Of a DNA stretch of 64,000 nt, positions 1 through 64,000 are shown piece after piece. Under the pieces are notes generated by a model. The model made no database searches. It had not been told where the DNA came from and saw nothing but the letters and a program-made list of their open reading frames with translations. Source of the stretch: an uncultured Bacteroidales bacterium. Lineage in GTDB: Bacteria > Bacteroidota > Bacteroidia > Bacteroidales > FEN-979. Location of the stretch: contig CAIQUS010000160.1 in assembly GCA_903875045.1 (NCBI GenBank), positions 17 through 64,016 of the forward strand, in the 5' to 3' direction. Position 1 is the stretch's first letter, and every line of letters begins with the position of its first letter. The translations under genes were made by a program, and so were the position numbers.

Positions 1-118
1 AAAATACGGTTGATATCGTCTAGATGGCGAATAAAAACAGGACAACAAGCCTGAAAATTGTTAATAACCCTTGGATTTAAAAAACAGGGGGTGAATAGTT
101 ACGGCTGTTTTAGAATTG

Positions 119-126
119 TATATTTG
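119..126 (+). promoter_or_regulatory. Candidate Bacteroidota -7 promoter box TATATTTG (TAnnTTTG) embedded in inverted repeat ATTGTATA-tttg-TATACAAT (115..134)
   Basis: Exact match to the TAnnTTTG consensus about 74 nt upstream of the ATG at 200. The 8-bp arms were read directly from the sequence. Confidence 0.3.
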
Positions 127-199
127 TATACAATCTAAATAAAAATAACGCGGTTACCGAAAAGCGAACAGAGTAGGTATTAAAAATGGAGGCTTTAAC

Positions 200-2440
200 A
201 TGAATTATTCGTTAAAAGGAAATCTCAGGGGTTTTTATTGCGGGGATTATTCTGACTTTCTCCGGCATGTAAAAATCCGGGCATATACTGTTGATGCGGG
301 GGCAAACCTTGCAGCATTGGCAGTGTCACGCGAAAAAGAATCATTTCATCAACGAACACCGGATGAATTGAAATCACTTTCGAACCGGCTATTGGTTGAA
401 ACTATCACCGATGAATCCGGGAATTTCACCCTCGAATTTTCGGACAAGGTTAAATATGAAGGAGGTGCATTCGATATTGATTTTGAAATCGGCACAGATT
501 GGGCGAAGACGCTTCTTGGGCCTGACAGAAAATCGCCGAAAACAACAGGTCCGTTTCAATTTCACATCACTACGCTGCAGCCACTTTGGAAAACGAGTCA
601 AAAAAACGAAAACGACAGAAGGCTTTCAGCTTATTGGGAATATGCGATTTCCAATAAATTCTGGTGCTGGATACTTAAACTTTTCGGACTCTATGTCATT
701 TGCGGAAAAGTAAAGGATTGCAAAAATGATACTGCCGTTTCCGGTGTTAAAGTTTTTGCTTATGATGTAGACCTTATTCAGGATGATTACCTGGGATTTG
801 GCGTCACCGATACGGAGGGAAATGTTAAAATTTATTACTCGGAAGCCGATTTCAGTAAAACAATATTCAACTGGCTCAATGTGGAGTGGCCTGCCGGTCC
901 GGATTTATATTTCAGGATCGAAGCAGGTGATGGCACCGTCTTACTCAATGAAAATCGTCAGCGCGGTCATGATCGCGATCGTACAAATGCGTCGAATTGT
1001 TTCTGCATCGATTTCTGTGTCGAATGTCCGAAAGGTTCATTGGTTTGCGGACTCACTGACCCGACCGGTTGTATCAACAGCAATATGAAACTTCTGGATG
1101 ACAAATATATAGCCATCATTGGAACGGCCAGTGGTTGTGGAATGTCAAAGTATGACATCCAACTTCTTTGGAATGGCACCGATGATGTTTCTTCCGGTGC
1201 AATTGTTTATTCAAACAACAGTGGTAATCCTGATCCGGCCCTGTCGCATGGAGCACATGGTGTGATGAATGCAAACCTGGGATTTATCAATCTGAAGAAA
1301 GCCATTGAAAATGCCGGCAGTAACCTGATTACTGCGGCTACATTTGTTGTAAAACTAACTGTTCACAGTGCAAATGGAAGTGTTTGTACTGCATCTATCT
1401 CTTTCTCAATCGATGTGGGCGAAGTATATATTAAAAGCGTCGGCGGACGCATTGCCCATGATGTGACCGATCCGGATGAACAGCTTAGGGTAGCTGATGC
1501 TGCCGGGGCCGACCTGGGGGCAATTGGAGGATACGCAGGTATTTGGGGTGCAGCAAGAGTATACGGATGTGCAAATCAAAAGATCAGCAATTATGGGATT
1601 TACGCGATCAAAGATAATTTTGCATCCGTACAACCCGACAACGGAACTGCCTTCGATCCATTGCTGAATGGTTATGCGGCCATTTGTTATGTCGATTATA
1701 ATGCAGGGTTTGGCACTTTTACGCCCGACCAGCTCCGGCAATGGAATATTCTCAAAGGGCCGGGTTCATTGATCTCCAACAACGGTTTTTATCCTTACGA
1801 TAATGTTCTGACCATACCCTGGATGGGAGGTTCATTAACCATCCATGTTCCAGAAGCACTGGTTGCCGGCATGTATTGGCCTACTGCCGCAAGCGGGAAA
1901 TATACCCTGCTGCTGAAGGTTGTGGATACACTGGGTTATACATATTATGATACCCAGCGTGTTTGGGTTGATAATGAACCCATTGCAGCCGTAATCACTG
2001 ATATCGGCAACCTGCCGCCATGCGCTGATCTTTATACCAAAGATGTAGATGGCGCGTTTAAAGTGGTAAATATCAATGGAACAGCATTCGATCCATTGAT
2101 CATAGCAGGTGACCTCACCAATCCGAGCGATAATTTCAACCAATACAGGATTACGATTCAAAAGCAAGGGTCGCCGCCCGAGGAGATTTACAATTCATCC
2201 ACTCCGGTTCCGGCCAGGTCAGGACCAGCGTCCACCAACCTGTTTAGTTTCGATCTCACCTGGTTAAATACAACGGCGCATACGCCCGGCGTTCATGACA
2301 ATAAACTCCTACCGGGAGAATCATGTGCATTTGTATTCCGGCTCTGGGTATCTGATAAAACAATGTTGAACAATGCTACCGACGTTCATCATTTAGAATA
2401 TGACTTCCCGGTGAAGATCATTAACAGCAATCAACCGTAG
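200..2440 (+). CDS. Hypothetical 746-aa protein with two transthyretin/carboxypeptidase-regulatory-like beta-sandwich segments
   Basis: Long ORF with an ATG start and no signal peptide or TM segment at the N-terminus. Segments GNLRGFY..VKIRAY..DESGNFTLEF and ICGKVKD..GVKVFAYD..TDTEGNVKIYY resemble CarboxypepD_reg-type folds. No catalytic motif recognised. Confidence 0.6.
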   Translation: MNYSLKGNLRGFYCGDYSDFLRHVKIRAYTVDAGANLAALAVSREKESFHQRTPDELKSLSNRLLVETITDESGNFTLEFSDKVKYEGGAFDIDFEIGTDWAKTLLGPDRKSPKTTGPFQFHITTLQPLWKTSQKNENDRRLSAYWEYAISNKFWCWILKLFGLYVICGKVKDCKNDTAVSGVKVFAYDVDLIQDDYLGFGVTDTEGNVKIYYSEADFSKTIFNWLNVEWPAGPDLYFRIEAGDGTVLLNENRQRGHDRDRTNASNCFCIDFCVECPKGSLVCGLTDPTGCINSNMKLLDDKYIAIIGTASGCGMSKYDIQLLWNGTDDVSSGAIVYSNNSGNPDPALSHGAHGVMNANLGFINLKKAIENAGSNLITAATFVVKLTVHSANGSVCTASISFSIDVGEVYIKSVGGRIAHDVTDPDEQLRVADAAGADLGAIGGYAGIWGAARVYGCANQKISNYGIYAIKDNFASVQPDNGTAFDPLLNGYAAICYVDYNAGFGTFTPDQLRQWNILKGPGSLISNNGFYPYDNVLTIPWMGGSLTIHVPEALVAGMYWPTAASGKYTLLLKVVDTLGYTYYDTQRVWVDNEPIAAVITDIGNLPPCADLYTKDVDGAFKVVNINGTAFDPLIIAGDLTNPSDNFNQYRITIQKQGSPPEEIYNSSTPVPARSGPASTNLFSFDLTWLNTTAHTPGVHDNKLLPGESCAFVFRLWVSDKTMLNNATDVHHLEYDFPVKIINSNQP

Positions 2441-2469
2441 GTTTGCCGGCGGCTGCCTGAGGTTTTTTA

Positions 2470-2504
2470 AAAAGGCATATCTTCACCCCGAAGATGTGCC
2501 TTTT
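2470..2504. terminator. Bidirectional rho-independent-type hairpin between convergent genes
   Basis: AAAGGCATATCTTC-acccc-GAAGATGTGCCTTT forms a 13-14 bp stem with one mismatch. It is flanked by A-run/T-run and sits between the stop at 2440 (+) and the stop at 2539 (-). Confidence 0.6.
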
Positions 2505-2538
2505 GCTATTAAAACCGCCTCACACCTGGTTAAAACGT

Positions 2539-3063
2539 TTAAATGTCCTCCTTGTCGTACCATCCGGCGTACATGTTGTAATTTCGTGAAATCCGGTTCA
2601 CCTGACCTTCCAGTAAAGATTGATCGATATCTTTTATTTTTCGGGCCGGCAGGCCAGCCCAGACAGAACCAGATTCAACGACTGTGCCTTCGGTAATCAG
2701 CGCCCCTGCACCCACAATCGAATTACTGTGGATCACAGCTCCGTCCATCACAATGGCACCCATGCCGATCAGTACATTGTCGTGGATGGTACAACCGTGG
2801 ATGATGGCATTGTGCGCAATGGAAACATTATTCCCGATGTTTACCGGGGCTTTTTGATAGGTACAGTGGATGATCGCGCCATCCTGGATGTTCACATTGT
2901 TGCCGATGCGGATGGAATGTACATCCCCGCGTACTACCGCATTGAACCATACGCTGCAGTTGTCACCCATCACCACATCGCCGGTAAGGGTGGCGTTGTC
3001 GGCAAGAAAACAATTCGCGCCCATTTTAGGCAGGATGCCTTTTACTGATTTAATTAAAGCCAT
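2539..3063 (-). CDS. Gamma-carbonic-anhydrase-family / left-handed beta-helix (hexapeptide repeat) protein
   Basis: 174 aa with repeated hexapeptide pattern (GDNCSVWFNAVVRGD, IGNNVNIQDGAIIH, IGNNVSIAHNAIIHG, VLIGMGAIVMDG) typical of the YrdA/PaaY-like family. Confidence 0.85.
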   Translation of the reverse strand: MALIKSVKGILPKMGANCFLADNATLTGDVVMGDNCSVWFNAVVRGDVHSIRIGNNVNIQDGAIIHCTYQKAPVNIGNNVSIAHNAIIHGCTIHDNVLIGMGAIVMDGAVIHSNSIVGAGALITEGTVVESGSVWAGLPARKIKDIDQSLLEGQVNRISRNYNMYAGWYDKEDI

Positions 3064-3088
3064 TGTTCATGTGGTTTAATGGTGAATG

Positions 3089-4660
3089 TCACCGGGGGCT
3101 TGTTCTGGGATAATCAAGCGAATAATGCAATCCCCTGCTCTCCTGTCGGCGGTGAGCGGCTTTGATGATAAGGTAGCCGATGTTGATCAGGTTACGCAAT
3201 TCGCAAAGCCGGGGGGTGAGAATTGACTTGCTGTAAAGGTCTTCCGATTCGCGGTAAAGCAGTTCAAGCCGGTCGAATGCACGTTGCAAACGGAGGTTTG
3301 ACCGAACAATGCCAACATAACTGCTCATGATGGACTGAAGTTCTTTCAACGACTGGGTAATCAGTACCATCTCCTCATTGAGTACCATGCCCTCTGCATT
3401 CCAGTCGGGAACTTCATTGCAGAAAGCAATATTTTTAAACTGAGAGATGGCTTCAGCGCTGGCCCTGTGAGAGAATACGAGTGATTCGAGCAGGGAGTTT
3501 GAGGCAAGCCGGTTGGCACCGTGCAAACCTGTTGAAGAGCATTCACCGGAGGCATAGAGGTTCAGGATGGAACTACGCCCGAACTCATCCACTTTTATGC
3601 CTCCACAGGTATAATGTGCAGCGGGAACGACCGGGATCATATCTTTGCTGATGTCAACGCCGATGGAAAGGCATTTGGCATAAATGGTCGGGAAGTGGTT
3701 GATGAGTTCGTTTTTGTTCAGGTGCCTGCAATCGAGGAAAAGGTAGTCTTCGCCGCTTAGCTTCAGCTCATTGTCAATGGCCCGTGCAACGATGTCGCGG
3801 GGGGCCAGCGAAAGTCGGGGGTCGTACTTATGCATAAACTCCTTCCCGTCGCGTGTTTTCAACATGGCACCAAAACCACGCATGGCTTCTGTGATCAGAA
3901 AGGCAGGTTTTTCCTCCGGATGATAAAGTGCTGTCGGGTGAAACTGGATAAATTCCATGTTCTCTACGGCTCCCTTTGCGCGGTAGACCATTGCGATGCC
4001 ATCGCCGGTTGAGATGAGCGGATTGGTGGTGTTGTTATAAACGTTTCCGGCACCTCCTGTGGCGATCAGTGTAACTTTCGATAAAATGGTATCGACCAGC
4101 CGGGTTCTTGGGTTCATTACAAAGGCGCCAAAACAGGTTATTCCTTCGGTTCGGCTGTTCACCTCTACCCCGAGATGGTGCTGTGTGATAATGTCGATGG
4201 TGAAATGATTCTCAAGGATCTCAATGTTAGGGTGTTTCTTCACCTGTTCGAGCAACTTGTTTTCTATTTCCCGTCCGGTACTGTCTTTGTGATGCAATAC
4301 CCGGTATTCTGAATGTCCGCCCTCCTTGGCAAGATCGTAACGTCCGGTGATGGTCTTATCGAATTTGGTGCCCCATTTAATCAGCTCCCTGATCCGTTCA
4401 GTTGATTCATTGATGGTAAACCTTACAACATCTTCATTGCACAATCCATCACCTGCAATGATGGTATCCTGGATATGTTTCTCAAATGAATCCGGAGTAT
4501 ACATTACGGCGGCGATGCCCCCCTGGGCCCAGCTGGTGGCGGTATCGTCCATTTTAGATTTCGTGACGATGCATACTTTTCCATGTTTTGCCACTTTTAT
4601 GGCAAAAGTAAGTCCGGCAATACCTGATCCAATGACCAGGAAATCAACATTTTTTCTCAT
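3089..4660 (-). CDS. nadB: L-aspartate oxidase
   Basis: 523 aa. N-terminal FAD fold DFLVIGSGIAGL, then SWAQGGIAAV, HYTCGGI and GANRLASNSLLE, matching the fumarate reductase/succinate dehydrogenase flavoprotein family at NadB length. Confidence 0.9.
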   Translation of the reverse strand: MRKNVDFLVIGSGIAGLTFAIKVAKHGKVCIVTKSKMDDTATSWAQGGIAAVMYTPDSFEKHIQDTIIAGDGLCNEDVVRFTINESTERIRELIKWGTKFDKTITGRYDLAKEGGHSEYRVLHHKDSTGREIENKLLEQVKKHPNIEILENHFTIDIITQHHLGVEVNSRTEGITCFGAFVMNPRTRLVDTILSKVTLIATGGAGNVYNNTTNPLISTGDGIAMVYRAKGAVENMEFIQFHPTALYHPEEKPAFLITEAMRGFGAMLKTRDGKEFMHKYDPRLSLAPRDIVARAIDNELKLSGEDYLFLDCRHLNKNELINHFPTIYAKCLSIGVDISKDMIPVVPAAHYTCGGIKVDEFGRSSILNLYASGECSSTGLHGANRLASNSLLESLVFSHRASAEAISQFKNIAFCNEVPDWNAEGMVLNEEMVLITQSLKELQSIMSSYVGIVRSNLRLQRAFDRLELLYRESEDLYSKSILTPRLCELRNLINIGYLIIKAAHRRQESRGLHYSLDYPRTSPR

Positions 4661-4669
4661 GATGGAATT

Positions 4670-5932
4670 TTACAGGTCGAGCAATAATTTGATAGGATCC
4701 AATCCTTCGGTAAGCATTTTAGCTGGATCCTCAACCAGTTCCTTTACTTTGACAAGGAAACTGACCGATTCGCGACCATCAATCACCCGGTGGTCATACG
4801 AAAGCGCTACGTACATCATGGGGGCAATGACTACCTGGCCATTAACCGCGATGGGCCGTTCCTGTATCTTGTGCATGCCAAGTATGGCGCTTTGCGGAGG
4901 ATTTAAAATAGGGGTCGACATCATGGAACCGAACACACCGCCGTTGGTGATGGTAAATGTGCCACCTTTCATATCGTCGATGGAAATTTTATTGTCGCGG
5001 GCTTTACCTGCAAGCTCTTTGATTTTCAACTCAATTTCAGCAATGCTCATCATCTCGGCATTGCGCAACACCGGTACAACAAGTCCCTTTGGAGCGCTTA
5101 CGGCAATGCCTATGTCAGCATACCTGGGGATAATCAAATCCTCTCCGTCGAGAAAAGAGTTGACTTGCGGAAATTCTTTAAGGGCAATGGTCACAGCCTT
5201 GGTGAAAAATGACATCAGTCCGACGCCAACGCCAAACCTTTCTTTGAAAGCAGTGCTGTATTTGTCCTTTATTTTCAGTGCAGACTGCATATTGATCTCA
5301 TTGAAAGTGGTCAGCATGGCAGTTTGGTTCTTCACCGAAACCAGTCGTTCTGCGAGTTTCAACCTCAAGGTGGTCATTTTTTTTCGGTCCACCTCCCTGG
5401 TTCCGGCAAATGAAACGGTTGTTGTTGCCTCCTTTTTCCGGTTGATAAAAGATTCAATGTCCTTTCGGGTTATTTTTTTCCCGGGAAATGCCAGGGTCAG
5501 ATCGCCCGGACTAACCTGTTTTTCTTCGGCAATTTTCCGTGCGAGGGGAGAGGCGTGGAGGCTGGCAGAAGAGTGGGCAAGTGGACTGGTGGGCAAGTGG
5601 GCAGGTGGGGGAGTGGCCGGATTTTGGAGGGAAGCATCCACTGGTTCCTGGGATTTGGGATTTGAGATTTGGGATTTGGGATTTGGGCCTTTCCCGGTTT
5701 GCGGGGTAATTACGGCTATAACCGCACCAACCGCCACGGTTTCACCCTCTGTTGCCATGATTTTGATTACACCGTCTTCGGGAGTGGTTACCGGGAAAGA
5801 GGCTTTGTCGGAATCGATTTCAACGATTTCCTGGTCTTTTTCAACAGTTTCACCATCAGCTACCAGCCATTTTGCCAGTTGCACCTGGGTAATGGATTCG
5901 CCTGGACTTGGAACTTTTATTTCAATTGCCAT
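4670..5932 (-). CDS. sucB: Dihydrolipoyllysine-residue succinyltransferase, E2 of 2-oxoglutarate dehydrogenase
   Basis: Lipoyl domain with the EIDSDKAS lipoyl-lysine motif, a Pro/Ala/Ser linker, the E3-binding segment [10 protein letters not shown], and a catalytic C-terminus with [10 protein letters not shown]. Lies directly downstream of sucA. Confidence 0.9.
5572..5619. repeat. Six tandem 8-nt units (RGTGGNNN) inside the sucB linker-coding region
   Basis: Plus-strand reading is agtgggca agtggact ggtgggca agtgggca ggtggggg agtggccg. It encodes part of [16 protein letters not shown] on the minus strand and belongs to the same word family as the intergenic array at 53010..53065. Confidence 0.85.
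5650..5687. repeat. Five tandem 7-nt units (GGGATTT) inside the sucB linker-coding region
   Basis: gggattt gggattt gagattt gggattt gggattt ggg. The minus strand AAATCCC units encode [13 protein letters not shown], the same word as in the intergenic array at 37068..37102. Confidence 0.9.
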
Positions 5933-5980
5933 TGGCCTTTATTATTATTAAAATTATAAAGAAACTATGAATAATCTTTG

Positions 5981-8776
5981 TTAAACAATCTGAAACTCAT
6001 GTTCGGCGCAATGCAGTCTGCACGAGCCGTTTGCATGTTCGCAGGTGCATTTTCCCAGCGCCTTTTCCACGATGAGTTTTTGCTGGATCTTATGGAGGCG
6101 TGAGGAACCTGTTGCCGGGCTGCCACTGGCCGGCCGGGCAGTGTGATGCAGGAATGGCATGGCAAAGTGCTGGTCAAAAACCATATTCTGCGTGATAAAT
6201 TTCCATGCGCCCATGTTCACAGGTTCTTCCTGTACCCATTCCCAGTGTTTGGTGTGGGAATATTTGGCGAAAATCTGTTGAAGTTGCTGCAAGGGAAGTG
6301 GATAAAGCTGTTCAAGCCGGATAATGGCTACATCTTCCTTTTGCTGCTTCTCCCTCTCTTCCAGAATGTCGTAATAAACCTTGCCTGAACAAAGTACCAC
6401 CCGTTGGATCTTTGAAGGGTCAACCGTTGCATCATCAATAACTTCGTGAAATCCGCCGGTGGTAAACTCTTCAACTGATGAAACACAACGTGGATGGCGG
6501 AGCAGGCTTTTGGGGGTAAATACCACAAGCGGTTTACGGAATGGCCAGTAGAGCTGTCGGCGCAATACATGAAAAAAATTGGCCGGGGTGGAACAGTTCA
6601 CGATCTGCATATTGTGATGGCCGCACAAAGAAAGAAATCGTTCAATCCTTGCCGAAGAGTGCTCCGGTCCCTGGCCTTCATAACCATGGGGCAACAGCAA
6701 TACAGCACCATTCATCACTTTCCATTTGTCTTCTGCACTGCTGATATACTGATCGATCACAATCTGGGCCCCATTGTTGAAGTCACCAAACTGCGCTTCC
6801 CAAACTGTTAAAGCGTTGGGGGTGGAATAGGCATAGCCATATTCAAAGCCAAGCACGCCATATTCCGATAACAGTGAATTGTAAATGCTCAGTTTAGCCT
6901 GGCTTGCTGAAATATGTTCCAGCGGGATGAATTTCTCCTCCGAATCTTCTACCGTGAGCACGGCATGGCGGTGGCTGAAAGTGCCGCGCTGCACATCCTG
7001 TCCGCTCAGCCTTACCGGATGGCCTTCTGTGAGGAGGGAACCGTAGGCGATCAGTTCGCCCATGGCCCAGTCAAGTTTGTCAGCTTCGAGCATGGCTTTC
7101 CGGTCATCCTGCATTTTGATGATTTTCCGGAAAAATATTTTCCCTTCTGGCAATGCAGTTAGTTTACGGGCAATTTCACGCAAGGTCGATTCTGAAATGG
7201 CCGTTACGGGGGAAGTTTGAAAATCGGCAGGAGTGGCTTTTCGCAAACCGTCCCATTGTTTTCCAAGGAAGGATGAAATGTCGCCCTTGATGATGGTTTT
7301 CGCTTCATCGAAGCCATAATCAAGTTTGGTGTTGATTTCAGATTTAATTCCTGCAACATCAATGGATGAAAGTGTGGCTTCCTCTTCAAGCTTTTTCAGG
7401 TAGATCTCCAGCGGATCAGGGTGTTGCTCGATTATTTTATAAAGGATTGGCTGGGTAAACCGGGGTTCGTCACTTTCGTTATGCCCGTATTTTCTGTATC
7501 CGAGGAGGTCGATGAAAATATCTTTATGAAATTTAGCCCTGAATTCCATGGCAAGCCTGACAGTGTATACCACTGCCTCGACATCATCGGCATTCACATG
7601 GAAAATGGGTGACTGAATGGTCTTTGCCACATCGGTGCAATACACACTCGACCGGCCATCGAGGTAATTGGTGGTAAACCCGATCTGGTTGTTTACCACC
7701 AGATGAATGGTCCCTCCTGTCTTGTAACCTTCCAGATCGGCCATCTGGATAAGTTCATAGATAATGCCCTGCCCCGAAATGGAGGCATCACCATGGATGA
7801 GGATCGCAGCAACTTTGTCATTGTTCCCGCCATGGGCATGGTCAATTTTGGCCCTGGAAATGCCTTCAACCACCGGATCAACGGTTTCGAGATGTGATGG
7901 ATTGGGAGCCAGGGTGAGATGTACTTTTTTCCCGGTATGTGAAATGATCTCATTTGAGTACCCCAGGTGGTATTTCACATCGCCAAGCAGGTCATCATCC
8001 TCATACTCTTTCCCTTCAAATTCAGAGAAAATTTGTGTGAAAGGTTTGTGCATGATGTTCCCAAGTACGTTCAACCGTCCGCGATGGGCCATGCCAAGCA
8101 CAAACTCATCGATGCCAAGGTCGGCACCTTGTTGGATCACTGCTTCCAGTGCCGGGATCAGCGATTCAACTCCTTCAAGTGAAAAGCTTTTCTGCCCCGG
8201 GAATTTCTTATGGATGAATTTTTCAAAGAGAACACCTTCGGCTAATTTACGGAGGATAATCGTTTTATCGTCGAGTGAAAAGGAAGGGGTGTTTTGCCGG
8301 GGCTCCATTTTCTCCTTAAACCATTCAACAATTTCCGGTCTCCTGATGTAGTGGTACTCAACCCCAACCGACTGACAATAGGTTTTTTGTAAATGGGAAA
8401 CGATTTCCGACAGTTTTGCACTTCCCAGGCCAAGCTCTTTTCCCGCCTGAAATGTTTTCTGCAAATCGTCCTGGGCAAGTCCGAAATTTTCAATATCCAG
8501 CGTGGGTGAATATTTACGGCGGGTTCGCACCGGATTGGTTTTGGTAAACAAGTGCCCCCTTGAACGGTATCCATTGATCAGGTTGATCACCTTAAATTCA
8601 TTGGGGACTACATACGCATTGCCCTGGTCGGTCTTGAAATTTGTCTGGCAAAATTCAAAACCTTCAAAAAACTTTTGCCAGCTCTCATCAACAGAGGCTG
8701 GATCCTGTTTGTATTCTTCGTATAACCCATCTATGACAGAGTGGTCGGGTTGATTCAAATAGTTGAATTTATCCAT
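5981..8776 (-). CDS. sucA: 2-oxoglutarate dehydrogenase E1 component
   Basis: 931 aa, colinear with SucA/OdhA: N-terminal YLNQPDHSVIDGLYEEYKQDP, RGHLFTKTNP, a TPP-binding region GDASISGQG, and HGYEGQGPEHSSARIERFL. Confidence 0.92.
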   Translation of the reverse strand: MDKFNYLNQPDHSVIDGLYEEYKQDPASVDESWQKFFEGFEFCQTNFKTDQGNAYVVPNEFKVINLINGYRSRGHLFTKTNPVRTRRKYSPTLDIENFGLAQDDLQKTFQAGKELGLGSAKLSEIVSHLQKTYCQSVGVEYHYIRRPEIVEWFKEKMEPRQNTPSFSLDDKTIILRKLAEGVLFEKFIHKKFPGQKSFSLEGVESLIPALEAVIQQGADLGIDEFVLGMAHRGRLNVLGNIMHKPFTQIFSEFEGKEYEDDDLLGDVKYHLGYSNEIISHTGKKVHLTLAPNPSHLETVDPVVEGISRAKIDHAHGGNNDKVAAILIHGDASISGQGIIYELIQMADLEGYKTGGTIHLVVNNQIGFTTNYLDGRSSVYCTDVAKTIQSPIFHVNADDVEAVVYTVRLAMEFRAKFHKDIFIDLLGYRKYGHNESDEPRFTQPILYKIIEQHPDPLEIYLKKLEEEATLSSIDVAGIKSEINTKLDYGFDEAKTIIKGDISSFLGKQWDGLRKATPADFQTSPVTAISESTLREIARKLTALPEGKIFFRKIIKMQDDRKAMLEADKLDWAMGELIAYGSLLTEGHPVRLSGQDVQRGTFSHRHAVLTVEDSEEKFIPLEHISASQAKLSIYNSLLSEYGVLGFEYGYAYSTPNALTVWEAQFGDFNNGAQIVIDQYISSAEDKWKVMNGAVLLLPHGYEGQGPEHSSARIERFLSLCGHHNMQIVNCSTPANFFHVLRRQLYWPFRKPLVVFTPKSLLRHPRCVSSVEEFTTGGFHEVIDDATVDPSKIQRVVLCSGKVYYDILEEREKQQKEDVAIIRLEQLYPLPLQQLQQIFAKYSHTKHWEWVQEEPVNMGAWKFITQNMVFDQHFAMPFLHHTARPASGSPATGSSRLHKIQQKLIVEKALGKCTCEHANGSCRLHCAEHEFQIV

Positions 8777-8800
8777 TTCCTGGGATTATCATTTCAGCGT

Positions 8801-8808
8801 CAAATATA
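8801..8808 (-). promoter_or_regulatory. Candidate -7 box TATATTTG for sucA-sucB(-nadB)
   Basis: The plus-strand text caaatata is TATATTTG on the minus strand, 25 nt upstream of the sucA ATG (8776). Confidence 0.35.
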
Positions 8809-8864
8809 CTCATAATTGAATAATTGAGAATGTGATGCAATAGAGAAACCGTTTAAATTATCTG

Positions 8865-8872
8865 TATTTTTG
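8865..8872 (+). promoter_or_regulatory. Candidate -7 box TATTTTTG for the M20 peptidase gene
   Basis: Matches TAnnTTTG 58 nt upstream of the ATG at 8930. Confidence 0.3.
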
Positions 8873-8929
8873 CACCAAAGTTGGATGTTAATTTCATTAC
8901 ATAAATTATTCACTCGAAAAACTATACAC

Positions 8930-10315
8930 ATGGAACACGTTAAACTATACATTGATGAGCACAAAGACAGGTTTTTAGAGGAACTCTTTGGATTGATCCG
9001 GATACCATCCATCAGTTCGTCTGTTGAACATAAGGAGGACATGATCAAGGCAGCTGAATATTGGAAGAAATCGCTTCGTGAGGCCGGTTGTGACAGAAGT
9101 GAACTTTTTTCCACAGATGGGAATCCGATTGTATTTGGTGAGAAAATCATTGACCCATCATTACCAACCGTTTTGGTTTATGGCCATTATGATGTAATGC
9201 CTGTTGATCCGGTTGAATTGTGGGAATCCAAGCCTTTCAAACCGGAAGTGCGCAATGGCAGGATTTATGCCCGCGGTGCCGATGATGATAAAGGGCAGGC
9301 ATTTATGCATGCGAAAGCTTTTGAACTGATGGTTCGCACCAATACCCTGCCATGTAATGTCAAATTCATGATTGAGGGTGAAGAGGAAGTGGGCTCCATG
9401 AACATCGCCCCTTTTTGCCTCAGGCACAAAGAGATGCTGAAATCGGATATCATCCTGGTTTCCGATACCAGTATGATTGCACTGAACACGCCATCCATTA
9501 CGGTTGGTCTCCGCGGACTGGCCTACATGCAGGTAGAGGTAACAGGACCCGGTTTTGATCTTCATTCCGGAATATTTGGTGGTGCCGTGGCAAATCCGAT
9601 CAATGCGCTCACTAAAATGATCGCTTCGCTCACCGATGAAAATGGCCGCATCACCATCCCGGGATTTTATGATGATGTGATTGAAATCTCCCGTCATGAA
9701 CGTGATGAGATGGCCAAAGCCCCGTTTGATGAGGTAAAATACAAGAAAAATCTGAATGTGGAGGAATTGTATGGAGAAGCCGGCTTCACAACCAAGGAGC
9801 GAACCGGCATCCGTCCCACACTCGATGTGAACGGTATTTGGGGTGGCTATACCTCTGAAGGGACAAAAACAGTGCTCCCGGCCAAGGCTTATGCCAAAAT
9901 TTCCATGAGGCTCGTCCCGGATCAGGATTTCGTTAAAATCGGTGAACTTTTTGAAAAACATTTTAGAACCATTGCACCCAACACGGTGAAAGTTAATGTG
10001 CAAACCCTCCATGGCGGACAAGCTTATGTATCGCCAATCGACACAATTGGTTACAAGGCTGCAAGCAAAGCCATCGAAACCGTTCTGGGTAAAAAGCCGA
10101 TTCCCGTGCGTAGCGGCGGTAGCATTCCGATCATCCCTCAATTTGAGGAAATTCTTGGCGTCAAAACTATTTTATTGGGATTTGGCCTTGAATCGGATGC
10201 TTGTCATTCCCCCAATGAGAATTATCCACTTGATAACTTTTACAAAGGAATTGAGACCATCCCTTATTTCTACAAATTTTTTACCGGGATGTGGAAGGAG
10301 AAACAACAATCCTGA
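8930..10315 (+). CDS. M20-family dipeptidase / metallopeptidase (ArgE/DapE/CPG2 family)
   Basis: VLVYGHYDVMPVD, ARGADDDKGQ and MIEGEEEVGS are metal-ligand motifs of peptidase M20. I prefer the start at MEHVKLY (8930) over the ORF-track start at 8870, which lies inside the promoter region. Confidence 0.85.
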   Translation: MEHVKLYIDEHKDRFLEELFGLIRIPSISSSVEHKEDMIKAAEYWKKSLREAGCDRSELFSTDGNPIVFGEKIIDPSLPTVLVYGHYDVMPVDPVELWESKPFKPEVRNGRIYARGADDDKGQAFMHAKAFELMVRTNTLPCNVKFMIEGEEEVGSMNIAPFCLRHKEMLKSDIILVSDTSMIALNTPSITVGLRGLAYMQVEVTGPGFDLHSGIFGGAVANPINALTKMIASLTDENGRITIPGFYDDVIEISRHERDEMAKAPFDEVKYKKNLNVEELYGEAGFTTKERTGIRPTLDVNGIWGGYTSEGTKTVLPAKAYAKISMRLVPDQDFVKIGELFEKHFRTIAPNTVKVNVQTLHGGQAYVSPIDTIGYKAASKAIETVLGKKPIPVRSGGSIPIIPQFEEILGVKTILLGFGLESDACHSPNENYPLDNFYKGIETIPYFYKFFTGMWKEKQQS

Positions 10316-10327
10316 TCATGATCTTGG

Positions 10328-10555
10328 GTGCCATTCTTATATCTAAATGAAAATACACGGGGTTGTAAAATTTTGACCATGAACTTAACCGAACAATACA
10401 TCCAGACCTCTCTGCCAATTAAATCAGAGTTGATAAAAATATTTTCAAAGGAATACCCGAAAGTGATTTTTGATATTGGTGCCTGCGATGGGATTGACTC
10501 CGTTAGATACAGCCGCTTGTTTGAAAGTTCAACGGTTGAATATTCCGAAAAATAA
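10328..10555 (+). pseudogene. N-terminal fragment of an FkbM-family SAM-dependent methyltransferase
   Basis: KVIFDIGACDGIDSVRYSRLF is the motif-I (DIGAxxG) region of Methyltransf_21/FkbM. The frame stops right where the FEP motif is expected, and the remainder of the domain resumes at 14153. Confidence 0.6.
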
Positions 10556-10601
10556 CTGTTTCGTCCCGATTATTGACGCAATTCAGAATGACTTATTTTT
10601 T

Positions 10602-10632
10602 TTGTCGCAAATAGTTACTAAATTTGCGACAA
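10602..10632. promoter_or_regulatory. Perfect 11-bp inverted repeat TTGTCGCAAAT-n9-ATTTGCGACAA overlapping a TAAATTTG -7 box (10619..10626); candidate AbiEi autoregulatory operator/promoter
   Basis: Arms read directly at 10602-10612 and 10622-10632. The -7 box ends 22 nt before the abiEi ATG (10649). Confidence 0.5.
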
Positions 10633-10648
10633 GATAAAAACAAACATA

Positions 10649-11245
10649 ATGTCAAATAGTATTGAATATCAGTTATTAGAAAAGACAAAGCGAAGCCATA
10701 GAGGTACACTTTTCTTCGTGGAAAGTTTTTCCAAAATAGCCAACACTAAAGCCGTAAACAAAGCTTTAGAACGCTTAGTAATATCGGGTGAATTAGAGCG
10801 AGTTGCCACAGGTATTTATGTTCGCCCTGTTATAGATGATTACATTGGAAAAGTATTGCCCAGCATTGAAGAAATTGCCGTTGCCATTGCCAAAAGAGAC
10901 AGAGCTACGATAGTTCCAACCGGCAGCTATGCATTGTATAAATTGGGATTGACAACGCAAGTACCATTGAATATTGTTTTTTATTCCGATACTTCGGCAA
11001 GGAAAATTAAAATCGGGAAACAAACAATTACGTTTAAAAAAGCAAGTTCTAAAAACTTGTCTTTCATTGGCAAAATCAGCACATTGGCAATTCAGGCGTT
11101 ACGGACAATTGGTAAAGACCAAACAACAGCCGAAGAAATATTACAAATAAAGAAGATTTTGAAAAATGAAAACCCAAAACACCTGCAACACGATTTGCAA
11201 TTAGCACCTGTTTGGATTAGAAAATTGATTGCAACCAATGAATAA
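10649..11245 (+). CDS. abiEi: AbiEi-family type IV toxin-antitoxin antitoxin (winged-helix transcriptional regulator)
   Basis: 198 aa. It overlaps the downstream nucleotidyltransferase toxin gene by 17 nt. The N-terminal region (AVNKALERLVISGELERVATGIYVRP) is typical of AbiEi/DUF6088-type antitoxins. Confidence 0.7.
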   Translation: MSNSIEYQLLEKTKRSHRGTLFFVESFSKIANTKAVNKALERLVISGELERVATGIYVRPVIDDYIGKVLPSIEEIAVAIAKRDRATIVPTGSYALYKLGLTTQVPLNIVFYSDTSARKIKIGKQTITFKKASSKNLSFIGKISTLAIQALRTIGKDQTTAEEILQIKKILKNENPKHLQHDLQLAPVWIRKLIATNE

Positions 11246-12257
11246 GTCTATATATTTACAAGAATGGTTTCGGTTGCCCGATGAAACCAAAGTCAGATTA
11301 TTTTCTGAAACAAGCCGACAAATCGGCTTACCATCTTCATCAGCCTCAGAAAAAGATTGGTGGATAGTGCATACTTTGGCGGCAATTTTTTCAATGGAAT
11401 GTGCAAGTGCTCTCATTTTTAAAGGTGGGACATCATTGAGCAAAGGTTGGAATGTGATACAACGTTTTTCGGAAGACATTGACTTGGCGTTGGACAGAGA
11501 ATTTCTTGGTTTCACAGGTGAGTTATCTAAACAAGACATTAAAAAACTAAGAAGGAAATCATATCAGTTTATTTCGGAAGTGTTTACGGAAGAATTGAAA
11601 AATAAATTTGCACAATTGGGTTTTAAAAATATAACTGTCAAAGCCCGTGAAGTAGAAAATCACGACCAAGACCCTTTAATTATTGAAATTTATTACAACA
11701 AACTAACAGAAAAAGATACTTACTTAAAACCGGGTGTTTTGGTCGAAGTAGGCAGTCGTTCATTGAAAGAACCATTTACACAAAGAACTTTTGGTACATT
11801 CGTTTCGGAAGTTTACACAGACAATCCTTTTACGGACAAACAGATTTCTATTCCTGTTGTAAATCCCGAGCGAACATTTTTAGAAAAGATATTTTTGTTA
11901 CACGAAGAATTTCAAAAACCGTCAGATAAAATACGGGTTGAACGCCTTAGCCGACACCTTTACGATATTGAAAAATTGAACCAAACTGAATATGCAAAAA
12001 TTGCATTACAAGACGCTGAACTATACAATACTATCGTAAGACATCGAAGTAAGTTCACAGCTATTTCGGGTATTGACTACTCAAAACACAATCCTGCAAA
12101 CATAAGCATTGTTCCACCCGACACAATCATAAAAAAGTGGGAAGCAGACTACAAAGAAATGAAAGGAAGTATGCTTTACGGACAAGTTTTAAACTTTGAC
12201 GAACTCATAAACCGACTGACTGAATTACAAAAACGAATAAACAAAATCCAACACTAA
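11229..12257 (+). CDS. abiEii: AbiEii/AbiGii-family nucleotidyltransferase toxin (DUF1814)
   Basis: 342 aa with LIFKGGTSLSKGW....RFSEDIDL, the GS-x-DxD nucleotidyltransferase core of the AbiEii family. Paired with abiEi upstream. Confidence 0.8.
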   Translation: MQPMNKSIYLQEWFRLPDETKVRLFSETSRQIGLPSSSASEKDWWIVHTLAAIFSMECASALIFKGGTSLSKGWNVIQRFSEDIDLALDREFLGFTGELSKQDIKKLRRKSYQFISEVFTEELKNKFAQLGFKNITVKAREVENHDQDPLIIEIYYNKLTEKDTYLKPGVLVEVGSRSLKEPFTQRTFGTFVSEVYTDNPFTDKQISIPVVNPERTFLEKIFLLHEEFQKPSDKIRVERLSRHLYDIEKLNQTEYAKIALQDAELYNTIVRHRSKFTAISGIDYSKHNPANISIVPPDTIIKKWEADYKEMKGSMLYGQVLNFDELINRLTELQKRINKIQH

Positions 12258-12377
12258 ACGAACAAACAACAACAAATGAGAAAATAAGAACGAAGGCATA
12301 CACAGTACCCCCGGTCCCTCCCTTTTCAAGGGACGGGTTGGGGGTGGGTAGATTGACGGCCAACGTTGTTTAAAAAC

Positions 12378-14054
12378 TTAGAAGTCCCTAACGCAGCGGG
12401 CTGAGAAGGCATGCGCCTTGTTGGTGTTGTTGTACATGTAACAGGTACCACCGAAGAAGGTCAAGTCCCAACCGGATATGGCATCGACTTGGTTACTACT
12501 CCAGTAGTAGCCGGCAGTGCCTCGATTGTAAATCAAGCCATCGCTGTAGATCAGGTATCCGGCAGCATGGAGTTTTAGTGGAGAGCCGAAAGGGCCATTC
12601 CAGTCTGTCCAATTGCCACTGGCATCAACGTTAGTCCACTCCGTGCTGGTTGGAATGCGCCAGCCGGTGCCAAGTTCAATGGTGCATGGGTCGTTGGCGG
12701 TTATCCAGTTTGAACTTTCGCTAATGCTGCTAATCCACGTGGTACCGGGTATTCTTGAACTGATATATTGATACCCCTGCTTGCGGTTAAACTGGAAGTA
12801 CCAGCCTGCAGAAGCTTCAGTGGCATCAGAAACCACAGTACCCTGCTGGCTTGCGCCAAGGCTTCTGGTGATCCAGCACTTGGTAAGTTCGCCTGGCATA
12901 TTGTTAACCGTGCCATAAGTTACAGTTTTATCAACCGGAGCTACGCCGCCGGCAGCTAAATGATTGATAGTGATTGAAGCACCACAAGAAAAAGGACAAC
13001 CGGAGGTTGATTCTGTCAGTATTGCTGGTGCTGAGTTTCCACACGAACCATAAGCCCAAACATATCTTGAATAATTCGTGCTGCACGTCAGCCCGGTTTC
13101 AGCAATCTGCAAACTTGTTCCCATTTCCACCGCATTGGCAAAATTATTGGAAACACTCCATTTGTAGCCCGTGGCTCCCGTAACTGGATTCCATTTCCAT
13201 ACAATCTGAGTCGCTGATGGAATTTGGGTGCCGGCAGTCGGAGGCTCAGGGTTGTGCAATGTTGTTTGTGTCAGGATGGACGGAGCCGAACTTCCACAAC
13301 CATTATATGCCCACAAATATCTTGTATATGGGGTGTAACAGGTCATACCAGTTTCAGTTTTAGTTATTACAAGCCCTATATCAGTTGCAGTTCCAAAATC
13401 ATCGATAGTATTCCATTTATACCCTGTTGCACCAATGGATGTGTTCCAGTTCCAGGTGATCTGATTGGCTGTAGGAACATGAATACCTGGTATAGGTGAT
13501 GAAGGAAATGATAAAGTTGATTGTGTCAGGATTGTTGGGACTGAAGTGCCGCAATCAGAATATGCCCATATATACCTTGTCAACAAAGTATTACAGGTAA
13601 GTCCTGTTTCAGTCATTGATGTTACCATTCCTATGTCAGAGGAAGTCGTGTAATTATTCAAAGTATTCCACTTAAAGCCACTGGTACCAAGGCTTGTGCT
13701 CCAATTCCATGTTATTTGGCTTGGCATCGCGAAATGGGTTCCGGCAATCGGTGCCACTGAGGAACAGGGGGCATAAGTTCTCCAGGCACCGTTAGAGTAA
13801 ACACTAATGGCTCCGTTTATGCCACAGTCCGTACAAAACACCATCAAACCTTCTGCTGGACTTACAATGGCATTGCGCTGTTCAAATGATAACCGGGGAA
13901 TTAAAACCCCTTTGTTGGCAGATTTGACATCGAGCATTGCCGATGCAGCAGGGAGGTTGTTATCTTCGTTGATACTTACCTGTGCGAATAGGTAAAAAGA
14001 CGGGAGAGTTAAGAAAAATCCCAGCACGATAAAAAATTTGTAAAGGGTTTTCAT
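12378..14054 (-). CDS. Secreted FISUMP-domain protein (Fibrobacter succinogenes major paralogous domain) with three FN3-like repeats
   Basis: Signal peptide MKTLYKFFIVLGFFLTLPSFYLFAQ (start moved to M17 of the ORF). Three 85-aa repeats follow. The C-terminal WRIPTSTEWTNV...LKLHAAGY...GYYWSS...AFSARCVRD is typical of TIGR02145-type domains. Confidence 0.8.
   Translation of the reverse strand: MKTLYKFFIVLGFFLTLPSFYLFAQVSINEDNNLPAASAMLDVKSANKGVLIPRLSFEQRNAIVSPAEGLMVFCTDCGINGAISVYSNGAWRTYAPCSSVAPIAGTHFAMPSQITWNWSTSLGTSGFKWNTLNNYTTSSDIGMVTSMTETGLTCNTLLTRYIWAYSDCGTSVPTILTQSTLSFPSSPIPGIHVPTANQITWNWNTSIGATGYKWNTIDDFGTATDIGLVITKTETGMTCYTPYTRYLWAYNGCGSSAPSILTQTTLHNPEPPTAGTQIPSATQIVWKWNPVTGATGYKWSVSNNFANAVEMGTSLQIAETGLTCSTNYSRYVWAYGSCGNSAPAILTESTSGCPFSCGASITINHLAAGGVAPVDKTVTYGTVNNMPGELTKCWITRSLGASQQGTVVSDATEASAGWYFQFNRKQGYQYISSRIPGTTWISSISESSNWITANDPCTIELGTGWRIPTSTEWTNVDASGNWTDWNGPFGSPLKLHAAGYLIYSDGLIYNRGTAGYYWSSNQVDAISGWDLTFFGGTCYMYNNTNKAHAFSARCVRDF
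13005..13757 (-). repeat. Three tandem ~255-bp coding repeats (85-aa FN3-like modules)
   Basis: QITWNWSTSLGTSGFKWNT..., QITWNWNTSIGATGYKWNT... and QIVWKWNPVTGATGYKWSV... recur with an exact 85-residue period (I130, I215, I300 of the ORF-track translation). Confidence 0.8.
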
Positions 14055-14152
14055 AGGATTACGTTTTATAGTTGCAAGGGTAAAATTAAACAAAATAATC
14101 ATATAAATGGCAATCCAACATAATATTTCCTGAATTATTTTCTCGAAGGATC

Positions 14153-14824
14153 ATGGTTCATTCATTTGAACCATTGCCACACAACCATCAGCAATGTCTT
14201 GAGAATTTTGCAAAATATTCAAACGGGAAAATAGTAGCTCACCAGATAGCCCTGAGCGACAAAAACGGATTTGCAACTTTTTTTGTCTCTTCCGGAAATC
14301 CTGAAGGGGCCAACAAGGAGGAATGGGATTTTGGCAACAAGTCAAGTTCATTGTATCCTCCTGATCCGACCTTTAAAAAGGCTGAATGGTTGGCATTCAA
14401 TGAACAAATTGAGGTGAAAACTCAAACGATCGCCTCCTTTTGTAAAGAAAATGCGATCAATAAAATTGATTTCATCCATCTTGATGTACAAGGAGCCGAA
14501 TTGGATGTGTTAAAAGGTGCAGGGGCTTTTCTCAATACCGTGTGTGGTATCTGGCTTGAAGTTGAAAACGTTTCAATGTATCAGGGACAGCCGCTTAAAA
14601 ATGAAATTGAGACTTTTATGAAGAGAGCAAATTTCTTTAAAGCAAAGGATATGGCTTTTGATGATTATGGAGATCAGTTGTATCTGAATGCATCATTCTA
14701 CTCCAGATACAAATGGTTTGTGGTAAAAAACATTGCAATCAGCCGACTCATAACCTTATACACAACGATCATCCCTTTAGAACTGCGCAGAATCCTCAAG
14801 CTAAAGCAAAGACTAAGTAGTTGA
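14153..14824 (+). pseudogene. C-terminal ~220-aa fragment of the FkbM-family methyltransferase
   Basis: It begins MVHSFEPLPHNHQQCLENF (the post-motif-I FEP motif), followed by ALSDKNGFATFFVS and IDFIHLDVQGAELDVLKGA, typical of FkbM. The frame is open back to 14108 without a plausible N-terminus. Confidence 0.65.
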
Positions 14825-14852
14825 TATGTTTTCCGTTACTTTGGTTTCAGGA

Positions 14853-16607
14853 TTAATTCCTGATGAGTTTAACCGAGGTGGTTCCTTTGGGGCCGGATTT
14901 TTGTACCAGGTAGATTCCTTTGGGCCAGGCAGAAACGTCAATCGCTCCGGGGTTGCACCCTTGATAGTAAGTTTGTCCAAAATTATTGACGATCAAAATT
15001 TTTGAGTCAAAATCAGCTGGGTCCCCGACATGGATTAGTAACCTGTTTTGACATGGATTTGGTGATATGCCAAAGGTTGATGCTTCATTAAGGGCAATTC
15101 CCATCGGTGTAAAATTGAACATCAATGGAGAAGAAAAGGAACCTGGCATAAATCCGTTATCAATTGTTTGGACGCTGAAATAGTATGTTCCTGTCGGGAT
15201 GCCGGAAATAACCCAGCTGGTGTCGGAACTGGCATTTCCTGGGGCAGTCACCGCACGGTTGCCGGTAAATCGTGATGCCAGCGGGGATAAAACATCATGC
15301 GAATCTGGCATGGTTCCCATACAGATGTTATAGGTTAGCGCATTCTTCGGGGTTTGTGCATCAGAGGCACTGCTCCAGTGTAAAATTGCCTTGTCCGCTT
15401 CCATGGTTACCTCAAGCCCCTGTGGTGGTGTTGGCGGTGTGTTCTGGGTGAAAACCCCAATATTGCCGAGGTTGTTGAGAAAAAGTTCTGTTTTCGGGGT
15501 TTCGTAAGCATCAAGCCCGGTAAAAAGAAGATCCGTGTATCCATCGTTGTTGTAATCACCCCAGGTCACTCCTCCAAGCTTGTACCCGGGAAGCAATGTG
15601 CTGACATCCGCAAAGGTCACGTTACCGGTATTTTTCAATAATCGTGTAACGGCTGCACCACCGCAGCCGGAGATGGTGCCCATCAATACAATGTCTGCCA
15701 AACCATCTCCGTCAAAATCACCAAGATCAATGGAAGGGTTCAGCAGGTTGGCTGAATTATTGTCGAATTTGGTAAAATGATCGTAACCATCGTTTTGATA
15801 TATAAGAAAATATCCGTCTACATATAAATCCATCCCGGCAATTACCAGATCCTGATCGCCATCGTTATCGAGATCTGCCCATTTGGCTTGTCCGCCATAT
15901 AGTCCGACAAATGGCTCGGGGGCGACGGTAACTTCGGAAAACACCCCATGATTGTTTTTATACAGTTTCGTTACCATTCCTCCACCGGTGTTTCCACAAA
16001 CCATTACATCCGATTGCCCGTCGTTGTTGTAGTCGTTCCAGCAGCACATGGTGGTCTCTATGGCGGGTAGTGGGGCATTGATGTTGATAAACTGTCCGCT
16101 GCCGTTGTTTCTGAAGATTCCGGCCATCGAACTTCCGGCCAGCAGGATATCCAGGTTGCCGTCATTGTCGAGATCGCCCCATGAAGCCTGTCCATCCATC
16201 ACACCGGGCAGGTTGATACCTGAATCGGTAAAGATGCCATTGTTGTTTTTAAATATGATCGTATGTGGATTCCCCAGGCTTTCAATGCCGGTAACCAGCA
16301 AATCCAGGTCGTTGTCATTGTCGTAATCACCCCATTCCACTGAACCAAAATGCAAGGGTAGGAGGTTGGCCTGCAGGTCGGTGAAAGTTCCATTATCGTT
16401 TCTGAAAATTTTCGTAACCGGGCTGTTTCCTTCCGCACCGCTCAGCGCAAGGTCGAGATCGCCATCGTGGTCGAAATCGCCCCAGGCACAGGCACTGTAG
16501 GCGAGTTGCGGGAGTATGATGTTTGCAGGAGAGAAAGGTGGTTGCTGTGCTTGTGACCTGATCAGAAAGACCAGGATTAACAGAATCGATATAGAAAGAA
16601 ATTTCAT
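14853..16607 (-). CDS. FG-GAP/VCBS-repeat protein with T9SS type-A C-terminal sorting domain
   Basis: Signal peptide MKFLSISILLILVFLIRSQA. It has many WGDxDNDGxLD FG-GAP repeats and a C-terminal ISPNPCQNRLLI...KGIYLVQ...VKLIRN Por-secretion tail. Confidence 0.8.
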   Translation of the reverse strand: MKFLSISILLILVFLIRSQAQQPPFSPANIILPQLAYSACAWGDFDHDGDLDLALSGAEGNSPVTKIFRNDNGTFTDLQANLLPLHFGSVEWGDYDNDNDLDLLVTGIESLGNPHTIIFKNNNGIFTDSGINLPGVMDGQASWGDLDNDGNLDILLAGSSMAGIFRNNGSGQFININAPLPAIETTMCCWNDYNNDGQSDVMVCGNTGGGMVTKLYKNNHGVFSEVTVAPEPFVGLYGGQAKWADLDNDGDQDLVIAGMDLYVDGYFLIYQNDGYDHFTKFDNNSANLLNPSIDLGDFDGDGLADIVLMGTISGCGGAAVTRLLKNTGNVTFADVSTLLPGYKLGGVTWGDYNNDGYTDLLFTGLDAYETPKTELFLNNLGNIGVFTQNTPPTPPQGLEVTMEADKAILHWSSASDAQTPKNALTYNICMGTMPDSHDVLSPLASRFTGNRAVTAPGNASSDTSWVISGIPTGTYYFSVQTIDNGFMPGSFSSPLMFNFTPMGIALNEASTFGISPNPCQNRLLIHVGDPADFDSKILIVNNFGQTYYQGCNPGAIDVSAWPKGIYLVQKSGPKGTTSVKLIRN

Positions 16608-16609
16608 TT

Positions 16610-18712
16610 CTATTGTTGTTTTTTAAAATTCTCACTTCCGGTATCCAGGAACTTTACAAAAGCGTCAATGTTCAGGTCGTATGCCTTGGGCGAAGTAAGC
16701 AGGTTGCCACTCGTATCGAGCAGAACGTAGTAAGGTTGCGAATTGACATTGAACCTTGTTATCTGAAGATCAGCAAATATTTTTCCAATCGTTTTTTTAA
16801 CTTTCTTGTCATATTTCGAGGTAACCCACTCGCTTTCCGGAAGTTCAGTTTTGTCGTCGACATAAAGGGCCGTAACGATATAATTCTCACGCATCCGTTT
16901 GAGTACTTTGGGGTCAGACCACACATTGGCCTCCATTTCGCGGCAGTTCACGCATCCATGGCCGGTAAAGTCAATAAAAATCGGTTTGTTCTCTTTTTTG
17001 GCACATGCCAGCGCCTGTTTATAATCAAAATAGCCATCCAATCCGTGGGGAAGTTTCAGGAATTCGGCATATTTTGGTTTGTCGCATAAAGCATTGGCGG
17101 GCTGTACCCCGCCTCCGCCGGCATTGATAGCTCCAACTTCTTTCTGAACAATGGCATTCAGATCGAAATCCTGATAGGTGGCGGGAGGAAGGTATCCTGA
17201 AAGCGCTTTCAGCGGGGCGCCCCACATTCCGGGGACCATATATACCACAAAACTGAACACAACAATAGCCATGATAATCCTGGGCACACTGATAAATGGT
17301 AAATCTGAATCATGGTTGAATTTCAATTTTCCGATCAGGTACATGCCCATCAGGAAAAAGATAACGATCCAGAATGCAAGGTAAACTTCGCGGTCGAGTA
17401 TATGCCAGTGATATGTCTGGTCGGCGATGCTGAGAAACTTCAGTCCCAGCGCCAACTCCAGAAATCCCAGGACTACTTTCACAGCATTGAGCCATCCGCC
17501 TGATTTCGGGAGACCGGAGAGCCATGATGGGAAGAATGCGAACAGGCCGAAAGGAAGGGCGAATGCCAGTGAAAACCCCAGCATCCCGATGATCGGCATT
17601 AACAACGCGCCGCCTGCAGATTTTACCAGGATGGCACCGACGATGGGACCTGTACAGGAAAATGATACGAGTACAAGTGTAAACGCCATAAAGAAAGCCC
17701 CTGAATAGCCGCCTTTGTCGGCCTGCTTGTCGGCTTTATTAACAATCCAGCTGGGAAGGGTAATTTCGAACATCCCAAGGAAGGATGCGGCAAAAACCAT
17801 GAAAATCAGAAAGAAAAATACGTTTGGAATCCAGTGTGTACTGAGGAAATTGGCAAAGTTGGCACCGAGAGTCACCGCCACCAGGGTTCCGATAACCGTA
17901 TAGATAACGACAATTGACAACCCATACACGATGGCTTCGAGCCTGGCTTTGCGTTTGCTCGTGGTATCATGCATGAAGAAGGTTACTGTCATGGGGATCA
18001 TGGGGAATACACAGGGGGTTATGATGGCAGCAAGTCCGGCAAGGAATGATATGAGGAAAAACCACAGTAGCGATTGATCGGCGGCTTTGTCTGCATCAGT
18101 TTCACCCAGTTTGGTCTGTTCAATTTTTTTTGCTGCTGAATCGGCTTTGGCAGTTACCAATGCTACATTTTTTAATGAATCCTGCTGAGCAACGGTAGGT
18201 GAAGCCGCTGCTGATGCTGTTGAAACGGGGGCAACTGCATTGGGATTCCCTTTAATGGCAAATTCAAATTCCACATCATTCGGAGGCAAACATTGCTTGT
18301 CGTCACAGCACATAAAGTTTAAAACGCCTTTCAACACAAAGTCTTTCTGACCAAGGATCTTGATTTTCTGTTTGAAAACGGCTTTGTCGGCAAAGAACTT
18401 GAGAACCATATCGAAATTTGGATCATTCTCCAGGATAGGTTTCTGCTCCTGTACCTTGCCGACACGTTCATAGCTCTGACTTTTAGTAAAACTGAATGAT
18501 GTGGGAATCGGGGCTCCATTCGGGCCGCCTTGTGGAACGTCCTGGGAATAAAGATGCCAGTGCTTGTCAATTTTTGCAATCAAGAGGAGAGTTGCCTCTT
18601 CCGGCGATGTTTGTTCGACTTTGAAGTCCCATTTTACCGGATCCAGAATTTGTGAAAAGGAGAACAATGGCAGCATGAGTAGTGCCAGAAGGCTGAAAAT
18701 GACTTTTTTCAT
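16610..18712 (-). CDS. dsbD: DsbD-family thiol:disulfide interchange protein / protein-disulfide reductase
   Basis: Signal peptide MKKVIFSLLALLMLPLFSFSQ (M18 of the ORF). Multi-TM CcdA-like core with ITPCVFPMIP, and a C-terminal thioredoxin fold FIDFTGHGCVNCREME. Confidence 0.85.
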   Translation of the reverse strand: MKKVIFSLLALLMLPLFSFSQILDPVKWDFKVEQTSPEEATLLLIAKIDKHWHLYSQDVPQGGPNGAPIPTSFSFTKSQSYERVGKVQEQKPILENDPNFDMVLKFFADKAVFKQKIKILGQKDFVLKGVLNFMCCDDKQCLPPNDVEFEFAIKGNPNAVAPVSTASAAASPTVAQQDSLKNVALVTAKADSAAKKIEQTKLGETDADKAADQSLLWFFLISFLAGLAAIITPCVFPMIPMTVTFFMHDTTSKRKARLEAIVYGLSIVVIYTVIGTLVAVTLGANFANFLSTHWIPNVFFFLIFMVFAASFLGMFEITLPSWIVNKADKQADKGGYSGAFFMAFTLVLVSFSCTGPIVGAILVKSAGGALLMPIIGMLGFSLAFALPFGLFAFFPSWLSGLPKSGGWLNAVKVVLGFLELALGLKFLSIADQTYHWHILDREVYLAFWIVIFFLMGMYLIGKLKFNHDSDLPFISVPRIIMAIVVFSFVVYMVPGMWGAPLKALSGYLPPATYQDFDLNAIVQKEVGAINAGGGGVQPANALCDKPKYAEFLKLPHGLDGYFDYKQALACAKKENKPIFIDFTGHGCVNCREMEANVWSDPKVLKRMRENYIVTALYVDDKTELPESEWVTSKYDKKVKKTIGKIFADLQITRFNVNSQPYYVLLDTSGNLLTSPKAYDLNIDAFVKFLDTGSENFKKQQ

Positions 18713-18732
18713 TTGCAATTGATTTTGAATGA

Positions 18733-18740
18733 CAAATTTA
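18733..18740 (-). promoter_or_regulatory. Candidate -7 box TAAATTTG for dsbD
   Basis: The plus-strand text caaattta lies 20 nt upstream of the ATG at 18712, which supports that start. Confidence 0.4.
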
Positions 18741-18777
18741 GGGAAAATCGTGACGCGTGACAAAAAAAACTAACGTT

Positions 18778-18868
18778 GTCACGTGTCACGCCTCACATGC
18801 CACGCGTCACGCGTCACCCGTCACCCGTCACGCGTCACCCGTCACGCATCACCCGTCACTTGTCACGA
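18778..18868. repeat. Thirteen tandem heptamers (GTCACSC family)
   Basis: gtcacgt gtcacgc ctcacat gccacgc gtcacgc gtcaccc gtcaccc gtcacgc gtcaccc gtcacgc atcaccc gtcactt gtcacga. The array overlaps the last codons and stop (18849) of tilS. The inverted partner GTGACGCGTGACA at 18750..18762 can pair with 18777..18789. Confidence 0.9.
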
Positions 18869-20189
18869 CACATACTACCTCCCTCGTTGCCGACGTCACC
18901 CGATACCTGTGATCAATCCGATGACCAATAATCCACATAATATCGTTGCCGGAGCAGAGAAACCATGCTTGTTCTTTTTCTTTCAGTGAAAACTTCTGAT
19001 CGATAAAAAAATCACTCACTTTTTTCTTTTTCTTCATCCCGAACGGGAAAAAGGCATCGCCATGTTGCCATTTTCTTAATGTAAGTGGAAACTGAAGTTT
19101 ACCGGCGTCGAAACTGGCAATATTACTGCTTACCGGAATTTTATAATTTATAACATCGCTGATTCGTTCAAAATCAAGTCTGACAGGTTTGCTCATCCTC
19201 TTTTTTTTTGCAAACAACCCTATTTTAAATGACTTATCTTGCGTCTTTGGTTCAAGCAGGCTGAGGATCAGCCTCTGTCTGTCTTTCATCAAACGGTGGG
19301 TAGCAGAGAAGATTGTTTTACTGGTTTCTTTATCAAGGCAACCAAGGATGTTTGCCACCTGGGTTTCATTGAACCCATAAGGTGACAATAAAGCCCATGC
19401 ATACGGTTCAACAGGCTCTGATTTTAAAAGGTGCTGAATGTCAATAAACTGGTCTTTCCCATCAGTTGTTATTGCATCACGGCACCAGGTTTTCATGACC
19501 TGATTTCCAACCTGTTCAAATGCACTGATCCGGCTGATGCTGGCAGTTAATCCCCGGGTAAATTCAGGATTGATGTTGCAAAGGAGTGGAATTAATTCAT
19601 GCCTGATTTTATTTCTCAGGTACTTTGTTTCATTGTTCGTATGATCCGTACGATAATTTATTTGATGATGTGTGGCATATTCTTCAATATCTTTCCGGAA
19701 AGCGAACATCAAGGGTCTGATAACGGCGCCGTTTTTTACAGGAATCCCATGAAGCCCGGCAATGCCTGTTCCACGGATCAGGTTGATCAGAAATGTTTCT
19801 GCCTGGTCATCCTGGTGATGCGCAGTGGCCACATAAGCAAACCCATGGTCGCGCCTGATCTTTTCAAACCAGGAATACCGTAAATCCCTTGCGGCCATCT
19901 GGATTGAAGTGCCCTGCTGTGAAGCTATGGATGATGTGTCGAATTTTTCAGTAAAAAATGGTACCTTCAGTTGTTTTGCAAGTCGTTTAACAAAATCTTC
20001 ATCCTCATCACTCTCTTTGCCACGAAGACAAAAGTTGCAGTGTGCAATGGCAAACCGGTATTTCGCCTGGTTAAACAAATGTGCCATCACAGTGGAGTCA
20101 ATCCCTCCACTGACTGCCAGAAGGATATGATCTTCTCCCGAGAAAATGCCTTTTGATTGGATGAACTTTATTAAACTCCTGGGATTCAT
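18849..20189 (-). CDS. tilS: tRNA(Ile)-lysidine synthase
   Basis: 446 aa. PP-loop LLAVSGGIDSTVM followed by the TilS substrate-binding and C-terminal domains (ATAHHQDDQAETFLINLIRGTG). Confidence 0.9.
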   Translation of the reverse strand: MNPRSLIKFIQSKGIFSGEDHILLAVSGGIDSTVMAHLFNQAKYRFAIAHCNFCLRGKESDEDEDFVKRLAKQLKVPFFTEKFDTSSIASQQGTSIQMAARDLRYSWFEKIRRDHGFAYVATAHHQDDQAETFLINLIRGTGIAGLHGIPVKNGAVIRPLMFAFRKDIEEYATHHQINYRTDHTNNETKYLRNKIRHELIPLLCNINPEFTRGLTASISRISAFEQVGNQVMKTWCRDAITTDGKDQFIDIQHLLKSEPVEPYAWALLSPYGFNETQVANILGCLDKETSKTIFSATHRLMKDRQRLILSLLEPKTQDKSFKIGLFAKKKRMSKPVRLDFERISDVINYKIPVSSNIASFDAGKLQFPLTLRKWQHGDAFFPFGMKKKKKVSDFFIDQKFSLKEKEQAWFLCSGNDIMWIIGHRIDHRYRVTSATREVVCVVTSDG

Positions 20190-20214
20190 GTTGCAAAATT
20201 ACACTGAAAAATGA

Positions 20215-20222
20215 TATCTTTG
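20215..20222 (+). promoter_or_regulatory. Candidate -7 box TATCTTTG for the sensor kinase gene
   Basis: TAnnTTTG match 20 nt upstream of the ATG at 20243. Confidence 0.35.
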
Positions 20223-20242
20223 GACGGTTGTAAATATCAAGA

Positions 20243-21997
20243 ATGATCTGGCAAGTTACCTATATTACCTGGATTCACGTGATTACCGCAATCATCAGCC
20301 TTCAACTGGTGTTTACTGTATACAACATGCGACAGATCAGGGGCAGGATACCATTTTTATGGATGATGGCGCTATCGGCTTTTTGGTCGCTGATCCTGAC
20401 TTTTGAATCTGCTACCCCAAATATTGCCGAAAAAGTAATACTGTCGGAATTTGAGTACTTTGCCAACATGGTAATTCCGATTATGTTTCTGCGCTTCATC
20501 CTTTCTTATGATCTTGATCATTCTGTCCGGTTGAAACGGTATTTTCTACTATTCTGGATAATCCCGGTAATTACAGTGGTACTGGTTTTTACACATAAGT
20601 TGCATTCGTTGATATGGACAGGTTTCTCCTGGAGCCCGGCGGGCCATAATATTCTTATTTACCACCATGGGTTTGCTTTTTATGTTGCGATGGCTTATTC
20701 ATTGGGAATAATTTTCCTTGGTAATATCCTGCTGATCCGCTTTATCCGGAAAAGACCCGGATATTATCAATCAAAAGGTTGGGTTTTACTTTCAGGTTCA
20801 CTTTTTGCATTGCTTACCGGATTGGTTTACACACTTGGGTTGAGTCCCGTTGAAGGATTGGATATATCACCGATGGGAACATTGATTGCCGGGCTGATCT
20901 TCTTCCGGGGTATTGCCCGTGATCAACTTTTTGACCTTATTCCATTCAGCCATCAGTTGATGATTGAAAAATTGAAAGATGGGGTGATCGTACTCGACAG
21001 CAGAGACTTCATCATGGATATCAGTCCGGTGGCATCAAAAGCACTTCAAATAGAAAGAGAAGTTACAGGACATAAATTCACGGAGGTCCTGCCGGTTTTT
21101 CTTCCAATTGTTGAGGAAACCTCGAAAGACCAGGAATTCCGTAAGGAAATTGAGATTAAATCACCTGCCGTCGGATGGTTTGAGGTTACCAGGTATCCGC
21201 TCAGCAGATCAGAGACTAAATTTCTTGGCAGTTTGTTGATCCTGCATGACATAAACCATCGGAAGGATACAGAGATGCAATTGCGCAAACTGGCAGAGGA
21301 GCTCACCGAACTCAACAGGATGAAAGACCGTATTTATTCCATTATCAGCCACGACTTAAGAAACCCGTTTAATACCATTCTGGGTTTTTCTCAACTTTTA
21401 TCTGAATCGTATGATGAATTTTCTGAATCAGAACGCAGGAATTTTGCCGATAATATCCTGAATGCGTCAAAAAGTGCATTCAACCTGCTTGAGAATTTGC
21501 TCGAGTGGTCGCTGATGCAGCTTGGAAAATACGACTTTGTGCCTCAGCAGTTAATTCTTGACCATCAGGTAGATGAATCCTTTACCCTTATCAGGCCCAT
21601 GGCCTCCGGCAAAAAAATTGAACTCATCAATGCTGTTCCCCCGGGCCTATGCGTATTTGCCGATCGTAATATGGTCGCTGCGATATTGCGAAATCTGATT
21701 TCAAATGCAGTGAAATTCACGCCGGTTGGCGGGTGTATTGAGGTTTCATCTTCTTTGGACCATGACTGGGTCGAAGTAGTTATTGCCGACAATGGCATTG
21801 GTATGACTGCCCAGGTGATAGCCGACCTTTTCAGCTACTCAAAAATGCAAACCAAACAGGGTACTTCCAGCGAGAAAGGAACCGGGCTGGGGTTGCTCCT
21901 TGTCCGTGATTTTGTTCAAAAACACCAGGGATCCATTCGTGTAACCAGTGAACCCGGAAAAGGGAGCCGGTTTATCTTTACACTTCCGGTGAAGTAA
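20243..21997 (+). CDS. Sensor histidine kinase with N-terminal 7-TM domain, PAS, HisKA and HATPase_c
   Basis: About seven predicted TM helices in the first 220 aa. H-box ISHDLRNPFN, N-box LRNLISNAVKF, G-boxes DNGIGM and GTGLGL. Confidence 0.85.
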   Translation: MIWQVTYITWIHVITAIISLQLVFTVYNMRQIRGRIPFLWMMALSAFWSLILTFESATPNIAEKVILSEFEYFANMVIPIMFLRFILSYDLDHSVRLKRYFLLFWIIPVITVVLVFTHKLHSLIWTGFSWSPAGHNILIYHHGFAFYVAMAYSLGIIFLGNILLIRFIRKRPGYYQSKGWVLLSGSLFALLTGLVYTLGLSPVEGLDISPMGTLIAGLIFFRGIARDQLFDLIPFSHQLMIEKLKDGVIVLDSRDFIMDISPVASKALQIEREVTGHKFTEVLPVFLPIVEETSKDQEFRKEIEIKSPAVGWFEVTRYPLSRSETKFLGSLLILHDINHRKDTEMQLRKLAEELTELNRMKDRIYSIISHDLRNPFNTILGFSQLLSESYDEFSESERRNFADNILNASKSAFNLLENLLEWSLMQLGKYDFVPQQLILDHQVDESFTLIRPMASGKKIELINAVPPGLCVFADRNMVAAILRNLISNAVKFTPVGGCIEVSSSLDHDWVEVVIADNGIGMTAQVIADLFSYSKMQTKQGTSSEKGTGLGLLLVRDFVQKHQGSIRVTSEPGKGSRFIFTLPVK

Positions 21998-22062
21998 TTG
22001 CGGATATAACCAGGTCACTGTCAAGCCATTTTTCTATCATGGATTTCTTTGGCGTTCGCTGG

Positions 22063-22494
22063 TTAAAGGTATTCCGGAAAGTGATTGTGCATGATCTCAT
22101 GAATCAGGTCCAGTGTTAATGGTTTATGAAGATAATCAATACGTTCCTTCCTCGTTTCCAATTTTCTTTTATCAGCAGGGTTTACAGAAGTCGTTAGCAT
22201 TATAACGACGATTCTGTTTTTCAGCTCAGCATCAAGTTTGTCATATTCCTCAAGAAATGACCATCCATCCATAACCGGCATATTGATATCCAGTAAGATA
22301 AGTTCAGGAGGCAACTCCTGCCCCTGAATCATCCCTGCCTTACTTCTGGTTAGGAGGAAATCAAGTGCCTCTTCACCATCCGTGGCTATTTCTATTTGGT
22401 CAGTAACGCCTGATTCTTTCAGAACCATTGTATGAAGATAATTGTCGGCTTCATTGTCGTCGACAAGTAGCACGCAGTTTAGCCTTTTCTTCAT
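22063..22494 (-). CDS. Single-domain response regulator (CheY-like receiver)
   Basis: 143 aa with LLVDDNEADN, the phospho-acceptor context LILLDINMP, and conserved ML(T)TS and K residues. Immediately downstream of the 1108-aa kinase. Confidence 0.85.
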   Translation of the reverse strand: MKKRLNCVLLVDDNEADNYLHTMVLKESGVTDQIEIATDGEEALDFLLTRSKAGMIQGQELPPELILLDINMPVMDGWSFLEEYDKLDAELKNRIVVIMLTTSVNPADKRKLETRKERIDYLHKPLTLDLIHEIMHNHFPEYL

Positions 22495-22500
22495 CTCTTT

Positions 22501-25500
22501 CTATCGTTTTGGGATTGTAAACATAAAAGTACTCCCAACACCTGGCGTCGAGTCCACCCAAATTCTTCCATGATGCAATTCAACAATCTTTTTGCAGTGA
22601 GCAAGTCCGATTCCGGTTCCAGGATATTCTTTTTGTCGATGCATTCGCTTGAAAATGATAAAAACCTTTTCCTTGTCCTGCCCTTTTATCCCGGTGCCGT
22701 TATCCACAATGCTGAACAGCCATTCTTTTTCCTGGTTTTCCACTGTGATCGTTATTTCGGGCCGAACATCCTTTTTCCTGAAATTTATCGCGTTGTAAAT
22801 CAGGTTCTGGAATAAAAGCCTCAATTCGGTTGCAAAGCCATTTACTGCCGGTAATGAGTGGACGGTAATAGCCGCATTCGAACCAATAATGGCATCTGAC
22901 AAATCAAGAAGAACTTCGTTAACAAGTTTATTGCAATCGACTAAGGACCGCACACTCTCTTTTCCCAATAAAGCGTATTCAAGCAAACCCGTTACCAAAG
23001 TACTCATCCGGTTGGCCGAGCCGGAAATGAACCCGAGGTATTTCTCTCCCACCTCGTCCAGTTTCCCACCATAATCTTTCAGCATCAGGTTGGTGAAGTT
23101 GTTAAGTGTACGTAAAGGTTCCTGAAGGTCGTGGGAGGCGATGTAGGTGAATTGTTCAATTTCACTCAAATGAAATTTAAGTTCTTTGTTTTTTGTTTCA
23201 AGCTGGTTTGTTCGTTCAGCAATGCGGTTTTCAAGGGTTTCATTAAGATTGCGTATCACTTCTTCTACCTGTTTTTGCGCGGTAACATCCAGGCACAATC
23301 CAATCATCCTTACCGGTTTGTCATTTACATAAGTGGTATGGCCGGTTGACCTTATCCACCGGATTTCATTACCGGGAAGTATAATGCGGTAGTCATTCAA
23401 CAGGGCAGTACGATTTTCAATTGCTTCCTGGATTTTCCTTGAAGCCATTTCAAGATCGTCAGGATGCAGTGCTTTAGTCCAGGGTTCAAATCCTGCGATG
23501 GTATTTTCCGGTAACCCAAATACCTTAAGAAATTCATCCGACCAAAAGAAACTGTTTTTCGAAATATCCCATTCCCATGAACCTGAGTTGCTTACTTCCA
23601 GGGACATTTTCAACCTGGCTTCATTTTTTTCTGCCTTTTCTTTTGCCAGCCTTAGTTCATCCTCTACCAGGTTCCTTTCTAATTCACCGGCGGCGCGAAT
23701 TGAGACCAGTTTCAACACCTCTTCAGCAAAAGCAGCATTATTCATCGGTTTTTGCCCGATGACCGCGATGAGTCCGATAGGTTTGCTTTCGAAGCTCCAC
23801 AGGGTAGTGCCAATATAGCTTTGTGCTTTTAGTTCCTGAAGTGCTTCATCATGAGGAAATAACTGGCATACATTTTCAGGAAAACAACAAACAGTTTTTC
23901 CAACTACGTCACCACAGGGGGTTTGTTTCAACGTGTAGGAAACATTGGCATCAAATTTACCCTCGTTATAAATCGCAACTGTTTGTGCTGTAAGACTATC
24001 ACCCTCAAGTTTGTCGATGCAAATGTATTCCGCACCCAGAATTTCAGACAGGTATTTCGCCAGGGATTCAAAGAAACTTTCTCCCGAGCCTGAATAGCCT
24101 TCAGTGATCAGGAACTTATGGACATTTTCAAGCCGCCTGCGTTCGGTGATATCTTCAACTTTTCCGAGCAGGTGTGTTGCATGACCATGTTCATCGCGAA
24201 AAGTTTCAGCTAGCGCGTGGATAATCCTGATATTTCCAGCTTTATTAATTACCCGGTATTCAAGATCATAAGGCCGTATTCCTTTTAATGCATCAGCAAA
24301 AACGGAAAGGACATGTTCACGATCATCAGGATGGACTAAATTTTCGACAAAATATTTGAAAACCAACGCTCTCGGCATCTCCGGATCAACATCGAATATC
24401 CGGAACATGTTGTCCGACCAGTTTGCAGTATCTGTTGCAACATAATAATCCCAGCTTCCTGTTTTTCCTAAACGTTCAGCTTCGGAAAGATTTTTTTCGT
24501 TTTTTATTAACTTTTCCTGAATTTTTTTTCGTTCAGTGATATCAATCGATGTGCTCAGGATCCTGTCAAAACCCCCGTTCTCGTCATTCAGTGCCTTGTC
24601 AAATATGAGAAATGTTCTTTGATCACCTTGCATCCAAAACGAATCCTCGTATTCCCTCTGCCCTCCGGAATCCATCAGCAGGCGGTTAGATTCAATATAT
24701 TTCTGTGCCTGTTCCTGAGGAATTAAATCAGATATCGATTGTCCGACAATCTTATCCTGGGGCAATCCTAACTTATTTGCGGCTGTTGGATTGACCATCT
24801 GGTAAATCCCTTCTCTGTCGATAACAAGTATCCCCACCAGTGAATTCTCGAAAAGATTACGGTATTGCTCTTTTTGTATTTTTAAGGTTTTTTCTGTCTT
24901 GATAAGTTCAGAAATGTCGAGGATGATGGTAACGAAATAGTCGACCTGTGAATCGGGATGCCGCACACATTGCACAGCAATATTGGTATCAATGGTTTGA
25001 CCATTTTTATGGATGAAGCGCTTGTATACCGTGTAACCATCTGATTGGTTCAACATGACCCGGTTGAATTGCACAAGGTCTGCTTCAATATCATCGGGAT
25101 GGGTTAATTCAACCCAGTTTGTCTTCATCAACTCGGGTTTGGTGTATCCAAGCATGTTGCAAAGAGCCTGGTTTACATCAATCCAGCCTTTAGCGGGGGA
25201 GCTAATGGCACGTCCGGTATAGGGCAGTTCAAAGTAACTGCGGAACCGTTGTTCGCTGTCGAAGAGCTTTTTCTGTGCCAGTTGACTTTCGGTAATGTCA
25301 ATAATTGCCACATGGCACTTTTCATTAATTCCGTTTCGGATACCAGTCAGTTGAGCACTCCTCAGCAAACTGCTGTTGCTGACAAAAAAATCAACGGTAC
25401 AGGTTTGGCAGGTTTTGCTTTTAAATACATTCTCAAGAAAATGATTGAAGCCCTCTCTTTTAGCCTCACTGAGAAAAAAACCAAATCGGAGATTCAGTAA

Positions 25501-25827
25501 TTTGGATTGTTCTTTTCCAAACAACAAAGAAGTGATATGGTTCATCGCCAGGATGGTACCGTCGGCGGAGAGTGTCATTAAACCGAAGGGCGAATGATCA
25601 TAAAACTCAGCGTACCTGTCATTGGCAGCCCTTGCTTCCTCCAAAGCATGACGAAGTTCTTCATTCTGAAGTTCCAGTTCGATCCTGGAAACTTCCAGCT
25701 CGTGAATGAGTTTCGCTACGTCAATGTCAGATAGCGGCAAACCGGTTGTTGACGTTGTTCCTTTCAACAGCGCTTCTGCTTTTTGGCGGAGGGAACCGGA
25801 ATCTGCTTTATGTTTGGAGCTTTTCAT
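22501..25827 (-). CDS. Multi-PAS/GAF hybrid-type sensor histidine kinase
   Basis: 1108 aa. N-terminal coiled coil, several PAS/PAC repeats (WSDNMFRIFD, FFWSDEFLKVFG), a GAF-like segment, H-box ASHDLQEPLR, and an ATPase domain DNGTGI..GTGIGL. Confidence 0.85.
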   Translation of the reverse strand: MKSSKHKADSGSLRQKAEALLKGTTSTTGLPLSDIDVAKLIHELEVSRIELELQNEELRHALEEARAANDRYAEFYDHSPFGLMTLSADGTILAMNHITSLLFGKEQSKLLNLRFGFFLSEAKREGFNHFLENVFKSKTCQTCTVDFFVSNSSLLRSAQLTGIRNGINEKCHVAIIDITESQLAQKKLFDSEQRFRSYFELPYTGRAISSPAKGWIDVNQALCNMLGYTKPELMKTNWVELTHPDDIEADLVQFNRVMLNQSDGYTVYKRFIHKNGQTIDTNIAVQCVRHPDSQVDYFVTIILDISELIKTEKTLKIQKEQYRNLFENSLVGILVIDREGIYQMVNPTAANKLGLPQDKIVGQSISDLIPQEQAQKYIESNRLLMDSGGQREYEDSFWMQGDQRTFLIFDKALNDENGGFDRILSTSIDITERKKIQEKLIKNEKNLSEAERLGKTGSWDYYVATDTANWSDNMFRIFDVDPEMPRALVFKYFVENLVHPDDREHVLSVFADALKGIRPYDLEYRVINKAGNIRIIHALAETFRDEHGHATHLLGKVEDITERRRLENVHKFLITEGYSGSGESFFESLAKYLSEILGAEYICIDKLEGDSLTAQTVAIYNEGKFDANVSYTLKQTPCGDVVGKTVCCFPENVCQLFPHDEALQELKAQSYIGTTLWSFESKPIGLIAVIGQKPMNNAAFAEEVLKLVSIRAAGELERNLVEDELRLAKEKAEKNEARLKMSLEVSNSGSWEWDISKNSFFWSDEFLKVFGLPENTIAGFEPWTKALHPDDLEMASRKIQEAIENRTALLNDYRIILPGNEIRWIRSTGHTTYVNDKPVRMIGLCLDVTAQKQVEEVIRNLNETLENRIAERTNQLETKNKELKFHLSEIEQFTYIASHDLQEPLRTLNNFTNLMLKDYGGKLDEVGEKYLGFISGSANRMSTLVTGLLEYALLGKESVRSLVDCNKLVNEVLLDLSDAIIGSNAAITVHSLPAVNGFATELRLLFQNLIYNAINFRKKDVRPEITITVENQEKEWLFSIVDNGTGIKGQDKEKVFIIFKRMHRQKEYPGTGIGLAHCKKIVELHHGRIWVDSTPGVGSTFMFTIPKR

Positions 25828-25936
25828 TATCTTTTCAAAGATAGGTCGGTTTTCTTGATATTATCCGATTGGTTGAAAAAATAATTGGCGTCCTGTTTCT
25901 GCGCTAGCTTTATTGTATATAAGGTTAAGATTCCTG

Positions 25937-26974
25937 TTAAATCTCCCAGGTATCCCCCGAATTCAGTAAATCATCCACATTTTTGATCTTCGAGGTTTCC
26001 TTTGCGTATTTAATCTGTTCTTCCACAAGGTCATCATACGTGGGATACATGGCCGAACGGATGACACCAAAAACCATCGGGAAGTGAGGCGGAGCCAGTT
26101 TAGCGAGCATAAGCTGGATGCCGGGATCCTGGTTGTACTGGTCATGAACAAGGATATCATCAACGGTGATCCCGTTTTTCCCTATTTCAGCTACCTCAAG
26201 CATGGTGTCTTTGAGGATCAGCCCCTTGTCATTGTTTTTACCGAAAACCATCGGTGCGCCGTTCTTCAGGATGAGCATATTCTCATCTTTCACCTCTTTG
26301 CCGGTAACAGGCGCATGTGCTTTGTCGGCGAAAATGATGCAATTTTCCATGATTTCGGTAACAGATGTTCCATCGTGTTTGGCAGCTTCAAACATACATT
26401 CTGTCATCAGGGTAATGTTGTTATCAGGAACGCGGGCAAAGAAGGTGCCTTGTGCGCCCATTACCAGTTCCCCGATATTGAAAGGATGTTCAATGGTTCC
26501 CATGGGGGAGGTTTTGGTTACTTTTCCCATGGGGGTGGTTGGCGAAAACTGACCTTTGGTCAATCCGTAGATTTGATTGTTAAAAAGCAGGATGTTGATG
26601 TCAACGTTGCGGCGGATCACATGGATGAAATGGTTGCCACCGATCGCGAGTGAATCTCCATCGCCGGTAACAGTCCAAACGCTTAAACGCGGGTTGGCAA
26701 TTTTTACACCGGTGGAAATTGCAGCTGCACGTCCGTGAATGCCATGAATTCCATAAGTGTTTACATAATAGGGAAATCGCGATGAACACCCAATGCCTGA
26801 AACCATACAGAAATTCTCTTTACGGTAACCGATCTTTGGGAACACACGTTCCACAGCAGCGAGAATGGCATGACCACCGCATCCCGGGCACCATTTAACC
26901 ATCTGATCGCTTTCAAAATCTGCTTTGCTGAGTTGAACATTCGTGCGTTCAACTGTCATATTTACGAATTCCAT
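25937..26974 (-). CDS. korB: 2-oxoacid:ferredoxin oxidoreductase beta subunit (KorB type, TPP-binding)
   Basis: WCPGCGGHAIL, GIGCSSRFPYY and the TPP motif GDGDSLAIGGNH. Paired with the fused alpha/gamma subunit upstream. 2-oxoglutarate specificity is inferred from architecture only. Confidence 0.8.
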   Translation of the reverse strand: MEFVNMTVERTNVQLSKADFESDQMVKWCPGCGGHAILAAVERVFPKIGYRKENFCMVSGIGCSSRFPYYVNTYGIHGIHGRAAAISTGVKIANPRLSVWTVTGDGDSLAIGGNHFIHVIRRNVDINILLFNNQIYGLTKGQFSPTTPMGKVTKTSPMGTIEHPFNIGELVMGAQGTFFARVPDNNITLMTECMFEAAKHDGTSVTEIMENCIIFADKAHAPVTGKEVKDENMLILKNGAPMVFGKNNDKGLILKDTMLEVAEIGKNGITVDDILVHDQYNQDPGIQLMLAKLAPPHFPMVFGVIRSAMYPTYDDLVEEQIKYAKETSKIKNVDDLLNSGDTWEI

Positions 26975-26975
26975 C

Positions 26976-28826
26976 TTATTTTTCCTCCAAAAGTTGATTA
27001 AACTTATCAGTTAACTCATTGATCATGAAAGGTAAACCCTGAACTTTATTGAACTGGGAAATGTTGGGCATCGGAAACTTCATGCGGAGGTAATTTACAA
27101 ATTGCCCGCTGTTTAGTTCACAAACCACAATTTTCTTAAAGCCTTTCAATACCTTATCCGTATTTTTCGGTAGTGGCATGATGTAATGGAAATGGGCATG
27201 ACTGACATTTTTGCCCTCTTTTTGCATCTGGCTTACTGCTGAGTGAACAGCGCCATACGTACCGCCCCAGCTGACAACAAGCAAGTCGCCTTCGGCAGGA
27301 CCTTCAATTTCCTGTTCAGGGATGAAGTTTGCTACCAATTCAACCTTTTGTGCACGGTTGTTTGTCATGATCTGGTGATTCATCGGATCTGTGGAAACAG
27401 TTCCAATTATATTTTCTTTCTCAAGGCCGCCAATCCTGTGACGAAGGCCTTCTGTTCCCGGGAGGGCCCATTGACGCACGAGTGTTTCCGGATCTCTTTT
27501 GTAAGGTTTGTAATCAGGATCATTTGCTTCAGCAATGGGTGGGTTAATTTCGGGCATATCTGCCATCTTCGGAATACGGAACAAGGTGGAACCAAATCCA
27601 AGATAGCCATCAGTTAGTAAAATCGCCGGTGTCATGTGTTCCATCGACAACTTCGCAATCTCATAAGCATAGTAAAAGCAATTTTCGGAGGTTGAAGCGG
27701 CGATGACGATCACCGGACATTCGCCATTTCTGCCAAACAAGGCCTGATATAAATCGCTTTGCTCCGATTTGGTAGGTAACCCTGTTGAAGGTCCGCCACG
27801 CTGAACATTGACAATTACCAAAGGCAATTCAGTGATCACTGCAAGTCCGATGGCTTCGCTCTTCAGTGAAAGCCCTGGGCCTGATGTGGTAGTACAGGCC
27901 AGCGAACCAGTAAAAGCTGCACCGATCGCGGAACAAATTCCTGCAATTTCATCCTCTGCCTGGAAAACTTTTGCACCAAGTGATTTATGCTTTGCAAGTT
28001 CCATCAGGATTTCTGTGGCCGGGGTGATGGGATAAGACCCAAGAAACAGCGGGCGCCCAGATTTCTCTGCGGCTGCTAGCAATCCCCATGCGGTGGCAAC
28101 GTTTCCTGTAATGTTACGATACCGTCCTTTTTGCATATTTGCAGGGGATACCTGAATCACCGATTCAAGGGCTTCAATGGTGTCGGCATAATTGTATCCG
28201 GCCTGAAGAACGATTTTATTTATCTGGATAAGTTCAGGCTTTTTCTTGAATTTGTCTTCAAAATATTTGAAGGAAGGTTTGAGGTCACGATTAAAAATAT
28301 AATAAAGCATGCCCAGGGCAAACATGTTTTTACTGCGTTCGGCAATCTTATTGTCAACACCAAGATCCTTCAGGCTCTCCTTCGTAAGCGTGGTAATTGG
28401 AGCCTTGATCATGTTGAAGCTATCAAGTGAATTGTCGGTAAACGGGTTGTTTTTGTAACCTGCCTTTTCGATGGTTTTCTCATCGTAAGCATCGGTGTCG
28501 GTAAGAATGGTAGCCCCCTTCTTGGCCCATTTCAGGTTTGATTTGAGGGAAGCAGGGTTCATCGCCACCAGGACGTCAACCAGATCTCCGGTCGTGAAAA
28601 TTTTCGAACTGCCCATGTGTACCTGAAATCCGGATACGCCGGCTACAGTATTCTGCGGGGCACGGATTTCAGCAGGAAAATCAGGAAATGTGGCAAGGTC
28701 ATTTCCAACGAGGGCAGCAACATCCGAGAACATGCTGCCGGTGAGTTGCATGCCATCACCGGAATCACCGACAAACTTTACCACTACCTCTTCCCGTTCA
28801 ATAACGGGTCTTTTTTTCTTGGCCAT
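26976..28826 (-). CDS. korA: 2-oxoacid:ferredoxin oxidoreductase alpha subunit (KorA type, fused gamma+alpha)
   Basis: 616 aa with an N-terminal gamma-like domain (GDSGDGMQLTG) followed by an alpha domain (GSYPITPATEIL, QAEDEIAGI). Confidence 0.8.
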   Translation of the reverse strand: MAKKKRPVIEREEVVVKFVGDSGDGMQLTGSMFSDVAALVGNDLATFPDFPAEIRAPQNTVAGVSGFQVHMGSSKIFTTGDLVDVLVAMNPASLKSNLKWAKKGATILTDTDAYDEKTIEKAGYKNNPFTDNSLDSFNMIKAPITTLTKESLKDLGVDNKIAERSKNMFALGMLYYIFNRDLKPSFKYFEDKFKKKPELIQINKIVLQAGYNYADTIEALESVIQVSPANMQKGRYRNITGNVATAWGLLAAAEKSGRPLFLGSYPITPATEILMELAKHKSLGAKVFQAEDEIAGICSAIGAAFTGSLACTTTSGPGLSLKSEAIGLAVITELPLVIVNVQRGGPSTGLPTKSEQSDLYQALFGRNGECPVIVIAASTSENCFYYAYEIAKLSMEHMTPAILLTDGYLGFGSTLFRIPKMADMPEINPPIAEANDPDYKPYKRDPETLVRQWALPGTEGLRHRIGGLEKENIIGTVSTDPMNHQIMTNNRAQKVELVANFIPEQEIEGPAEGDLLVVSWGGTYGAVHSAVSQMQKEGKNVSHAHFHYIMPLPKNTDKVLKGFKKIVVCELNSGQFVNYLRMKFPMPNISQFNKVQGLPFMINELTDKFNQLLEEK

Positions 28827-28848
28827 AGCTTCATTGAGTTTAAGAGCG

Positions 28849-28856
28849 CAAAGTTA
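28849..28856 (-). promoter_or_regulatory. Candidate -7 box TAACTTTG for korAB
   Basis: The plus-strand text caaagtta lies 23 nt upstream of the korA ATG (28826). Confidence 0.35.
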
Positions 28857-28942
28857 CTGAATAAACTCAAAAGGCAAAGGGCAAAACTCAAATCTTCATT
28901 GGAAAAAATAACAATGCAGGATTCAATATCATGGAAAATAAT

Positions 28943-28950
28943 TATCTTTG
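28943..28950 (+). promoter_or_regulatory. Candidate -7 box TATCTTTG for the ferredoxin gene
   Basis: TAnnTTTG match 58 nt upstream of the ATG at 29009, divergent from korAB. Confidence 0.3.
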
Positions 28951-29008
28951 CCATGAAATTCGCTTTATTAACTCGTCCTGAAAATTAGGGACATAAACTC
29001 AATAGGTC

Positions 29009-29176
29009 ATGGCTTATAAAATTAATGATGATTGCACTGCTTGTGGTACCTGCATCGATGAATGTCCGGTAGAAGCTATTTCTGAAGGTGATATCTATAA
29101 AATTGATCCCGAAGCATGCACAGATTGCGGCGCTTGCGCTGATGTTTGTCCGGTTGAAGCAATCCATCCTGAGTAA
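29009..29176 (+). CDS. 2x[4Fe-4S] clostridial-type ferredoxin, 55 aa (missed by the ORF track)
   Basis: Hand translation gives MAYKINDDCTACGTCIDECPVEAISEGDIYKIDPEACTDCGACADVCPVEAIHPE. It contains two CxxCxxCxxxCP motifs and is followed by a strong terminator. Confidence 0.9.
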   Translation: MAYKINDDCTACGTCIDECPVEAISEGDIYKIDPEACTDCGACADVCPVEAIHPE

Positions 29177-29191
29177 TCAGGATCGATCATT

Positions 29192-29235
29192 ACAAAACAA
29201 AAGGGGCAACTTTTTGATTGCCCCTTTTGTTTTGT
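29192..29235. terminator. Bidirectional intrinsic terminator hairpin
   Basis: Perfect 18-bp stem ACAAAACAAAAGGGGCAA / TTGCCCCTTTTGTTTTGT with an 8-nt loop, between the convergent ferredoxin (+) and lpxH (-) genes. Confidence 0.8.
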
Positions 29236-29252
29236 TCGAAATGCTTTCCTTG

Positions 29253-30011
29253 TCAACCGAATGTTTTTAACTCCAGTTTGTCCCCGTCAAAAACTGCGTA
29301 GGTAAAATGGGTGATCCAATCCCCCAGTACTAACTGAATTGCAGCATCGGTAATCCGGGTTTCATGTGGAAAATGGTAATGCCCGTAAATCAGGTAATTC
29401 AAATCCGGATGTTGTATCATCAGTTCATTCGAATGGACAGTGATACGTTGTTGAATAAGTTTAAGGTTAATATCCTGCACTTTTTTTTCCTTCTCCATGC
29501 CGGCGCTGCGGCTTTTTCGAGACCAGAAAAGGGCCATCCTGATACCGATGTCGGGATGTAATTGACGGAACAGCCACTGGTTGATCCGATTTGCAAATAC
29601 TTTCTTGATGAATTTGTACCCATGATCGCCGGGACCTAATCCGTCACCATGTGCCAGATAGAATTGTTTGCCATTGAATTCCCGGAATTCCGGGTCGCGA
29701 TGAAGCTGAATGTTCAACTCCTCCGTTAAATAATCAAAAGCCCACATATCATGGTTCCCGCGAAATAAATGAACGGGAATACCTGAGTCGGTGATCTCGG
29801 CAAGTTTACCCAGAAGCCGTGCATAGCCGCGCGGGATTGCTGTTTTATATTCAAACCAGAAATCAAACAGGTCTCCCATCAGATAAATCTCCGCGGCGTC
29901 AGTGCGTGCCATTTCAAGCCAGGAGACCAGTTTTTTTTCCCGGATAAGGCTTGTCGCATGATCCGGGCTCCCCAGGTGAAAGTCAGAGGCAAAATAAACT
30001 TTTTGGTGCAT
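29253..30011 (-). CDS. lpxH: UDP-2,3-diacylglucosamine diphosphatase (calcineurin-like metallophosphoesterase)
   Basis: MHQKVYFASDFHLG, YLMGDLFDFW, GNHD and LAHGDG are phosphoesterase motifs arranged as in LpxH. Start placed at M7 of the ORF. Confidence 0.75.
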   Translation of the reverse strand: MHQKVYFASDFHLGSPDHATSLIREKKLVSWLEMARTDAAEIYLMGDLFDFWFEYKTAIPRGYARLLGKLAEITDSGIPVHLFRGNHDMWAFDYLTEELNIQLHRDPEFREFNGKQFYLAHGDGLGPGDHGYKFIKKVFANRINQWLFRQLHPDIGIRMALFWSRKSRSAGMEKEKKVQDINLKLIQQRITVHSNELMIQHPDLNYLIYGHYHFPHETRITDAAIQLVLGDWITHFTYAVFDGDKLELKTFG

Positions 30012-30067
30012 GGATGAAATTTGTGGCAATTTAGGAAAAAAAGCAATGCTGTTTTTATCCCGGGATG

Positions 30068-30802
30068 CTATTTTGTAACCGATGATTTACGGTTTTGTTC
30101 AACTACCCGCTGATGATGAAACTTCACGTGTTTGTTTTCTGGGAATTTCCTGAACAGTGCCGAATCTAATTTTTTATAATATCCGAAATCCTCTTCGGGA
30201 CTGAGTACAGGGCTCATGCCAAAAGCGTAGTTTAATACGATGAGTGAAGCAAGAGAACCAGGATAAGAATCAATAAATGCCATCTCATAACTGCGCTGAT
30301 TTTCCCAGATGGTTTTAAAGATTGTGTCAAGCTTTTGGGTATATTGATAGTAATCAGAACTATCCTGATGCTCTGCTATCAGCATTTCAAGCAAATCGAC
30401 CATCAACTCATTTTGCCTGGTATAACGAAAAAAATCATTTAACAACTTGGTTTCCCGGGGGCCTTCAAGAAAGACCTGGTCGGGGAAACTATGGGCACTG
30501 CCTGTCAGGGTAACTTTGTCACCAGCATCTAACATCATGACAAGGACCTTGCCTGTTTCGGACTTGAGCAGCCAGAAACCCGGTTCCGGAGTAACAGGAC
30601 GAAAGTCGAATTTTCCACTTTGGCCAAGTACAATGGAGTCGATAGGACGAATCTCATGGGTGTCCATCTCCTGAAGTGTCAGCTTTGTACCGGCGGCATC
30701 AGACAGATTGCCCTCGATCACAGCCATATCTCCATGTCGTTGCTGACAAGAATTAATAAACAAAATGAGGACAATAACCCAAAAGATGTTGTTTTTTTTC
30801 AT
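30068..30802 (-). CDS. Hypothetical lipoprotein (DUF4369-like N-terminal domain)
   Basis: Signal/lipobox MKKNNIFWVIVLILFINSC. The N-terminal AVIEGNLSDAAGTKLTLQE...GKFDF resembles DUF4369. No thioredoxin domain follows. Confidence 0.55.
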   Translation of the reverse strand: MKKNNIFWVIVLILFINSCQQRHGDMAVIEGNLSDAAGTKLTLQEMDTHEIRPIDSIVLGQSGKFDFRPVTPEPGFWLLKSETGKVLVMMLDAGDKVTLTGSAHSFPDQVFLEGPRETKLLNDFFRYTRQNELMVDLLEMLIAEHQDSSDYYQYTQKLDTIFKTIWENQRSYEMAFIDSYPGSLASLIVLNYAFGMSPVLSPEEDFGYYKKLDSALFRKFPENKHVKFHHQRVVEQNRKSSVTK

Positions 30803-30803
30803 G

Positions 30804-30867
30804 CTTTACCTGTTCACCAGTTTACTCGTTTACCCGTTTACCCGTTCACCCGTTCACCCGTTCACCA
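30804..30867. repeat. Eight tandem 8-nt units (GTTYACYN; GGTGAACG on the minus strand)
   Basis: ctttacct gttcacca gtttactc gtttaccc gtttaccc gttcaccc gttcaccc gttcacca. The array starts 2 nt from the start codon at 30802. Confidence 0.9.
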
Positions 30868-30876
30868 ACTTCCCCA

Positions 30877-30884
30877 CAAAATTA
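30877..30884 (-). promoter_or_regulatory. Candidate -7 box TAATTTTG upstream of the repeat array and the lipoprotein gene
   Basis: The plus-strand text is caaaatta. If used, almost the whole 5' leader of the 30802 gene would be the 8-mer array. Confidence 0.3.
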
Positions 30885-30895
30885 ACTGAATTATC

Positions 30896-31624
30896 TCAAC
30901 CGGCAATCTGTATTGATTCTTCTCCCATCATTGGCTTGCCTTTAAAACGCAACAAGAGGTTTACAATGGTTACTACATCTTTCTGGCAATACTTAACAAT
31001 GCGTTGAAGATCATTTTCTTGCCAGTATACTCGTCCAACATCACTACCATTGATGTCATCTTTGGGAGAGGAAATGCCGAAAACCGTTGCAAGGAGCTCC
31101 AGAGAGGTATAATGCTTATAGTCTCCGAATTTCCACAATTCCATGGTGTCGATATGATTTACTTCCCAGGGCTTTTTACCAGATAGGTTGAGTATGGAAG
31201 GTACTTCCAATCCGTTGATCAGGATCCGGCGGATGAGGTAGGGATAGTCGAATTCTTTCCCATTGTGTGCACATAAATACAAGATACTCTTTTCCTTGGA
31301 TTTGACCAGCATATCACAAAAGCTGATGAGAATTTCTTTTTCATCATCCCCGGAAAAAGATTTTATCCAGAGTGTTCCGTTTCTTAAAATCCCGGTTGAA
31401 ATGCATACAATCTTTCCGAATTCAGCATATATCCCTGCCCGGCAGTAAAGTGTATCCGAACGCTGTGAATCTTCCGAACTGAATTTGTCTGTTCGTGAAA
31501 GCTGATCAGCCTTCTTTTCCCAAAGCGCCGCAATATTCGACGGAAGCTGATTGCTGGTCGAATATTGCGGCACTGTTTCTATGTCGAGGAAAAGAATCTT
31601 TTCTATATCATAGTTTTCAAGCAT
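30896..31624 (-). CDS. 3'-5' exonuclease, RNase H-like fold (PolB-exonuclease-related)
   Basis: ILFLDIETVP (ExoI DxE) and AHNGKEFDYPYL (ExoII-like), typical of the predicted 3'-5' exonuclease family related to family-B polymerase exonuclease domains. Confidence 0.7.
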   Translation of the reverse strand: MLENYDIEKILFLDIETVPQYSTSNQLPSNIAALWEKKADQLSRTDKFSSEDSQRSDTLYCRAGIYAEFGKIVCISTGILRNGTLWIKSFSGDDEKEILISFCDMLVKSKEKSILYLCAHNGKEFDYPYLIRRILINGLEVPSILNLSGKKPWEVNHIDTMELWKFGDYKHYTSLELLATVFGISSPKDDINGSDVGRVYWQENDLQRIVKYCQKDVVTIVNLLLRFKGKPMMGEESIQIAG

Positions 31625-31702
31625 GGTGTGGTTTTTTTAGTTCAAATGTTTATCCGGAAAAAACTAAAAGGTTACCGCATTGTTGAAAACTATTTCAGAT
31701 TT

Positions 31703-32245
31703 TTATCTTTTTCTATGGAGAAATGGCTTGGGGCGTGCATCAAAAACCACTTGTTGTTGTGGCGAAAGGATATTTCTCAACGCCTGATCATGGCGGATCA
31801 TCTCTTTCAGGATTCCTGTTTCAATTTTACCCAATTCTTCAGCCACCTGATCTGCTGTTTTGGCATCGAAAGACGGGGAGGTGAGAACTGTTTGAAGCCT
31901 CGCTTTCTTCTCCCTGACCTGGTTGTGCAGAGGTGTCATCATTTTTATATGATCCAGGCCGGCCAGATGAATCTTTTCCTGTTGCTCAGGGGTGATGTCG
32001 GGCAGGTTAAGTGGAGGAGGAAGTTGTGAATCAGGAAGATCCGTTGCTGGCGGAATTGGGGGAGGCGGGGGTGGCGGCGGAGGTGGTGTACCGGGCGCTC
32101 CCGGCAGGAGTAGTGTTGTCTGCTCCTGGTTTGCTCCCTGGAGGTGGTTTGATTTATTTGGCTTCTGGGCAAACAGGGTTGTGGTTAACATGCTGAGTAA
32201 ACAGGTTATCACGATTCCTTTTACGATCATTCTGTTGGTTTTCAT
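31703..32245 (-). CDS. Periplasmic Spy/CpxP-like (LTxxQ-type) protein with a run of 10 prolines
   Basis: Signal peptide, then GTPPPPPPPPPPIPP (codons read from DNA). The C-terminal helical region with LSPQQQ is typical of heavy-metal-sensor/CpxP-family proteins. Confidence 0.55.
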   Translation of the reverse strand: MKTNRMIVKGIVITCLLSMLTTTLFAQKPNKSNHLQGANQEQTTLLLPGAPGTPPPPPPPPPPIPPATDLPDSQLPPPLNLPDITPEQQEKIHLAGLDHIKMMTPLHNQVREKKARLQTVLTSPSFDAKTADQVAEELGKIETGILKEMIRHDQALRNILSPQQQVVFDARPKPFLHRKR

Positions 32246-32300
32246 GGTATCTGGTTTTAATTGTTATTTGAATATCAAATTATTGTCATTGACAGAGAAA

Positions 32301-32807
32301 TTATGGCTTTGTAACCTTTGGTGGTGGCGGTGGTGGAGGCGGTGGCCCTGGTGGCTCCGGAAGCGGCATCACACGTTCAAGAGCTTTTCGGAAAACCTGA
32401 TGAAATTTCATCTTCTGGTCCTCTGAAAGAAGTTGCCGGAGTTGCCTGAAATGTTCAAAGGTGAGGATTTCCATTTGCTTACGTACACTGGCAATCGAGT
32501 CTGCAAGGATTGACATGGCAAGGGTATCATGGCCAGGAAGAAAAACAGCTTCGAAAAAACGGTCATGCAGAATTCTGTCTTGTTCCTGTAAGTTTGTTAG
32601 TTTTAAGCGGTGCTCTTCACGGAGTTTACCGAAATTGTCCTGTTGACTGGGTGTGAGAGTCAGCTCACGGATAAGAAATTCGGCTGACTGACCGCGATCA
32701 GGGATGTTCCCTGCTCGTGGCTTGCCGAACCAAAGAAAAGTGAGGGTTCCGAGGTTCAGAAGAACCAGGATAATTATTACAACTTTATAAAATTGTGTAG
32801 TTTGCAT
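32301..32807 (-). CDS. Membrane-anchored Spy/CpxP-like protein with a C-terminal poly-proline tract
   Basis: N-terminal TM VVIIILVLLNLGTLTFLWF, LTLTPSQQDNFGKLREEH (LTxxQ) and LSEDQK, with C-terminal PEPPGPPPPPPPPPK. Confidence 0.55.
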   Translation of the reverse strand: MQTTQFYKVVIIILVLLNLGTLTFLWFGKPRAGNIPDRGQSAEFLIRELTLTPSQQDNFGKLREEHRLKLTNLQEQDRILHDRFFEAVFLPGHDTLAMSILADSIASVRKQMEILTFEHFRQLRQLLSEDQKMKFHQVFRKALERVMPLPEPPGPPPPPPPPPKVTKP

Positions 32808-32811
32808 CGGA

Positions 32812-33108
32812 TCAGAGGTTAATGGGTTTCAGATATGAAAGATAATCGTTGGCAACGGCAACAGGTATTGCCTGGGTGAGGCTTTGAGAATTCTGATAAT
32901 AAATAGCGCCAAAGATATTTAATGCGATGAGTACAATGATACTTGCTGCAACTGACCAGTAAAAGGAACGCCTAGGCAAGATCGTTGTGTTTTCAAATGG
33001 AACCATCCTTGTCTGGATTTTCTGCAACAGATCGGAAGAAGCTGTTGCACGCTCGATCCCGTCAAGGGAGTTTATTGTTTCATTTATCCAGGTTTCTTTT
33101 GCTTTCAT
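32812..33108 (-). CDS. Small single-pass membrane protein, putative anti-sigma factor
   Basis: 98 aa with one TM (YWSVAASIIVLIALNIFGAIYY). It lies directly downstream of the ECF sigma gene. The call rests on position only. Confidence 0.4.
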   Translation of the reverse strand: MKAKETWINETINSLDGIERATASSDLLQKIQTRMVPFENTTILPRRSFYWSVAASIIVLIALNIFGAIYYQNSQSLTQAIPVAVANDYLSYLKPINL

Positions 33109-33143
33109 GTTATTTGGATGTTAGCAGTGTTAAAATCCTGCGG

Positions 33144-33722
33144 TTAACGCTCATTTTTTTCATAATAATCAGATAAAAGCCCTTGCAACTTCCTCCGGGC
33201 ACGGACGATCAGCGACTCAACAGAAGAAACTGTGGTATCCATGATCCCTGCAATTTCCAATTGTGCAAGACCTTCCACCTTATGAAGGATGAAGGCTGTT
33301 CGCTGATTAACAGGGAGCTGCGAAATTGCCTTGAAAAGAATGGCCGCTCGTTCTTTGTTTTCCAATTTGATCCCGGGATGATAAAAAGGGGTATCAGCTG
33401 CAATATTCAGTTGATCTTCCTTACCGAACAGACTAAGGAGGATTCCCGACCTTTTCCCGCGCCGGGCTGTACGGATATGTTCCAATGATTTCTGCACCGT
33501 GATGCGGTAAATCCAGGTAGAAAGGCTGCTGTCGCCTCTGAAACCGGACACCGAGCGGAATATTTCAATAAAAACTTCCTGAGTAACATCTTCAGCATTC
33601 TCAGGGTTTTGAAGGAATCCGATGGCGGTGTTGAACACACGGTCGCGATACTGGTCAACCAGTTCGCGGAAACTTTGTTCATCTCCTGCTCTGAGTTTAA
33701 TGATTACCTCCGGTGAAATCAT
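33144..33722 (-). CDS. ECF-type RNA polymerase sigma-70 factor
   Basis: Region 2 (FRELVDQYRDRVFNTAIGFL..AEDVTQEVF) and a region 4 HTH (LPVNQRTAFILHKVEGLAQLEIAGIM). Confidence 0.85.
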   Translation of the reverse strand: MISPEVIIKLRAGDEQSFRELVDQYRDRVFNTAIGFLQNPENAEDVTQEVFIEIFRSVSGFRGDSSLSTWIYRITVQKSLEHIRTARRGKRSGILLSLFGKEDQLNIAADTPFYHPGIKLENKERAAILFKAISQLPVNQRTAFILHKVEGLAQLEIAGIMDTTVSSVESLIVRARRKLQGLLSDYYEKNER

Positions 33723-33844
33723 TCTGCTGTTTATAAGATGAGATGCTTTTAAATTATTTTTCCTGCGGTCATGGACCGTGAAAGTTGTCCCGGCTCCGGT
33801 ATTCCTGCCTGTGAGAGATGCCTTTGTATGGATAATGACCCGGA

Positions 33845-34540
33845 TTAAGGTTTAACCGCCCGCAGGATATGCCTTTTCCCTGGTGGACCAGCCAATTTTT
33901 CGGTTTGAAGGCCGGCTGCACGTAAAGCGCGGACAACAATGCCTTTCACCGAATAAGTTACCAGAATGCCTCCACGGGTTAAACCATTACCAAGGTTTTG
34001 GAATATTCCGTCGGTCCATAGTTCAGGTTGGGCATCAGGACCGAATGCATCGAAATAGATCAGGTTGAACATACTTATCGAAGGAAGATATGATTCGAGT
34101 TCACATTGAATTTTATGAAGTGTGAAGTCAGGAGAAATCATCGAAGGCTTGTCCCAACCCGCAAGGTGCAGGTTGTTGAAAGTATTGGTAAAGTCATCTG
34201 GACTGAATAAAAGAGGGTAATTTAGCGACTGCCAGCAATTTTTGTCCAATGGAAATGCTTCAATAGTTGTGTAATGTACTTTAATCCCTCTTTTTTCAGC
34301 TTCAATAAGGGTAAGAAGGGCATTGAGGCCTGTTCCAAAACCAATCTCTAAAATATGGAGAATTTCCATTTGCTGAGGCAGATGGGGATGAAGCCGGTCA
34401 ATCGCATAAATGAACCCTGCATCAATGAAGATATGCCGGGATTCCTGTAAGGCACCATGCGTTGAATGGTAATGCTGGTTCAGATCACGCCGGAAAAGCG
34501 TATCAGATCCATCGGACGTTCTGAATTTCTCCGGGTCCAT
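33845..34540 (-). CDS. mnmD: tRNA 5-methylaminomethyl-2-thiouridine methyltransferase, MnmD/MnmC-C-type (DUF752)
   Basis: SAM motif ILEIGFGTGLN and YFDAFGPDAQPELW, characteristic of the MnmC methyltransferase domain as a stand-alone protein. Confidence 0.7.
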   Translation of the reverse strand: MDPEKFRTSDGSDTLFRRDLNQHYHSTHGALQESRHIFIDAGFIYAIDRLHPHLPQQMEILHILEIGFGTGLNALLTLIEAEKRGIKVHYTTIEAFPLDKNCWQSLNYPLLFSPDDFTNTFNNLHLAGWDKPSMISPDFTLHKIQCELESYLPSISMFNLIYFDAFGPDAQPELWTDGIFQNLGNGLTRGGILVTYSVKGIVVRALRAAGLQTEKLAGPPGKRHILRAVKP

Positions 34541-34557
34541 GATTACGGTTCACCCGC

Positions 34558-36960
34558 CTACCATATCCTGGGGTATTTATTCGGGCTGTATTCATGCATC
34601 ATCTCATACACCGTTTCAAAGACATCTTCGGCGTTGGGGTTTGAGAAGTAATCGCCATCGTTGGTATATGCCGGGCGATGGTCGTTGGCGGTGAGGGTTC
34701 GTGGCTCGGCATCGAGGTAACGGTAACCCCCTTGCTCCTCCATCACTTTTTGCATCATAAATGCAGTTGCGCCACCCCCGCCATCTTCATCGAAAAAGAG
34801 GATTTTGTTGGTCTTTTTCAATGATTTCAGGATCTCATGATTGATGTCGAAGGGGAGGAGGGTTTGCACATCAATGAGTTCAACGGAAATGCCAAAATCA
34901 GCAATCTGTGGAAGCGCTTCCTGCGCTATTTTTACGCAGGAGCCATAAGTAACGATGGTGATATCGGAACCTTCATGCAAAACCTCAGGAACACCAAGCG
35001 GAATGCGGTAGTTTCCAATGTTGGCCGGCATCTGTTCTTTGAGCCTGTAACCATTCAAAGGTTCGATGACCAAACCTGCGTCATCAGAAGCCATCATGGT
35101 GTTGTAGAAGCCTGCCGCCTGGGTCATGTTGCGCGGTACCATAACGTAAATTCCACGAATGGAGTTGATTACCATGCTGAGTGGGGATCCGGAATGCCAG
35201 ATCCCAACAAGCCTGTGACCACGTGTACTGATGATCAGAGGGGCTTTTTGCCCGCCAACTGTGCGGTAATGGGTTGTGGCCAGGTCGTCGCTCATCACCT
35301 GCAAACCATAGAGCAGATAGTCAAAATATTGTATTTCAGCGATAGGACGTAATCCACGCAACGCCATGCCCAGCCCCTGACCGATGATGGTAGCTTCACG
35401 GATACCTGTATCGGAAACACGGGTTTCCCCATATTTAACCTGCATTCCCTCCAATGTTTGGTTTACACCGCCGATTTTACCAACGTCTTCACCAAAAATA
35501 AGAGCCAATGGATTGGATTTAAACAGAATATCATAATTGGCGTTGAGTACTTCACGACCTGTAACTACCGGGGAATTGTCGTTGAAAACGGGCGGAATAC
35601 CTGTTACTTTGAGGGCGCTGTGTTCCGATTCGCTGTAAAGGTGAGAGCTATACCTGGCAACATTGAGTTTTCGTTGTTCAGCCATCCATACATCGAGGTC
35701 GGCTTTCATTGGAGCCTTCATGCTGCATGAAGTGCATACATCACGCATGATTTTTTTTGCAGCGGAAATAATATCTTTCCTGATTGGTTCGGCAATCGCT
35801 TCGAGATCGGCAACGATCTTGTCGATCCGGGCCTGTTTCTTACATGGGCAGTGGGTTGTTTTCACTACATTGATCAAGTGTTCACGTTCAGCTTTGAAGG
35901 GTGCAAGAAAGGCTTTCCATCCTTTGTCGCGTGCACTTTTGGCAACTTTTACCGCTTCTGCTTCAATGGCATCCAACTCTTCAACAGTAGCAATTTTTTC
36001 ATCAAGGATCCACCTACGCATCCTGGGGATACAATCATGATCTTTTTCCCAGGCAAGTCTTTCGGCCGATTTGTAACGTTCGTGTGAGCCGGAGGTTGAA
36101 TGCCCTTGTGGCTGAGTGAGTTCTCTCACATGAAAAACAACAGGGACCATCTCGTTCCTGCATACAGCCATTCCCTCTTCATACATATCATACAAAGCTG
36201 CATAATCCCATCCCATGCATGAATAGAGACGGATCCCGGGTTTTTTATCATCAGCAACGAAACCTTTCAGTAATTCGGAGATATCCTCCTTGGTTGTCTG
36301 ATATTTCTGTGGAACGGAAATGCCATAACCGTCGTCCCAGATTGACAGTGCAATAGGAACCTGCAATACGCCTGCAGCATTGATGGTTTCAAAAAAGTGG
36401 CCCTCTGATGTCGATGCATCACCTATGGTTCCAATCGCAATTTCATTTCCCCTGATGGTGAATTTTTTTGCTGCATCCCACATATCCGGACTGTTTCGAA
36501 AAACCTTGGATGCCAGGGCCAGACCAAGCAAACGTGGCATTTGTCCTGCGGTTGGGGAAATATCCCCTGAGGAGTTTTTCTGTTTTGTCAAGTCCTTCCA
36601 TTCGCCTTTGTCATCCAGGCTCCTTGTGGCAAAATGAGAATTCATCAAACGTCCGCCGTTGTCTGGGTTTCGCGAAATATCGGTATCTCCGTACAACTGG
36701 GCAAAAAATATGTCAAGATTTGAAAGCCCTGCAGCCATCATAAAGGTTTGGTCGCGATAATACCCCGAACGCCAGTCGCCATCCTGAAAAAACTTCGCTT
36801 TAACGATTTGAGGAATCTCCTTCCCATCGCCAAAAAGCCCAAAATTGGCTTTGCCGCCCAAAACCTCACGTCGGCCGATTAAACTCACCTGACGGCTCTC
36901 ATTTGCAAGTTTGTAATCCTTTAAAACCTCTTCTTTGCTGAATTTGCGTTTTTTTGACAT
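34558..36960 (-). CDS. Fused alpha/beta E1 component of a TPP-dependent 2-oxoacid dehydrogenase
   Basis: 800 aa. The N-terminal half is E1-alpha-like (GDASTSEGHFFE TPP region) and the C-terminal half is transketolase-pyrimidine E1-beta-like (FGEDVG..GGV, DTGIREATIIG). Confidence 0.8.
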   Translation of the reverse strand: MSKKRKFSKEEVLKDYKLANESRQVSLIGRREVLGGKANFGLFGDGKEIPQIVKAKFFQDGDWRSGYYRDQTFMMAAGLSNLDIFFAQLYGDTDISRNPDNGGRLMNSHFATRSLDDKGEWKDLTKQKNSSGDISPTAGQMPRLLGLALASKVFRNSPDMWDAAKKFTIRGNEIAIGTIGDASTSEGHFFETINAAGVLQVPIALSIWDDGYGISVPQKYQTTKEDISELLKGFVADDKKPGIRLYSCMGWDYAALYDMYEEGMAVCRNEMVPVVFHVRELTQPQGHSTSGSHERYKSAERLAWEKDHDCIPRMRRWILDEKIATVEELDAIEAEAVKVAKSARDKGWKAFLAPFKAEREHLINVVKTTHCPCKKQARIDKIVADLEAIAEPIRKDIISAAKKIMRDVCTSCSMKAPMKADLDVWMAEQRKLNVARYSSHLYSESEHSALKVTGIPPVFNDNSPVVTGREVLNANYDILFKSNPLALIFGEDVGKIGGVNQTLEGMQVKYGETRVSDTGIREATIIGQGLGMALRGLRPIAEIQYFDYLLYGLQVMSDDLATTHYRTVGGQKAPLIISTRGHRLVGIWHSGSPLSMVINSIRGIYVMVPRNMTQAAGFYNTMMASDDAGLVIEPLNGYRLKEQMPANIGNYRIPLGVPEVLHEGSDITIVTYGSCVKIAQEALPQIADFGISVELIDVQTLLPFDINHEILKSLKKTNKILFFDEDGGGGATAFMMQKVMEEQGGYRYLDAEPRTLTANDHRPAYTNDGDYFSNPNAEDVFETVYEMMHEYSPNKYPRIW

Positions 36961-36992
36961 TGGTTGAATGGTTAATTAGAAGAATAATATTT

Positions 36993-37040
36993 GGTGAACA
37001 GGTAAACAGGTGAACAGGTGAACAGGTAAACAGGTAAACG
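36993..37040. repeat. Six tandem 8-nt units (GGTRAACA)
   Basis: ggtgaaca ggtaaaca ggtgaaca ggtgaaca ggtaaaca ggtaaacg. This is the reverse complement of the word at 30804..30867. Confidence 0.9.
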
Positions 37041-37067
37041 GGTTTGGTTTTACATCAATTGTCATTC

Positions 37068-37102
37068 TAAATCGTAAATCCCAAATCCTAATTCGTAAAT
37101 CA
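37068..37102. repeat. Five tandem 7-nt units (TAAATCN family)
   Basis: taaatcg taaatcc caaatcc taattcg taaatca. The array abuts the rubrerythrin stop codon (37103) and uses the same AAATCCC word as the sucB linker repeat. Confidence 0.8.
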
Positions 37103-37681
37103 TCAATAGTTCTCCTGTACCACCTCAAAATACCCCACCGGGTGATTGCAAACCGGACAATTTTGCAATGCTTTTATCCCATAATGAATGTATCCGCATT
37201 TACGGCATACCCAATAGGTTTTTTCATCTTTTTCGAAAACACGATTTTTTTCGAGGTTGTTCAGCAGTTTCCGATAGCGTTTTTCATGGTGTTCTTCCAC
37301 AGTGGCGATTAGTTTGAATGCCATGGATGCTTTTGAAAAACCCTCCTCGGCGGCGATTTTGCTGAATTCGGGATAGAGTTCGGTCCACTCTTCATGTTCC
37401 CCGTCAGCGGCTGATTTCAGGTTTTCGGAAGTGGTCCCGATCACACCTGCAGGATAGGTTGCGGTGATTTCAACCGGGCCACCTTCGAGAAAAGAAAAAA
37501 AGATTTTTGCGTGGCTTTCCTCATTCAGTGCAGTTTCTGCGAAAAAGTCAGAGATTTGCTCAAAGCCTTCTTTTTTTGCCTGTTTGGCGTAAAAAGTGTA
37601 GCGATTTTTTGCCTGCGATTCCCCTGCAAATGCTTTCAGCAGGTTTTTCTCGGTTTTTGTTCCTTTGATGCTATTTTCCAT
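37103..37681 (-). CDS. rbr: Rubrerythrin
   Basis: 192 aa with a di-iron four-helix bundle (EESHAKIF, EEHHEKRY) and a C-terminal rubredoxin-like CRKCG...CPVC. Confidence 0.9.
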   Translation of the reverse strand: MENSIKGTKTEKNLLKAFAGESQAKNRYTFYAKQAKKEGFEQISDFFAETALNEESHAKIFFSFLEGGPVEITATYPAGVIGTTSENLKSAADGEHEEWTELYPEFSKIAAEEGFSKASMAFKLIATVEEHHEKRYRKLLNNLEKNRVFEKDEKTYWVCRKCGYIHYGIKALQNCPVCNHPVGYFEVVQENY

Positions 37682-37706
37682 AGTTGTACAGATTATTTTG
37701 GAGTAT

Positions 37707-37714
37707 CAAAGGTA
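37707..37714 (-). promoter_or_regulatory. Candidate -7 box TACCTTTG for rubrerythrin
   Basis: The plus-strand text caaaggta lies 26 nt upstream of the ATG at 37681. Confidence 0.35.
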
Positions 37715-37763
37715 CACCAAAAAATCGAGATTGGAAATTGGAAAATTCAAAACTGAAAACCTG

Positions 37764-37922
37764 CTATCGCATTTTTACATAATCGTCCTTTCCAACGCCA
37801 CAAATCGGGCATACCCAATCATCCGGGATATCTTCAAAGGCGGTTCCTGGTGCAATTCCCGAGTCGGGATCACCAATAGCAGGGTCATAAACATGACCGC
37901 AAACAGTGCATTTATATTTCAT
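37764..37922 (-). CDS. Rubredoxin, 52 aa (missed by the ORF track)
   Basis: Hand translation gives [52 protein letters not shown]. CxxCG and CPxCG motifs are present. It starts 6 nt after the gpx stop. Confidence 0.9.
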
Positions 37923-37927
37923 ACTTG

Positions 37928-38473
37928 TTATTTCTCAATCCAGTTGATAATTTTTTCATCGAAAGGTTTGTCGCCAGGGGCGGCAAAACCCACAACTTCG
38001 CCTTGTTCATTGATCATGAATTTCTGGAAGTTCCATTTTACCGGGGCATCCAAAATGCCATTCTGATCTTTCGATGTCAGCCAACTGTACAGCGGGTCTA
38101 TGTCTTTTCCTTTTACAGAGATTTTGGCCATCATTGGAAACGTGACCTGATACTTGCTTGTGCAGAATTCTTTGATTTCAGCATTTGTTCCTGGCTCCTG
38201 ACTTAAAAAATTGTTGGCCGGAAAACCTATGATCACAAAATTTTTGTCGCTGTATTTTTTATACAGTTCTTCGAGTTGCGCATATTGTGGAGTGTAACCG
38301 CATTTGGATGCCACATTGACCACCAAAACCTTCTTTCCTTTTAAGGTTGAAAAATCGAATGGCTGTTCATCAATGGTCGTAGCTTTAAAGTCGTAAATTG
38401 TTTTTTTATTTTGTGCACTGGTCATGGCCGTTATTGCGAGGAAGGTTAACATAAAAAGCAATGTTCTCATCAT
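37928..38473 (-). CDS. gpx: Glutathione peroxidase (Cys-type), secreted
   Basis: [28 protein letters not shown] and WNFQKF are GPx signature motifs. There is an N-terminal signal peptide, and the peroxidatic residue is Cys (TGC), not Sec. Confidence 0.9.
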
Positions 38474-38511
38474 AAATTGTTTGGTTTTAAATTGATTGTA
38501 TAAACTGGCTG

Positions 38512-38519
38512 CAAAGATA
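38512..38519 (-). promoter_or_regulatory. Candidate -7 box TATCTTTG for gpx-rubredoxin
   Basis: The plus-strand text caaagata lies 39 nt upstream of the ATG at 38473. Confidence 0.3.
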
Positions 38520-38644
38520 CAAAAATGCTGAGTTGTTTGGAAATGTTCTAAATAATAAATTTTGTAGAAAAATAATATTATTATTTACTTCGATTAAATT
38601 CTTATCTTTATAGTTTCAGTTTTTAGTGAAGCCAGGGTTTTATT

Positions 38645-39223
38645 ATGCGGCAGTTTTTTTTCTATTGTAGATCAGCATTAATTCTTGCGGGAGGATTTTT
38701 TTTTGCATGCAGCAATTCCGACTCACCTCCGGGCTTAAATCCGGGAATAAATAACAACAATATGTCAAACAAAATTGAAATTGGGAGCAAGGCCCCTGAT
38801 TTTTCATTGCCGGATCAACGTGGAAACAGGGTGAACCTGAGCGATTATCTTGGGAAATCGAACATGGTGATTTATTTTTATCCAAAAGATGAATCGTATG
38901 GCTGCACAAAGGAAGCGTGTAGTTTTAGGGATAATTATGAGGTTTTTAAGAAATCCGGCGCAGTGGTGATTGGAATATCTTCCGATGACATTGCCTCCCA
39001 TCAGGCATTTGCAGCAAATCATAAACTGCCATTCCTCCTTCTTTCCGACAAAGATAAAACGGTTGCCGAAAAATATGGCGTGGGTAAATCTCTGGGAATT
39101 TTACCTGGTCGTGTTACCTTTGTGATCGACAAAAAAGGCATTGTCAGGCTGATGTTTTCTTCTCAGCTCAATTTTGAAAAACATGTCAGCGAATCACTGG
39201 ATATATTGAAGAAAATTGAGTGA
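38645..39223 (+). CDS. bcp: Peroxiredoxin, Bcp/PrxQ type, with lipoprotein-like signal
   Basis: FYPKDESYGCTKEAC active-site context and AVVIGISSDD. The N-terminal hydrophobic segment ends in ...FFFACS. Confidence 0.85.
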   Translation: MRQFFFYCRSALILAGGFFFACSNSDSPPGLNPGINNNNMSNKIEIGSKAPDFSLPDQRGNRVNLSDYLGKSNMVIYFYPKDESYGCTKEACSFRDNYEVFKKSGAVVIGISSDDIASHQAFAANHKLPFLLLSDKDKTVAEKYGVGKSLGILPGRVTFVIDKKGIVRLMFSSQLNFEKHVSESLDILKKIE

Positions 39224-39238
39224 TGAAAGACAAATGGG

Positions 39239-39688
39239 TCAGAAAATAAATTTTTTGTCTTTTTTCAGGTCGTTTTCTATCCCTTCAGGGGTTAACAAAT
39301 CTTTTTTCTCTTTAGGGTAAAATGAATCAGGCAGTAGTTGAATGTGCATGCTGAGCAGTAAATGGTCCATGATAATCAGCAGGAGGGTCCCGACAAATGG
39401 CAAAGGAATAAGCATTACCGGGACGATAACACCCGAACTCCTTAATATGTCAACTGTATGCTTTTTGAATTTCTTTTTCTCCTCCCGGGTAATATTTTCC
39501 TTTTTGATGAACTTCGTAAGAATGGTGAAGGTTTCTTTGGTTTCAAACGCTTCAGTTTTTATACCGGTTGAATACCTGTCGGCCTCACCCAGGAACATTC
39601 TTGCATAACCTGCAATCAGTTCCTTCACGCGTGGCAGCGTAAATAGTCTTAAAAAATAGCTAATGATCTTCTTACGCAGCGAATTCAT
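39239..39688 (-). CDS. Hypothetical membrane protein
   Basis: 149 aa with one clear hydrophobic segment (VIVPVMLIPLPFVGTLLLIIMDHLLL). No family recognised. Confidence 0.5.
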   Translation of the reverse strand: MNSLRKKIISYFLRLFTLPRVKELIAGYARMFLGEADRYSTGIKTEAFETKETFTILTKFIKKENITREEKKKFKKHTVDILRSSGVIVPVMLIPLPFVGTLLLIIMDHLLLSMHIQLLPDSFYPKEKKDLLTPEGIENDLKKDKKFIF

Positions 39689-39725
39689 AATTCGATATTC
39701 ATAATTCGGTATTCGATATTCATTC
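39684..39725. repeat. Six tandem 7-nt units (TTCRNTA)
   Basis: ttcataa ttcgata ttcataa ttcggta ttcgata ttcattc. The array spans the entire spacer from the stop of the Pmp3-like gene (39724) to the start codon of the 149-aa gene (39688). Confidence 0.85.
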
Positions 39726-39879
39726 AGCTCCTTCGCATGTTAAACACAATCGCTGCAATGACCCCCGGGATCCAGCCGCAGCAGGTAAGAATGAATACAA
39801 GGAGTATGGCACCACATCCCCTGTCGAGAACAGCCAGAGGTGGAAAGATGATGCAAATGATTGCTCTGAGGATTCCCAT
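39724..39879 (-). CDS. YqaE/Pmp3-family small hydrophobic proteolipid, 51 aa (missed by the ORF track)
   Basis: Hand translation gives MGILRAIICIIFPPLAVLDRGCGAILLVFILTCCGWIPGVIAAIVFNMRRS. The FPPLAV...GWIPG pattern is typical of UPF0057. Confidence 0.7.
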   Translation of the reverse strand: MGILRAIICIIFPPLAVLDRGCGAILLVFILTCCGWIPGVIAAIVFNMRRS

Positions 39880-40179
39880 AACGATAAAACTTTCAGTCAA
39901 AGGTAGGTAAAATGAAATTGTTTATACCAAGAAAGGTTAATCTGGTTCATTCATATAAATCCAAAAGGCCAAAATGTTTCAAATTTAATAGTATTTATAA
40001 AAAAATCTCGTCGGTGATGATTGATGAAGGGGTTGTTAGAAATTGTAACTTTATGCCCACGATTGCATGATTAATCCTGTAAGGTATTTCTTTCGACGGA
40101 TTGATTTTTAGAATCACAAATGAAAATGTCAAAGGACAAAATTGCAAACCAGGAGTTTTAAAATATGTCATCAAAATAA

Positions 40180-40875
40180 ATGAAAACATTTCACAGCGAC
40201 ATCTCAAATCTTGAATTCCCTGTTTCCGAAAGAATATCAGGGAAGTCCATCAGACTCTCAATTTTAGATTTAATTCAAAAGGATCATCCGCAATTTTCTA
40301 CTGATAAATATTTATCGATCAGCGAATTAAATACCTATCGGGAACAGTATATCGAAGGTTTTCTGAAAAAGCAAGTTGGCAGCCTGAATGATTTAGACCA
40401 GACCGTACTGGAGTCGTTAAAAGGTAAAACCACACTGACAGACAAATTAGATGCGGAGGATATTCATGCAATGACGTTTGGCCAAAGAATCGCTGACCAG
40501 GTGGCCGCATTTGGCGGTAGTTGGACGTTCATTATTTCTTTTGCCGTGTTCCTTTTAATCTGGATTTGCGTCAATGTATATTGGTTGGGAAACCGGGGAT
40601 TTGATCCTTATCCATTCATACTGTTGAACTTAATCTTATCGAGTTTAGCAGCCATCCAGGCACCGGTCATCATGATGAGTCAAAATCGTCAGGAGGAAAA
40701 AGACAGAGAACGTGGTAAAAAGGATTATATGATTAACCTTAAATCGGAACTTGAAATCAGGATGTTACATGAAAAAATTGATCATTTGATTGTGAACGAA
40801 CAACAGGAAGTGCTGGAGATTCATAAAGTACAGATAGAGATGATGAATGATATCATCAGACGGCTTGAAAAATAG
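40180..40875 (+). CDS. DUF1003-domain membrane protein
   Basis: FGQRIADQVAAFGGSWTFIISF, DPYPFILLNLILSSLAAIQAPVIMMSQNRQ and KDRERGKKDY form the characteristic DUF1003 core. Confidence 0.75.
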   Translation: MKTFHSDISNLEFPVSERISGKSIRLSILDLIQKDHPQFSTDKYLSISELNTYREQYIEGFLKKQVGSLNDLDQTVLESLKGKTTLTDKLDAEDIHAMTFGQRIADQVAAFGGSWTFIISFAVFLLIWICVNVYWLGNRGFDPYPFILLNLILSSLAAIQAPVIMMSQNRQEEKDRERGKKDYMINLKSELEIRMLHEKIDHLIVNEQQEVLEIHKVQIEMMNDIIRRLEK

Positions 40876-40890
40876 TGATATTGGCCCGGG

Positions 40891-41685
40891 TTAATTTTGG
40901 TATAATTCTTTTGCTCCCCATTTTTCAAAGACCCCCAATCCAAATAGTGCAAAATCATATTTCACAGGGTCTTTGGGATCAAGCAGTCGTAAATTCGCAT
41001 CCAGTTCCAGTAATGCCCTGGCATCATTTTGCTTTCTTGTAAGCAGCCCCAGTATTCTTGCGACATTTCCGGAATGAACATCCAGGGGGCAGGAAAGTTT
41101 TGATGGTGAAATGGATGACCATAAACCAAAGTCCACGCCAGTATTGTCTTTTCGAATCATCCACCTTAAGAACATGTTGATTTTTTTAGCCGCTGACCCT
41201 TTAAATGGGTCTGAAATGTGTTTTACAGTTCTTTGGCAATGTGGTGTTTCGAAAAACACCTTATAAAGTTGGTGAATAGCTGGTTGTAGTGATTCATTGG
41301 TTTGATATAGATCAAATACACCTTCCAGCCCCTGCTTATGAATATATATGTGTTGTAACGCCTTGATAAAATGAATAAAATCAACTGAATTAAAAGTACG
41401 GTGCACAAAACCCGCCAATTTGTCCAGATGATAATCTTCATGATTCATGATGAAATCATAAGGAGAATCACTCATCATCTCCATCATACGATGTCCACTG
41501 GTCAGAATCATTTTTCGGTTACCCCAGGCAATAGAGGCAACAAGGAATCCCGCAACCTCAATATCTTCTTTTAAGGTATACCGATGCGGTAAGCTTATTG
41601 GGTCTGTTTCAATAAAGCCAATGGTATTGTATTGGATTACCTTTGCTTCCAGAAAATCTTTCAGCTCATCACCACTCAAATCCAC
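40891..41685 (-). CDS. TIGR02757/DUF2400-family protein (uncharacterised)
   Basis: 264 aa with a GTG start overlapping the OFOR gamma stop by 1 nt (TAGTG). The family assignment is from memory of the conserved N-terminus (ETDPISLPHRY) and the CPLDVH motif. Confidence 0.6.
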   Translation of the reverse strand: MDLSGDELKDFLEAKVIQYNTIGFIETDPISLPHRYTLKEDIEVAGFLVASIAWGNRKMILTSGHRMMEMMSDSPYDFIMNHEDYHLDKLAGFVHRTFNSVDFIHFIKALQHIYIHKQGLEGVFDLYQTNESLQPAIHQLYKVFFETPHCQRTVKHISDPFKGSAAKKINMFLRWMIRKDNTGVDFGLWSSISPSKLSCPLDVHSGNVARILGLLTRKQNDARALLELDANLRLLDPKDPVKYDFALFGLGVFEKWGAKELYQN

Positions 41686-42239
41686 TAATTTAATACATGC
41701 ACAGCTGTGAGCAAATCTTTCCCGATCTCAATGGCTTTTTCATTTTCCGGGATGAGCGTATGGTGGCGGGCAGGAAGCGATTTTTCCAATCCTTTGTGGA
41801 TGTATTCCGGGGCGACCAATGGCTTTAGCTTGAGGAAGCCTCCAAGTACGATCATGTTGAAAATTTTAGAAAGGCCCCTTTTCCCGGCTTCATCGGCTGC
41901 CTCAATCGAATAGATATTGATATCCTTTCGTTCGGGAAACCGTGTAAGGCCGTTAGGATCGTAAATGAGCAATCCGCCCGGTTTGACGGTTTTTTCAAAT
42001 TTATCCATCGATTGCTGGTTCAGAATGATGGCTGTATCGTAGGAGTTCAGGATTGGGGAACTGATGCGTTCATCACTGATGATCACTGTAACATTGGCGG
42101 TTCCGCCCCGCATTTCAGGGCCATACGATGGCATCCAGCTGACCTCTTTATTTTGCATCACTCCGGAATAGGCCAGAATCTTACCCATGGAGAGGACACC
42201 CTGTCCGCCAAAACCTGCAATTATGATTTCTTCTGTCAT
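41685..42239 (-). CDS. 2-oxoacid:ferredoxin oxidoreductase gamma subunit
   Basis: 184 aa with IIIAGFGGQGVLSMG and GPEMRGG, typical of POR/VOR/KOR gamma. Confidence 0.85.
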   Translation of the reverse strand: MTEEIIIAGFGGQGVLSMGKILAYSGVMQNKEVSWMPSYGPEMRGGTANVTVIISDERISSPILNSYDTAIILNQQSMDKFEKTVKPGGLLIYDPNGLTRFPERKDINIYSIEAADEAGKRGLSKIFNMIVLGGFLKLKPLVAPEYIHKGLEKSLPARHHTLIPENEKAIEIGKDLLTAVHVLN

Positions 42240-42241
42240 AT

Positions 42242-42290
42242 AATTTGAATAACGAATATTGAAAAAGGAATTTTGAAGGTTGAAGGGATT
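42242..42290. repeat. Degenerate 7-nt periodic tract (ANNNNGA x7) in the beta-gamma intercistronic spacer
   Basis: aatttga ataacga atattga aaaagga attttga aggttga agggatt. This is weaker than the other arrays. Confidence 0.45.
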
Positions 42291-43103
42291 TTATTCTTTA
42301 ACAGGTGCTTCTTTTTTTTCGATAAGTTTTCCGTCTACCTTAATATCTCCAAGCTCATAGAACGGGAACATATTCTCTTCCATCCACTTATTGGATTGGA
42401 CTGGCGTCATTTTCCAGCCTGAATTGCAATTGGAAACGATTTCAATAAAGCACAATCCTTTGTTTTCCTTTTGAAGTTCAAAGGCCTTTCTGAGGGCTTT
42501 TTTTGTTTTCCGAACATGGCTTGGCGTATGAACTGCCTGGCGGGTAACATAATATACCCCCGGAAGATGTGAGATCAGTTCTGTGATTTTCAGCGGGTGA
42601 CCCATTGTAGGTACATCGCGGCCATACGGAGAGGTGGAGGAACGCATTCCGGGAAGGGTTGTGGGGGCCATCTGGCCACCGGTCATCCCGTAAATGCCAT
42701 TGTTGATAAAGATAATGGTGATATTTTCGCCACGGTTACAGGCATGAATTGTTTCAGCCGTACCAATGGCAGCGAGGTCACCATCGCCCTGGTATGTAAA
42801 CACGAAATGGTTTGGCCACATCCTTTTGATAGCTGTTGCCAGCGCAGGTGCGCGTCCGTGAGCAGCGCCGATCATATCGATATCGAGAAAATCGTATGCC
42901 AGTACAGAACAGCCAACCGGTGAAACACCGATGGTTTTATCCTGTATGTCCATTTCCTCGATGACTTCCATCAACATGCGGTGTGCTGTACCATGACCGC
43001 AGCCAGGACAGTAACTAAGGGGCCGGTCGACAAGCAGGTCGGTCCTTTTATAGACGATATTTTCCGGTTTTCGTATTTCGGTTTTTGCGAATTGTTCTTC
43101 CAT
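42291..43103 (-). CDS. 2-oxoacid:ferredoxin oxidoreductase beta subunit (TPP-binding)
   Basis: YCPGCGHGTAH, GCSVLAY and the TPP motif GDGDLAAIGTAE. Confidence 0.85.
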   Translation of the reverse strand: MEEQFAKTEIRKPENIVYKRTDLLVDRPLSYCPGCGHGTAHRMLMEVIEEMDIQDKTIGVSPVGCSVLAYDFLDIDMIGAAHGRAPALATAIKRMWPNHFVFTYQGDGDLAAIGTAETIHACNRGENITIIFINNGIYGMTGGQMAPTTLPGMRSSTSPYGRDVPTMGHPLKITELISHLPGVYYVTRQAVHTPSHVRKTKKALRKAFELQKENKGLCFIEIVSNCNSGWKMTPVQSNKWMEENMFPFYELGDIKVDGKLIEKKEAPVKE

Positions 43104-43105
43104 GA

Positions 43106-44188
43106 TTAACCTCCGATAATATTTTGTTCAAGGGCCCTCACAACTTCATCCGGTGATGGGATGATGCCGCCAAACCGGCCGAAATGTTCAATTTTAACTT
43201 TGCAGCCTACCGAAAGTTTAACATCTTCGATCATCTGGCCTGCATTCATTTCAACTACTAAAATTCCCTTTACGCGGTTTCCGACATTTGAAACCTGCAT
43301 GGCAGGGAAGGGGAAGAGGGTAATCGGGCGGAAAAGCCCGACTTTGATTCCTTTGGCACGTGCAAGGTCGGTGGCTTTCTGGCAAATCCGTGCAGAAAGT
43401 CCGAAAGCGACAAAAAGGTAATCAGCATCTTCACACTGGATTTCCTCATAAAGCACTTCGTTTTGCTCCATCACCTTATATTTAGCCTGGAGTTTCAGGT
43501 TCACACGTTCTTGTCCGGCCGGATCAAGGTCGAGGGAGGTAATAATGTTATGTGTACGGGTTTTTGGCCGGCCGTTGGAGGCCCATGGACATTGTTTAAC
43601 GACCTCGTCATCTGAACGACGGGGAATATGGTCGAACAATACCACCTTTTCCATCATCTGACCAATGGCACCATCAGAGAGGATCATGACAGGAGTGCGG
43701 TATTCAAAGGCTTTATCAAAACCAAGTTTGACATGGTCGCACATCTCCTGAACGGAAGCGGGTGCGAGCACCAGCATCTTATAATCGCCATGACCACCGC
43801 CTTTTACTGCCTGAAAGTAGTCGGCCTGAGATGGTTGAATAGTCCCCAATCCAGGGCCGCCACGTACAATGTTGACGATTAAAGCCGGCAGTTCGGCGCC
43901 AGCCATGTAACTTATGCCTTCCTGCATGAGGCTGATCCCGGGGCTGGAAGATGAGGTCATTACCATTTTTCCGGTGCCGGCACCTCCATAAATCATATTT
44001 ACGGCAGCAACTTCACTTTCAGCCTGAAGAACTACCATGCCAGTCCGCTCGAATGGCTTTTCGGCCATCAGGTATTCCATTACTTCAGACTGTGGTGTGA
44101 TCGGGTATCCGAAATATCCATCGCAGCCCGCACGGATGGCGGCTTCCGCCACAGCTTCGTTGCCCTTCATTAATCTAAGTTCACCCAT
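43106..44188 (-). CDS. 2-oxoacid:ferredoxin oxidoreductase alpha subunit
   Basis: Start placed at MGELRLMKGNEAVAEAAIRAGC (M37 of the ORF). GYPITPQSE and QAESEVAAVNM motifs are present. Confidence 0.85.
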   Translation of the reverse strand: MGELRLMKGNEAVAEAAIRAGCDGYFGYPITPQSEVMEYLMAEKPFERTGMVVLQAESEVAAVNMIYGGAGTGKMVMTSSSSPGISLMQEGISYMAGAELPALIVNIVRGGPGLGTIQPSQADYFQAVKGGGHGDYKMLVLAPASVQEMCDHVKLGFDKAFEYRTPVMILSDGAIGQMMEKVVLFDHIPRRSDDEVVKQCPWASNGRPKTRTHNIITSLDLDPAGQERVNLKLQAKYKVMEQNEVLYEEIQCEDADYLFVAFGLSARICQKATDLARAKGIKVGLFRPITLFPFPAMQVSNVGNRVKGILVVEMNAGQMIEDVKLSVGCKVKIEHFGRFGGIIPSPDEVVRALEQNIIGG

Positions 44189-44210
44189 TTGAGTATCTTT
44201 TTTTTGATTT

Positions 44211-44441
44211 TTATTCAGTTGCAACTTTAGCCCGGTATACGGTGATAACCCCATCGGGGCATACAAGAGCGCAGTTGGTACAGCCCGTACAATCATCGTT
44301 CACTTTCATGGCGAAACGATATCCTTTGCTGTTCACTTCCTTCGACATCGCGATCACCGTGAACGGGCAGGCAGCAAGACATACTTCACAGCCTTTGCAG
44401 CGTTCGGTGTTGATCAGGATATCACCTTTAATTTTTGCCAT
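44211..44441 (-). CDS. 2-oxoacid:ferredoxin oxidoreductase delta subunit (2x[4Fe-4S] ferredoxin)
   Basis: 76 aa with CKGCEVCLAACP and CTGCTNCALVCP. Confidence 0.85.
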   Translation of the reverse strand: MAKIKGDILINTERCKGCEVCLAACPFTVIAMSKEVNSKGYRFAMKVNDDCTGCTNCALVCPDGVITVYRAKVATE

Positions 44442-44561
44442 ATAAAAGGGGTTGAATTGTTAATGTATTCACAGGGCGAAAGTACGAAAATTAGTTTGAA
44501 CCGGCGGACAGCTTACCAGGTGAAATTGGCTATATTATCCTAATTTAGAATTGGTATAAGT

Positions 44562-45878
44562 TTAGTGGTTTTCTTTGAACCTCCTCAACCGTTCTTCCAA
44601 TACAGGAAACTGTTCTCTTTTTACAAGAGAAACACAAGCCCGGATTCCTTCCGTGCGTTCGCTGCCAGTGATGCTGAGTGCAATGGCACTGATCCCATAA
44701 TACATCAGTTCCTGGAGCAGATCTTCTCCTGAAAAACCAGGATAGGCAAAAGTGAAATAGAAACCATCGGCAATAGGTTCGTCCTCGTCTTTGTCATAGA
44801 CGAAAATGAAGCCATTGTCGCTGAATATTTTTTTCATGATTTTTGCCTTGGCACCATATTCCTTGACCACCTCAACAAAGTCAAAAGTGCCATCATTTGC
44901 GGCTTTCAGCATGGCAGCAAGGGCATATTGCGTTGAATGGGCAGTGCCGGCACTCAATGCGTAAACTGTTCCGTATATCAGTGCCCTGCCAACAAGATCG
45001 GTGGAGTAATACCTGAGCAGGTCGGGTGCCTGGAGGTTAAAAAGTTTATTGGATAAAATCATAAGCCCGATGCGCTGACCTGCATAGCTGAAGGCCTTCG
45101 AACTTGAAATAAGCAATAAGAAATTATCGGTGTATTTTGCAACAGTAGGCTGGTAGGGAGGCTGACCAGGCTTCGAATAATCCTTCCGGAAATCCATGGC
45201 AATATATGCCAGGTCCTCGATAATGATCACATCATATTTGTTGGCAAGTTCGCCTATGATCCTGAGTTCTTTGTCAGTAAAACATATCCACGAGGGATTG
45301 TTCGGGTTGGAATACAGAACTGAATGAATATTCCCTTTGGAAAAATAGCTTTCGAGTTTATCTCGGAGTTTGTCACCACGGTAATTGTACACATCGAAGG
45401 TGTCAAATTTCTGCCCAAGTACTCTGTGCTGCTGGTGATGTACCGGAAATCCCGGGTCGATAAATAAGGTGGTATCTTTTTCACGATGGATTTTAGAAAA
45501 AGTAAGAAATGCTGCAAATCCTCCCTGCATGCTGCCTACCGTGGGAATACAATTTGCAGCGTCAACTTCAATGTCGAGGAAAAGTTTGACAAATCGTGCG
45601 GCCTCCTTTTTCAGAACAGGGGTTCCTTCGATTTCCGGATAAACAGCCGCTACACCCCTTTGCAGCGCTTCGATTTCGGCTTGTACTCCGATGGAAGTTG
45701 CCGGAAGCCCCGGAATCCCCATTTCCATGCGGATGAATTTTTCTCCTGTTTCCGTCTCAATTCCATTGATCAAACGTTTTATTTCACGGATAGTTGCTTT
45801 GCCAATGTTCCTGATTTTGCTTTCCAGGATATGTCGTTGTACAACTTCGTAGCTGATTGGGGTGTCTTTCATGAGCAA
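44562..45878 (-). CDS. Class I/II pyridoxal-phosphate-dependent aminotransferase
   Basis: 438 aa with NPNNPS and the PLP-lysine motif SSSKAFSYAGQRIG. Confidence 0.85.
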   Translation of the reverse strand: MLMKDTPISYEVVQRHILESKIRNIGKATIREIKRLINGIETETGEKFIRMEMGIPGLPATSIGVQAEIEALQRGVAAVYPEIEGTPVLKKEAARFVKLFLDIEVDAANCIPTVGSMQGGFAAFLTFSKIHREKDTTLFIDPGFPVHHQQHRVLGQKFDTFDVYNYRGDKLRDKLESYFSKGNIHSVLYSNPNNPSWICFTDKELRIIGELANKYDVIIIEDLAYIAMDFRKDYSKPGQPPYQPTVAKYTDNFLLLISSSKAFSYAGQRIGLMILSNKLFNLQAPDLLRYYSTDLVGRALIYGTVYALSAGTAHSTQYALAAMLKAANDGTFDFVEVVKEYGAKAKIMKKIFSDNGFIFVYDKDEDEPIADGFYFTFAYPGFSGEDLLQELMYYGISAIALSITGSERTEGIRACVSLVKREQFPVLEERLRRFKENH

Positions 45879-46009
45879 ACGGTGTATAGCGGGTTAGTGT
45901 GCAGAATTACAGGCAACAAAATTGAATAAAATTTTTCAACAATCCAACGGTTTAGAGAAGGTTATAAAAAAAAACTATCGGACTGTTTTTGCAAATAATT
46001 ATTTGCTAA

Positions 46010-48286
46010 TTACCGCACTAAAAACAGATTGCCTGTTAACGTCGAATTCTCAGGAGGTGCAAGTGATGATTGGTAAACAATTATGTAAACATAGGTGCCT
46101 TCAGGGCAGGGCCTGCCCTTATAAGTTCCATCCCACCCTGTTCCGGCGCGATGGGAGGTGAACAGCAACTCACCGTTGCGGCTGTATATATTCATACTGA
46201 ATTCCCTGATATTATTCGATACCGGCCGGAAAATATCATTCAATCCATTGCCATCAGGTGTGAAAGCACTGGGTACCCAGATCACGATTTCGCATGCCCT
46301 GCCGGTTTTAACAAACACCAGTGAACTGTCGGAATTTTTACAGCCATGAATATCTGTATAGCGATATACGATTAAATGACTCCCCGGTCCCCTGGCAACA
46401 GGATCGAAATTTTCCTGAACAGAGCCATTGATGCTGTATTCACCTCCTTGCGGAGTTCCTCCGTTTAACTGGAATGCAGGCTCGTTGAAACAAACAGAAT
46501 CAAACCCTGCAAAGCTCACCTGCGGAGCAGGAAAGAAGTTGACAGGTAATACAGATGCCGACCCTTCGCCACAATACTGATTATAGCCTGAAACAGACAG
46601 GGTTCCGGAAGTTGCCGCGGAGGCATAACTGACATTGGCAACCGTGTCGTGGCTATTGATGGTAGCTCCGGTTCCGGAATAGGTCCAGTTGAAAGTGGTT
46701 GAATTGGGTTCACTCCTGGTTGTGTAAGTCCTTGAAATACCTCCCGCGCAAAAAGAGGGGTCGCCAATGATCATTGCGGGCTTGGCAGGCGAACGTTTGA
46801 TAATAAAATCAACTGGAGAGGCTGTTGAACTGGCAACATACCACCATGAATTTATGGTATTGGTGTCGCCATCAGAAATGTCCCAAAGGTGGCAACCCTG
46901 GATATCTTTGCATCCGTTGAAGTTGGAGGTACCGTAAGGCAAAAGGCTGTCATCCCAATAAATATCCGGCTTTGGCCCGGGAGGGCGTATTACTTCCACT
47001 TTGTAACCGTAATCATTGTATTCAATGTCGTAAATGGGCAAATGGGTTATGCCATGGATAAACCTGATGATTGCACTTGCAGGGGCACCGTTTGGAAGGG
47101 GTTGTCCTAGTCCGTCGATCCCATTCCAGTGAATGATGTTATAGCCATTACCACCGGGATTAGCGAGTACATTGGCCGTGATTTTCACATCCCGCGGGTC
47201 GGCCCCGGGGGTGGGGTCAACTTCGATCAGTACTTCTATAATTCCGTCTTGTGTTACCTGAATACCCAGGTCGACTGAGCCTGATGCGCAATTGTTTGTT
47301 GCCGTTATAGGCAGGTTTATGCCGGGTTTTGCTTTTCCGGTCGGGAAAATGACACTGTCAGGGTCAGATAAAAATATTTTGTATTGAGGATAGGTGTGAA
47401 AACCTGTACTTGATTGCCTGTCGAGGGCAATGTTTCCCGTATTGAAGCAACCTGTTTTATTGCTTGAGATGGAAAATGTTCCTCCGACAAACCCGTTACA
47501 ATTGATGCTGGTTACAATACTGTCGTCTGAAAGGATGAACATTGTTCCATAAAACCGGTTGGAGGTTGGCGGAGCCTGAACCATTCCACAATTAAACTGC
47601 CAGGCTTTCGACCAAACCCGCCCGGGGATCGGCTCGTTCGCACTATTTACGACGGTTATGTCAAAATAATCAAAGGTGACATAGCTTGCATAAGTATAAA
47701 AGCTACCCTGGTCGGGGGGATAAAAAAATTCAAGGGAGTAATTGCCGGGCATGGAAGGGGTGTGCAGTTTTGGACTATATCCCCCGGAAGAAGGAAAAGG
47801 CCCGGCAACGGCCTGAGTATATGACTGAATGAATCCTGCCCCGGATGTGGGTACAGGACTCGGATTGATGACGATGTTACCGGCCGGATCTCTTAACTGG
47901 TAGGTTACAACAGCAAGAGAATCAATCATGGTAATTTTGCCCAATCCGAAATAGAACTTTTCTGTGAGATCGGCAATATAAATATTGATCCTGAATTCGG
48001 GCGCTGCATTGAAAAAGCCGAAATCATTCCGTGATTTATCAATACACAGGGTGCCTTTTCTTCCGGCAAATGGAACAATCTGCCTGGTGCCTTCCGAATA
48101 GCAAACAAAGGGCAGTACAATCAGGAATAGGATGTGAAACAAAAAATTAAAACGGGGTTTCACTCCCGGTATAGCATGTGATTCCCATGGATTCGAACTG
48201 GTGAGCGATTTTATTAAGTTCATCTTTTTCAGGAATTTTAAAATCGGTCGTGTAATATTTTTTGCCAAGAAGACTGTATTTCTCAC
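46010..48286 (-). CDS. Large secreted protein with T9SS type-B (CHU_C / gliding-motility) C-terminal sorting domain
   Basis: The C-terminal PSAFTPDGNGLNDIF...NIYSRNGELLF...GWDGTY.G...EGTYVYII matches the type-B domain. The start is uncertain: the ORF overlaps the activase gene, and MNLIKS (48223) or GTG (48163) before the signal-like FLFHILFLIVLPFVCYS are alternatives. Confidence 0.75.
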   Translation of the reverse strand: MRNTVFLAKNITRPILKFLKKMNLIKSLTSSNPWESHAIPGVKPRFNFLFHILFLIVLPFVCYSEGTRQIVPFAGRKGTLCIDKSRNDFGFFNAAPEFRINIYIADLTEKFYFGLGKITMIDSLAVVTYQLRDPAGNIVINPSPVPTSGAGFIQSYTQAVAGPFPSSGGYSPKLHTPSMPGNYSLEFFYPPDQGSFYTYASYVTFDYFDITVVNSANEPIPGRVWSKAWQFNCGMVQAPPTSNRFYGTMFILSDDSIVTSINCNGFVGGTFSISSNKTGCFNTGNIALDRQSSTGFHTYPQYKIFLSDPDSVIFPTGKAKPGINLPITATNNCASGSVDLGIQVTQDGIIEVLIEVDPTPGADPRDVKITANVLANPGGNGYNIIHWNGIDGLGQPLPNGAPASAIIRFIHGITHLPIYDIEYNDYGYKVEVIRPPGPKPDIYWDDSLLPYGTSNFNGCKDIQGCHLWDISDGDTNTINSWWYVASSTASPVDFIIKRSPAKPAMIIGDPSFCAGGISRTYTTRSEPNSTTFNWTYSGTGATINSHDTVANVSYASAATSGTLSVSGYNQYCGEGSASVLPVNFFPAPQVSFAGFDSVCFNEPAFQLNGGTPQGGEYSINGSVQENFDPVARGPGSHLIVYRYTDIHGCKNSDSSLVFVKTGRACEIVIWVPSAFTPDGNGLNDIFRPVSNNIREFSMNIYSRNGELLFTSHRAGTGWDGTYKGRPCPEGTYVYIIVYQSSLAPPENSTLTGNLFLVR

Positions 48287-49142
48287 GGCCCAGATGATGC
48301 AGAGGGAGGATGTTTATCTCATGGCGTCCGGTCGACAGAATAAACCGGGCGGTTGAACGGATATTTTCAGCATCATCATTAAACCCGGGAACAACCGGCA
48401 ATCTGAAGATTATGCGGCCCGGAAATTCATTGGCGAGGCGACGGGCGTTTTCGAGGATACGCGCGACAGGTGAATGGGCAACAGTGTGGTCAGGCGGAAT
48501 AGTGGATAAACAGATTGGTGAACCTGCGATTTTGTGACTACCTGACGCATTCATTATTTTTAAATCATAGAATATCCAGTCGATGTATGGCAATGATTTT
48601 TCATAATTTTCCCATGGAACATTGCCACATGTTTCAACTGCAGTATGGATATATGCACCATAGCAGCGTTTTAAAAGATGATGAGCAAATTCAGGTTGAG
48701 TAAAGGGTTCGCCACCGGTGAGTGTTATGCCACCGCCTTCACCCCAGTATTGGCGGTCGCGATTGACTGTGGTATACAAGTCTTCAACCGAAAGTTCATA
48801 ACCTCCGCGGTTTAGCGCCCCCGAACAACAGGATTTTACACAATCGAGGGTTCTGCAAGTCGCACAAATTTTCCGATCGAAAGTCAATAGGGGGTGATCA
48901 TCCATCTTTGAAATTGAAATGGCTGAAAATGGACAAGCGTCCACACAAAGTCCATCGAAGGTGCATTTGGATTCCCGGTATAAAGGTTCGGGGAAAAAGG
49001 AAATTCCTTCCGGATTGGAACACCAGGCACATTCAAGGGAACAGCCTTTGAAAAATATCAAAGTCCTGCAACCAGGGCCATCATGCACGGAGAATCCCTG
49101 GATGTCGAAAATATATCCCTTGATTATTTTTGGTTGTACCAT
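48147..49142 (-). CDS. hpdA: Glycyl-radical enzyme activase (radical SAM, with extra ferredoxin-like Fe-S domain)
   Basis: GFSVHDGPGCRTLIFFKGCSLECAWCSNPE (CxxxCxxC), an inserted CTFDGLCVDACP and CATCRTLDCVKSCC clusters, and GGEPF. Confidence 0.85.
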   Translation of the reverse strand: MVQPKIIKGYIFDIQGFSVHDGPGCRTLIFFKGCSLECAWCSNPEGISFFPEPLYRESKCTFDGLCVDACPFSAISISKMDDHPLLTFDRKICATCRTLDCVKSCCSGALNRGGYELSVEDLYTTVNRDRQYWGEGGGITLTGGEPFTQPEFAHHLLKRCYGAYIHTAVETCGNVPWENYEKSLPYIDWIFYDLKIMNASGSHKIAGSPICLSTIPPDHTVAHSPVARILENARRLANEFPGRIIFRLPVVPGFNDDAENIRSTARFILSTGRHEINILPLHHLGREKYSLLGKKYYTTDFKIPEKDELNKIAHQFESMGITCYTGSETPF

Positions 49143-49390
49143 TGAAAATCAGCACATTTAGCAGCGATCAGGTCGGGATAGGCCAGTGTGTTCCCCATAC
49201 ATTTGCCAAGAAAATCCTTTTCAGGGGTGTAGTTTGAGCAAAATTTGCATTTCGCGATTTTTTCAACCTTTGCGCATAACGGATCATCGGGACCGATTCG
49301 TTCTTTACTCAGTTTACACATCCCGCTGAAAACATCCACCGGCAGATAATATTTACAATCTTTACATGATAGTCCATCCATAATTGACAT
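49124..49390 (-). CDS. hpdC: Eight-cysteine small (gamma) subunit of an HPAD-type glycyl-radical decarboxylase
   Basis: 88 aa from the first ATG (the ORF-track start at 49399 is TTG). It has two copies of CxxC-x12-C-x13/14-C, sits between the GRE and the activase, and overlaps the activase start by 19 nt. Confidence 0.7.
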   Translation of the reverse strand: MSIMDGLSCKDCKYYLPVDVFSGMCKLSKERIGPDDPLCAKVEKIAKCKFCSNYTPEKDFLGKCMGNTLAYPDLIAAKCADFQWYNQK

Positions 49391-49455
49391 ATATTTCAAC
49401 TTTTTTCAATACCGCATCAATTTTGCGGAAGTCCGGTTTTCAGTATTCAATTCTT

Positions 49456-52125
49456 CTAAACCTCCTCATATTCAGTTCTGGATATTACCTCATCCTGAAT
49501 CTGTTTCCCGAGTTCCACCCAGTATTGTGTAAACCCGGCAACACGTACAAGCAAGCTCCTGAATTTATCCGGTTCCGCCTGAGCCTGTTTGAGCATGCGT
49601 GAGTCGACGATGTTGAATTGGACATGAAAACCGCCTTTACGCAGATAAGCACGGATAAGTTCCAGAAATTTCCGTGACCCTTCACGGCCTTTAACCACCG
49701 AAGGATGAATCTTCATATTGAGCTGTGAATTTTGTGACTGGGCATGATTCCAGCAGGTTGCTGAGTTGAAAAGGGCATAGGGCCCGTTTTTATCAGTTCC
49801 GGGATAGGCTGAAACAGAGCCGTCAGAGAATGTTGTGCCACTCAAACGCCCGTCGGGACTGGCCAGGGTTACAGCCCCCATGGGACCATGGGTGGAAACA
49901 GATATCTGACAGGCGTACATTGGCTGATCGTAAAGTGAGCGGTAGTTGTGCGCCATGTCACAAAACCAATCTTCCCACTCTTTCAGAATGTTATCCACAA
50001 AGGGATTGTCATTGCCAAATTTCGGAGCATCAAGGCTTTGCCTGTGGATTTTTTTCCAATTAGGATAATCATCAGTTGGAACCTGATCGATCAGTGAATA
50101 GGAACCGGTTTCCTGTGCTGTTTTATAACCGAAGTTTGCCAGGATTGCAGAACGGTACTCGTGCAGGGTATAGTTATTATCTGTAAAGACATTCTTTTTC
50201 AAGGAACCCAGAGAATTCACGAGATTGGTAGTACCACAACTTTCGATGTTAAATGTTGTGTTGTAGCGACAGCCCATCTGCCCGATGTCCTTGCCTTTTG
50301 CCAGACAATCGGGTTTCAGCATTGAATTTATAAGTGATGGTGAAATCTTTCGCCAGGCATCATGTTGAATGTTGTTTGTAAGTGTAAGCACATGACAAGC
50401 CCGGCTGAAATAATCTTTAAAACCTTGCCAGAGTTCATCATACGTTTCCAGTTTGAATCCATGAGAAGGGAAAATCCGCTGACCAGTGCGCATGTCCATG
50501 CCATCGAACAACACAACTTCAAGCAATTTCGGGAGGTTCAGAAAATGTACCCCAACACTGGTTGCCGGAGCCGAACCGCCCGGTATCCAATGAATTTCAT
50601 TGTCGAGTTCAAGCGGCATCCAACTGCCGGGTGATGTTTCAAGGCAACCACCGATGGCCCATGCCCTGGCCTCCTCCAGGTTCATACCTTCATGTGCATA
50701 GTTTCCAAGTAAAAATTCCATGGCCACCTGATTGTTAACCCAGGCTGGATAACCGGTACCTATTTTGGTGCACTCCACACCCTTGAGCAGGAACTCTTCC
50801 GGGAGTTTTTCATCATACAAAAGCGATAGGGTAGGTTGGGGGGTGTCGCATGTGATCCCGGCCTCAAGGATAAGCATTTCGAGCTCGTTGGCTGCTGACG
50901 TACCGTCCTTGAGCAAGCCGCCAAGGCAGAGGTTGTTAAATGTATTGCCCGAAAGTACGCCTCCCACAACACCCATCGAGGCAAAACAATCAATCTCGGT
51001 GAATTTGATGCGCATGCACTCAAGCAGTTCAAGACTTTTTTCGCGATCGATCACACCATTTTTCATGTCACGTTGCCAGAATGGATAGAGTACCTGTCCG
51101 ACGCGGCCTGGCGACAATCCAGATATGGCATCTTCGTTCAACACGGCAACATGAAAGAGCCAAAGCATCTGCAATGCATCATGAAATGAACGGGGTGGTT
51201 TGGAGGAGATCCAATGCAGCCTTTCGGCCATCTCAAGGTATTCGGTTTTTTGCTGAGGTTCTTTTTCAATGGAGGCGAGTAAAAGTGCTTCATCTGCGTA
51301 ATTAATGATCCACGCTTTGATACCTTCCAGCATCAGAATGACGGCCTTGTAAAAATAGAGCCTGTCCATATCAGGATAACCGGCCACATCTGCAATGCCA
51401 TCTTCGCAATTTTGAATAATCCCGTCGATGCCGAATTGCAGCGGGTAATAATAGTTCATGACCTCACGTCCCTGGGGAAGGGTATACCCGGAGTCGAACA
51501 TGCAGATAACCGAGCGCATCAGTGCCTCTTTTTCCTTGTACCCGGGTACGAGTTGTTCATATTTATGGCCAACATCATCAACCGATTTGTCTTTCCATTT
51601 TTTTGCTACTTCAAGCATGGCAGGCATTTCCTCAACCCGAAGTCCGAATTTTCCAGCAATGGAAAGTACCTTCCCTACACTTTTTGTAACATTTCCTCCA
51701 CCTTTGCCCATGGTGGTAAAGGTATCGGCAGTAAGTTTTCCTGATTCCTGGGCTTCCTGGTACAGTTTGTTTTCGGCAGCCATGAAAAACGCTTCAGACA
51801 GCCATGGCATCGGAAAGGATCCGCGGAGGTAACTGGATTTACCCATACACAAAAGTTCCCCGGGATAAATTACCGGGGTCAGGTGTTGAAAACCAGCTTT
51901 TAACGCCTCGGCACGGCGAATAATCGGGATTTCGCCCTCCATCTCCTCCCATCGGCGGGTGTACCAATAGGGGAATTCCATTGAAACCGAAGATTTGGTT
52001 TCAAAATATAGTTCACGGGCTGAATTTGCCCTGGGAGTTGGCTGCCGTTTCCCTTCACGGGAGGCGACCTGTGCCCCCGGCTCGCCGCCGTAATAATTTA
52101 TTTGATTTTGCGCATCGGTAAGCAT
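49456..52125 (-). CDS. hpdB: Glycyl-radical enzyme large subunit, 4-hydroxyphenylacetate decarboxylase type
   Basis: C-terminal glycyl-radical motif LVRVAGFTQY and thiyl loop AIGGCLETSPG. The first ATG is at 52125 (the ORF-track start at 52146 is TTG). Key residues are colinear with HPAD (see findings). Confidence 0.85.
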   Translation of the reverse strand: MLTDAQNQINYYGGEPGAQVASREGKRQPTPRANSARELYFETKSSVSMEFPYWYTRRWEEMEGEIPIIRRAEALKAGFQHLTPVIYPGELLCMGKSSYLRGSFPMPWLSEAFFMAAENKLYQEAQESGKLTADTFTTMGKGGGNVTKSVGKVLSIAGKFGLRVEEMPAMLEVAKKWKDKSVDDVGHKYEQLVPGYKEKEALMRSVICMFDSGYTLPQGREVMNYYYPLQFGIDGIIQNCEDGIADVAGYPDMDRLYFYKAVILMLEGIKAWIINYADEALLLASIEKEPQQKTEYLEMAERLHWISSKPPRSFHDALQMLWLFHVAVLNEDAISGLSPGRVGQVLYPFWQRDMKNGVIDREKSLELLECMRIKFTEIDCFASMGVVGGVLSGNTFNNLCLGGLLKDGTSAANELEMLILEAGITCDTPQPTLSLLYDEKLPEEFLLKGVECTKIGTGYPAWVNNQVAMEFLLGNYAHEGMNLEEARAWAIGGCLETSPGSWMPLELDNEIHWIPGGSAPATSVGVHFLNLPKLLEVVLFDGMDMRTGQRIFPSHGFKLETYDELWQGFKDYFSRACHVLTLTNNIQHDAWRKISPSLINSMLKPDCLAKGKDIGQMGCRYNTTFNIESCGTTNLVNSLGSLKKNVFTDNNYTLHEYRSAILANFGYKTAQETGSYSLIDQVPTDDYPNWKKIHRQSLDAPKFGNDNPFVDNILKEWEDWFCDMAHNYRSLYDQPMYACQISVSTHGPMGAVTLASPDGRLSGTTFSDGSVSAYPGTDKNGPYALFNSATCWNHAQSQNSQLNMKIHPSVVKGREGSRKFLELIRAYLRKGGFHVQFNIVDSRMLKQAQAEPDKFRSLLVRVAGFTQYWVELGKQIQDEVISRTEYEEV

Positions 52126-52159
52126 GGTATGTTCATTTTGGATCAACAGATTTTGAATC

Positions 52160-52167
52160 CAAAGTTA
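52160..52167 (-). promoter_or_regulatory. Candidate -7 box TAACTTTG for hpdBCA
   Basis: The plus-strand text caaagtta lies 34 nt upstream of the ATG at 52125. This would give the operon its own promoter downstream of the membrane-protein gene. Confidence 0.35.
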
Positions 52168-52227
52168 ACGATTCATTTCTTACCAGTTACAAAAGAGAGA
52201 CGAAATTTTATGGTCAATGTTCCTTGT

Positions 52228-52941
52228 TCAGAGTCGTTTCATTTCCATCAGGCTTGCCAAAGAAAGCAACACCCCAAGAATCACGCTGTAAAAAGCAGCG
52301 ACGAGGATGCGGGAGCCTTCAGGAAGCATAAAATTAAGGGTTTGGGCAGGGATCCAGAAAACAGGGATGGTAATTTTTATAACAAAGTTCCAGAAAGTGA
52401 GCCAGTCACCTTCTTTAATGTATTGGCCCACGGGTATCGGGGTGAAAAAACCTTTTAAAGTTCCGCCGGTATTCATAATGTGCATATCCGTGATACGATG
52501 AAATCCCATGAATACAGGTGCGAAAAAAAAATTCAGGGTAGCACTCACACTAAAGGCAGAAAGCAGTTTTAACCAGCTGAACCCGGACTGTCGTAAAATA
52601 TCAGCCGGATGGGCTGTGGGAAAATTTAATCCCAAAGATTTCAACATCAGCGGTGCCCCTTCCCCGAAAATCACGAAGGCAACTTTAATGGTAATACCCA
52701 GAAAACCCCAAACGAGGGCACGGGGGAGTAATCCAAACCCTTTTTTATTGTAGTACCCGGTTCTCAGCCGTAATCCCAGGCATTCGCCAAATGTAGCCAG
52801 GATTGCGAACTTGATAAAGCTTAGTAAATATGCATGCTCTGAATTCAATTCCAGGTAAGCTCTGTATACTGGCGGAAAAATAAAAAAAGGGAGCAGGAAC
52901 ATAAGGATCACCCCCAAAACTATAATGTCACTTTTTTTCAT
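52228..52941 (-). CDS. Uncharacterised polytopic membrane protein (about 6 TM)
   Basis: 237 aa, hydrophobic throughout (IIVLGVILMFLLPFFIF, FAILATFGECLGL, ALVWGFLGITIKVAFVIF, LLSAFSVSATLNFFFAPVFMGF, ITIPVFWIPAQTLNFML, VAAFYSVILGVLLSLASL). No family recognised. Confidence 0.55.
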   Translation of the reverse strand: MKKSDIIVLGVILMFLLPFFIFPPVYRAYLELNSEHAYLLSFIKFAILATFGECLGLRLRTGYYNKKGFGLLPRALVWGFLGITIKVAFVIFGEGAPLMLKSLGLNFPTAHPADILRQSGFSWLKLLSAFSVSATLNFFFAPVFMGFHRITDMHIMNTGGTLKGFFTPIPVGQYIKEGDWLTFWNFVIKITIPVFWIPAQTLNFMLPEGSRILVAAFYSVILGVLLSLASLMEMKRL

Positions 52942-52989
52942 ATAAACAGGTGCTCCTTGAAACCGGTCAGGTAGTGTTTAACAACTTGC

Positions 52990-52997
52990 AAAAGTAG
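52990..52997 (-). promoter_or_regulatory. Candidate -7 box TACTTTTG for the membrane-protein gene
   Basis: The plus-strand text caaaagta lies 48 nt upstream of the ATG at 52941. The 8-mer array begins 13 nt further upstream. Confidence 0.3.
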
Positions 52998-53009
52998 GGA
53001 ATTTATTGG

Positions 53010-53065
53010 GTAAACTGGTAAACGAGTGGACGAGTGACCGAGTGGACAGGTGGACAGGTGGAAAG
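53010..53065. repeat. Seven tandem 8-nt units (RGTRNACN: GGTAAAC/AGTGGAC/GGTGGAC)
   Basis: ggtaaact ggtaaacg agtggacg agtgaccg agtggaca ggtggaca ggtggaaa. Confidence 0.9.
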
Positions 53066-53078
53066 ACCGGTGTGGAGA

Positions 53079-53639
53079 TTAATTAAACGTTGGGTCGGCC
53101 GGGAAGTTAGCCCAAATGGCATAATCCTGACCCATATTTTTAAGATAATTGCTCCAGAGAGTTTCGGGATGGTCGTTAATTATTTCGTTGACGGATGTTT
53201 GCGAAAGAACCCACGATTTTTCTTTTAACTCACGGTCTAACTGATTCGGTGACCACCCTGAGTAGCCGACAAAAAACCGGATTTCCCTTGGCAACATTAC
53301 TTTACTTTTAAGCATTTCCCTGATAGTTTCAAGATTGCCCCCCCAATAAAGTCCCTGCATAATAGGCAAACTTTGATCAATGTCATCGCGGGTATGGATA
53401 AAAAAGATGCTGTTGGTTTTGACCGGGCCACCAAGATAAACGGGAAGGTTATATCCGGAAAAACCTTTGATAATATCTTTCAAACGGGCTTCAATCGGTT
53501 TGTTGACAATGACTCCGAATGTGCCTTCTTCATTATGTTCTGCCAACAAAATTACCGATTGTCTGAAGTAGAAATCGCGCAGCGATGGCTCAGAGATCAG
53601 GATGCTGCCCTGTTTTGGCTTTGTGCGTGGTTTTTCCAT
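53079..53639 (-). CDS. YqgE/AlgH-family protein (UPF0301)
   Basis: 186 aa with GSILISEPSL.D..F.QSVILL.EHNEEG.FG.I.NKP and GGPV....FF.H. Confidence 0.8.
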   Translation of the reverse strand: MEKPRTKPKQGSILISEPSLRDFYFRQSVILLAEHNEEGTFGVIVNKPIEARLKDIIKGFSGYNLPVYLGGPVKTNSIFFIHTRDDIDQSLPIMQGLYWGGNLETIREMLKSKVMLPREIRFFVGYSGWSPNQLDRELKEKSWVLSQTSVNEIINDHPETLWSNYLKNMGQDYAIWANFPADPTFN

Positions 53640-53658
53640 GGTGTTCTTACAATTTTAG

Positions 53659-53666
53659 TACTTTTG
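53659..53666 (+). promoter_or_regulatory. Candidate -7 box TACTTTTG for the murL-like/murD-like pair
   Basis: TAnnTTTG match 34 nt upstream of the ATG at 53701. Confidence 0.35.
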
Positions 53667-53700
53667 CGTTGGTCGCAATCGACAAATATAATACCATTTT

Positions 53701-55089
53701 ATGGCAAGGTCAAGCAGGCAGTCAATTTTTGTTCAATTACGAGAACAGTTTCCATTTTTTATCTTTGAAAAACAGGAGTATACGCTGACTGCCCGTGGCC
53801 TCGATATCAGGTTCACTTTTAACCTTGCTGATCAGTACCAATTTCACCCGACGCTTTTTATACCAAGGAAATCCTGTTTCCTTGCCGATGAAAAAATTGC
53901 AGATCATCTCGACTGCATCGTCTTCAACCTGGGGATGATCGAACTGATCAGTTATTGGAAGGCGACTTGTTCCCCAAAGATTATCATCCGGCCTTTTATC
54001 CTGAATGCCGAACAGTTGATATGGTGGAAAAAGCTCTATTTCCATGGATTGGGCGAATTTTTTTATCTGAATGGACTTGATGTAACAGCAGACAGTTTTA
54101 TGCAACTGGAGGTTGTCTCAACAAATCAATTGGTTGAGAAAAAAATGTTCCTTGAAAATTCCGTGATTATTCCGGTTGGCGGTGGCAAGGATTCAGCGGT
54201 GACCCTTGAATTGCTCGGATCGCTGCCAGACAGCATTCCCTTGATCATGAATCCAAGGGACGCCAGTCTGGAAACAATTGTTGCAAAGGGTTTTAAATCT
54301 GATCAGTTCATCGAAATCAAACGCACTATTGATCCTGTATTGCTGAAATTGAATGAGCTTGGTTTTTTAAACGGACATACGCCTTTTTCTGCCATGCTCG
54401 CTTTTGTCACGGTGCTTTCTGCCATCGTGACAGGTCGCAGGCATATCGCCCTTTCGAATGAGTCAAGCGCGAATGAGGCTACCATCGGGGGTACCCAAAT
54501 TAATCATCAATATTCAAAGTCGTTTCAATTTGAATCGGATTTTCGTAAATATGTGAACCGATGGATCAGTAAAGATATTAACTATTTTAGTTTTCTCCGC
54601 CCGCTGAATGAGTTGCAGATCGCCTGCCTGTTTTCCGGATTTCCTCGTTATCATGCAGCATTTAAAAGCTGTAATGCAGGAAGTAAAACCGACTCCTGGT
54701 GCGGTGTTTGTGCAAAATGTCTTTTTACGTACATTATTTTATCCCCTTTTCTGAAAGAAGGTCAGCTTAAGATGATTTTTGGAAAAAATCTGCTTGCAGA
54801 AGAATCCTTGAAAAATATTTTCGATCAGCTTACGGGGTTGGCCGATGAAAAACCTTTTGATTGCGTGGGAACCATCCGGGAGGTAAACCTGGCGCTTTGT
54901 AAAACGATCAGGCAGTTGGACTCAAATGAACTTCCTTGTCTGTTAGAATATTATAAGAATTCCCAAGCTTATTCCACCTATAACAGGATTGATTTTTCCT
55001 TCGAATTGGCACATATATCGACTGAACATTACCTCCTACCTGTATTTATGAAAATATTGGATGAAAGGGTTAAACACAACTTATGGTAA
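53701..55089 (+). CDS. PP-loop-like ATP-utilising protein, candidate MurL (UDP-MurNAc-L-Ala-L-Glu epimerase)
   Basis: 462 aa with an internal IIPVGGGKDSAVT (SGGxDS-like PP-loop), NGHTPFS, and the C-terminal Cys pair WCGVCAKC. It overlaps the MurD-like gene by 7 nt. The MurL assignment is an inference from gene pairing. Confidence 0.5.
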   Translation: MARSSRQSIFVQLREQFPFFIFEKQEYTLTARGLDIRFTFNLADQYQFHPTLFIPRKSCFLADEKIADHLDCIVFNLGMIELISYWKATCSPKIIIRPFILNAEQLIWWKKLYFHGLGEFFYLNGLDVTADSFMQLEVVSTNQLVEKKMFLENSVIIPVGGGKDSAVTLELLGSLPDSIPLIMNPRDASLETIVAKGFKSDQFIEIKRTIDPVLLKLNELGFLNGHTPFSAMLAFVTVLSAIVTGRRHIALSNESSANEATIGGTQINHQYSKSFQFESDFRKYVNRWISKDINYFSFLRPLNELQIACLFSGFPRYHAAFKSCNAGSKTDSWCGVCAKCLFTYIILSPFLKEGQLKMIFGKNLLAEESLKNIFDQLTGLADEKPFDCVGTIREVNLALCKTIRQLDSNELPCLLEYYKNSQAYSTYNRIDFSFELAHISTEHYLLPVFMKILDERVKHNLW

Positions 55090-56516
55090 ATCTGATTCGT
55101 GAACGGTTCACAAATAAATCGATTGTAATTCTCGGATTTGGAAGGGAAGGGCAATCGACCTATCTGCTTTTGCGAAAAATTTTCCCGGACAAACAACTTG
55201 CCATTGCCGATATGAGCGATGGTGTTCATGAAAACCCATTGATTCAGCACGATGATTGTTTGCACTTCATCACGGGAGCAGGGTATCTCAACCATCTGGT
55301 TAAGTATGACGTGATTTTTCGGTCCCCGGGAATTCCGATCTGGCAACTGATTGGTCCGGATGATGAATCAGCTTCTTCAGAAACCAAACAAGCTGCCGAT
55401 TTCCACATTCCCAGGAAAAAGATTACCTCGCAAACCGAAATTTTTCTGGAATGCTATTCAAAACAAGTGATTGGCGTCACCGGAACAAAAGGTAAAAGCA
55501 CCACCTCAAGTTTGATTCACCATATTTTTAAAACTGCCGGGAAAGATGTACTTCTGGCCGGAAACATCGGTAATCCTGTATTTCATTTCATTGACCTCAT
55601 TACCACGTCTACTTCGATTGTTTTTGAGCTTTCGTCACATCAGCTTGAATTACTGAAAATCGCTCCGCATATTTCTGTTCTGCTTAATCTTTACGAAGAA
55701 CATCTGGATGCCTACGAAAGTTATGATACCTATCAGCAGGCCAAAATAAATATCACAAAATATCAGCAACCTGGTGATTTCCTTGTTTTTAATTCTGATG
55801 ATCATCTGGTTGATAAGCTTGTGAAACCATTTTTGGGTCTTCGTAAACCCTTTCCATTTTCAGTCCAGGATCAGCCTCAACCTGGTGGATTTATAGATGA
55901 TGGGGCTATTTGTTTTGCAGATGAAAACCGGGTTGTTCCGGTATGGAAAATTCACCAGGACCGTTTCCTCCGCGGGGAGCATAACCTGAAAAATATTCTT
56001 GCCGCTGTGAATGTTTGCATGATTTGTGGCATTGAACCTGAAATGATCGAAGATGGTATCGCCACTTTTAAGGGGTTGGAACACAGGTTGGAGTATGTGG
56101 GCGAATTTGGCAATATTCACTTCTATAATGATTCGATTGCCACAATTCCCGAAGCCTGTATGGAGGCAATAAAGGCCATCCCTAACGTAGATACGCTTAT
56201 TGCCGGAGGCTTTGACCGTGGTATCAATTATGAAGGGTTGGCTGAATTTCTTTGCAGGTCGTCTGTAAGGAATTTCATTCTTCTGGGAGCCGCCGGGAAA
56301 AGGATCATGGAGCATCTGACTTTGATTAATCATGCGGAAAAAAAAATATTTCATATAAACCGTTTCGACGATTTTAAAACCATTGCGCTGCGGGAAACCC
56401 GTGCCGGTTATGCTTGTCTTCTATCACCTGCTGCAGCCAGCTATGATGAATTTAAAAATTTTGAAGAACGGGGAAAGAGGTTTAGGGAACTGGTAAAAAG
56501 CGAAAAAGCGAAATAG
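55083..56516 (+). CDS. murD: MurD-family UDP-N-acetylmuramoyl-L-alanine--glutamate ligase (possible L-Glu-specific MurD2)
   Basis: N-terminal Rossmann VILGFGREGQS, P-loop GVTGTKGKSTT, LNLYEEHLD and a C-terminal Mur ligase domain. It is not flanked by mraY/ftsW. Confidence 0.8.
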   Translation: MVNLIRERFTNKSIVILGFGREGQSTYLLLRKIFPDKQLAIADMSDGVHENPLIQHDDCLHFITGAGYLNHLVKYDVIFRSPGIPIWQLIGPDDESASSETKQAADFHIPRKKITSQTEIFLECYSKQVIGVTGTKGKSTTSSLIHHIFKTAGKDVLLAGNIGNPVFHFIDLITTSTSIVFELSSHQLELLKIAPHISVLLNLYEEHLDAYESYDTYQQAKINITKYQQPGDFLVFNSDDHLVDKLVKPFLGLRKPFPFSVQDQPQPGGFIDDGAICFADENRVVPVWKIHQDRFLRGEHNLKNILAAVNVCMICGIEPEMIEDGIATFKGLEHRLEYVGEFGNIHFYNDSIATIPEACMEAIKAIPNVDTLIAGGFDRGINYEGLAEFLCRSSVRNFILLGAAGKRIMEHLTLINHAEKKIFHINRFDDFKTIALRETRAGYACLLSPAAASYDEFKNFEERGKRFRELVKSEKAK

Positions 56517-56534
56517 CCAAAAAGCGAAAAATGA
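56495..56534. repeat. Five tandem 8-nt units (AAAAAGCG)
   Basis: aaaaagcg aaaaagcg aaatagcc aaaaagcg aaaaatga. The array contains the murD-like stop (TAG 56514-56516) and the next gene's ATG (56531). Confidence 0.85.
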
Positions 56535-57478
56535 AAAAAATATTAAACCTGCTGCTGGTTTTAGTGATGTTTGCGAACCATGTTTTTGCACAGCAGACTG
56601 ATTACAATACCATCGTGAACCGTTATATACTGAAATACAGGGATATTGCAGTCAAGGAAATGAAGGAGTACCGGATTCCGGCAAGCATCACCCTGGCACA
56701 GGGAATTTTGGAATCCAATGCGGGCCGTAGTCCGCTTGCTGTTGAGGCAAATAACCATTTTGGCATAAAATGTCATAAGGGATGGACAGGTAAAACATTT
56801 TACAAGGATGATGAAACAAAGAATGAATGTTTCAGAAAATATGGCAGTCCTGTTGAGTCATTCCGCGATCATTCATGGTTTCTGACCCAGCGCGACCGGT
56901 ATAAGGGTTTGTTCAGTTTGGAAATTACCGATTACAAAGGTTGGGCAAACGGCTTAAAATCGGCAGGTTATGCAACTAATCCTTCTTACGCACAATTGCT
57001 GATCAAGACAATTGAGACTTTCGATCTTTACCGTTTCGACCAGGCTGAATTTATTGTTGCATCGGGCGACAGTTCTGATGTTGCGACGCCGCCGGAAGAA
57101 AAGGCATGGTTAAACAGGTTTGTGGTGAAATCTACGGGACCAGCCAACCGCAATATTTACGAAAACAACAGGTTGCAAATGATTATTGCCAGACAGGACG
57201 ATAATCTGTATGTGATCGCACGTGATTTTAATTTATCCGTAAGTAAGCTGCTTAAATACAATGATTTACCAAAGCCGACTTCGTTGAATCCCGGCCAGAT
57301 TGTGTATCTTGAGGCAAAGAGACGAAAAGGGGCCATTGAAAGTCATAAGCTACAGGCAGGGGAGTCTTTATATGTCATTTCTCAACTTTATGGCATCAGG
57401 TTGAAATCTCTTCTTAAACGCAATGATCTGCACATAGGTAGTGAACCCAAAAAGGGAACTATTTTACGGCTTAGGTAG
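56531..57478 (+). CDS. Glucosaminidase-domain peptidoglycan hydrolase with two LysM domains
   Basis: Signal peptide. IPASITLAQGILESNAGRSPLA..NNHFGIK (mannosyl-glycoprotein endo-beta-N-acetylglucosaminidase domain). Two LysM repeats (YVIARDFNLSVSKLLKYNDL, YVISQLYGIRLKSLLKRNDL). Confidence 0.8.
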   Translation: MKKILNLLLVLVMFANHVFAQQTDYNTIVNRYILKYRDIAVKEMKEYRIPASITLAQGILESNAGRSPLAVEANNHFGIKCHKGWTGKTFYKDDETKNECFRKYGSPVESFRDHSWFLTQRDRYKGLFSLEITDYKGWANGLKSAGYATNPSYAQLLIKTIETFDLYRFDQAEFIVASGDSSDVATPPEEKAWLNRFVVKSTGPANRNIYENNRLQMIIARQDDNLYVIARDFNLSVSKLLKYNDLPKPTSLNPGQIVYLEAKRRKGAIESHKLQAGESLYVISQLYGIRLKSLLKRNDLHIGSEPKKGTILRLR

Positions 57479-60202
57479 ACGGTAGTTTTTTAGAAATTTG
57501 CCTGCGCCGACCACTAAATTCAACTGAGCATCATTCTCGAGAAAGCCCACATCGAAAGGTGTATTGCCGCGAATGCCCGATTCAAGCTCCCGATATCCAT
57601 GGTCATCAAACATAAATAATTCATTGGTTTCCGGAACCACGTACCCGATCATGGTTTTACCGTCACTTCGATGTAAAAGGAAGGGTGGATTGCTGATTTC
57701 ACGACGAAACGCATAAGAATATACCAGTTTATAATTGCGGTTGTAATAATAGAGATTGTTCTTGTCTGAAAAGATAAATTCGGGCTGGCTGTTTCCGGTA
57801 ATATCTTCATAGAAAAACCGGTGTTCCGGTGAGAAAATATTTACAGTAACCTCTGTTGTTTTGCCTTTTTCATGAATGAAAATAATTTTGCCATCAGGTC
57901 CTGTTGTGATGAATGGCCCTTTTTTGTTGGTTTTATTGATATGAAATCCTGATAAAGGTGCATGAGTGAATTTTGGCCCCGGGGAGATTTGGGGGTCACC
58001 ATTCCGGTTGAGGATCATGGTGTTTCCGGTAATTCCTGAAATCAGGATATAATCTTTCATTCCTATTGTAAAACAGGAAACCGGCTTGGATACTTCTTCT
58101 TTCAGGTTTGGGCGCTTCCAGCCATAAACCGACATCCCATCCAGGTTAAAGCAGTAAACCCTGTTGTCCTGGAATGCAACAATAATATGATAATCGCCAT
58201 TGTGGTCCCAATCGATTGCCGTTATTCCATTCGTTGCATGCAGTGGAAAACGCATCGGGAACTTTTCAGCAAACCTGCCATCTGCATGAAGCATATAAAG
58301 ATGCGTGTCGGTATTAAAAAGGAGGAAGAGCGAATCACTCCCTTTAAGTTTAACAGGATAGATTTCGCCCATGATTTTACCCATGATGTGAAGTTTCCAG
58401 GCAATGTGTCCCTGTGATGTTACCAGATAGAGGTTATTGGAAATATCGGTTGCCACAACAGCAGGATTTCCTGACGTAGTTGTGGGGATGATTTGCGGGT
58501 GTCCTGTTATGGTTGTGTCGAGACTTGCCTGCCATTGTAATGGACCTTCTTTTCCAAGATTTGGGTCATATCGTAAAAAAATACTTGAATAAAACTGGCC
58601 ATCGGCATTGCCATATTGAAACGCAACAGATTCAAATTTCCGGATACTATCCATCATGGGGTTCAACTGGTCAGAAAGGTCCTGGCTCATCATCCCTTTC
58701 AATGTATGGATAGCATTACGTGTATTGAAATAGGAAAAAACATTGGATTTGTCGGACAAATTCGCTTCAAAATCGATGAAGACATTGTTGTTTGCCAGTG
58801 TAGCTTTTTCTGAAACCGCTTCGATAATTGGTTCAAGGTCTTTAGGTTGTCTGGCAAAGACGATATAGTCATCAAGAAATGTAAAAGAATTGGCCTCGAA
58901 TTTCCCGAATAATTCACCGAAAAGTGCCGGAATGAAAGCAGGAAGGGTCAGTCTGTAAATTTTGTGTCCCTTGAATTGTACGGAATCATATTTGATCCCT
59001 AAAGTATCCGCAAGAGCAAAAAGTGAAGTGGCTGTAAGCAAGGTGTCGCGTGTATTGAAAGCGGTAAACCCAATTTCGGCTGATGATTTTGGGTCCTGCA
59101 AAACAAAGACGCACCCTTCATTGCCCATCCATGGTAAAAAATATTCACTGACGTTCAATTGGTAGCGGTCGATAAGGGAAATTACATCATTTTGTCCGCC
59201 TGCAAAGTTTTCATCACGTTGCAGCCGATTCTGAAATCTTTGGCAGAAACGTGAGGGATCGCTCCACCCGTATGCTGTAAAATAGAGTGCATTCTCGGGA
59301 ATGATTGCAGCGATCTTCTTTTTCTGGGGTTTTTGATCTGTGAAAAGAGAGAGGAAATGCTGGCTGCTGTCAGATGCCACGGTAATGCCGTTAAACAACA
59401 ATTCATCTTTTTTAATGATAAGGTCGAGCCCGCTCCAGTCGGCAAAATTGGAAAATTTCACCAGGTCTGGCAGTGTCTCCTCCCGGGTAATTTTCGATAG
59501 CACAAGTGAAAAAAAACGGTAATTAATAAAAATGTTGGCATCAACTTTTTTTCCTGCAGTGGCCTGGACTTTCCGAAAACCCGATGAAGCAGCCATTGGT
59601 GTATTGAGTGAGAGACGATCGATGGCCCTTTTTACGAGATCGGCGTGGAAACTCCCCATGAACACCCCTTTTAACACGGCAAAGTAAAATGCCTCCCGGC
59701 TGCCCCCTGATTGAATGCGGTGCAAGCTAGTAGTTGAATAAGGGGTTTCTGTAAGAATTGCTTTCCCGGAGTTGATTTCGTTTATAAATTCGAGAATGTA
59801 CGATTCAGGGTCCCGGCCTGACACCGAAGCCAGGTACAAGGCTCCGAAATTATTTCTGCCACTCAGTGTTATGGAAATCAATATATTGTACTGTTGAAAA
59901 ATTTTATTGATTTTGTCGTTTTTCCGGCTTGTTGAATCGACATAGTGCAGTTCATTTTTTACAGGATTGATTCCCGGGAAACGCGCTAATGCTTTCCAAA
60001 GGAGGTTCGACCTGTTAAGTTCTTCGAGAAGGTTACCTGCTTTATTAAGTTGGATGATGAGTGCTGTATTTCCCGGAATAGCATTAAACGGTGATTCAGA
60101 TGGTCGCTGGAATTTATTGTAGATGGTGTAGCCCAGCCAGGAAAAACCGGTCAAGGCTACAAGCATTGAAAGGACAATCAGAATGCTTCGGAAATTTCTC
60201 AT
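57464..60202 (-). CDS. Large N-terminally anchored hypothetical protein with a beta-propeller-like C-terminal half
   Basis: Start placed at MRNFRSILIVLSMLVALTGFSWLGY (M25 of the ORF). No catalytic motif found. The 3' end overlaps the convergent LysM gene by 15 nt. Confidence 0.6.
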   Translation of the reverse strand: MRNFRSILIVLSMLVALTGFSWLGYTIYNKFQRPSESPFNAIPGNTALIIQLNKAGNLLEELNRSNLLWKALARFPGINPVKNELHYVDSTSRKNDKINKIFQQYNILISITLSGRNNFGALYLASVSGRDPESYILEFINEINSGKAILTETPYSTTSLHRIQSGGSREAFYFAVLKGVFMGSFHADLVKRAIDRLSLNTPMAASSGFRKVQATAGKKVDANIFINYRFFSLVLSKITREETLPDLVKFSNFADWSGLDLIIKKDELLFNGITVASDSSQHFLSLFTDQKPQKKKIAAIIPENALYFTAYGWSDPSRFCQRFQNRLQRDENFAGGQNDVISLIDRYQLNVSEYFLPWMGNEGCVFVLQDPKSSAEIGFTAFNTRDTLLTATSLFALADTLGIKYDSVQFKGHKIYRLTLPAFIPALFGELFGKFEANSFTFLDDYIVFARQPKDLEPIIEAVSEKATLANNNVFIDFEANLSDKSNVFSYFNTRNAIHTLKGMMSQDLSDQLNPMMDSIRKFESVAFQYGNADGQFYSSIFLRYDPNLGKEGPLQWQASLDTTITGHPQIIPTTTSGNPAVVATDISNNLYLVTSQGHIAWKLHIMGKIMGEIYPVKLKGSDSLFLLFNTDTHLYMLHADGRFAEKFPMRFPLHATNGITAIDWDHNGDYHIIVAFQDNRVYCFNLDGMSVYGWKRPNLKEEVSKPVSCFTIGMKDYILISGITGNTMILNRNGDPQISPGPKFTHAPLSGFHINKTNKKGPFITTGPDGKIIFIHEKGKTTEVTVNIFSPEHRFFYEDITGNSQPEFIFSDKNNLYYYNRNYKLVYSYAFRREISNPPFLLHRSDGKTMIGYVVPETNELFMFDDHGYRELESGIRGNTPFDVGFLENDAQLNLVVGAGKFLKNYRLPKP

Positions 60203-60322
60203 TGATGGTTTTCCTTTGAAAAAACCGCAGCAAAGGTATGGGTAAGAAAGAAACTCCTGCAAAAAAGTTATCAATACTGCAAGGAGGAATTGTTAATTAC
60301 GTTAAAGTTATAAATGGTGTTT

Positions 60323-61780
60323 CTAACGCGTCAAAATGAGTTTGAAGGTTTCTGAATAATCATCGGCAATAACTTTAACAAAATAAAGTCCCTGAGCCCT
60401 GTCAAACAGTCTGCATTCGTGTTTTTTTTCACCGGTGATATTTTCAATGAGCAACCTGTCACCAAATATGTCGAAAATTTCAAACTTTAAGCTGGAGAAT
60501 TCTTTTTCGCTCTTTTGTTCAATGGTAAATTTGCCATTGGTGGGGTTAGGGTAGAGTTTAAAGAAAGATTTTGATGAGGTGATGGAAGGTTCATCCTTAC
60601 CGGGAACCGCTGATATAAATGAAGATGCTTTCAGTGCGCAGTGTTCAGAAAGAGAGATGGACCCATGCATGTATCCTCCTGGTTCAACCGTAACCCCATG
60701 CAGATATTTTATATTTTGCCATGCGATCATGGTTGCACTGCTGCCATCATGAACAGTGTAGGTAGTACCCCCGGCGACGTTTATTATTTGAGTTGCATTA
60801 TAACATTTGGATATTCCCGGGTTAACATTTCCAGATACGGCAATGGTTTGAGGTACATTAACAGTTACCATCACATCCAACCTGTTTGTACTCTCACAGC
60901 CAGATAACGTCTGGCTGGCATAGTAATGAGAGTAACTGTCTAATAACTTGGTAATTGATAGCGCAGGGCCTCCGGAAGCATCGGCATACCATTTAATGGC
61001 AGTGCCAGTTGCAGCCAAATTGCCTACAGTTGCACCTGTAGAAAAAAATTGAATTGTATCTCCAGTCGGAGTAGCAGTTTTTGGCACAATAATTACATTG
61101 GCTGATGGCAATGAGATACATCCTGAACCATTAGAATATTTGAAGCTGTATGTTCCAACCGAAAGATTTGATATTGTTGTACTTGTTCCTGTTCCAATGA
61201 CACTACTTCCGTTGGGAACCCGGATAAGTGTCCATGTACCCGGGGCAGGCAAATTATTCAAAACCACACTTCCTGTTAAATCAGAGCAGGTGGGTTGAGT
61301 AATTGTGCCAATGACGGGGGGCATGGTTGCAGTTCCATCCACCCAGTTTACGGAATATTCAGCGTTATTTTCATCCCAGATATCTTTCGAAGTAGGACTG
61401 TTTGACCATGAAATATTTCCAGGACAGGTTTTTTTTACTATGAAATTCAGCGTAAATATGGTCCTGGGAGTTGTAAAGAAGGCTGATGGGGAGCAGGAGA
61501 ACACAATTTTTGTCATCATCCCCTGAGGAAAAGCATTTATCAAAAAACCAGAGTTTGGGTTAATATTGGTGGTGCTTACATAGGTCAATGATGCAGTGTC
61601 AAATTCGATGGTAAACTGATACCCGGATACATTCTGGCCGAAGTTTGTCAATTTGACCGGAATCGAGACACTGGCTCCCACAATTGGACTAAAGGTGGTC
61701 TCAATGGTTGCAGTTTGGGCAAATAAATTCACCGACAGGTTGAAAACCAAAACAGACAGGAGTAAATTTTTAACGCACAT
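60323..61780 (-). CDS. T9SS type-A cargo protein with an N-terminal cohesin-like domain
   Basis: Signal peptide MCVKNLLLSVLVFNLSVNLFAQ. VSIPVKLTNFGQNVSGYQFTIEFD is cohesin-like. The C-terminal FKLYPNPTNGKFTI...GLYFVKV...FKLILTR is a sorting domain. Confidence 0.7.
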   Translation of the reverse strand: MCVKNLLLSVLVFNLSVNLFAQTATIETTFSPIVGASVSIPVKLTNFGQNVSGYQFTIEFDTASLTYVSTTNINPNSGFLINAFPQGMMTKIVFSCSPSAFFTTPRTIFTLNFIVKKTCPGNISWSNSPTSKDIWDENNAEYSVNWVDGTATMPPVIGTITQPTCSDLTGSVVLNNLPAPGTWTLIRVPNGSSVIGTGTSTTISNLSVGTYSFKYSNGSGCISLPSANVIIVPKTATPTGDTIQFFSTGATVGNLAATGTAIKWYADASGGPALSITKLLDSYSHYYASQTLSGCESTNRLDVMVTVNVPQTIAVSGNVNPGISKCYNATQIINVAGGTTYTVHDGSSATMIAWQNIKYLHGVTVEPGGYMHGSISLSEHCALKASSFISAVPGKDEPSITSSKSFFKLYPNPTNGKFTIEQKSEKEFSSLKFEIFDIFGDRLLIENITGEKKHECRLFDRAQGLYFVKVIADDYSETFKLILTR

Positions 61781-62029
61781 AATGATCGTTATTTAAGATG
61801 GTTTAATTCGAAGGACTCTTTAAATATCCTTCGCGATCGATTGAAAGTTTTTGAACCAACATGGTCATTTCGAAAAATTATTTAAAGATACATCAAATTT
61901 GGCAATTTAATTCATAAAAGTGAAAAATATTTTTAAATCGAACTATCACTGACCTATCTGTAAAACATTGTTAACATAATAACCAAAACCGACTAATCAA
62001 TTAAAAGGGCTGCCACCTCTACAAACATA

Positions 62030-63901
62030 CTAAGGTGTTAAAAGGAGTTTAAAGGTTTCAATATAATCATTGGTGTGAACTGTCACAAAATAAAGACCTT
62101 TTGGGATATCCGACAGGCTGAATTCATGCTTTCGCTCTCCGGTAATTTCTGCTGAAATCAGTCTCTTACCATGCATTCCGAAAATTTCAACCTTCCATTT
62201 GTGATCTGAATATCCTTCCGGTTGTTCAATAGTGAATTTCCCGGTTGTTGGGTTGGGGTAGAGTTTAATGGATGATTTATTTGATTGAAAAGGATACTGG
62301 TATTCCTCATTTACATCTGTTAAAATTGAAGAAGTTTTCAGGCCGCAATGATCGATTGTTGAAATATAACCACGCATGTGTCCGGCATTTTTAATCCAGG
62401 TTCCAGGTAAAAAGATGATGTTTTGCCCTGCAATCAGGGTGGCATTTCCCCCGATCTGAACATTGAAGGTTGTTGCACCGCCGGCCACAGTGATGGTTTG
62501 GGTGGCATTGTAGCAAGTGGTTACATTCGAGCCAACGTTTCCTGTAACAGTAAGAATTGGGGGGATATTTACAGTTACGGTTACATCAAATCTGGCTGTA
62601 CTCTCGCAACCGTTCACAGTTTGGCTGGCAAAATAATGGTTGTTGTTTACCAGGATCGTTGAAGGGGACAGTGGTACTCCTCCAGTGGAAAATGAGTACC
62701 ATTGAATGTTGATCCCGGTTGCAATTAAATTAGCAACAGTTGCACCTGTGTAAAAGAGTTGGAATGGATTGCCGGTAGGAGCAGGTGTAACCGGTTGAAC
62801 ATTGATCACAATATTGGCAGAGGAAGCAGAAACACATCCGGATGAATTGGTTACTTTATAGGTATAGGTGCCCGCGGTAAGTCCCGTAATTGTTTTACTT
62901 GTGCCTGTTCCAGTTGTTGTCGTTCCTCCGGGAGTCCTTGTCAATGTCCATGTTCCCGATGCAGGTAACCCATTTAAAATTACACTACCCGTTGAAAGGA
63001 TACAACTTGGATGCGTAATGTTTCCAACAACAGGTGCAGTAACATTGCAGTTGCATCCGGTCCTGTATGCTGCAACAACTGCTTTAATTTGTCGCAGGGT
63101 ATATGCATTATCGCCATCAGTTGAATGTCCTGTGGGAACTCCCTGGTAGGATATCCCGGGATTTGAAAAATATGCTAACCTTGTATGGGTTATTCCATCC
63201 GGGAAATAAGATCCGGATTCATAAGTCATTACTGAACAGTATTTGGCATTGGAAGATCCAGTCCATCGCCAACCCGCTGAATAAGAAAATAATCCCGGCC
63301 CTGGCTGAACATTTTGCAACTTGTGATGATGACAACCCATGTTGTGCCCAATTTCATGAACGGTCGTATATGTCCAACTGGCCTGTTGTACCCTGGTTAA
63401 TGAAAATGCATAAGCCGGTAAACCTAAGGTTGTATTTAACAGCCATCCAAGCCCTCCTGTAAAGTCGGTTTGTTCCAGTAATACAACAACATCGGCACAA
63501 TAGGTGTTTCTCCAGGTATGAACTTCGTCCATGATGCCGTCACCATTGTTGGTCAGGTTATATAAATCGTTGTTGTTATTCAGTTCCGTATAAGTTACCT
63601 GTGCAGAATAGACAAGCTTAATGGTCATGAGGGTATTGCTGTTATCGAGTGCTAACTGTGCTTTGACCATTAACAAACTGATGGTGTTGTTGATACTTGT
63701 TTCATTTGCACTCGCCCATGCGGCTGCCGCAGGTGTGTACACAATCATTAACGTTACAGTGTCCTGAATGAGCGGGACATCAGGTAATGTAGTTGAATCA
63801 CCTGTAATATTTGTGTTGTTGGTTGCTGATTTCATTGCCGGTGGTGTCATGGTTGGGACATCCTCTTTTGGTACTTGTTTTGATTTGTCGTAACTATTCA
63901 C
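62030..63901 (-). CDS. Metzincin (reprolysin/M12B-like) zinc metalloprotease with T9SS type-A sorting domain; N-terminus possibly truncated
   Basis: HEIGHNMGCHH fits HExxHxxGxxH. The C-terminal IKLYPNPTTGKFTI...GLYFVTV...FKLLLTP is a sorting domain. The ORF-track start is GTG with no signal peptide, and an in-frame TAG lies one codon upstream. Confidence 0.7.
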   Translation of the reverse strand: MNSYDKSKQVPKEDVPTMTPPAMKSATNNTNITGDSTTLPDVPLIQDTVTLMIVYTPAAAAWASANETSINNTISLLMVKAQLALDNSNTLMTIKLVYSAQVTYTELNNNNDLYNLTNNGDGIMDEVHTWRNTYCADVVVLLEQTDFTGGLGWLLNTTLGLPAYAFSLTRVQQASWTYTTVHEIGHNMGCHHHKLQNVQPGPGLFSYSAGWRWTGSSNAKYCSVMTYESGSYFPDGITHTRLAYFSNPGISYQGVPTGHSTDGDNAYTLRQIKAVVAAYRTGCNCNVTAPVVGNITHPSCILSTGSVILNGLPASGTWTLTRTPGGTTTTGTGTSKTITGLTAGTYTYKVTNSSGCVSASSANIVINVQPVTPAPTGNPFQLFYTGATVANLIATGINIQWYSFSTGGVPLSPSTILVNNNHYFASQTVNGCESTARFDVTVTVNIPPILTVTGNVGSNVTTCYNATQTITVAGGATTFNVQIGGNATLIAGQNIIFLPGTWIKNAGHMRGYISTIDHCGLKTSSILTDVNEEYQYPFQSNKSSIKLYPNPTTGKFTIEQPEGYSDHKWKVEIFGMHGKRLISAEITGERKHEFSLSDIPKGLYFVTVHTNDYIETFKLLLTP

Positions 63902-64000
63902 CCCCTACAAATGTAGGGCATTAATTTGGGAGAGAGAATGCAAAGGATTCAGATTATTTTTAATCGCAGTGTCAATAATCGATCGCAGGATTGCAAAAGA

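Follow-up and report, generated by a model that had tools for sequence, protein, structure and literature searches.

How did a gene for an FkbM-type methyltransferase come to lie in two pieces, with an abortive-infection module between them and no recombinase in view? The locus was analysed within a 64,000-nucleotide stretch of DNA from an uncultured Bacteroidales bacterium (the window); loci in other genomes are numbered from L001. A preliminary description had seen a gene split by a recombinase-less island that carries an AbiEi/AbiEii pair and, on the opposite strand, a secreted FISUMP protein. All of the open reading frames (ORFs) that it listed are present where it placed them, and the features of the locus are collected in Table 1.

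Table 1. Features of the interrupted FkbM locus, in window coordinates.
Feature	Position	Strand	Evidence
FkbM 5' fragment, codons 1–53, with SAM motif I (IFDIGACDG)	10379..10537	+	blastn, tblastn; start from homologues
GGTT, left copy of the 4-bp junction sequence	10534..10537		Three-way base-level comparison
Last 18 nt of transposase gene (E-Y-S-E-K-stop); truncation point	10538..10555	+	Comparison with L005–L008, L010, L012
Putative palindromic operator/promoter of the AbiE operon, TTGTCGCAAAT-N9-ATTTGCGACAA	10602..10632		Conservation, inverted repeat
AbiEi-type antitoxin/autorepressor (DUF6088)	10649..11245	+	PF19570, PADLOC
AbiEii nucleotidyltransferase toxin	11229..12257	+	PF08843, PADLOC
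Right terminal inverted repeat (IRR), AGAACGAAGGCATACACA; end of transposon-derived part	12287..12304		Matches other IRRs
3' flank of FISUMP-like gene, imperfect G+C-rich hairpin (about 12308–12345)	12305..12377		Sequence reading
Secreted FISUMP-like protein, three tandem repeats of about 85 aa	12378..14102	-	ORF, sub-threshold FISUMP matches
Upstream region of FISUMP-like gene; right end of insert	14103..14154		L047 homology
FkbM 3' fragment, opening with the right GGTT copy (14155–14158)	14155..14824	+	blastn and PF05050

An FkbM gene split by a 3,617-bp insert

A related genome (L001) contains an intact FkbM gene of 257 aa in a syntenic position matching that of the window (sucA, M20 peptidase, FkbM ... 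FG-GAP, DsbD). Window positions 10376–10537 align with L001 1779–1940 (81.5% DNA identity over 162 nt, blastn) and 14155–14817 with L001 1937–2599 (81.3%, blastn); together the two fragments cover the orthologue end to end and abut without loss. Alignment to an intact orthologue had been suggested as the way to fix the borders, and a base-level three-way comparison with L001 does so, placing the insert at 10538–14154 (3,617 bp). The junctions map to L001 1940 and 1937, overlapping by GGTT, which stands at both junctions of the window and occurs a single time in the orthologue, and no FkbM base is lost.

At the protein level, the 75-aa ORF 10328–10555 has no Pfam match of its own and is 86% identical to residues 1–35 of the intact orthologue, P0002 (tblastn). 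As listed, this ORF includes an extra upstream GTG at its start and the transposase remnant at its end; the true FkbM start is probably the ATG at 10379, judging from homologues that begin MN.F..YI. The 223-aa ORF 14153–14824 belongs to the family by both PF05050 (profile positions 26–171 of 173, E 1.7e-21, 77.5 bits, cut-off 22.7) and TIGR01444 (79.9 bits, cut-off 37.7), and the missing first ~25 positions of the PF05050 profile are supplied by the 5' fragment in the alignment to P0002. The ATG at 14153 is a product of the right junction. No single continuous FkbM ORF exists in the window, where motif I and the remainder lie 3,617 bp apart, and deletion of 10538–14158 in silico yields an in-frame open FkbM ORF of 274 aa that matches full-length homologues over 93–97% of length. 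The syntenic orthologue and the rejoined ORF thus bear out the earlier view that the fragments are complementary halves of one gene. As read from its sequence, FkbM is a split pseudogene otherwise free of disabling mutations, with a sugar-methyltransferase as its predicted product. No same-species allele with an empty insertion site was found, the nearest intact gene being only 83% identical.

The split locus is not an assembly artefact, to judge from the sequences of independent assemblies and contigs in which both of its sides recur: the right-hand junction at the 3' fragment is also seen in assemblies from other samples (L002–L004, 99.97–100% identical), and the left-hand gene order, M20 followed by DUF6088, in a 12.5-kb contig as well as in L050.

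It is very improbable that two paralogous FkbM genes recombined, as the preliminary description had also contemplated, or that the locus holds two separate genes. Nothing speaks for either beyond a superficial V-x-x-S-E-K resemblance of the fragments, which complement each other exactly, in frame, and differ from the same orthologue to an equal degree (about 81% identity for both, as for the flanking core genes); no second FkbM gene was found within the window. The resemblance itself, between TVEYSEK and VHSFEP, is present in the sequence; what falls is its interpretation as a decayed target duplication, EYSEK-stop being the conserved C-terminus of a transposase.

Two parts of different origin

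The overlapping AbiEi/AbiEii pair of the preliminary description was recovered by profile searches. AbiEi matches PF19570/DUF6088 (2.3e-65) and the PADLOC AbiEi model (1.5e-66) and lies far under the NCBIfam AbiEi equivalog cut-off (25 vs 150 bits). AbiEii matches PF08843 (3.7e-33, 115.9 bits, cut-off 22.5) and PADLOC AbiEii (2.7e-101), and its translation shows a GGT...EDIDL motif. The genes overlap by 8–17 nt, the start of AbiEii in other assemblies being the ATG at 11238 (339 aa). Positions 10597–12258 share 66–85% DNA identity with 42 loci from many Bacteroidota families, and AbiEii-like proteins are 80–88% identical across Bacteroidota; exact-protein look-ups for AbiEi and AbiEii returned only this locus. 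The palindrome upstream of AbiEi is found in 52 of 61 sources, with G>A / C>T changes placed symmetrically in its two arms in L019, L027, L028, L036 and L040. Family membership leads us to infer that the AbiE module is still functional: the conserved palindrome would be the site at which AbiEi represses the operon, and AbiEii would act as a nucleotidyltransferase toxin, in addiction and/or abortive-infection defence.

The right part of the insert (12305–14154, 1.85 kb) consists of a FISUMP-like gene together with the region upstream of it; by its sequence, the segment 12305–12377 is donor DNA from outside the transposon described below. The longest ORF encodes 574 aa, the gene called elsewhere encodes 558 aa with a start at 14054, and an internal repeat pairs 13258–13463 with 13513–13718. 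Of the 'secreted FISUMP protein' of the preliminary description, the ORF on the minus strand stands, and the family name is weak: PF09603 scores 22 bits (cut-off 33.9) and TIGR02145 20.1 (cut-off 41.65), values short of membership in either, with the profile match confined to the C-terminal ~60–95 residues. Homologues form a large Bacteroidota family, most members of which carry PF26696 (precomputed) and some PF09603. The closest homologue examined (72% aa identity) is at L047, the nearest full-length homologue locus, where homology to the window spans only 12372–14142 and so ends about 12 nt short of the right junction. By sequence search, no solved structure matches AbiEi, AbiEii or the FISUMP-like protein.

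The AbiE/transposon part has a GC content of 0.353, lower than in any 1.7-kb background window (minimum 0.376), and a tetranucleotide distance about 7.5 SD above background, confirming by computation an AT-richness previously noticed by eye; the FISUMP part has a GC content of 0.458. Because GC differs, because FkbM and FISUMP-like genes are absent from other AbiE loci and because L047 shares the FISUMP segment only, the insert is, on these sequence comparisons, made of two parts of different origin. The idea of a three-gene cassette does not survive: near the AbiE pair in 42 other genomes there is never an FkbM or FISUMP-like gene, and no AbiE gene lies near the FISUMP-like gene at L047 or at the other loci examined.

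The left part is a truncated transposon

Comparison with other Bacteroidota genomes indicates that 10538–12304 (1.77 kb) is a 5'-truncated copy of an IS66-type transposon of about 4.4 kb, complete copies of which are found in L005, L008 and L010. The parent layout is IRL (left terminal inverted repeat), an 897-aa fusion transposase, AbiEi, AbiEii and IRR. The 897-aa protein joins a TM0106 RecB/Cas4-like nuclease, an RNase-H-like domain and an IS66 DDE transposase (TIGR03491 5e-54; PF03050 3.9e-29; NF033517 180.8 bits, cut-off 180), and in all three complete copies the AbiE module follows an ORF of ~820–897 aa identified as an IS66 DDE transposase. The window copy lacks IRL and the transposase and retains the final 18 nt of the transposase gene, the putative AbiEi operator, the two AbiE genes and, as its one inverted repeat, IRR.

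Both borders of this part were traced. The transposase ORF (~820–900 aa) ends in ...KSIYEYSEK-stop in L005 and L008, the 3' remnants in L006 and L007 are alike, and variants end in QYSEK-stop (L010) or DYSEN-stop (L012); in the compared loci this end stands directly 5' of the putative AbiE operator. The blastn match of the window to L006 and L008 begins at 10537. At the other border, homology to other AbiE loci ends at 12258–12309, and the window IRR matches the IRR AGAACGAGGCATAAC(A), which marks the point where homology between genomes breaks off in L005, L008, L010, L012 and L017. IRR AGAACGAGGCATAAC is the reverse complement of IRL GTTATGCCTCATTCT, the two matching at 14/15 nt, and in L005, L008 and L010 they coincide with the homology breakpoints. 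It is the inverted repeats and the homology breakpoints, and these only, that mark the parent element as a putative transposon. Canonical IS66 elements produce an 8-bp target duplication; no duplication was found flanking the inverted repeats in L005, L007, L008 or L010, where the exact termini are uncertain by 1–3 nt.

We found no transposase or integrase gene inside the insert (ORFs and a search of the insert), as noticed previously. A recombinase-less origin has to be given up, the AbiE part being a truncated IS66-type transposon of which 18 nt of the transposase and one inverted repeat are left. The window holds neither a second copy of the insert, nor a transposase trace elsewhere, nor a tRNA gene as an integration target, and scans for promoter and terminator consensus sequences gave counts at or below shuffle expectation.

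Other loci display further stages of loss. L007 has a diverged inverted repeat pair and an internally deleted transposase with its AbiE cargo kept, transposase remnants of 73, 78 and 38 aa persist in L017, L012 and L006, respectively, and many AbiE loci have no transposase remnant at all. The parent transposon appears to have spread AbiE, at 80–88% protein identity, across many Bacteroidota families. We put somewhat short of an even chance on a broader proposal, that the window preserves the relic of a Bacteroidota transposon family, widely spread and undescribed, with a nuclease/RNase-H-like/IS66 DDE fusion transposase and fixed AbiE cargo, in which AbiE repeatedly outlives the transposase (at least five genomes show 5' truncations that are independent and differ in position) and then travels on together with any DNA at its sides. 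No description of this nuclease-IS66/AbiE transposon was found in the literature searched. If true, the outliving AbiE module would explain both the origin and the persistence of 'recombinase-less' AbiE islets.

Origin of the insert

The reading that we favour, with a probability of roughly 0.6, is that a single FkbM gene was inactivated by a 3,617-bp fragment of a donor locus, comprising the truncated transposon and the FISUMP gene, which was captured in one step and is not itself a mobile element. The donor would have been an IS66-type transposon with a convergent FISUMP-like gene outside its IRR. A cut 18 nt ahead of the transposase stop codon would have removed IRL and the transposase, and illegitimate or microhomology-type joining would then have captured the linear fragment at a staggered break of 4 nt, a step that we infer. 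The transposon's own machinery would not have made the insertion, because IRR sits inside the insert, whose left end falls within a gene. Addiction or defence by AbiE would also favour keeping the insert. The donor arrangement, with IRR adjoining this FISUMP gene, was not found, exact-protein look-ups giving only this locus. A 4-bp duplication is also expected from a transposase or another staggered-cutting enzyme, which leaves an enzyme-mediated event some probability.

Decay in situ is unlikely: a complete transposon would have entered FkbM at GGTT, a later deletion would have taken away IRL and the transposase, and insertion or translocation would have brought the FISUMP segment between IRR and the FkbM 3' fragment. 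Independent loss of the transposase with AbiE kept is common (L006, L007, L012, L017 and many remnant-free loci), and breaks exactly at the tips of the inverted repeats are expected from transposase cleavage. This scheme, however, needs two extra rearrangements with outer endpoints exactly at the insertion point and zero FkbM bases lost, and the copies that keep both inverted repeats have no target duplication, certainly none of 4 bp.

The insert ends bear on a further explanation, namely a non-autonomous element (mobile insertion cassette) of 3.6 kb, on whose cryptic ends a transposase supplied in trans would have acted, leaving the duplicated GGTT. The absence of clear terminal repeats noted earlier was upheld: strict local alignment found no terminal inverted or direct repeats better than shuffles, and a permissive alignment anchored at the ends returned a weak inverted similarity, with gaps, over the terminal ~20 nt (best uncorrected P 0.004–0.04 among 16 configurations) that is not significant after correction. 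Terminal repeats were rejected, both arms being inherited sequence, the left from the 3' end of the transposase gene and the right from the FISUMP upstream region common to L047. With GGTT duplicated but the ends without significant inverted repeats, and with no second copy in the window or in exact-protein look-ups, we find a non-autonomous element distinctly unlikely. Surrogate ends resembling IRL or IRR (ISEcp1-style) were likewise rejected as not above shuffles, bar one 10-nt match, TTATTTTCTC (6/500 shuffles), inside the same shared upstream region.

Site-specific insertion of a circular cassette at a GTT core, integron-like or tyrosine-recombinase-like, is scarcely credible. The left junction, GTTGAAT, does fit GTTRRRY, and ATCCAAC (RYYYAAC) is found 36 nt ahead of the right junction; against this, the circular joint, when reconstructed, does not fold like an attC site (z = 0.0 and 0.4 vs shuffles for the two strands), a truncated transposon next to a gene that brings its upstream region along is content unlike that of a cassette, and there is no integrase among the ORFs examined around the insert.

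The interruption of FkbM is an ordinary kind of event whose origin is now traceable, and 'no recombinase visible' need not mean a new insertion mechanism. The locus offers a worked example of a defence or addiction module becoming an apparent orphan islet within a housekeeping-type gene, its mobile carrier reduced to an easily overlooked 18 nt of transposase gene and one inverted repeat. More speculatively, this lineage may have an altered methylated glycan or surface structure as a result of losing FkbM.

Relation to known systems

The parent element resembles IS66-family insertion sequences (single-ORF ISBst12-like, or with passenger genes) in its IS66 DDE domain (PF03050, and NF033517 at the cut-off), in short terminal inverted repeats where inter-genome homology ends, and in carrying non-transposition genes between transposase and IRR. 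It differs in its transposase, which is joined to a full-length TM0106/RecB-Cas4-like nuclease and an RNase-H-like domain (897 aa altogether), in the absence of tnpA/tnpB accessory ORFs and in the lack of an 8-bp target duplication in four copies, whereas the window holds only an immobile 3' remnant. Like the AbiE type IV systems (AbiEi-AbiEii of Streptococcus agalactiae; mycobacterial MenA-MenT), the pair is an overlapping bicistron of predicted antitoxin then predicted PF08843 toxin, with strong PADLOC matches for both and an upstream palindromic putative operator; its antitoxin, however, falls in the DUF6088 branch. L007, with both inverted repeats, AbiE cargo and an internally deleted transposase, appears to be a mobile insertion cassette, unlike the window copy, in which the only inverted repeat is internal and the insert ends are not inverted repeats. 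Illegitimate capture of fragments at double-strand breaks, by microhomology or fill-in joining, is a process proposed here from sequence and with the donor locus not found; what the insert has in common with it is arbitrary ends, one in a gene and one in an upstream region, and a target with a 4-bp duplication and no base lost.

The FkbM gene is split by an insertion with exact borders

A homologue search with the joined N- and C-terminal fragments as query recovered an intact FkbM orthologue of 257 aa (P0002, 83% identity) on L001, a related Bacteroidetes MAG contig, along with many full-length homologues that are 57–63% identical and cover 93–97% of the query. L001 is syntenic with the window (2-oxoglutarate dehydrogenase E1, M20 peptidase and FkbM, with FG-GAP and DsbD further on). 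In blastn alignments the left arm (window 10376–10537) corresponds to L001 1779–1940 at 81.5% identity and the right arm (window 14155–14817) to L001 1937–2599 at 81.3%. Base-level comparison with L001 places the left junction at ...ACGGTT/GAATATT... and the right junction at ...GATCAT/GGTTCATTC..., with GGTT present in one copy only in the orthologue. The insert therefore spans 10538–14154 (3,617 bp). The core genes flanking the split FkbM are 74–83% identical to L001, and both fragments therefore represent one resident gene. The fit of the fragments to the intact orthologue, with no base of FkbM lost at the insertion point and an open frame of 274 aa when 10537 is joined to 14159, confirms the gene disruption proposed in the preliminary description.

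An assembly artefact is ruled out: the right-hand FkbM junction is present at 99.97–100% identity in contigs from other samples (L002–L004) and the left-hand gene order (M20, DUF6088) was found again in other contigs. The junction creates an ATG at 14153, preceded by GAAGGA (window 14143–14155), which would provide the C-terminal fragment of 223 aa with a plausible start; its frame is still open. Between FkbM and FG-GAP, L001:2665–6428 holds four extra genes (for a TPR protein, part of a DUF4143 protein, a response regulator and an ORF of 229 aa), as against 28 nt from the FkbM stop to FG-GAP in the window (14825–14852), a second indel polymorphism at this spot.

Coordinates and assignments of the ORFs in and around the insert, and of the related fusion ORFs
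Feature	Coordinates	Strand	Evidence
FkbM 5' fragment, 75 aa	10328–10555	+	ORF scan; without Pfam match of its own
AbiEi-type antitoxin	10649–11245	+	DUF6088 2.3e-65; PADLOC AbiEi 1.5e-66
AbiEii, overlapping the AbiEi ORF	11229–12257	+	Pfam AbiEii 3.7e-33; PADLOC AbiEii 2.7e-101
FISUMP-like, 574 aa	12378–14102	-	FISUMP scores below threshold
FkbM 3' fragment, 223 aa	14153–14824	+	PF05050 positions 26–171/173, E 1.7e-21; also TIGR01444
Nuclease-IS66 fusion	L010:2400–5093; L005:298–2982; L008:550–3240		Profile matches

The insert has two parts of different origin

An ORF scan recovered every element that had been listed from the sequence. The minus-strand protein scores below threshold against FISUMP profiles (22 bits, cut-off 33.9; 20 bits, cut-off 41.65) and comes from a very large family of secreted, repeat-containing Bacteroidota proteins. 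Its gene contains tandem repeats of ~85 aa (ITWNWN...GYKWN motif) at 13258–13463 and 13513–13718, which share 68% DNA identity. Several public assemblies break inside the FISUMP-like gene.

The AbiE part has a GC content of 0.353, below all 1.7-kb background windows (minimum 0.376), and its tetranucleotide distance exceeds background by ~7.5 SD; GC content in the FISUMP part is 0.458, the window mean being 0.44. A search of species-representative genomes with AbiEii gave 42 loci in Bacteroidales, Flavobacteriaceae, Chitinophagaceae, Sphingobacteriales, Cyclobacteriaceae, Saprospiria-type and other taxa. Their DNA is 66–85% identical to the window over only about 10597–12258, with homology in a few reaching as far left as 10537 or as far right as 12309, and none of the 42 carries an FkbM fragment or the FISUMP-like gene. 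The nearest full-length FISUMP homologue (72% at the amino acid level) lies in locus L047, where homology is limited to the equivalent of window 12372–14142, i.e. the FISUMP-like gene and about 88 nt upstream, and no AbiE was found near it. The insert is best read as a composite of an AbiE part and a FISUMP part.

The AbiE operon and its genomic contexts

Judged from its sequence, the AbiE operon looks intact. A palindrome at 10602–10632, TTGTCGCAAAT-N9-ATTTGCGACAA, is conserved across most sources (52 of 61), and its two arms show symmetric G>A and C>T changes, the pattern expected of a site bound by a dimeric repressor (the predicted operator). Nucleotidyltransferase motifs are readable in the AbiEii translation. 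In AbiE/MenT systems the toxin AbiEii acts as a nucleotidyltransferase and halts growth; by analogy, AbiEi would here presumably neutralise this toxin and repress its own operon. A second operator-like palindrome, TTTCGTCCCAAAT...GGGACGAA, occurs upstream of the main operator in two other AbiE loci, L019 (~7290–7335) and L023 (upstream of 7333), and a single half-site of it, GTTTCGTCCC, lies in the window at 10557–10585.

The AbiE family is very large: clustering at 90% identity gives 1,670 clusters with E < 1e-100, most of them on short contigs, in varied settings of a mobile or defence character (beside a reverse transcriptase and PIF1 helicase, or within a hot spot rich in IS91, IS4 and introns). 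The closest AbiEii relatives, at 88% identity, are in L051:1484–5338, L052 and L053, directly preceded by a PIF1-type helicase, an ORF of 147 aa, a reverse transcriptase of 368 aa (RVT_1) and a further ORF of 226 aa, a setting that looks like a defence island. In eight metagenome contigs (L059–L066) identical AbiE pairs follow one ABC-transporter operon, and the region downstream of 7020 differs every time (IS91/Y2 transposase and integrase, IS4-type transposases, group II intron RT, mer genes), which marks it as a rearrangement hot spot.

The AbiE part is the predicted tail of an IS66-type transposon

In three complete transposon copies (L005, L008 and L010) an ORF of ~820–897 aa lies directly 5' of the AbiE operator and ends in ...LKSGEKSIYEYSEK-stop (L005 and L008) or ...SIYQYSEK-stop (L010). 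Directly after the left junction the window carries GAATATTCCGAAAAATAA, which reads E-Y-S-E-K-stop and which we assign to the 3' end of the transposase gene of the parent transposon. The string TVEYSEK, earlier taken for a decayed target duplication, arises because FkbM codons (TV) adjoin this transposase end (EYSEK-stop). The 897-aa protein contains a full TM0106 RecB-like nuclease (TIGR03491, 5e-54), with Cas4-like and RNase_H_2 domains, and an IS66 DDE domain (PF03050, 3.9e-29), and scores 180.8 bits against the IS66 transposase equivalog NF033517 (cut-off 180). Mutual homology of the three copies extends over 4.4 kb, from GTTATGCCTCATTCT on the left to AGAACGAGGCATAAC on the right; the latter is the reverse complement of the former with one mismatch, and we assign the pair as the terminal inverted repeats, IRL and IRR. 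Flavobacterium muglaense F-60 is one host of a complete copy. The right repeat is retained in the window as AGAACGAAGGCATACACA (12287–12304), with an extra A common to L006, L008 and L012. We read the AbiE part of the insert as the tail of this transposon. Of the earlier interpretation, the split gene, the AT-rich AbiE part and the lack of a recombinase gene in the insert stand; the nature ascribed to the island, a three-gene cassette, and the decayed duplication do not.

Transposase remnants of 73, 78 and 38 aa persist in L017, L012 and L006, respectively; in L007 the transposase is internally deleted and both repeats are kept, and many AbiE loci have no remnant. AbiE has thus outlasted repeated losses of the transposase. 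No target duplication was found around the four copies with both repeats. In L010, direct repeats of 2.4 kb (1–2376 and 7980–10355, 97.5% identical), with an IS30-like transposase and a NarE-like gene, enclose the AbiE transposon and a DUF4349 gene, and the bracketed unit may be a larger composite structure. The truncated elements at L006:7239–9161 (Lutibacter MAG, Flavobacteriaceae) and L012:7236–9153 (Chitinophagaceae MAG) share 93% DNA identity, in a stretch running about 75 nt past IRR, which suggests that a copy already truncated moved recently between families along with flanking DNA.

Route of entry into FkbM

IRR lies inside the insert, and the left end falls within the transposase gene, so the insertion did not use the ends of the transposon itself. 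Neither significant inverted or direct repeats nor any convincing likeness to IRL or IRR was found at the insert ends. An attC-like cassette was rejected, the reconstructed circular joint having no attC-like fold. Protein homologue searches and look-ups of sequences at the locus yielded neither a donor locus for the insert nor an empty-site FkbM allele.

The simplest account would be capture of a donor fragment. The transposon would have sat just downstream of a FISUMP-like gene at some donor place, from which a 3.6-kb piece (the transposon 3' part and the FISUMP-like gene) would have been excised or copied at arbitrary points, and then inserted at a staggered break of 4 nt in FkbM to give the GGTT duplication. 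An in-situ origin, by insertion of the full transposon and two later rearrangements whose ends coincide exactly with the original site, is less parsimonious and gains no support from the copies with both repeats, which lack target duplications.

Events of the kind that split FkbM, in which a mobile-element remnant disrupts a gene, are ordinary. The parent transposon, located outside the window, is the more interesting by-product. Its nuclease-transposase fusion architecture is also found, at 35–37% identity, on cyanobacterial plasmids (Acaryochloris, Calothrix), where the proteins are annotated as 'TM0106 family RecB-like putative nuclease' or 'transposase IS66, putative'.

Follow-up and report, generated by a model that had tools for sequence, protein, structure and literature searches.

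The genome of an uncultured freshwater Bacteroidales bacterium contains about 620 tandem arrays of 7- or 8-nt units, which adjoin gene boundaries, chiefly stop codons, and are oriented according to the boundary that they abut. These arrays are probably long simple-sequence repeats, generated by slippage and filtered by selection at gene boundaries. A short word at a gene edge would be tandemly duplicated; the array would then grow, shrink and change its unit via replication slippage, and would persist only where, and in the orientation in which, gene expression tolerates it. On the best reading, they belong to the described STRR or "LSSR 5–11 nt" class, and are most like the heptamer repeats of Xanthomonas and Nostoc. 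The first-pass annotation of a 64,000-nt stretch of this genome, hereafter the window, had listed eight such arrays without finding a described class to match them; LSSRs (5–11 nt), cyanobacterial STRRs and the Xanthomonas/Nostoc heptamers do fit.

Genome-wide census and location

Tandem arrays were searched with TRF in the 64-kb window and in the whole 5.96-Mb lake-water Bacteroidales genome. The latter yielded 361 arrays of period 7 and 262 of period 8 (623 altogether), against 17 of periods 3–6, an excess far beyond chance, and all eight arrays of the first listing were among those recovered. Octamers make up 42% of the arrays, and the number of copies has a median of 5.3 and a maximum of 29.6. 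The genome features 116 unit types, the commonest of which, AAATCGT, forms 132 arrays with unrelated flanks. Slippage alone leaves unexplained both the near-absence of periods 5 and 6 and the presence of one heptamer at so many unrelated sites.

Most arrays, 489 out of 623, lie in spacers, and only 96 fall within called genes, though 88% of the genome is coding; the calls come from a crude ORF caller, with uncertain start positions and genes shorter than 60 aa missed. Arrays had been thought to be confined to spacers between co-directional genes, which does not hold genome-wide: 339 spacer arrays are co-directional, 80 convergent and 70 divergent. Among spacers of 30–300 nt, 15.9% of the co-directional, 21.1% of the convergent and 7.3% of the divergent ones are occupied, with 0.87, 1.30 and 0.48 arrays per kb, respectively, so that the peak per spacer is convergent and the minimum divergent. 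Within the window, all eight arrays are indeed found in co-directional spacers, once a small pmp3-like ORF is added, but the listing had missed two further arrays, at 5572–5609 and 5649–5687. Co-directional spacers account for 23 of the 32 window spacers of at least 30 nt, along with 6 divergent and 3 convergent ones; at genome-wide occupancy rates, the chance of finding no array in these nine is about 0.3, and the apparent restriction is a sampling effect.

Confinement aside, placement relative to gene orientation is not random, and the genome-wide scan agrees with the notion of one family-like population, strongly non-random in its position relative to genes. Arrays are rare inside genes save in floppy linkers, least common in divergent, promoter-bearing spacers, and commonest right after stops. 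Their median distance is 12 nt to the upstream stop versus 41 nt to the next start, and about one quarter of the boundary-abutting arrays face starts.

Arrays of the window

All window arrays described here are on the minus strand, except for the one at 56495–56539. The octamer array at 30805–30867 (7.8 copies; GGTGAACG/GGTAAACG in gene sense) lies 28 nt past the stop of a PolB-exo-like exonuclease gene and 2 nt short of the ATG of a DUF4369 lipoprotein gene, both assigned by Pfam. Its plus strand contains 24 C and 7 G, with a YC count of 16 versus 0, and the array faces the ATG in the G-rich orientation. A promoter-like box of the Bacteroidota -7 type, TAATTTTG, can be read at 30877–30884 (minus strand), in the gap that separates the array from the exonuclease stop; should this predicted promoter be used, the 5' leader of the lipoprotein mRNA would be nearly all array. 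Similar boxes (TAATTTTG, TAAATTTG or TATTTTTG) occur at the matching place in five of the six relatives read, L002 being the one without, and no counterpart of the array was found in the exonuclease-downstream spacer of six same-genus genomes. Logan contigs from two lake-water samples served as independent re-assembly: in the first sample, 30805–30867 is covered from both flanks with 0 differences; in the second, the array is covered from its left flank, and its left part is identical in both samples.

The heptamer array at 18778–18867 (12.9 copies; (GTGACGG/GTGACGC)x13 in gene sense) begins within the last tilS codons, provides the TGA stop of tilS and has its other end upstream of TAAATTTG, the promoter-like box of dsbD. 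In the first lake-water sample it is entered only from the left flank, up to 18830; the right-flank contig begins at 18884, and 18831–18883 has no unique contig coverage. Two arrays share the rbr-E1 spacer: the heptamer array at 37067–37101 (5 copies; (GATTTAC/GATTTAG)x5 in gene sense, G-rich and C-poor) begins 1 nt past the rubrerythrin stop, and the octamer array at 36993–37043 (6.4 copies; (TGTTTACC/TGTTCACC)x6 in gene sense, C-rich and G-poor) ends 32 nt from the ATG of a fused E1 (2-oxoacid dehydrogenase) gene. The word GGTGAACR, reported to occur in both orientations, has indeed opposite senses at 30804 and 36993.

A weak 7/14-nt array at 39683–39721 fills the 35-nt spacer from the stop of the small pmp3-like ORF to the start of a 149-aa gene, and another weak one at 42245–42277 (14-nt period, 2.4 copies, C-rich in gene sense) ends 5 nt from the following start codon. 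The octamer array at 53022–53062 (CCACCTGT/CCACTCGT in gene sense, C-rich) is found 16 nt past the stop of an AlgH-like (DUF179) gene, with a TACTTTTG box and the following gene downstream. On the plus strand, the octamer array at 56495–56539, (AAAAAGCG)x4.6, overlaps the stop codon of a 477-aa gene lying upstream and extends to the start of a glucosaminidase/LysM gene. Position relative to the -7 boxes thus varies, as first described: TAATTTTG precedes the 30805 array, and TAAATTTG and TACTTTTG are downstream of the 18778 and 53022 arrays. The two overlooked arrays, an octamer one at 5572–5609 and a heptamer one at 5649–5687, are located within an E2 acyltransferase gene (domains at aa 4–75, 126–160 and 180–407), where they are translated in frame as the flexible linker from the lipoyl to the E3-binding domain. 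No Rfam family matched any array.

Some of these positions would suit phase-variation switches or promoter-spacing rheostats, in which a change in copy number toggles the neighbouring gene, as in contingency loci. The 30805 array sits between a promoter-like box and an ATG, the 18778, 39683 and 56495 arrays overlap stop or start codons, so that a unit change alters a protein end, and copy number at a given site varies between species. The population as a whole makes this reading very improbable. The approximately 620 arrays adjoin housekeeping genes of all kinds (tilS, dsbD, rubrerythrin, E1, AlgH-like); most of them follow stops, rather than lying between promoter elements or in 5' coding regions, and 7- or 8-nt units placed after a stop cannot shift a frame. 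The left part of the 30805 array, moreover, does not differ between the two lake samples. Contingency loci are recognized by 1–5-nt units, by a 5' coding or -35/-10 position and by association with surface or virulence genes, features that do not describe the arrays. For the known heptamer class, Rehm et al. likewise conclude against phase variation (PMC4692102).

Strand polarity and secondary structure

Polarity was counted on arrays picked solely for abutting one boundary. On the strand running 3' into the adjoining gene, C outnumbers G in 128:12 arrays that abut stops and in 42:5 that abut starts, and YC dinucleotides are the more frequent there in 143:10 and 48:7, respectively; combined figures are 170:17 for C>G and 191:17 for YC, the latter being 40:3 where C and G are about equal. 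Read in sense, the transcript is G-rich and C-poor where it leaves a gene, and C-rich and G-poor on its way into a start codon. Co-directional, convergent and divergent spacers behave alike (73–82%); in the window, two arrays, 53022–53062 among them, break the nearest-boundary rule. Neighbouring arrays are arranged as G-rich then C-rich 77 times and in the reverse order 4 times; 15 of the 77 head-to-head pairs share a unit. Inside ORFs, the coding strand has the G-rich orientation less often (19 vs 47). A C>G tail of 40–50 nt runs from the array into the adjoining sequence, coding sequence included. When co-directional spacers are taken whole, orientation is unbiased with respect to which way the flanking genes point (155:167), and the same is true family by family; polarity emerges only relative to the abutted boundary.

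G3 tracts are present in only some unit families, such as AAGTGGGC, ACCCGTC, AACGGGTG and the one forming the 30805 array, and are missing from AAATCGT and many others; arrays of at least four units with a G-tract, which might form a G-quadruplex, are not typical of the population. Polarity does not depend on G-quadruplex units, and is best predicted by YC and C>G content.

Other possible sources of order in the arrays were evaluated and rejected. A link to the replication strand was discarded, no association being found with local GC skew or gene-strand bias. Provision of stop codons in all frames fits GTGACNN and GGTGAACG, but ACGATTT, the commonest post-stop orientation, contains no stop triplet. 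Neutral transcription-coupled deamination predicts C-poor sense 5' leaders too, the opposite of what is observed. Polar decay inside arrays was dismissed on a period match that hardly changes from the first half (0.846) to the last (0.849), and hairpin pairs are not the norm, an inverted two-unit partner within 250 nt being found for 83 of the 623 arrays (13%).

Since each strand nearly lacks one base, the arrays form little secondary structure: their minimum free energy per nt is -0.059, versus -0.125 for array-free spacer DNA (p=4e-42). Folding was no stronger than that of shuffled sequences for five of the six window spacers (z -0.4, +2.1, 0.0, -1.2, +0.6), the sole exception being the tilS array RNA (z -2.9). 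Arrays make a spacer longer but add no hairpins to it. Nor do they resemble intrinsic terminators, in which a stable GC-rich hairpin is followed by a T-run. Sites of the hairpin-plus-T-run type are rarer in spacers with arrays than in those without (11% vs 31% for convergent spacers, p=0.002; 6% vs 11% for co-directional ones).

These observations put some strain on selective filtering of slippage products as a complete account. If arrays were simply tolerated, it is not obvious why one geometric rule should apply with equal force at both kinds of boundary and whatever the spacer class; a skewed tail reaching into coding sequence is not predicted either, and the mutual exclusion of arrays and terminator-like sites could mean that arrays take over a function.

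One such function might be direction-specific loading of Rho, the arrays and their 40–50-nt tail acting as candidate rut sites for RNA entering the gene. The targets would be antisense RNA entering the 3' end and untranslated read-through entering the 5' end; RNA leaving the gene, being G-rich, would be ignored by Rho, and the arrays would insulate genes and partly replace intrinsic terminators. Only the strand running into the adjoining gene shows the three descriptors of Rho-dependent terminators, namely C>G skew, regular YC and low structure (PMC6144790), with linkers of 12–14 nt when YC is taken from every second unit, versus the 9–13 nt used in that study. The C>G bubble extends about 50 nt into the gene end, the rule is identical at starts, stops and in all spacer classes, convergent spacers hold arrays most often, hairpin-plus-T-run sites are depleted where arrays occur, and a rho gene is present as a long frame of 637 aa. 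We nevertheless regard this function as unlikely. C-rich arrays right before starts within probable operons, such as rbr-E1, would attenuate the downstream gene; orthologous spacers of sister species lack arrays without visible compensation; and the exclusion of terminators is equally expected if arrays are deleterious where a terminator must stay intact. Moreover, the rut rules derive from E. coli Rho and, as PMC6144790 cautions, may not fit the Bacteroidota protein, which has a large insertion. Were Rho loading the true role, RNA entering a gene from its spacer would offer a rut site close to ideal, with C>G skew, a YC dimer every 7–8 nt and no structure, and the arrays would represent a repeat-built insulation of gene boundaries, which could explain heptamer polarity in Xanthomonas, Nostoc and this lineage.

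Translation in Bacteroidota initiates largely without Shine-Dalgarno pairing. The arrays might accordingly be seen as RNA-level boundary modules, G-poor ones before starts serving as unstructured standby sites and C-poor ones after stops separating cistrons or protecting 3' ends. Pre-start arrays are in fact G-poor in sense (42:5) and run on into natural A/C-rich, G-poor leaders, array RNA is unstructured, and a G-poor bias near starts is seen genome-wide even without arrays (148:366); a boundary skew of 366:124 likewise occurs where arrays are lacking. Such modules seem quite unlikely, given that starts are faced by only about a quarter of boundary-abutting arrays, that post-stop and convergent-spacer arrays are left unexplained, and that the rbr-E1 spacer is array-free in a sister species, where it measures 29 nt (G002). 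The 30805 array, placed before an ATG, also has the G-rich orientation.

Turnover among same-genus species

Slippage at gene boundaries would lead to variation of the same sites between species, and copy-number change of this kind, which the first-pass annotation had proposed to look for, was found at the tilS stop, where the orthologous array has 3, 4, 10 or 13 GTGACNN units in four species. Altogether, six species carry 3–13 or other units at this site, and a seventh (G033) only degenerate remnants. The first unit of the tilS array, GTGACAN, coincides with the conserved Val-Thr codon pair closing the gene. An extension of the TilS C-terminus by the array was considered and rejected: homologues align to residue 441–445 of 446, so only the last few codons are array-derived. 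A tilS-based scan of genome contigs gave only distant Bacteroidota, at 45% identity or less, which makes the order-level name Bacteroidales tentative.

The rbr-E1 spacer contains arrays in five of seven species. The unit family of the 36993 array recurs at the matching site of G035 and G005; G004 has CCCTGTTA x14 instead, and the array is absent in G003, G002 and G013. At orthologous sites within the genus, copy number and unit thus vary, or the array is missing, while the order stop-[G-rich]-[C-rich]-start is kept. Arrays at single sites are dispensable, as their turnover from species to species shows. An exact 28-mer scan of JGI metagenome contigs for strain-level polymorphism produced no match, and a search for RNA runs holding the region was likewise negative.

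Several array sites are hot spots retained across species, which hints at constraint; this hint does not sit easily with mere tolerance.

Unit dialects are lineage-specific: (AAATCGT)x3 has 0–337 matches per same-genus genome, and none across 16 other families. This, together with the 132 arrays sharing one heptamer, the strict polarity and the head-to-head pairing, could be taken to indicate footprints of a mobile element or a dedicated repeat-writing activity (MITE-like units, templated addition). We consider such an origin most unlikely. In an all-against-all BLAST of 120-nt flanks, array flanks proved unique: matches between tails, mostly via further arrays, involve only 68 of about 570, and the hypothesis of a dispersed element was rejected on these grounds. 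Arrays have no conserved ends, target duplications or identity gradient along their length, and the unit of the tilS array is made of the gene's own terminal codons. REP and MITE elements are defined by a conserved sequence, either palindromic or bounded by terminal inverted repeats, and by homologous copies with shared ends, a description that the arrays do not fit. Rehm et al. (PMC4692102) saw no association with mobile elements for the Xanthomonas and Nostoc heptamers either.

Relation to known repeats

Knowledge of over-represented bacterial heptamer arrays goes back to 1990 (STRR), and a catalogue followed in 2007. The arrays have the defining features of this class: tandem 5–11-nt units beyond chance, a dispersed, non-coding location, and whole-unit copy change between related genomes.

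The LSSR class of Mrazek (2007), as summarised in PMC4679880, comprises 5–11-nt units, with heptamers dominant, and the idea of heptamer slippage is attributed to the same work in PMC4679880 and PMC4692102. STRRs and LSSRs share with our arrays a dispersed, mainly intergenic location, a fixed non-triplet unit, a sporadic, lineage-specific occurrence and a proposed origin by slippage; in contrast, octamers are here nearly as frequent as heptamers. Bacteroidota are not among the LSSR-rich genomes of the 2007 survey, as far as it is reported in the summary of PMC4679880, and a literature search found neither the host lineage nor its unit vocabulary.

The closest relatives are the G-rich heptamers of Xanthomonas (GGGAATC) and Nostoc/Anabaena (GGGGAYT) described by Rehm et al. 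in 2015 (PMC4692102). In that study, the flanking genes have in the majority the same direction, are convergent in 16% and divergent in 7–8% of cases, and the G-rich strand is the coding one after stops and the non-coding one before starts, within 50 nt. Both systems are about 90% intergenic in the terms of that source, lie very near one ORF and are under-represented in divergent spacers; both have strand polarity at starts and stops and few G-rich coding-strand copies within ORFs. Related species occupy the same sites with varying length and sequence, and no tie to mobile elements or gene function classes is seen, as in our case. Differences are nonetheless evident: rather than one G-quadruplex-forming unit, the present genome, that of an uncultured freshwater Bacteroidales lineage, has a large vocabulary rich in octamers and mostly devoid of G-tracts, and YC and C>G content predict polarity better than G-tracts do. 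The skewed 40–50-nt tail and the exclusion of terminator hairpins were observed here and not found in the passages of PMC4692102 referred to.

TAACTGA direct repeats, reported in marine Beggiatoaceae, cyanobacteria and five Bacteroidetes (MacGregor 2015, PMC4679880), are likewise intergenic heptamers abutting start and stop codons with an orientation preference. Their indels between strains in 7-nt steps and their occasional in-frame copies in variable protein loops may be counted as further likenesses. They consist, however, of one stop-containing unit, mostly in 2–6 copies, directly upstream of starts in "forward" orientation, whereas our arrays use many units, mostly follow stops and are C-rich on the pre-start sense strand. 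Enterobacterial REP/BIME sequences are also abundant short extragenic repeats that occupy spacers, often after stops and between convergent genes, but they are imperfect palindromes of conserved sequence, mobilised by RAYT transposases; the arrays are structure-poor direct repeats without conserved ends.

The genome is thus a very rich case of the class, in number of arrays, in unit types and in octamer frequency, with many sister genomes available. The explanations to be considered are narrowed by a polarity of which YC and C>G content are the best predictors, and which extends into the neighbouring gene end and survives the turnover of units.

Annotators should be aware that the arrays provide some genes with their stop codon, misdirect the calling of starts and are collapsed in k-mer (de Bruijn) contigs. 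Logan contigs indeed collapse within arrays: the summed k-mer depth of GTCACSC units reaches about 17,000, versus 5–9 on the flanks, these units being shared by many other loci or organisms of the lake.

Tandem arrays in the window

All eight arrays of 7-/8-nt units described by the first-pass annotation were recovered by TRF where it had placed them, and the observation is real. They comprise a heptamer array at 18778-18867 (period 7, 12.9 copies), the focal octamer array at 30805-30867 (period 8, 7.8 copies), and arrays at 36993-37043 (period 8), 37067-37101 (period 7), 39683-39721 (period 7/14), 42245-42277 (weak, period 14), 53022-53062 (period 8) and 56495-56539 (period 8). Two further arrays of the intergenic type, overlooked in that annotation, lie at 5572-5609 and 5649-5687 within the E2 acyltransferase gene (4670..5932, minus strand): (TGCCCACT)n and (AATCCCA)n in sense, they are translated in frame into a Pro/Ser/Ala-rich flexible linker running from the lipoyl to the E3-binding domain, so that repeat DNA serves here as protein linker sequence. 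At 147-179 (plus strand), shortly before a 746-aa ORF starting at 200, Rfam identifies a DUF805b RNA motif (RF02914) whose 40.4 bits exceed the gathering score.

The sequence matches public lake-water metagenome runs, whose Logan contigs, made by an independent assembler but probably from the same data as the source sample, inform on presence, not on copy number. In one run (X1), the 30805-30867 array is reached by contigs from either side, which meet within it and agree with 0 differences; in a second (X2), a single contig reaches into it from the left flank. Among named records, the best protein matches are to uncultured Bacteroidales and other Bacteroidota and do not exceed 45% identity. 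For the 91-nt array at 18778, the left-flank contig of X1 extends to 18830 while the one on the right begins only at 18884, 18831-18883 being without a unique contig. The summed k-mer depth of the lake-metagenome contigs (runs X1-X4) rises from 5-9 in the flanks to several hundred at 30812-30883 (about 570 for TTCACCCG units) and to about 17,000 at 18794-18853 (GTCACSC units), and positions within the arrays are matched by dozens to more than 100 Logan contigs with unrelated flanks. Hence many other loci or organisms of the lake carry the same units: the unit "dialects" of these two arrays are very abundant across the community, beyond the source genome.

Genome-wide distribution

The source genome (5.96 Mb, 253 contigs, 44% G+C; the window lies on contig C160) contains 1232 arrays according to TRF, 361 of period 7 and 262 of period 8, against 17 for periods 3-6 together; the arrays are not due to chance. 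The 623 arrays of period 7 or 8 correspond to 116 distinct units, once rotations and complements are merged, AAATCGT alone contributing 132 arrays. Genes were called by our own ORF and codon-score caller, which yielded 4089 genes (88% coding) with approximate starts and ORFs below 60 aa missed. On this basis 339 of the 623 arrays fall in co-directional, 80 in convergent and 70 in divergent spacers, 96 lie inside or edge called genes, and 38 are found at contig ends.

The first-pass annotation had held that arrays are confined to co-directional spacers, and the genome-wide scan against gene orientation that it proposed shows a non-random placement in which this confinement does not hold. Arrays per kb of spacer are most frequent in convergent spacers (1.30), followed by co-directional (0.87) and divergent ones (0.48; chi-square p=3e-9). 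Limiting the count to spacers of 30-300 nt, because hidden genes are unlikely there, the occupied fraction is 51/242 (21.1%) for convergent, 228/1437 (15.9%) for co-directional and 24/328 (7.3%) for divergent spacers. Clear counter-examples, between long and clearly coding ORFs, are the convergent C12:8457-8498 and C187:42005-42067 and the divergent C14:18032-18107 and C17:82663-82702. Of the window's 32 spacers measuring 30 nt or more, 23 are co-directional, which leaves 6 divergent and 3 convergent ones; since the chance of finding all nine non-co-directional ones empty at genome rates is about 0.3, the apparent confinement is a sampling effect, and the true orientation trend is under-representation in divergent spacers.

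The focal locus and turnover among related genomes

At the focal locus, all on the minus strand, the stop codon of a PolB-exo-like exonuclease gene (30896) is followed by a TAATTTTG box (30884-30877), which corresponds to the Bacteroidota -7 motif and is a promoter candidate, by the array, (GGTGAACG/GGTAAACG)x7.8 in gene sense, and, 2 nt past it, by the ATG of a gene for a DUF4369 lipoprotein, whose signal peptide is of the lipobox type. This order fits the earlier proposal that the array would form essentially the whole 5' leader, provided that the box is a promoter. No array is found downstream of the orthologous exonuclease gene in 6/6 same-genus genomes; 5/6 feature a similar box and then a short leader, and the gene that follows differs from that of the source genome in 5/6.

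The unit vocabularies, judged by the distribution of two patterns, are lineage-specific and fast-changing. (AAATCGT)x3, found 131 times in the source genome, ranges from 0 to 337 occurrences across 25 genomes of the genus, 17 of which contain it, and is absent from 16 other families of the order; a reversed control pattern gave 0. (GGTRAACR)x3, found 80 times, has no match in 300 other Bacteroidota genomes of 144 genera, a sample containing no same-genus genome.

Single sites combine turnover with a conserved order. The conserved final codons of tilS, GTG ACA (Val-Thr), coincide in all species with the first unit of a GTGACNN array, which supplies the TGA stop (18849-18870 in the window; loci L094-L098), so that the last 2-4 TilS residues vary among species with array phase. 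The array has 13 units in the source genome, 10 in G005, about 4 in G002 and 3 in G016; G006 carries CTGACAC x5 and G012 ATGTGCTG/ATGTGATG x13, each followed by a C-rich second array, and G033 only remnants. The post-tilS spacers of G012 (L096, 1340-1500) and G006 (L098, 2880-2960) are long and composite, with G-rich octamers or heptamers and C-rich arrays directly after (TCCTTCG x8; CCCGTGTC x9), an order shared with the source genome.

The spacer between rbr and the E1 gene is likewise built as stop, G-rich array, C-rich octamers and ATG in the source genome, G035, G004 and G005, with G-rich units that differ in each; G013 has the G-rich array only, G003 has none, and in G002 the spacer is 29 nt. 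As arrays may be missing at orthologous sites, individual arrays are dispensable. Some sites are nonetheless recurrent array hot spots, and polarity is always kept through turnover.

Polarity at gene boundaries

Arrays hug gene boundaries, at a median of 12 nt from the upstream stop (lower quartile 1 nt) and 41 nt from the next start. Their orientation relative to the direction of flanking genes is apparently random (155:167); a very strong bias emerges when each array is instead viewed against its adjoining boundary. In arrays selected by geometry alone (one gene closer than 10 nt, the other 25 nt or more away), the strand that runs 3' into the adjoining gene (into-gene strand) has C>G rather than G>C in 128:12 cases at stop codons and 42:5 at start codons, and more rather than fewer pyrimidine-C (YC) dinucleotides in 143:10 and 48:7, respectively. 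Where C about equals G, as in AAATCGT, YC content still predicts orientation (40:3). In mRNA sense, post-stop units are thus G-rich and C-poor, pre-start units C-rich and G-poor.

Arrays of period 7 follow the rule, as do those of period 8 and, at stops, those of periods 9-13, and it is found in all spacer classes (at stops, 82% in co-directional and 73% in convergent spacers; at starts, 76% in co-directional and 80% in divergent ones). Among neighbouring arrays less than 300 nt apart, a G-rich one precedes a C-rich one on the top strand in 77 pairs and follows it in 4, a common unit being present in just 15 of the 77. No relation was found between array orientation and local GC skew or gene-strand bias. 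Arrays within genes have the C-rich strand in sense in 47:19 cases. In the window 6/8 arrays obey the nearest-boundary rule, the exceptions being 53022 and 30805, the latter with G-rich sense units against the lipoprotein ATG. The occurrence of GGTGAACR in both orientations (30804 versus 36993), noted at first pass, was borne out and reflects boundary polarity.

Flanks, structure and origin of the arrays

The C>G skew runs 40-50 nt past the gene-proximal array end (C 0.26-0.35, G 0.09-0.16), in coding and non-coding flanks alike, with none past the distal end (paired test, p=1e-13 for the 132 AAATCGT arrays and p=1e-30 for 444 arrays of other units). A skew of the same sign, but weaker, marks array-free genes: genes whose sense G-C reaches 0.15 or more, set against those at -0.15 or less, number 366:124 over the last 50 nt (122:12 for array-bearing ends) and 148:366 over the first 50 nt, and no such skew is seen in gene bodies. 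Array remnants below the threshold, or a general signal of gene boundaries, may account for it. An origin of the arrays from mobile elements is unlikely: their flanks are unique sequence, not found as a dispersed repeat, and no identity gradient runs along the arrays.

Arrays have little propensity to fold, with an MFE per nt of -0.059 versus -0.125 for length-matched spacer segments lacking arrays (p=4e-42). When six spacers of the window were folded as RNA, one alone, with the self-complementary GUGACGC array, performed better than shuffles (z -2.9), and the rbr-E1 spacer folded worse than 198/200. With a crude detector, hairpins followed by a T-run were found in 11% of convergent spacers with arrays versus 31% without (p=0.002), and in 6% versus 11% of co-directional ones (p=0.016).

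The best-supported account, which we consider probable, is that the arrays are long simple sequence repeats (SSRs) generated by slippage, with selection for tolerated place and orientation. Arrays would be seeded from short words at gene edges, tilS being an example, and grow by slippage, selection admitting only those whose place and orientation are tolerated by transcripts and translation. Such a filter would leave few arrays in promoter-bearing divergent spacers and few in genes, linkers excepted, and would favor strand-asymmetric, hence structure-free units, poor in G ahead of starts and poor in C behind stops. Slippage and selection leave unexplained the sharp onset at 7 nt, single-unit dominance, the equal strength of the geometric rule at starts and stops, and the tail.

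These leftover facts would fit a functional role of the into-gene strand as Rho-dependent terminator signal, which we regard as improbable. That strand shows everything by which PMC6144790 describes Rho-dependent terminators, namely C>G skew, YC dimers at regular spacing and low structure, the opposite one bears G-rich features counteracting Rho, and a rho gene is present. However, where a C-rich array precedes a start within a probable operon, it would attenuate the gene behind it, and sister species manage without arrays. The rho gene itself (C94:100836-101057; L107) lies in an open frame of 637 aa, which exceeds E. coli Rho by about 200 aa and implies a large N-terminal insertion like that of other Bacteroidota.

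Comparison with known repeat classes

The repeat class is known, and the present genome is a rich new member of it from an uncultured Bacteroidales lineage. Long SSRs with 5-11-nt units were defined by Mrazek et al. 2007, who, as cited in PMC4679880 and PMC4692102, found heptamers to be the most abundant class in most genomes and proposed that the polymerase holds about 7 nt of DNA, favouring slippage. According to Rehm et al. (PMC4692102), Xanthomonas GGGAATC and Nostoc GGGGAYT arrays are 89-93% intergenic, lie mostly between same-direction ORFs (16% convergent, 7-8% divergent) and near one neighbouring ORF (28 vs 160 nt), with the repeats on the non-coding strand upstream and on the coding strand downstream of ORFs; they recur in the same spacers of sister species with variable length and sequence, have no link to mobile elements or phase variation, and are of unknown function. 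All these features are reproduced by our arrays, for which a role in phase variation is likewise unlikely. TAACTGA and other heptamer arrays have been described by MacGregor (PMC4679880) in a few Bacteroidetes.

In the heptamer-array literature compared, of partial coverage, we found no description of YC polarity, skewed tail, low structure or terminator exclusion; YC polarity, tail and terminator exclusion give a long-standing question a sharper form but do not solve it. In contrast to Xanthomonas and Nostoc, the present genome features many unit types, most without G-tracts, and G-quadruplexes are therefore not the common denominator. Unlike the known heptamer classes, moreover, 42% of its arrays are octamers.

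Follow-up and report, generated by a model that had tools for sequence, protein, structure and literature searches.

The three minus-strand open reading frames that a preliminary description had read as a complete hpdBCA-type operon, in the order large subunit, small subunit and activase, were found at the same coordinates in the ORF track of the window (the whole 64-kb stretch of DNA analysed). The features of the locus, from the upstream gene to the downstream ones, are as follows:

52228..52941, minus strand: 237-aa membrane protein, distantly Mpv17/PMP22-related, with 1969 homologues; backbone, outside the system
52160..52167, minus strand: TAACTTTG, promoter-like element of the Bacteroidota -7 type, 35 nt before the hpdB ATG
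49456..52125, minus strand: hpdB, large catalytic glycyl-radical subunit of 4-hydroxyphenylacetate decarboxylase (HPAD), 889 aa from ATG 52125
49456..52146, minus strand: ORF-track version of hpdB, 896 aa from TTG 52146
49124..49390, minus strand: hpdC, HPAD small (gamma) subunit, 88 aa according to public records
49124..49399, minus strand: ORF-track version of hpdC, 91 aa
48147..49142, minus strand: hpdA, radical-SAM glycyl-radical activating enzyme, 331 aa
46010..48142, minus strand: T9SS type-B cargo protein with PKD and CHU_C domains, its start 4 nt beyond hpdA; found in a sub-clade only
44562-45878, minus strand: class I/II aminotransferase (AT), backbone
41685-44441, minus strand: four-subunit VOR-like 2-oxoacid:ferredoxin oxidoreductase (OFOR), delta-alpha-beta-gamma, backbone

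The true start of hpdB is almost certainly ATG 52125 and not TTG 52146, because the homologues begin there and the exact 889-aa HpdB is already present in NCBI/JGI/ENA under the HPAD name; therefore, the biological offset to the crystallised large subunit of Clostridium scatologenes, CsdB, would be 9 and not 2. In the case of hpdC, the start is probably 49390, or else ATG 49381 (85 aa), and the last 19 nt of hpdC also belong to hpdA. Strong purifying selection acts on all three genes, dN/dS being 0.02-0.04 in hpdB and 0.08-0.18 in the other two. Upstream, TAnnTTTG, a consensus from Bacteroides promoter studies that we take to be a Bacteroidota-type promoter, occurs within 100 nt of the gene in 49 out of 58 related loci, and no Pfam match was found for the membrane protein that follows.

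HpdB passed the NCBIfam HPAD equivalog model NF033715 with 1453.2 bits (cut-off 1150), and the Pfam PFL-like and Gly_radical families both match it. Its best structure match was 2y8n_A, with 1025 bits over query residues 43-894, while the next-best glycyl-radical enzyme (GRE) scored 331 bits, and it is 52% identical to CsdB over the full length. The glycyl-radical motif LVRVAGFTQYW and the thiyl loop WAIGGCLETSP are both present as in CsdB, and the key residues, in ORF-track numbering, lie at these codons:

49534..49536, minus strand: GGG, radical glycine G871 of RVAGF (CsdB Gly873), by alignment
50638..50646, minus strand: Cys-Leu-Glu of the thiyl loop GGCLE, with C501 as TGC at 50644-50646 and E503 as GAA at 50638-50640 (CsdB Cys503 and Glu505)
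50545..50547, minus strand: CAT, H534 (CsdB His536), substrate-phenol partner, invariant in 120 homologues
50242..50244, minus strand: GAA, E635 (CsdB Glu637), by alignment; phenol-deprotonating and defining HPAD specificity (PMC13450708, PMC6181972)
51121..51123, minus strand: TCT, S342 (CsdB Ser344), by alignment

Our alignment thus bears out the earlier observation that S342, C501, E503, H534, E635 and G871 all sit a constant two positions below CsdB, and the CsdB numbering used there agrees with PMC4979209 and PMC13450708. In CsdB numbering, R223, S344, G345, L400, F405, C503, E505, H536, E637 and G873 are conserved in HpdB and in its 120 homologues. Among the nine published active-site residues, Gly532 alone differs and the other eight are identical, and both HpdB and all 120 homologues carry a Ser/Val pair in place of CsdB Gly532/Thr533, beside the substrate pocket. 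Roles for Cys503, Glu505 and Glu637 have been proposed in the literature (PMC13450708, PMC9248008, PMC4979209), those of the catalytic residues ahead of any mutagenesis, in CsdB too (PMC13450708). The two AlphaFold predictions came out with low confidence. In a neighbour-joining tree of 839 columns, built without bootstrap and with the C. difficile and Tannerella forsythia sequences left out, the window clade grouped together with CsdB and the HPAD of Clostridium sp. HMP27 (WP_035308979), with P0245, P0246 and then indoleacetate decarboxylase (IAD) outside. This monophyly, which excludes IAD and two unnamed sister clusters, agrees, together with the HPAD models passed by HpdB and HpdC, with the true HPAD branch proposed at the outset. 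Furthermore, the C. difficile HpdBCA and the HMP27 HPAD belong to the same equivalog family, the latter being 62% identical to HpdB and carrying the same Ser/Val pair. In HMP27, hpdC and hpdA are separated by an MFS transporter gene, of which there is no equivalent in the window.

The small subunit HpdC passed NF033716 with 60.9 bits (cut-off 50), also matched PF18671, and matched 2y8n_B with E = 3.8e-4. It contains eight invariant cysteines arranged as two CX2C...C...C sets, and its two cluster-binding motifs align with those of CsdC: seven of the eight correspond to CsdC Cys6, 19, 36, 45, 48, 62 and 80, and the remaining one stands where CsdC has the ligand His3. This His-to-Cys change runs throughout the HpdC proteins of the whole environmental clade, whereas the clostridial small subunits retain the His-x2-Cys arrangement (His3 in CsdC and His7 in Clostridium HMP27), and the extra Cys14, Cys52 and Cys75 of CsdC are missing from the window protein. 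HpdC would then be a variant gamma subunit whose N-terminal cluster is predicted to be held by cysteines exclusively, instead of three cysteines and one histidine. It had also been claimed that, among GREs, only the HPAD branch needs an Fe-S small subunit; this is wrong, since benzylsuccinate synthase and methylalkylsuccinate synthase also have them (PMC13450708), and the statement holds only among decarboxylases. These two small subunits resemble HpdC as HiPIP-like, GRE-bound Fe-S accessory proteins (MasC was weakly matched by HpdC, E = 0.24), but their enzymes carry out fumarate addition with different catalytic subunits. As for the activase, HpdA has an invariant CX3CX2C motif at Cys34/38/41 and a ferredoxin-like insert with seven invariant cysteines, and it passed the glycyl-radical activase subfamily model TIGR02494 with 284 (cut-off 174). 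Its best equivalog was the HPAD activase model NF033717, at 301.7 bits against a cut-off of 420, and, unlike CsdA, it contains a variable insertion.

Taken as a whole, the locus is an intact hpdBCA operon of the true HPAD branch, the gene order being that of C. scatologenes CsdBC (2Y8N/2YAJ) and CsdA, and an ordinary member of a known family that is correctly named in the databases; the completeness of the operon, as first described, is borne out by its gene order and three intact ORFs. Judging from sequence, it very probably encodes a functional 4-hydroxyphenylacetate decarboxylase system (HpdB, HpdC and HpdA) in an anaerobic, uncultured, Prolixibacteraceae-like Bacteroidales of stratified-lake or peat-type habitats. 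The operon would be driven by its own Bacteroidota-type promoter element. From homology with the HPADs of C. scatologenes and C. difficile, HpdA, with S-adenosylmethionine and a [4Fe-4S] cluster, would take a hydrogen from the RVAGF glycine of HpdB, with the resulting glycyl radical generating a thiyl radical on the GGCLE cysteine. The substrate 4-hydroxyphenylacetate would dock with its carboxylate at this same cysteine and its phenol forming hydrogen bonds with the conserved Glu and His, CO2 would be released by a Kolbe-type, proton-coupled one-electron oxidation, and the benzylic radical would be quenched to give p-cresol. HpdC, with two [4Fe-4S] clusters, the N-terminal one here presumably having four Cys ligands, would be required for the active complex. 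Four features point against the HPAD assignment, namely the 52% identity to the characterised enzyme, the Ser/Val pair for Gly532/Thr533, the HpdA score of 301.7 versus 420 together with the variable insertion in that protein, and the His-to-Cys change in HpdC.

The genes downstream raise the question of how far the system extends. In most hpdBCA loci, AT and OFOR follow hpdA closely and share its strand, the alpha subunit of the window OFOR passes the VorB subfamily model, and the 4-hydroxyphenylpyruvate:ferredoxin oxidoreductase HpdDEFG is likewise a four-subunit enzyme, belonging to the VOR-like cluster (PMC13285125), all of which would suit a single tyrosine-to-p-cresol cluster made up of hpdBCA, AT and OFOR, like the one with HpdDEFG in C. 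scatologenes. We consider such a cluster unlikely. The adjacency of AT and OFOR to hpdBCA is background synteny, because 30 related loci keep the AT-OFOR array without hpdBCA, frequently beside the same AlgH and membrane-protein genes, and one of them is a deletion derivative with its scar retained, while loci L029 and L032 carry hpdBCA with no AT-OFOR nearby. [quoted passage not shown] A complete C. scatologenes-type cluster (HpdBCA + HpdDEFG + HpdJK) is not supported, given that the OFOR position is kept in the 30 relatives without hpdBCA and no Pta-/Ack-type genes were found in the window; in contrast with the C. scatologenes cluster, no HpdDEFG/JK-type pathway cluster is demonstrably tied to the window hpdBCA, and the host is a Gram-negative Bacteroidales.

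Regarding the substrate, the contig names of the relatives point to lake hypolimnia, fens and peat, not to guts, and the Ser/Val pair lies near the pocket in every homologue. Both points could suggest that, in lakes and peat, this HPAD-family enzyme naturally acts on a different para-hydroxylated arylacetate, for instance 3,4-dihydroxyphenylacetate, which the C. difficile HPAD also takes, or a plant- or lignin-derived homologue, and that the main product is a different methylphenol instead of p-cresol from tyrosine-derived 4-hydroxyphenylacetate. This is improbable in our view, since the CsdB substrate-contact residues are all identical except Gly532, the Ser/Val pair is shared by the HPAD of Clostridium sp. 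HMP27, a protein that reaches 1725 bits on the HPAD model, and 4-hydroxyphenylacetate arises generally when tyrosine is broken down anaerobically.

The Bacteroidota context of the host, recognised from the start, is shown by T9SS sorting domains and by the Bacteroidales MAG relatives. Such a host had been called unusual for this enzyme, which does not hold: hpdBCA is present in at least 44 species-level Bacteroidales/Prolixibacteraceae genomes, plus dozens of related metagenome contigs, NCBI and JGI already name the proteins, and the literature includes Bacteroidota HPADs. The T. forsythia HPAD (A0A1D3UC78), which comes from an oral pathogen and not from a free-living anaerobe, is listed as a known enzyme (PMC6181972), and a 2026 tree of candidate HPADs takes in Bacteroidetes (PMC13285125 Fig. 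S13). The horizontal transfer that had been thought probable finds no support as a recent event. A scenario in which a Bacteroidota genome otherwise devoid of HPAD recently took up the operon from Firmicutes would fit the patchy phylogeny, with homologues at 73-75% identity labelled Ignavibacteria, Cloacimonadales, Armatimonadetes and Victivallales, and distant relatives without hpdBCA have the membrane-protein gene directly beside AT and the OFOR genes, an arrangement that fits an old insertion. Nevertheless, we regard recent acquisition as very unlikely, given that hpdBCA is found at one and the same chromosomal position in some 40 species-level genomes, that hpdB identity co-varies with that of its housekeeping neighbours (rho 0.94 with MurD2 and 0.88 with MurL), that GC and GC3 (0.476 and 0.493; a comparison proposed beforehand as a check) are inside the range of the neighbours, that the promoter element is Bacteroidota-type and conserved, and that the nearest Firmicutes sequences are just 52-62% identical to HpdB. 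The evidence supports instead that hpdBCA was inserted long ago into a conserved backbone and later lost in places, and we propose that hpdBCA is a cassette at a fixed site in this backbone, inherited vertically within the clade and lost in some relatives.

The idea of a different arylacetate decarboxylase (IAD, phenylacetate decarboxylase or the small-subunit-independent AAD) draws on the shared GRE fold, the Cys-x-Glu thiyl loop common to IAD, PhdB and AAD (7E7L), a partial score of 733.8 bits on the IAD model NF033718 and a 272-bit match to AAD, but it is extremely unlikely, since that IAD score fails the cut-off of 1100, the His536 and Glu637 equivalents conserved in HpdB are absent from these enzymes and from the sister clusters (Ala and Leu, respectively, in the IAD representative), and IAD, PhdB and AAD work without a small subunit (PMC6181972, PMC13450708), of which a conserved one is present here. 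IAD itself was ruled out on its score, on the presence of the small subunit and on Glu, not Leu, at the Glu637 position.

All this concerns p-cresol, a toxic and malodorous phenol and a uraemic-toxin precursor, which HPAD forms as an oxygen-sensitive radical enzyme. Discussions of its formation usually assign the trait to Clostridia and to a small number of other gut Firmicutes and Actinobacteria (PMC10746243, PMC5682003). The conserved and evidently functional hpdBCA, as far as its sequence indicates, would be a stable chromosomal feature of a whole environmental Bacteroidales lineage, with no new chemistry and no new kind of system involved; this is useful for reading metagenome hpdB counts and for ecological work on phenolics in peat and anoxic freshwater, and it also offers a naturally occurring His-to-Cys exchange in the gamma subunit, which is poorly understood. 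A bolder suggestion, which we make tentatively and hold to be rather unlikely, is that a large clade of uncultured free-living Gram-negative anaerobes (Bacteroidales/Prolixibacteraceae and Ignavibacteria-type), with an all-cysteine N-terminal gamma cluster, could account for much of the p-cresol or related methylphenols formed in anoxic lakes and peat, a major role so far overlooked. The cell type of these organisms has been reported to be especially p-cresol-sensitive. If that suggestion were true, the all-cysteine cluster could shift the redox potential or the regulatory behaviour of the gamma subunit, and the presence or absence of hpdBCA at its fixed locus, including the deletion scar, would mark an ecologically selected dispensable trait.

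The three co-directional minus-strand genes reported in the preliminary description are present at exactly these coordinates of the ORF track:

49456-52146, minus strand: hpdB, large glycyl-radical subunit, 896 aa from TTG
49124-49399, minus strand: hpdC, small Fe-S gamma subunit, 91 aa
48147-49142, minus strand: hpdA, radical-SAM activase, 331 aa

Most hpdB homologues are 889 aa long and begin where Met8 of the window ORF lies, and the 889-aa protein beginning at ATG 52125 has a letter-for-letter identical entry in NCBI, JGI/IMG and ENA, publicly named "4-hydroxyphenylacetate decarboxylase large subunit". The public call for hpdC has 88 aa and starts at 49390, with the ATG at 49381 being equally compatible with the homologues, and the ATG start of hpdA overlaps the final 19 nt of hpdC. 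Against six relatives, and with dS near saturation, dN/dS was 0.02-0.04 for hpdB and 0.08-0.18 for hpdC and hpdA. The element TAACTTTG lies 35 nt 5' of the hpdB ATG, and 49 of 58 related loci carry, within 100 nt 5' of hpdB, the motif TAnnTTTG, which we take to be the Bacteroidota -7 promoter consensus, against about 5% expected from its frequency in the window. Scans for sigma-70-type promoters and terminators gave no enrichment over shuffled sequences, and the Rfam scan found no RNA element near hpdBCA.

By sequence search, the best PDB match of HpdB is chain A of 2Y8N/2YAJ, the large subunit CsdB of the Clostridium scatologenes 4-hydroxyphenylacetate decarboxylase (HPAD), with 1025 bits over residues 43-894, the second-best glycyl-radical enzyme (GRE) in the PDB being choline TMA-lyase with 331 bits. 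HpdB also passes the NCBIfam equivalog of the HPAD large subunit (NF033715; 1453 bits, cut-off 1150) and fails the indoleacetate decarboxylase (IAD) model (734 bits, cut-off 1100). In a BLOSUM62 alignment it is 52% identical to CsdB residues 40-896, with CsdB Ser344, Gly345, Leu400, Phe405, Cys503, Glu505, His536, Glu637 and Gly873 all conserved at ORF-track numbers 2 lower, and with CsdB Arg223 aligned to HpdB Arg227 (ORF-track numbering). The constant offset of 2 proposed for S342, C501, E503, H534, E635 and G871 is thus borne out, and the CsdB numbering on which it was based agrees with the published active-site list of Arg223, Ser344, Gly345, Phe405, Cys503, Glu505, Gly532, His536 and Glu637 (PMC4979209); what Cys503, Glu505 and Glu637 do in the reaction mechanism has been described (PMC13450708, PMC9248008). 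The only mismatch within this list is Gly532, which is Ser in HpdB, next to a change of Thr533 to Val. All of the 120 closest HpdB homologues share this Ser/Val pair, which is also found in the HPAD of Clostridium sp. HMP27, so that the change is not Bacteroidota-specific, and we rejected it as a specificity switch of that phylum. The AlphaFold2 model of HpdB (pLDDT 54, from an alignment holding only homologues of at least 73% identity) was too poor for a fold search. Taking together homology, the HPAD and IAD model results and the retained active-site residues, which support the assignment as a true HPAD, HpdBCA would very probably convert 4-hydroxyphenylacetate (4-HPA) to p-cresol.

A GRE phylogeny, suggested in the preliminary description as a check, places the window clade in the HPAD group. 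Among 50%-identity representatives, which were searched exhaustively, four clusters were informative, of which P0243 (Clostridium sp. HMP27) is the HPAD cluster, with 1725 bits on NF033715, and P0247 is the IAD cluster, with 1188 bits on the IAD model. The other two, 44% (P0245) and 42% (P0246) identical to the window HpdB, fall under both the HPAD and the IAD cut-offs and are sister clusters without a name:

L130:4001-7604: P0245, GRE cluster sister to HPAD
L131:4001-7962: P0246, GRE cluster sister to HPAD

In the tree, built by neighbour joining, the window clade falls together with P0243 and CsdB, and P0245, P0246 and then IAD lie outside. At CsdB positions 536/637, His/Glu is present in the HPAD group only, the corresponding residues being Thr/Asn in P0245, Ala/Trp in P0246 and Ala/Leu in IAD. 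The P0246 locus also encodes an activase and, in a small ORF of 80 aa, a Cys-rich gamma-like protein of its own; the P0246 enzyme is possibly a decarboxylase that depends on a small subunit and acts on a non-phenolic substrate.

The small subunit HpdC scores 60.9 on NF033716 (cut-off 50), matches PF18671 and aligns with 2Y8N chain B, the C. scatologenes subunit CsdC; its AlphaFold2 model (pLDDT 51, from homologues of at least 51% identity only) was likewise too poor for a fold search. An Fe-S small subunit had been considered exclusive to HPAD, which is incorrect, given that BSS and MASS have them too (PMC13450708). Across 34 related loci and 27 homologues from databases, eight HpdC cysteines are invariant; CsdC Cys6, 19, 36, 45, 48, 62 and 80 are the aligned counterparts of seven, and CsdC His3 that of the eighth, Cys12 in ORF numbering. 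In CsdC, one cluster has four Cys ligands and the other three Cys and one His (PMC13450708), and His3, within the N-terminus MRHYDC, is the sole histidine in CsdC residues 1-84 and hence, by elimination, the cluster ligand. The small subunit of Clostridium sp. HMP27 has His-x2-Cys, as in CsdC, and in an Ignavibacteria-labelled relative the motif is Cys-x2-Cys, as it is in the window HpdC. The replacement of His3 by Cys in the window and its relatives therefore predicts an all-Cys N-terminal site in the gamma subunit of this environmental clade, a modest variant and a minor new observation.

In the activase HpdA, the CX3CX2C motif is accompanied by seven more invariant cysteines, which lie in a ferredoxin-like insert. 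HpdA scores above the cut-off of the subfamily model for glycyl-radical activases; of the equivalogs, the HPAD activase scores highest, at 301.7 bits, which is under the cut-off of 420, in part because of a poorly conserved insertion of 20-27 residues at about residues 203-230 (48450-48540, minus strand), which is restricted to the sub-clade of the window and is longer still in the related locus L011. In the Clostridium sp. HMP27 locus an MFS transporter gene (L047:7002-8273) lies between hpdC and hpdA; in contrast, no transporter is associated with the Bacteroidales hpdBCA.

As for the host, T9SS sorting domains of type A or B occur in several proteins of the window, alongside ordinary chromosomal genes. 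A scan of GTDB species representatives gave 44 hpdBCA loci at 73-94% identity, nearly all in MAGs of Bacteroidales, Prolixibacteraceae or "Draconibacterium" that derive from stratified lakes, fens, peat and a sulfidic cave. The supposition that a Bacteroidota host would be unusual is therefore not borne out, given also that the Tannerella forsythia HPAD is listed and aligned among the known enzymes (PMC6181972), that a 2026 supplementary tree includes candidate HPADs from Bacteroidetes, Chloroflexi, Proteobacteria and Lentisphaerae (PMC13285125), and that annotation pipelines already name proteins of the window type as HPAD. The window hpdBCA is a known type of system, and the novelty claimed for it does not hold. 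In gut-focused literature hpdBCA is still portrayed as a Firmicutes trait, and its wide distribution in lake and peat Bacteroidales is a minor new observation. Since p-cresol reportedly damages Gram-negative membranes (PMC6135563), the retention of hpdBCA in a Gram-negative lineage has some ecological interest.

Horizontal transfer had been suggested; the genomic setting argues against a recent event. In related loci the gene order is MurD2-MurL / AlgH-(membrane protein)-hpdB-hpdC-hpdA-(T9SS cargo)-aminotransferase-OFOR delta-alpha-beta-gamma-DUF2400, hpdB identity follows that of MurD2 (Spearman 0.94) and MurL (0.88), and in the proposed comparison with neighbouring genes hpdB was unexceptional, with GC 0.476 and GC3 0.493 inside their range. 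Conserved order, co-varying identity and normal GC argue for long vertical descent. In a metagenome scan that used the aminotransferase as anchor, 26 loci had hpdBCA upstream and 30 did not; the backbone, T9SS gene included, is identical in the close relatives L050, L056 and L057, which lack hpdBCA, and in more distant relatives the membrane-protein gene directly adjoins the aminotransferase and four-subunit 2-oxoacid:ferredoxin oxidoreductase array (AT-OFOR). In L050 (4562-4760; metagenome contig Ga0118677_10000909) the hpdB upstream region is kept and about 22 hpdB-like codons (ATG 4650) continue in frame into the T9SS cargo gene, a deletion scar recording secondary loss of hpdBCA. Presence or absence at one site, together with this scar, makes hpdBCA a cassette at a fixed site, probably inserted anciently and lost repeatedly, and this cassette-like pattern with a scar in one relative is a minor new observation. 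The hpdB homologues at 73-75% identity labelled Ignavibacteria, Cloacimonadales and Armatimonadetes are compatible with older inter-phylum exchange.

The window OFOR is of the same class as the VOR-like four-subunit 4-hydroxyphenylpyruvate:ferredoxin oxidoreductase HpdDEFG, which in the C. scatologenes HPAD cluster is accompanied by HpdJ and HpdK (PMC13285125). We nevertheless rejected AT-OFOR as a linked tyrosine-to-4-HPA module and treat its adjacency as background synteny, because the array persists in relatives without hpdBCA, no Pta- or Ack-type genes occur within the window, and most HPADs are not near tyrosine-fermentation genes (PMC13285125). On the other side of the operon lies the following gene:

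52228-52941, minus strand: membrane protein of 237 aa, multi-pass, distantly Mpv17/PMP22-like

Neither Pfam nor the PDB gave a match for this protein, which has about 2000 Bacteroidota homologues and, as a neighbour of AlgH and AT-OFOR, belongs to the conserved backbone; the protein that takes its place in an Ignavibacteria-type locus is unrelated. Given the lack of matches, the unrelated counterpart and the same backbone without hpdBCA, it was rejected as a dedicated transporter or tolerance factor and is also treated as background synteny. In the ORF track the T9SS cargo gene has 758 aa from GTG 48286 and overlaps the hpdA 3' end (48147-48286, minus strand); public calls give 710 aa from about 48142, 4 nt past the hpdA stop, so that the overlap comes from the ORF listing and is an artefact. 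At 53701-56516 (plus strand) a Mur ligase follows a MurL-like UDP-MurNAc-L-Ala-L-Glu epimerase (below the equivalog cut-off); the pair is the MurD2/MurL route, of which the first description was in Xanthomonadales, and adjoins AlgH in all related loci.

Elsewhere in the window, 3089-8776 (minus strand), 25937-28826 (minus strand) and 37103-39223 encode 2-oxoglutarate dehydrogenase E1 and E2, a flavoprotein, two ferredoxin-dependent 2-oxoacid oxidoreductases and a rubrerythrin/glutathione peroxidase/AhpC cluster, which suggests an oxygen-tolerant or micro-oxic lifestyle in an organism also keeping an oxygen-sensitive glycyl-radical enzyme. An Rfam DUF805b RNA motif (147-179, plus strand; 40.4 bits, gathering score 35.6) lies just 5' of a 746-aa ORF (200-2440) having no Pfam match. 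Finally, a DUF6088 and AbiEii nucleotidyltransferase pair (10649-12257, plus strand), an AbiE-type type IV toxin-antitoxin/abortive-infection module, lies where the GC content of the window is lowest (0.35-0.39).
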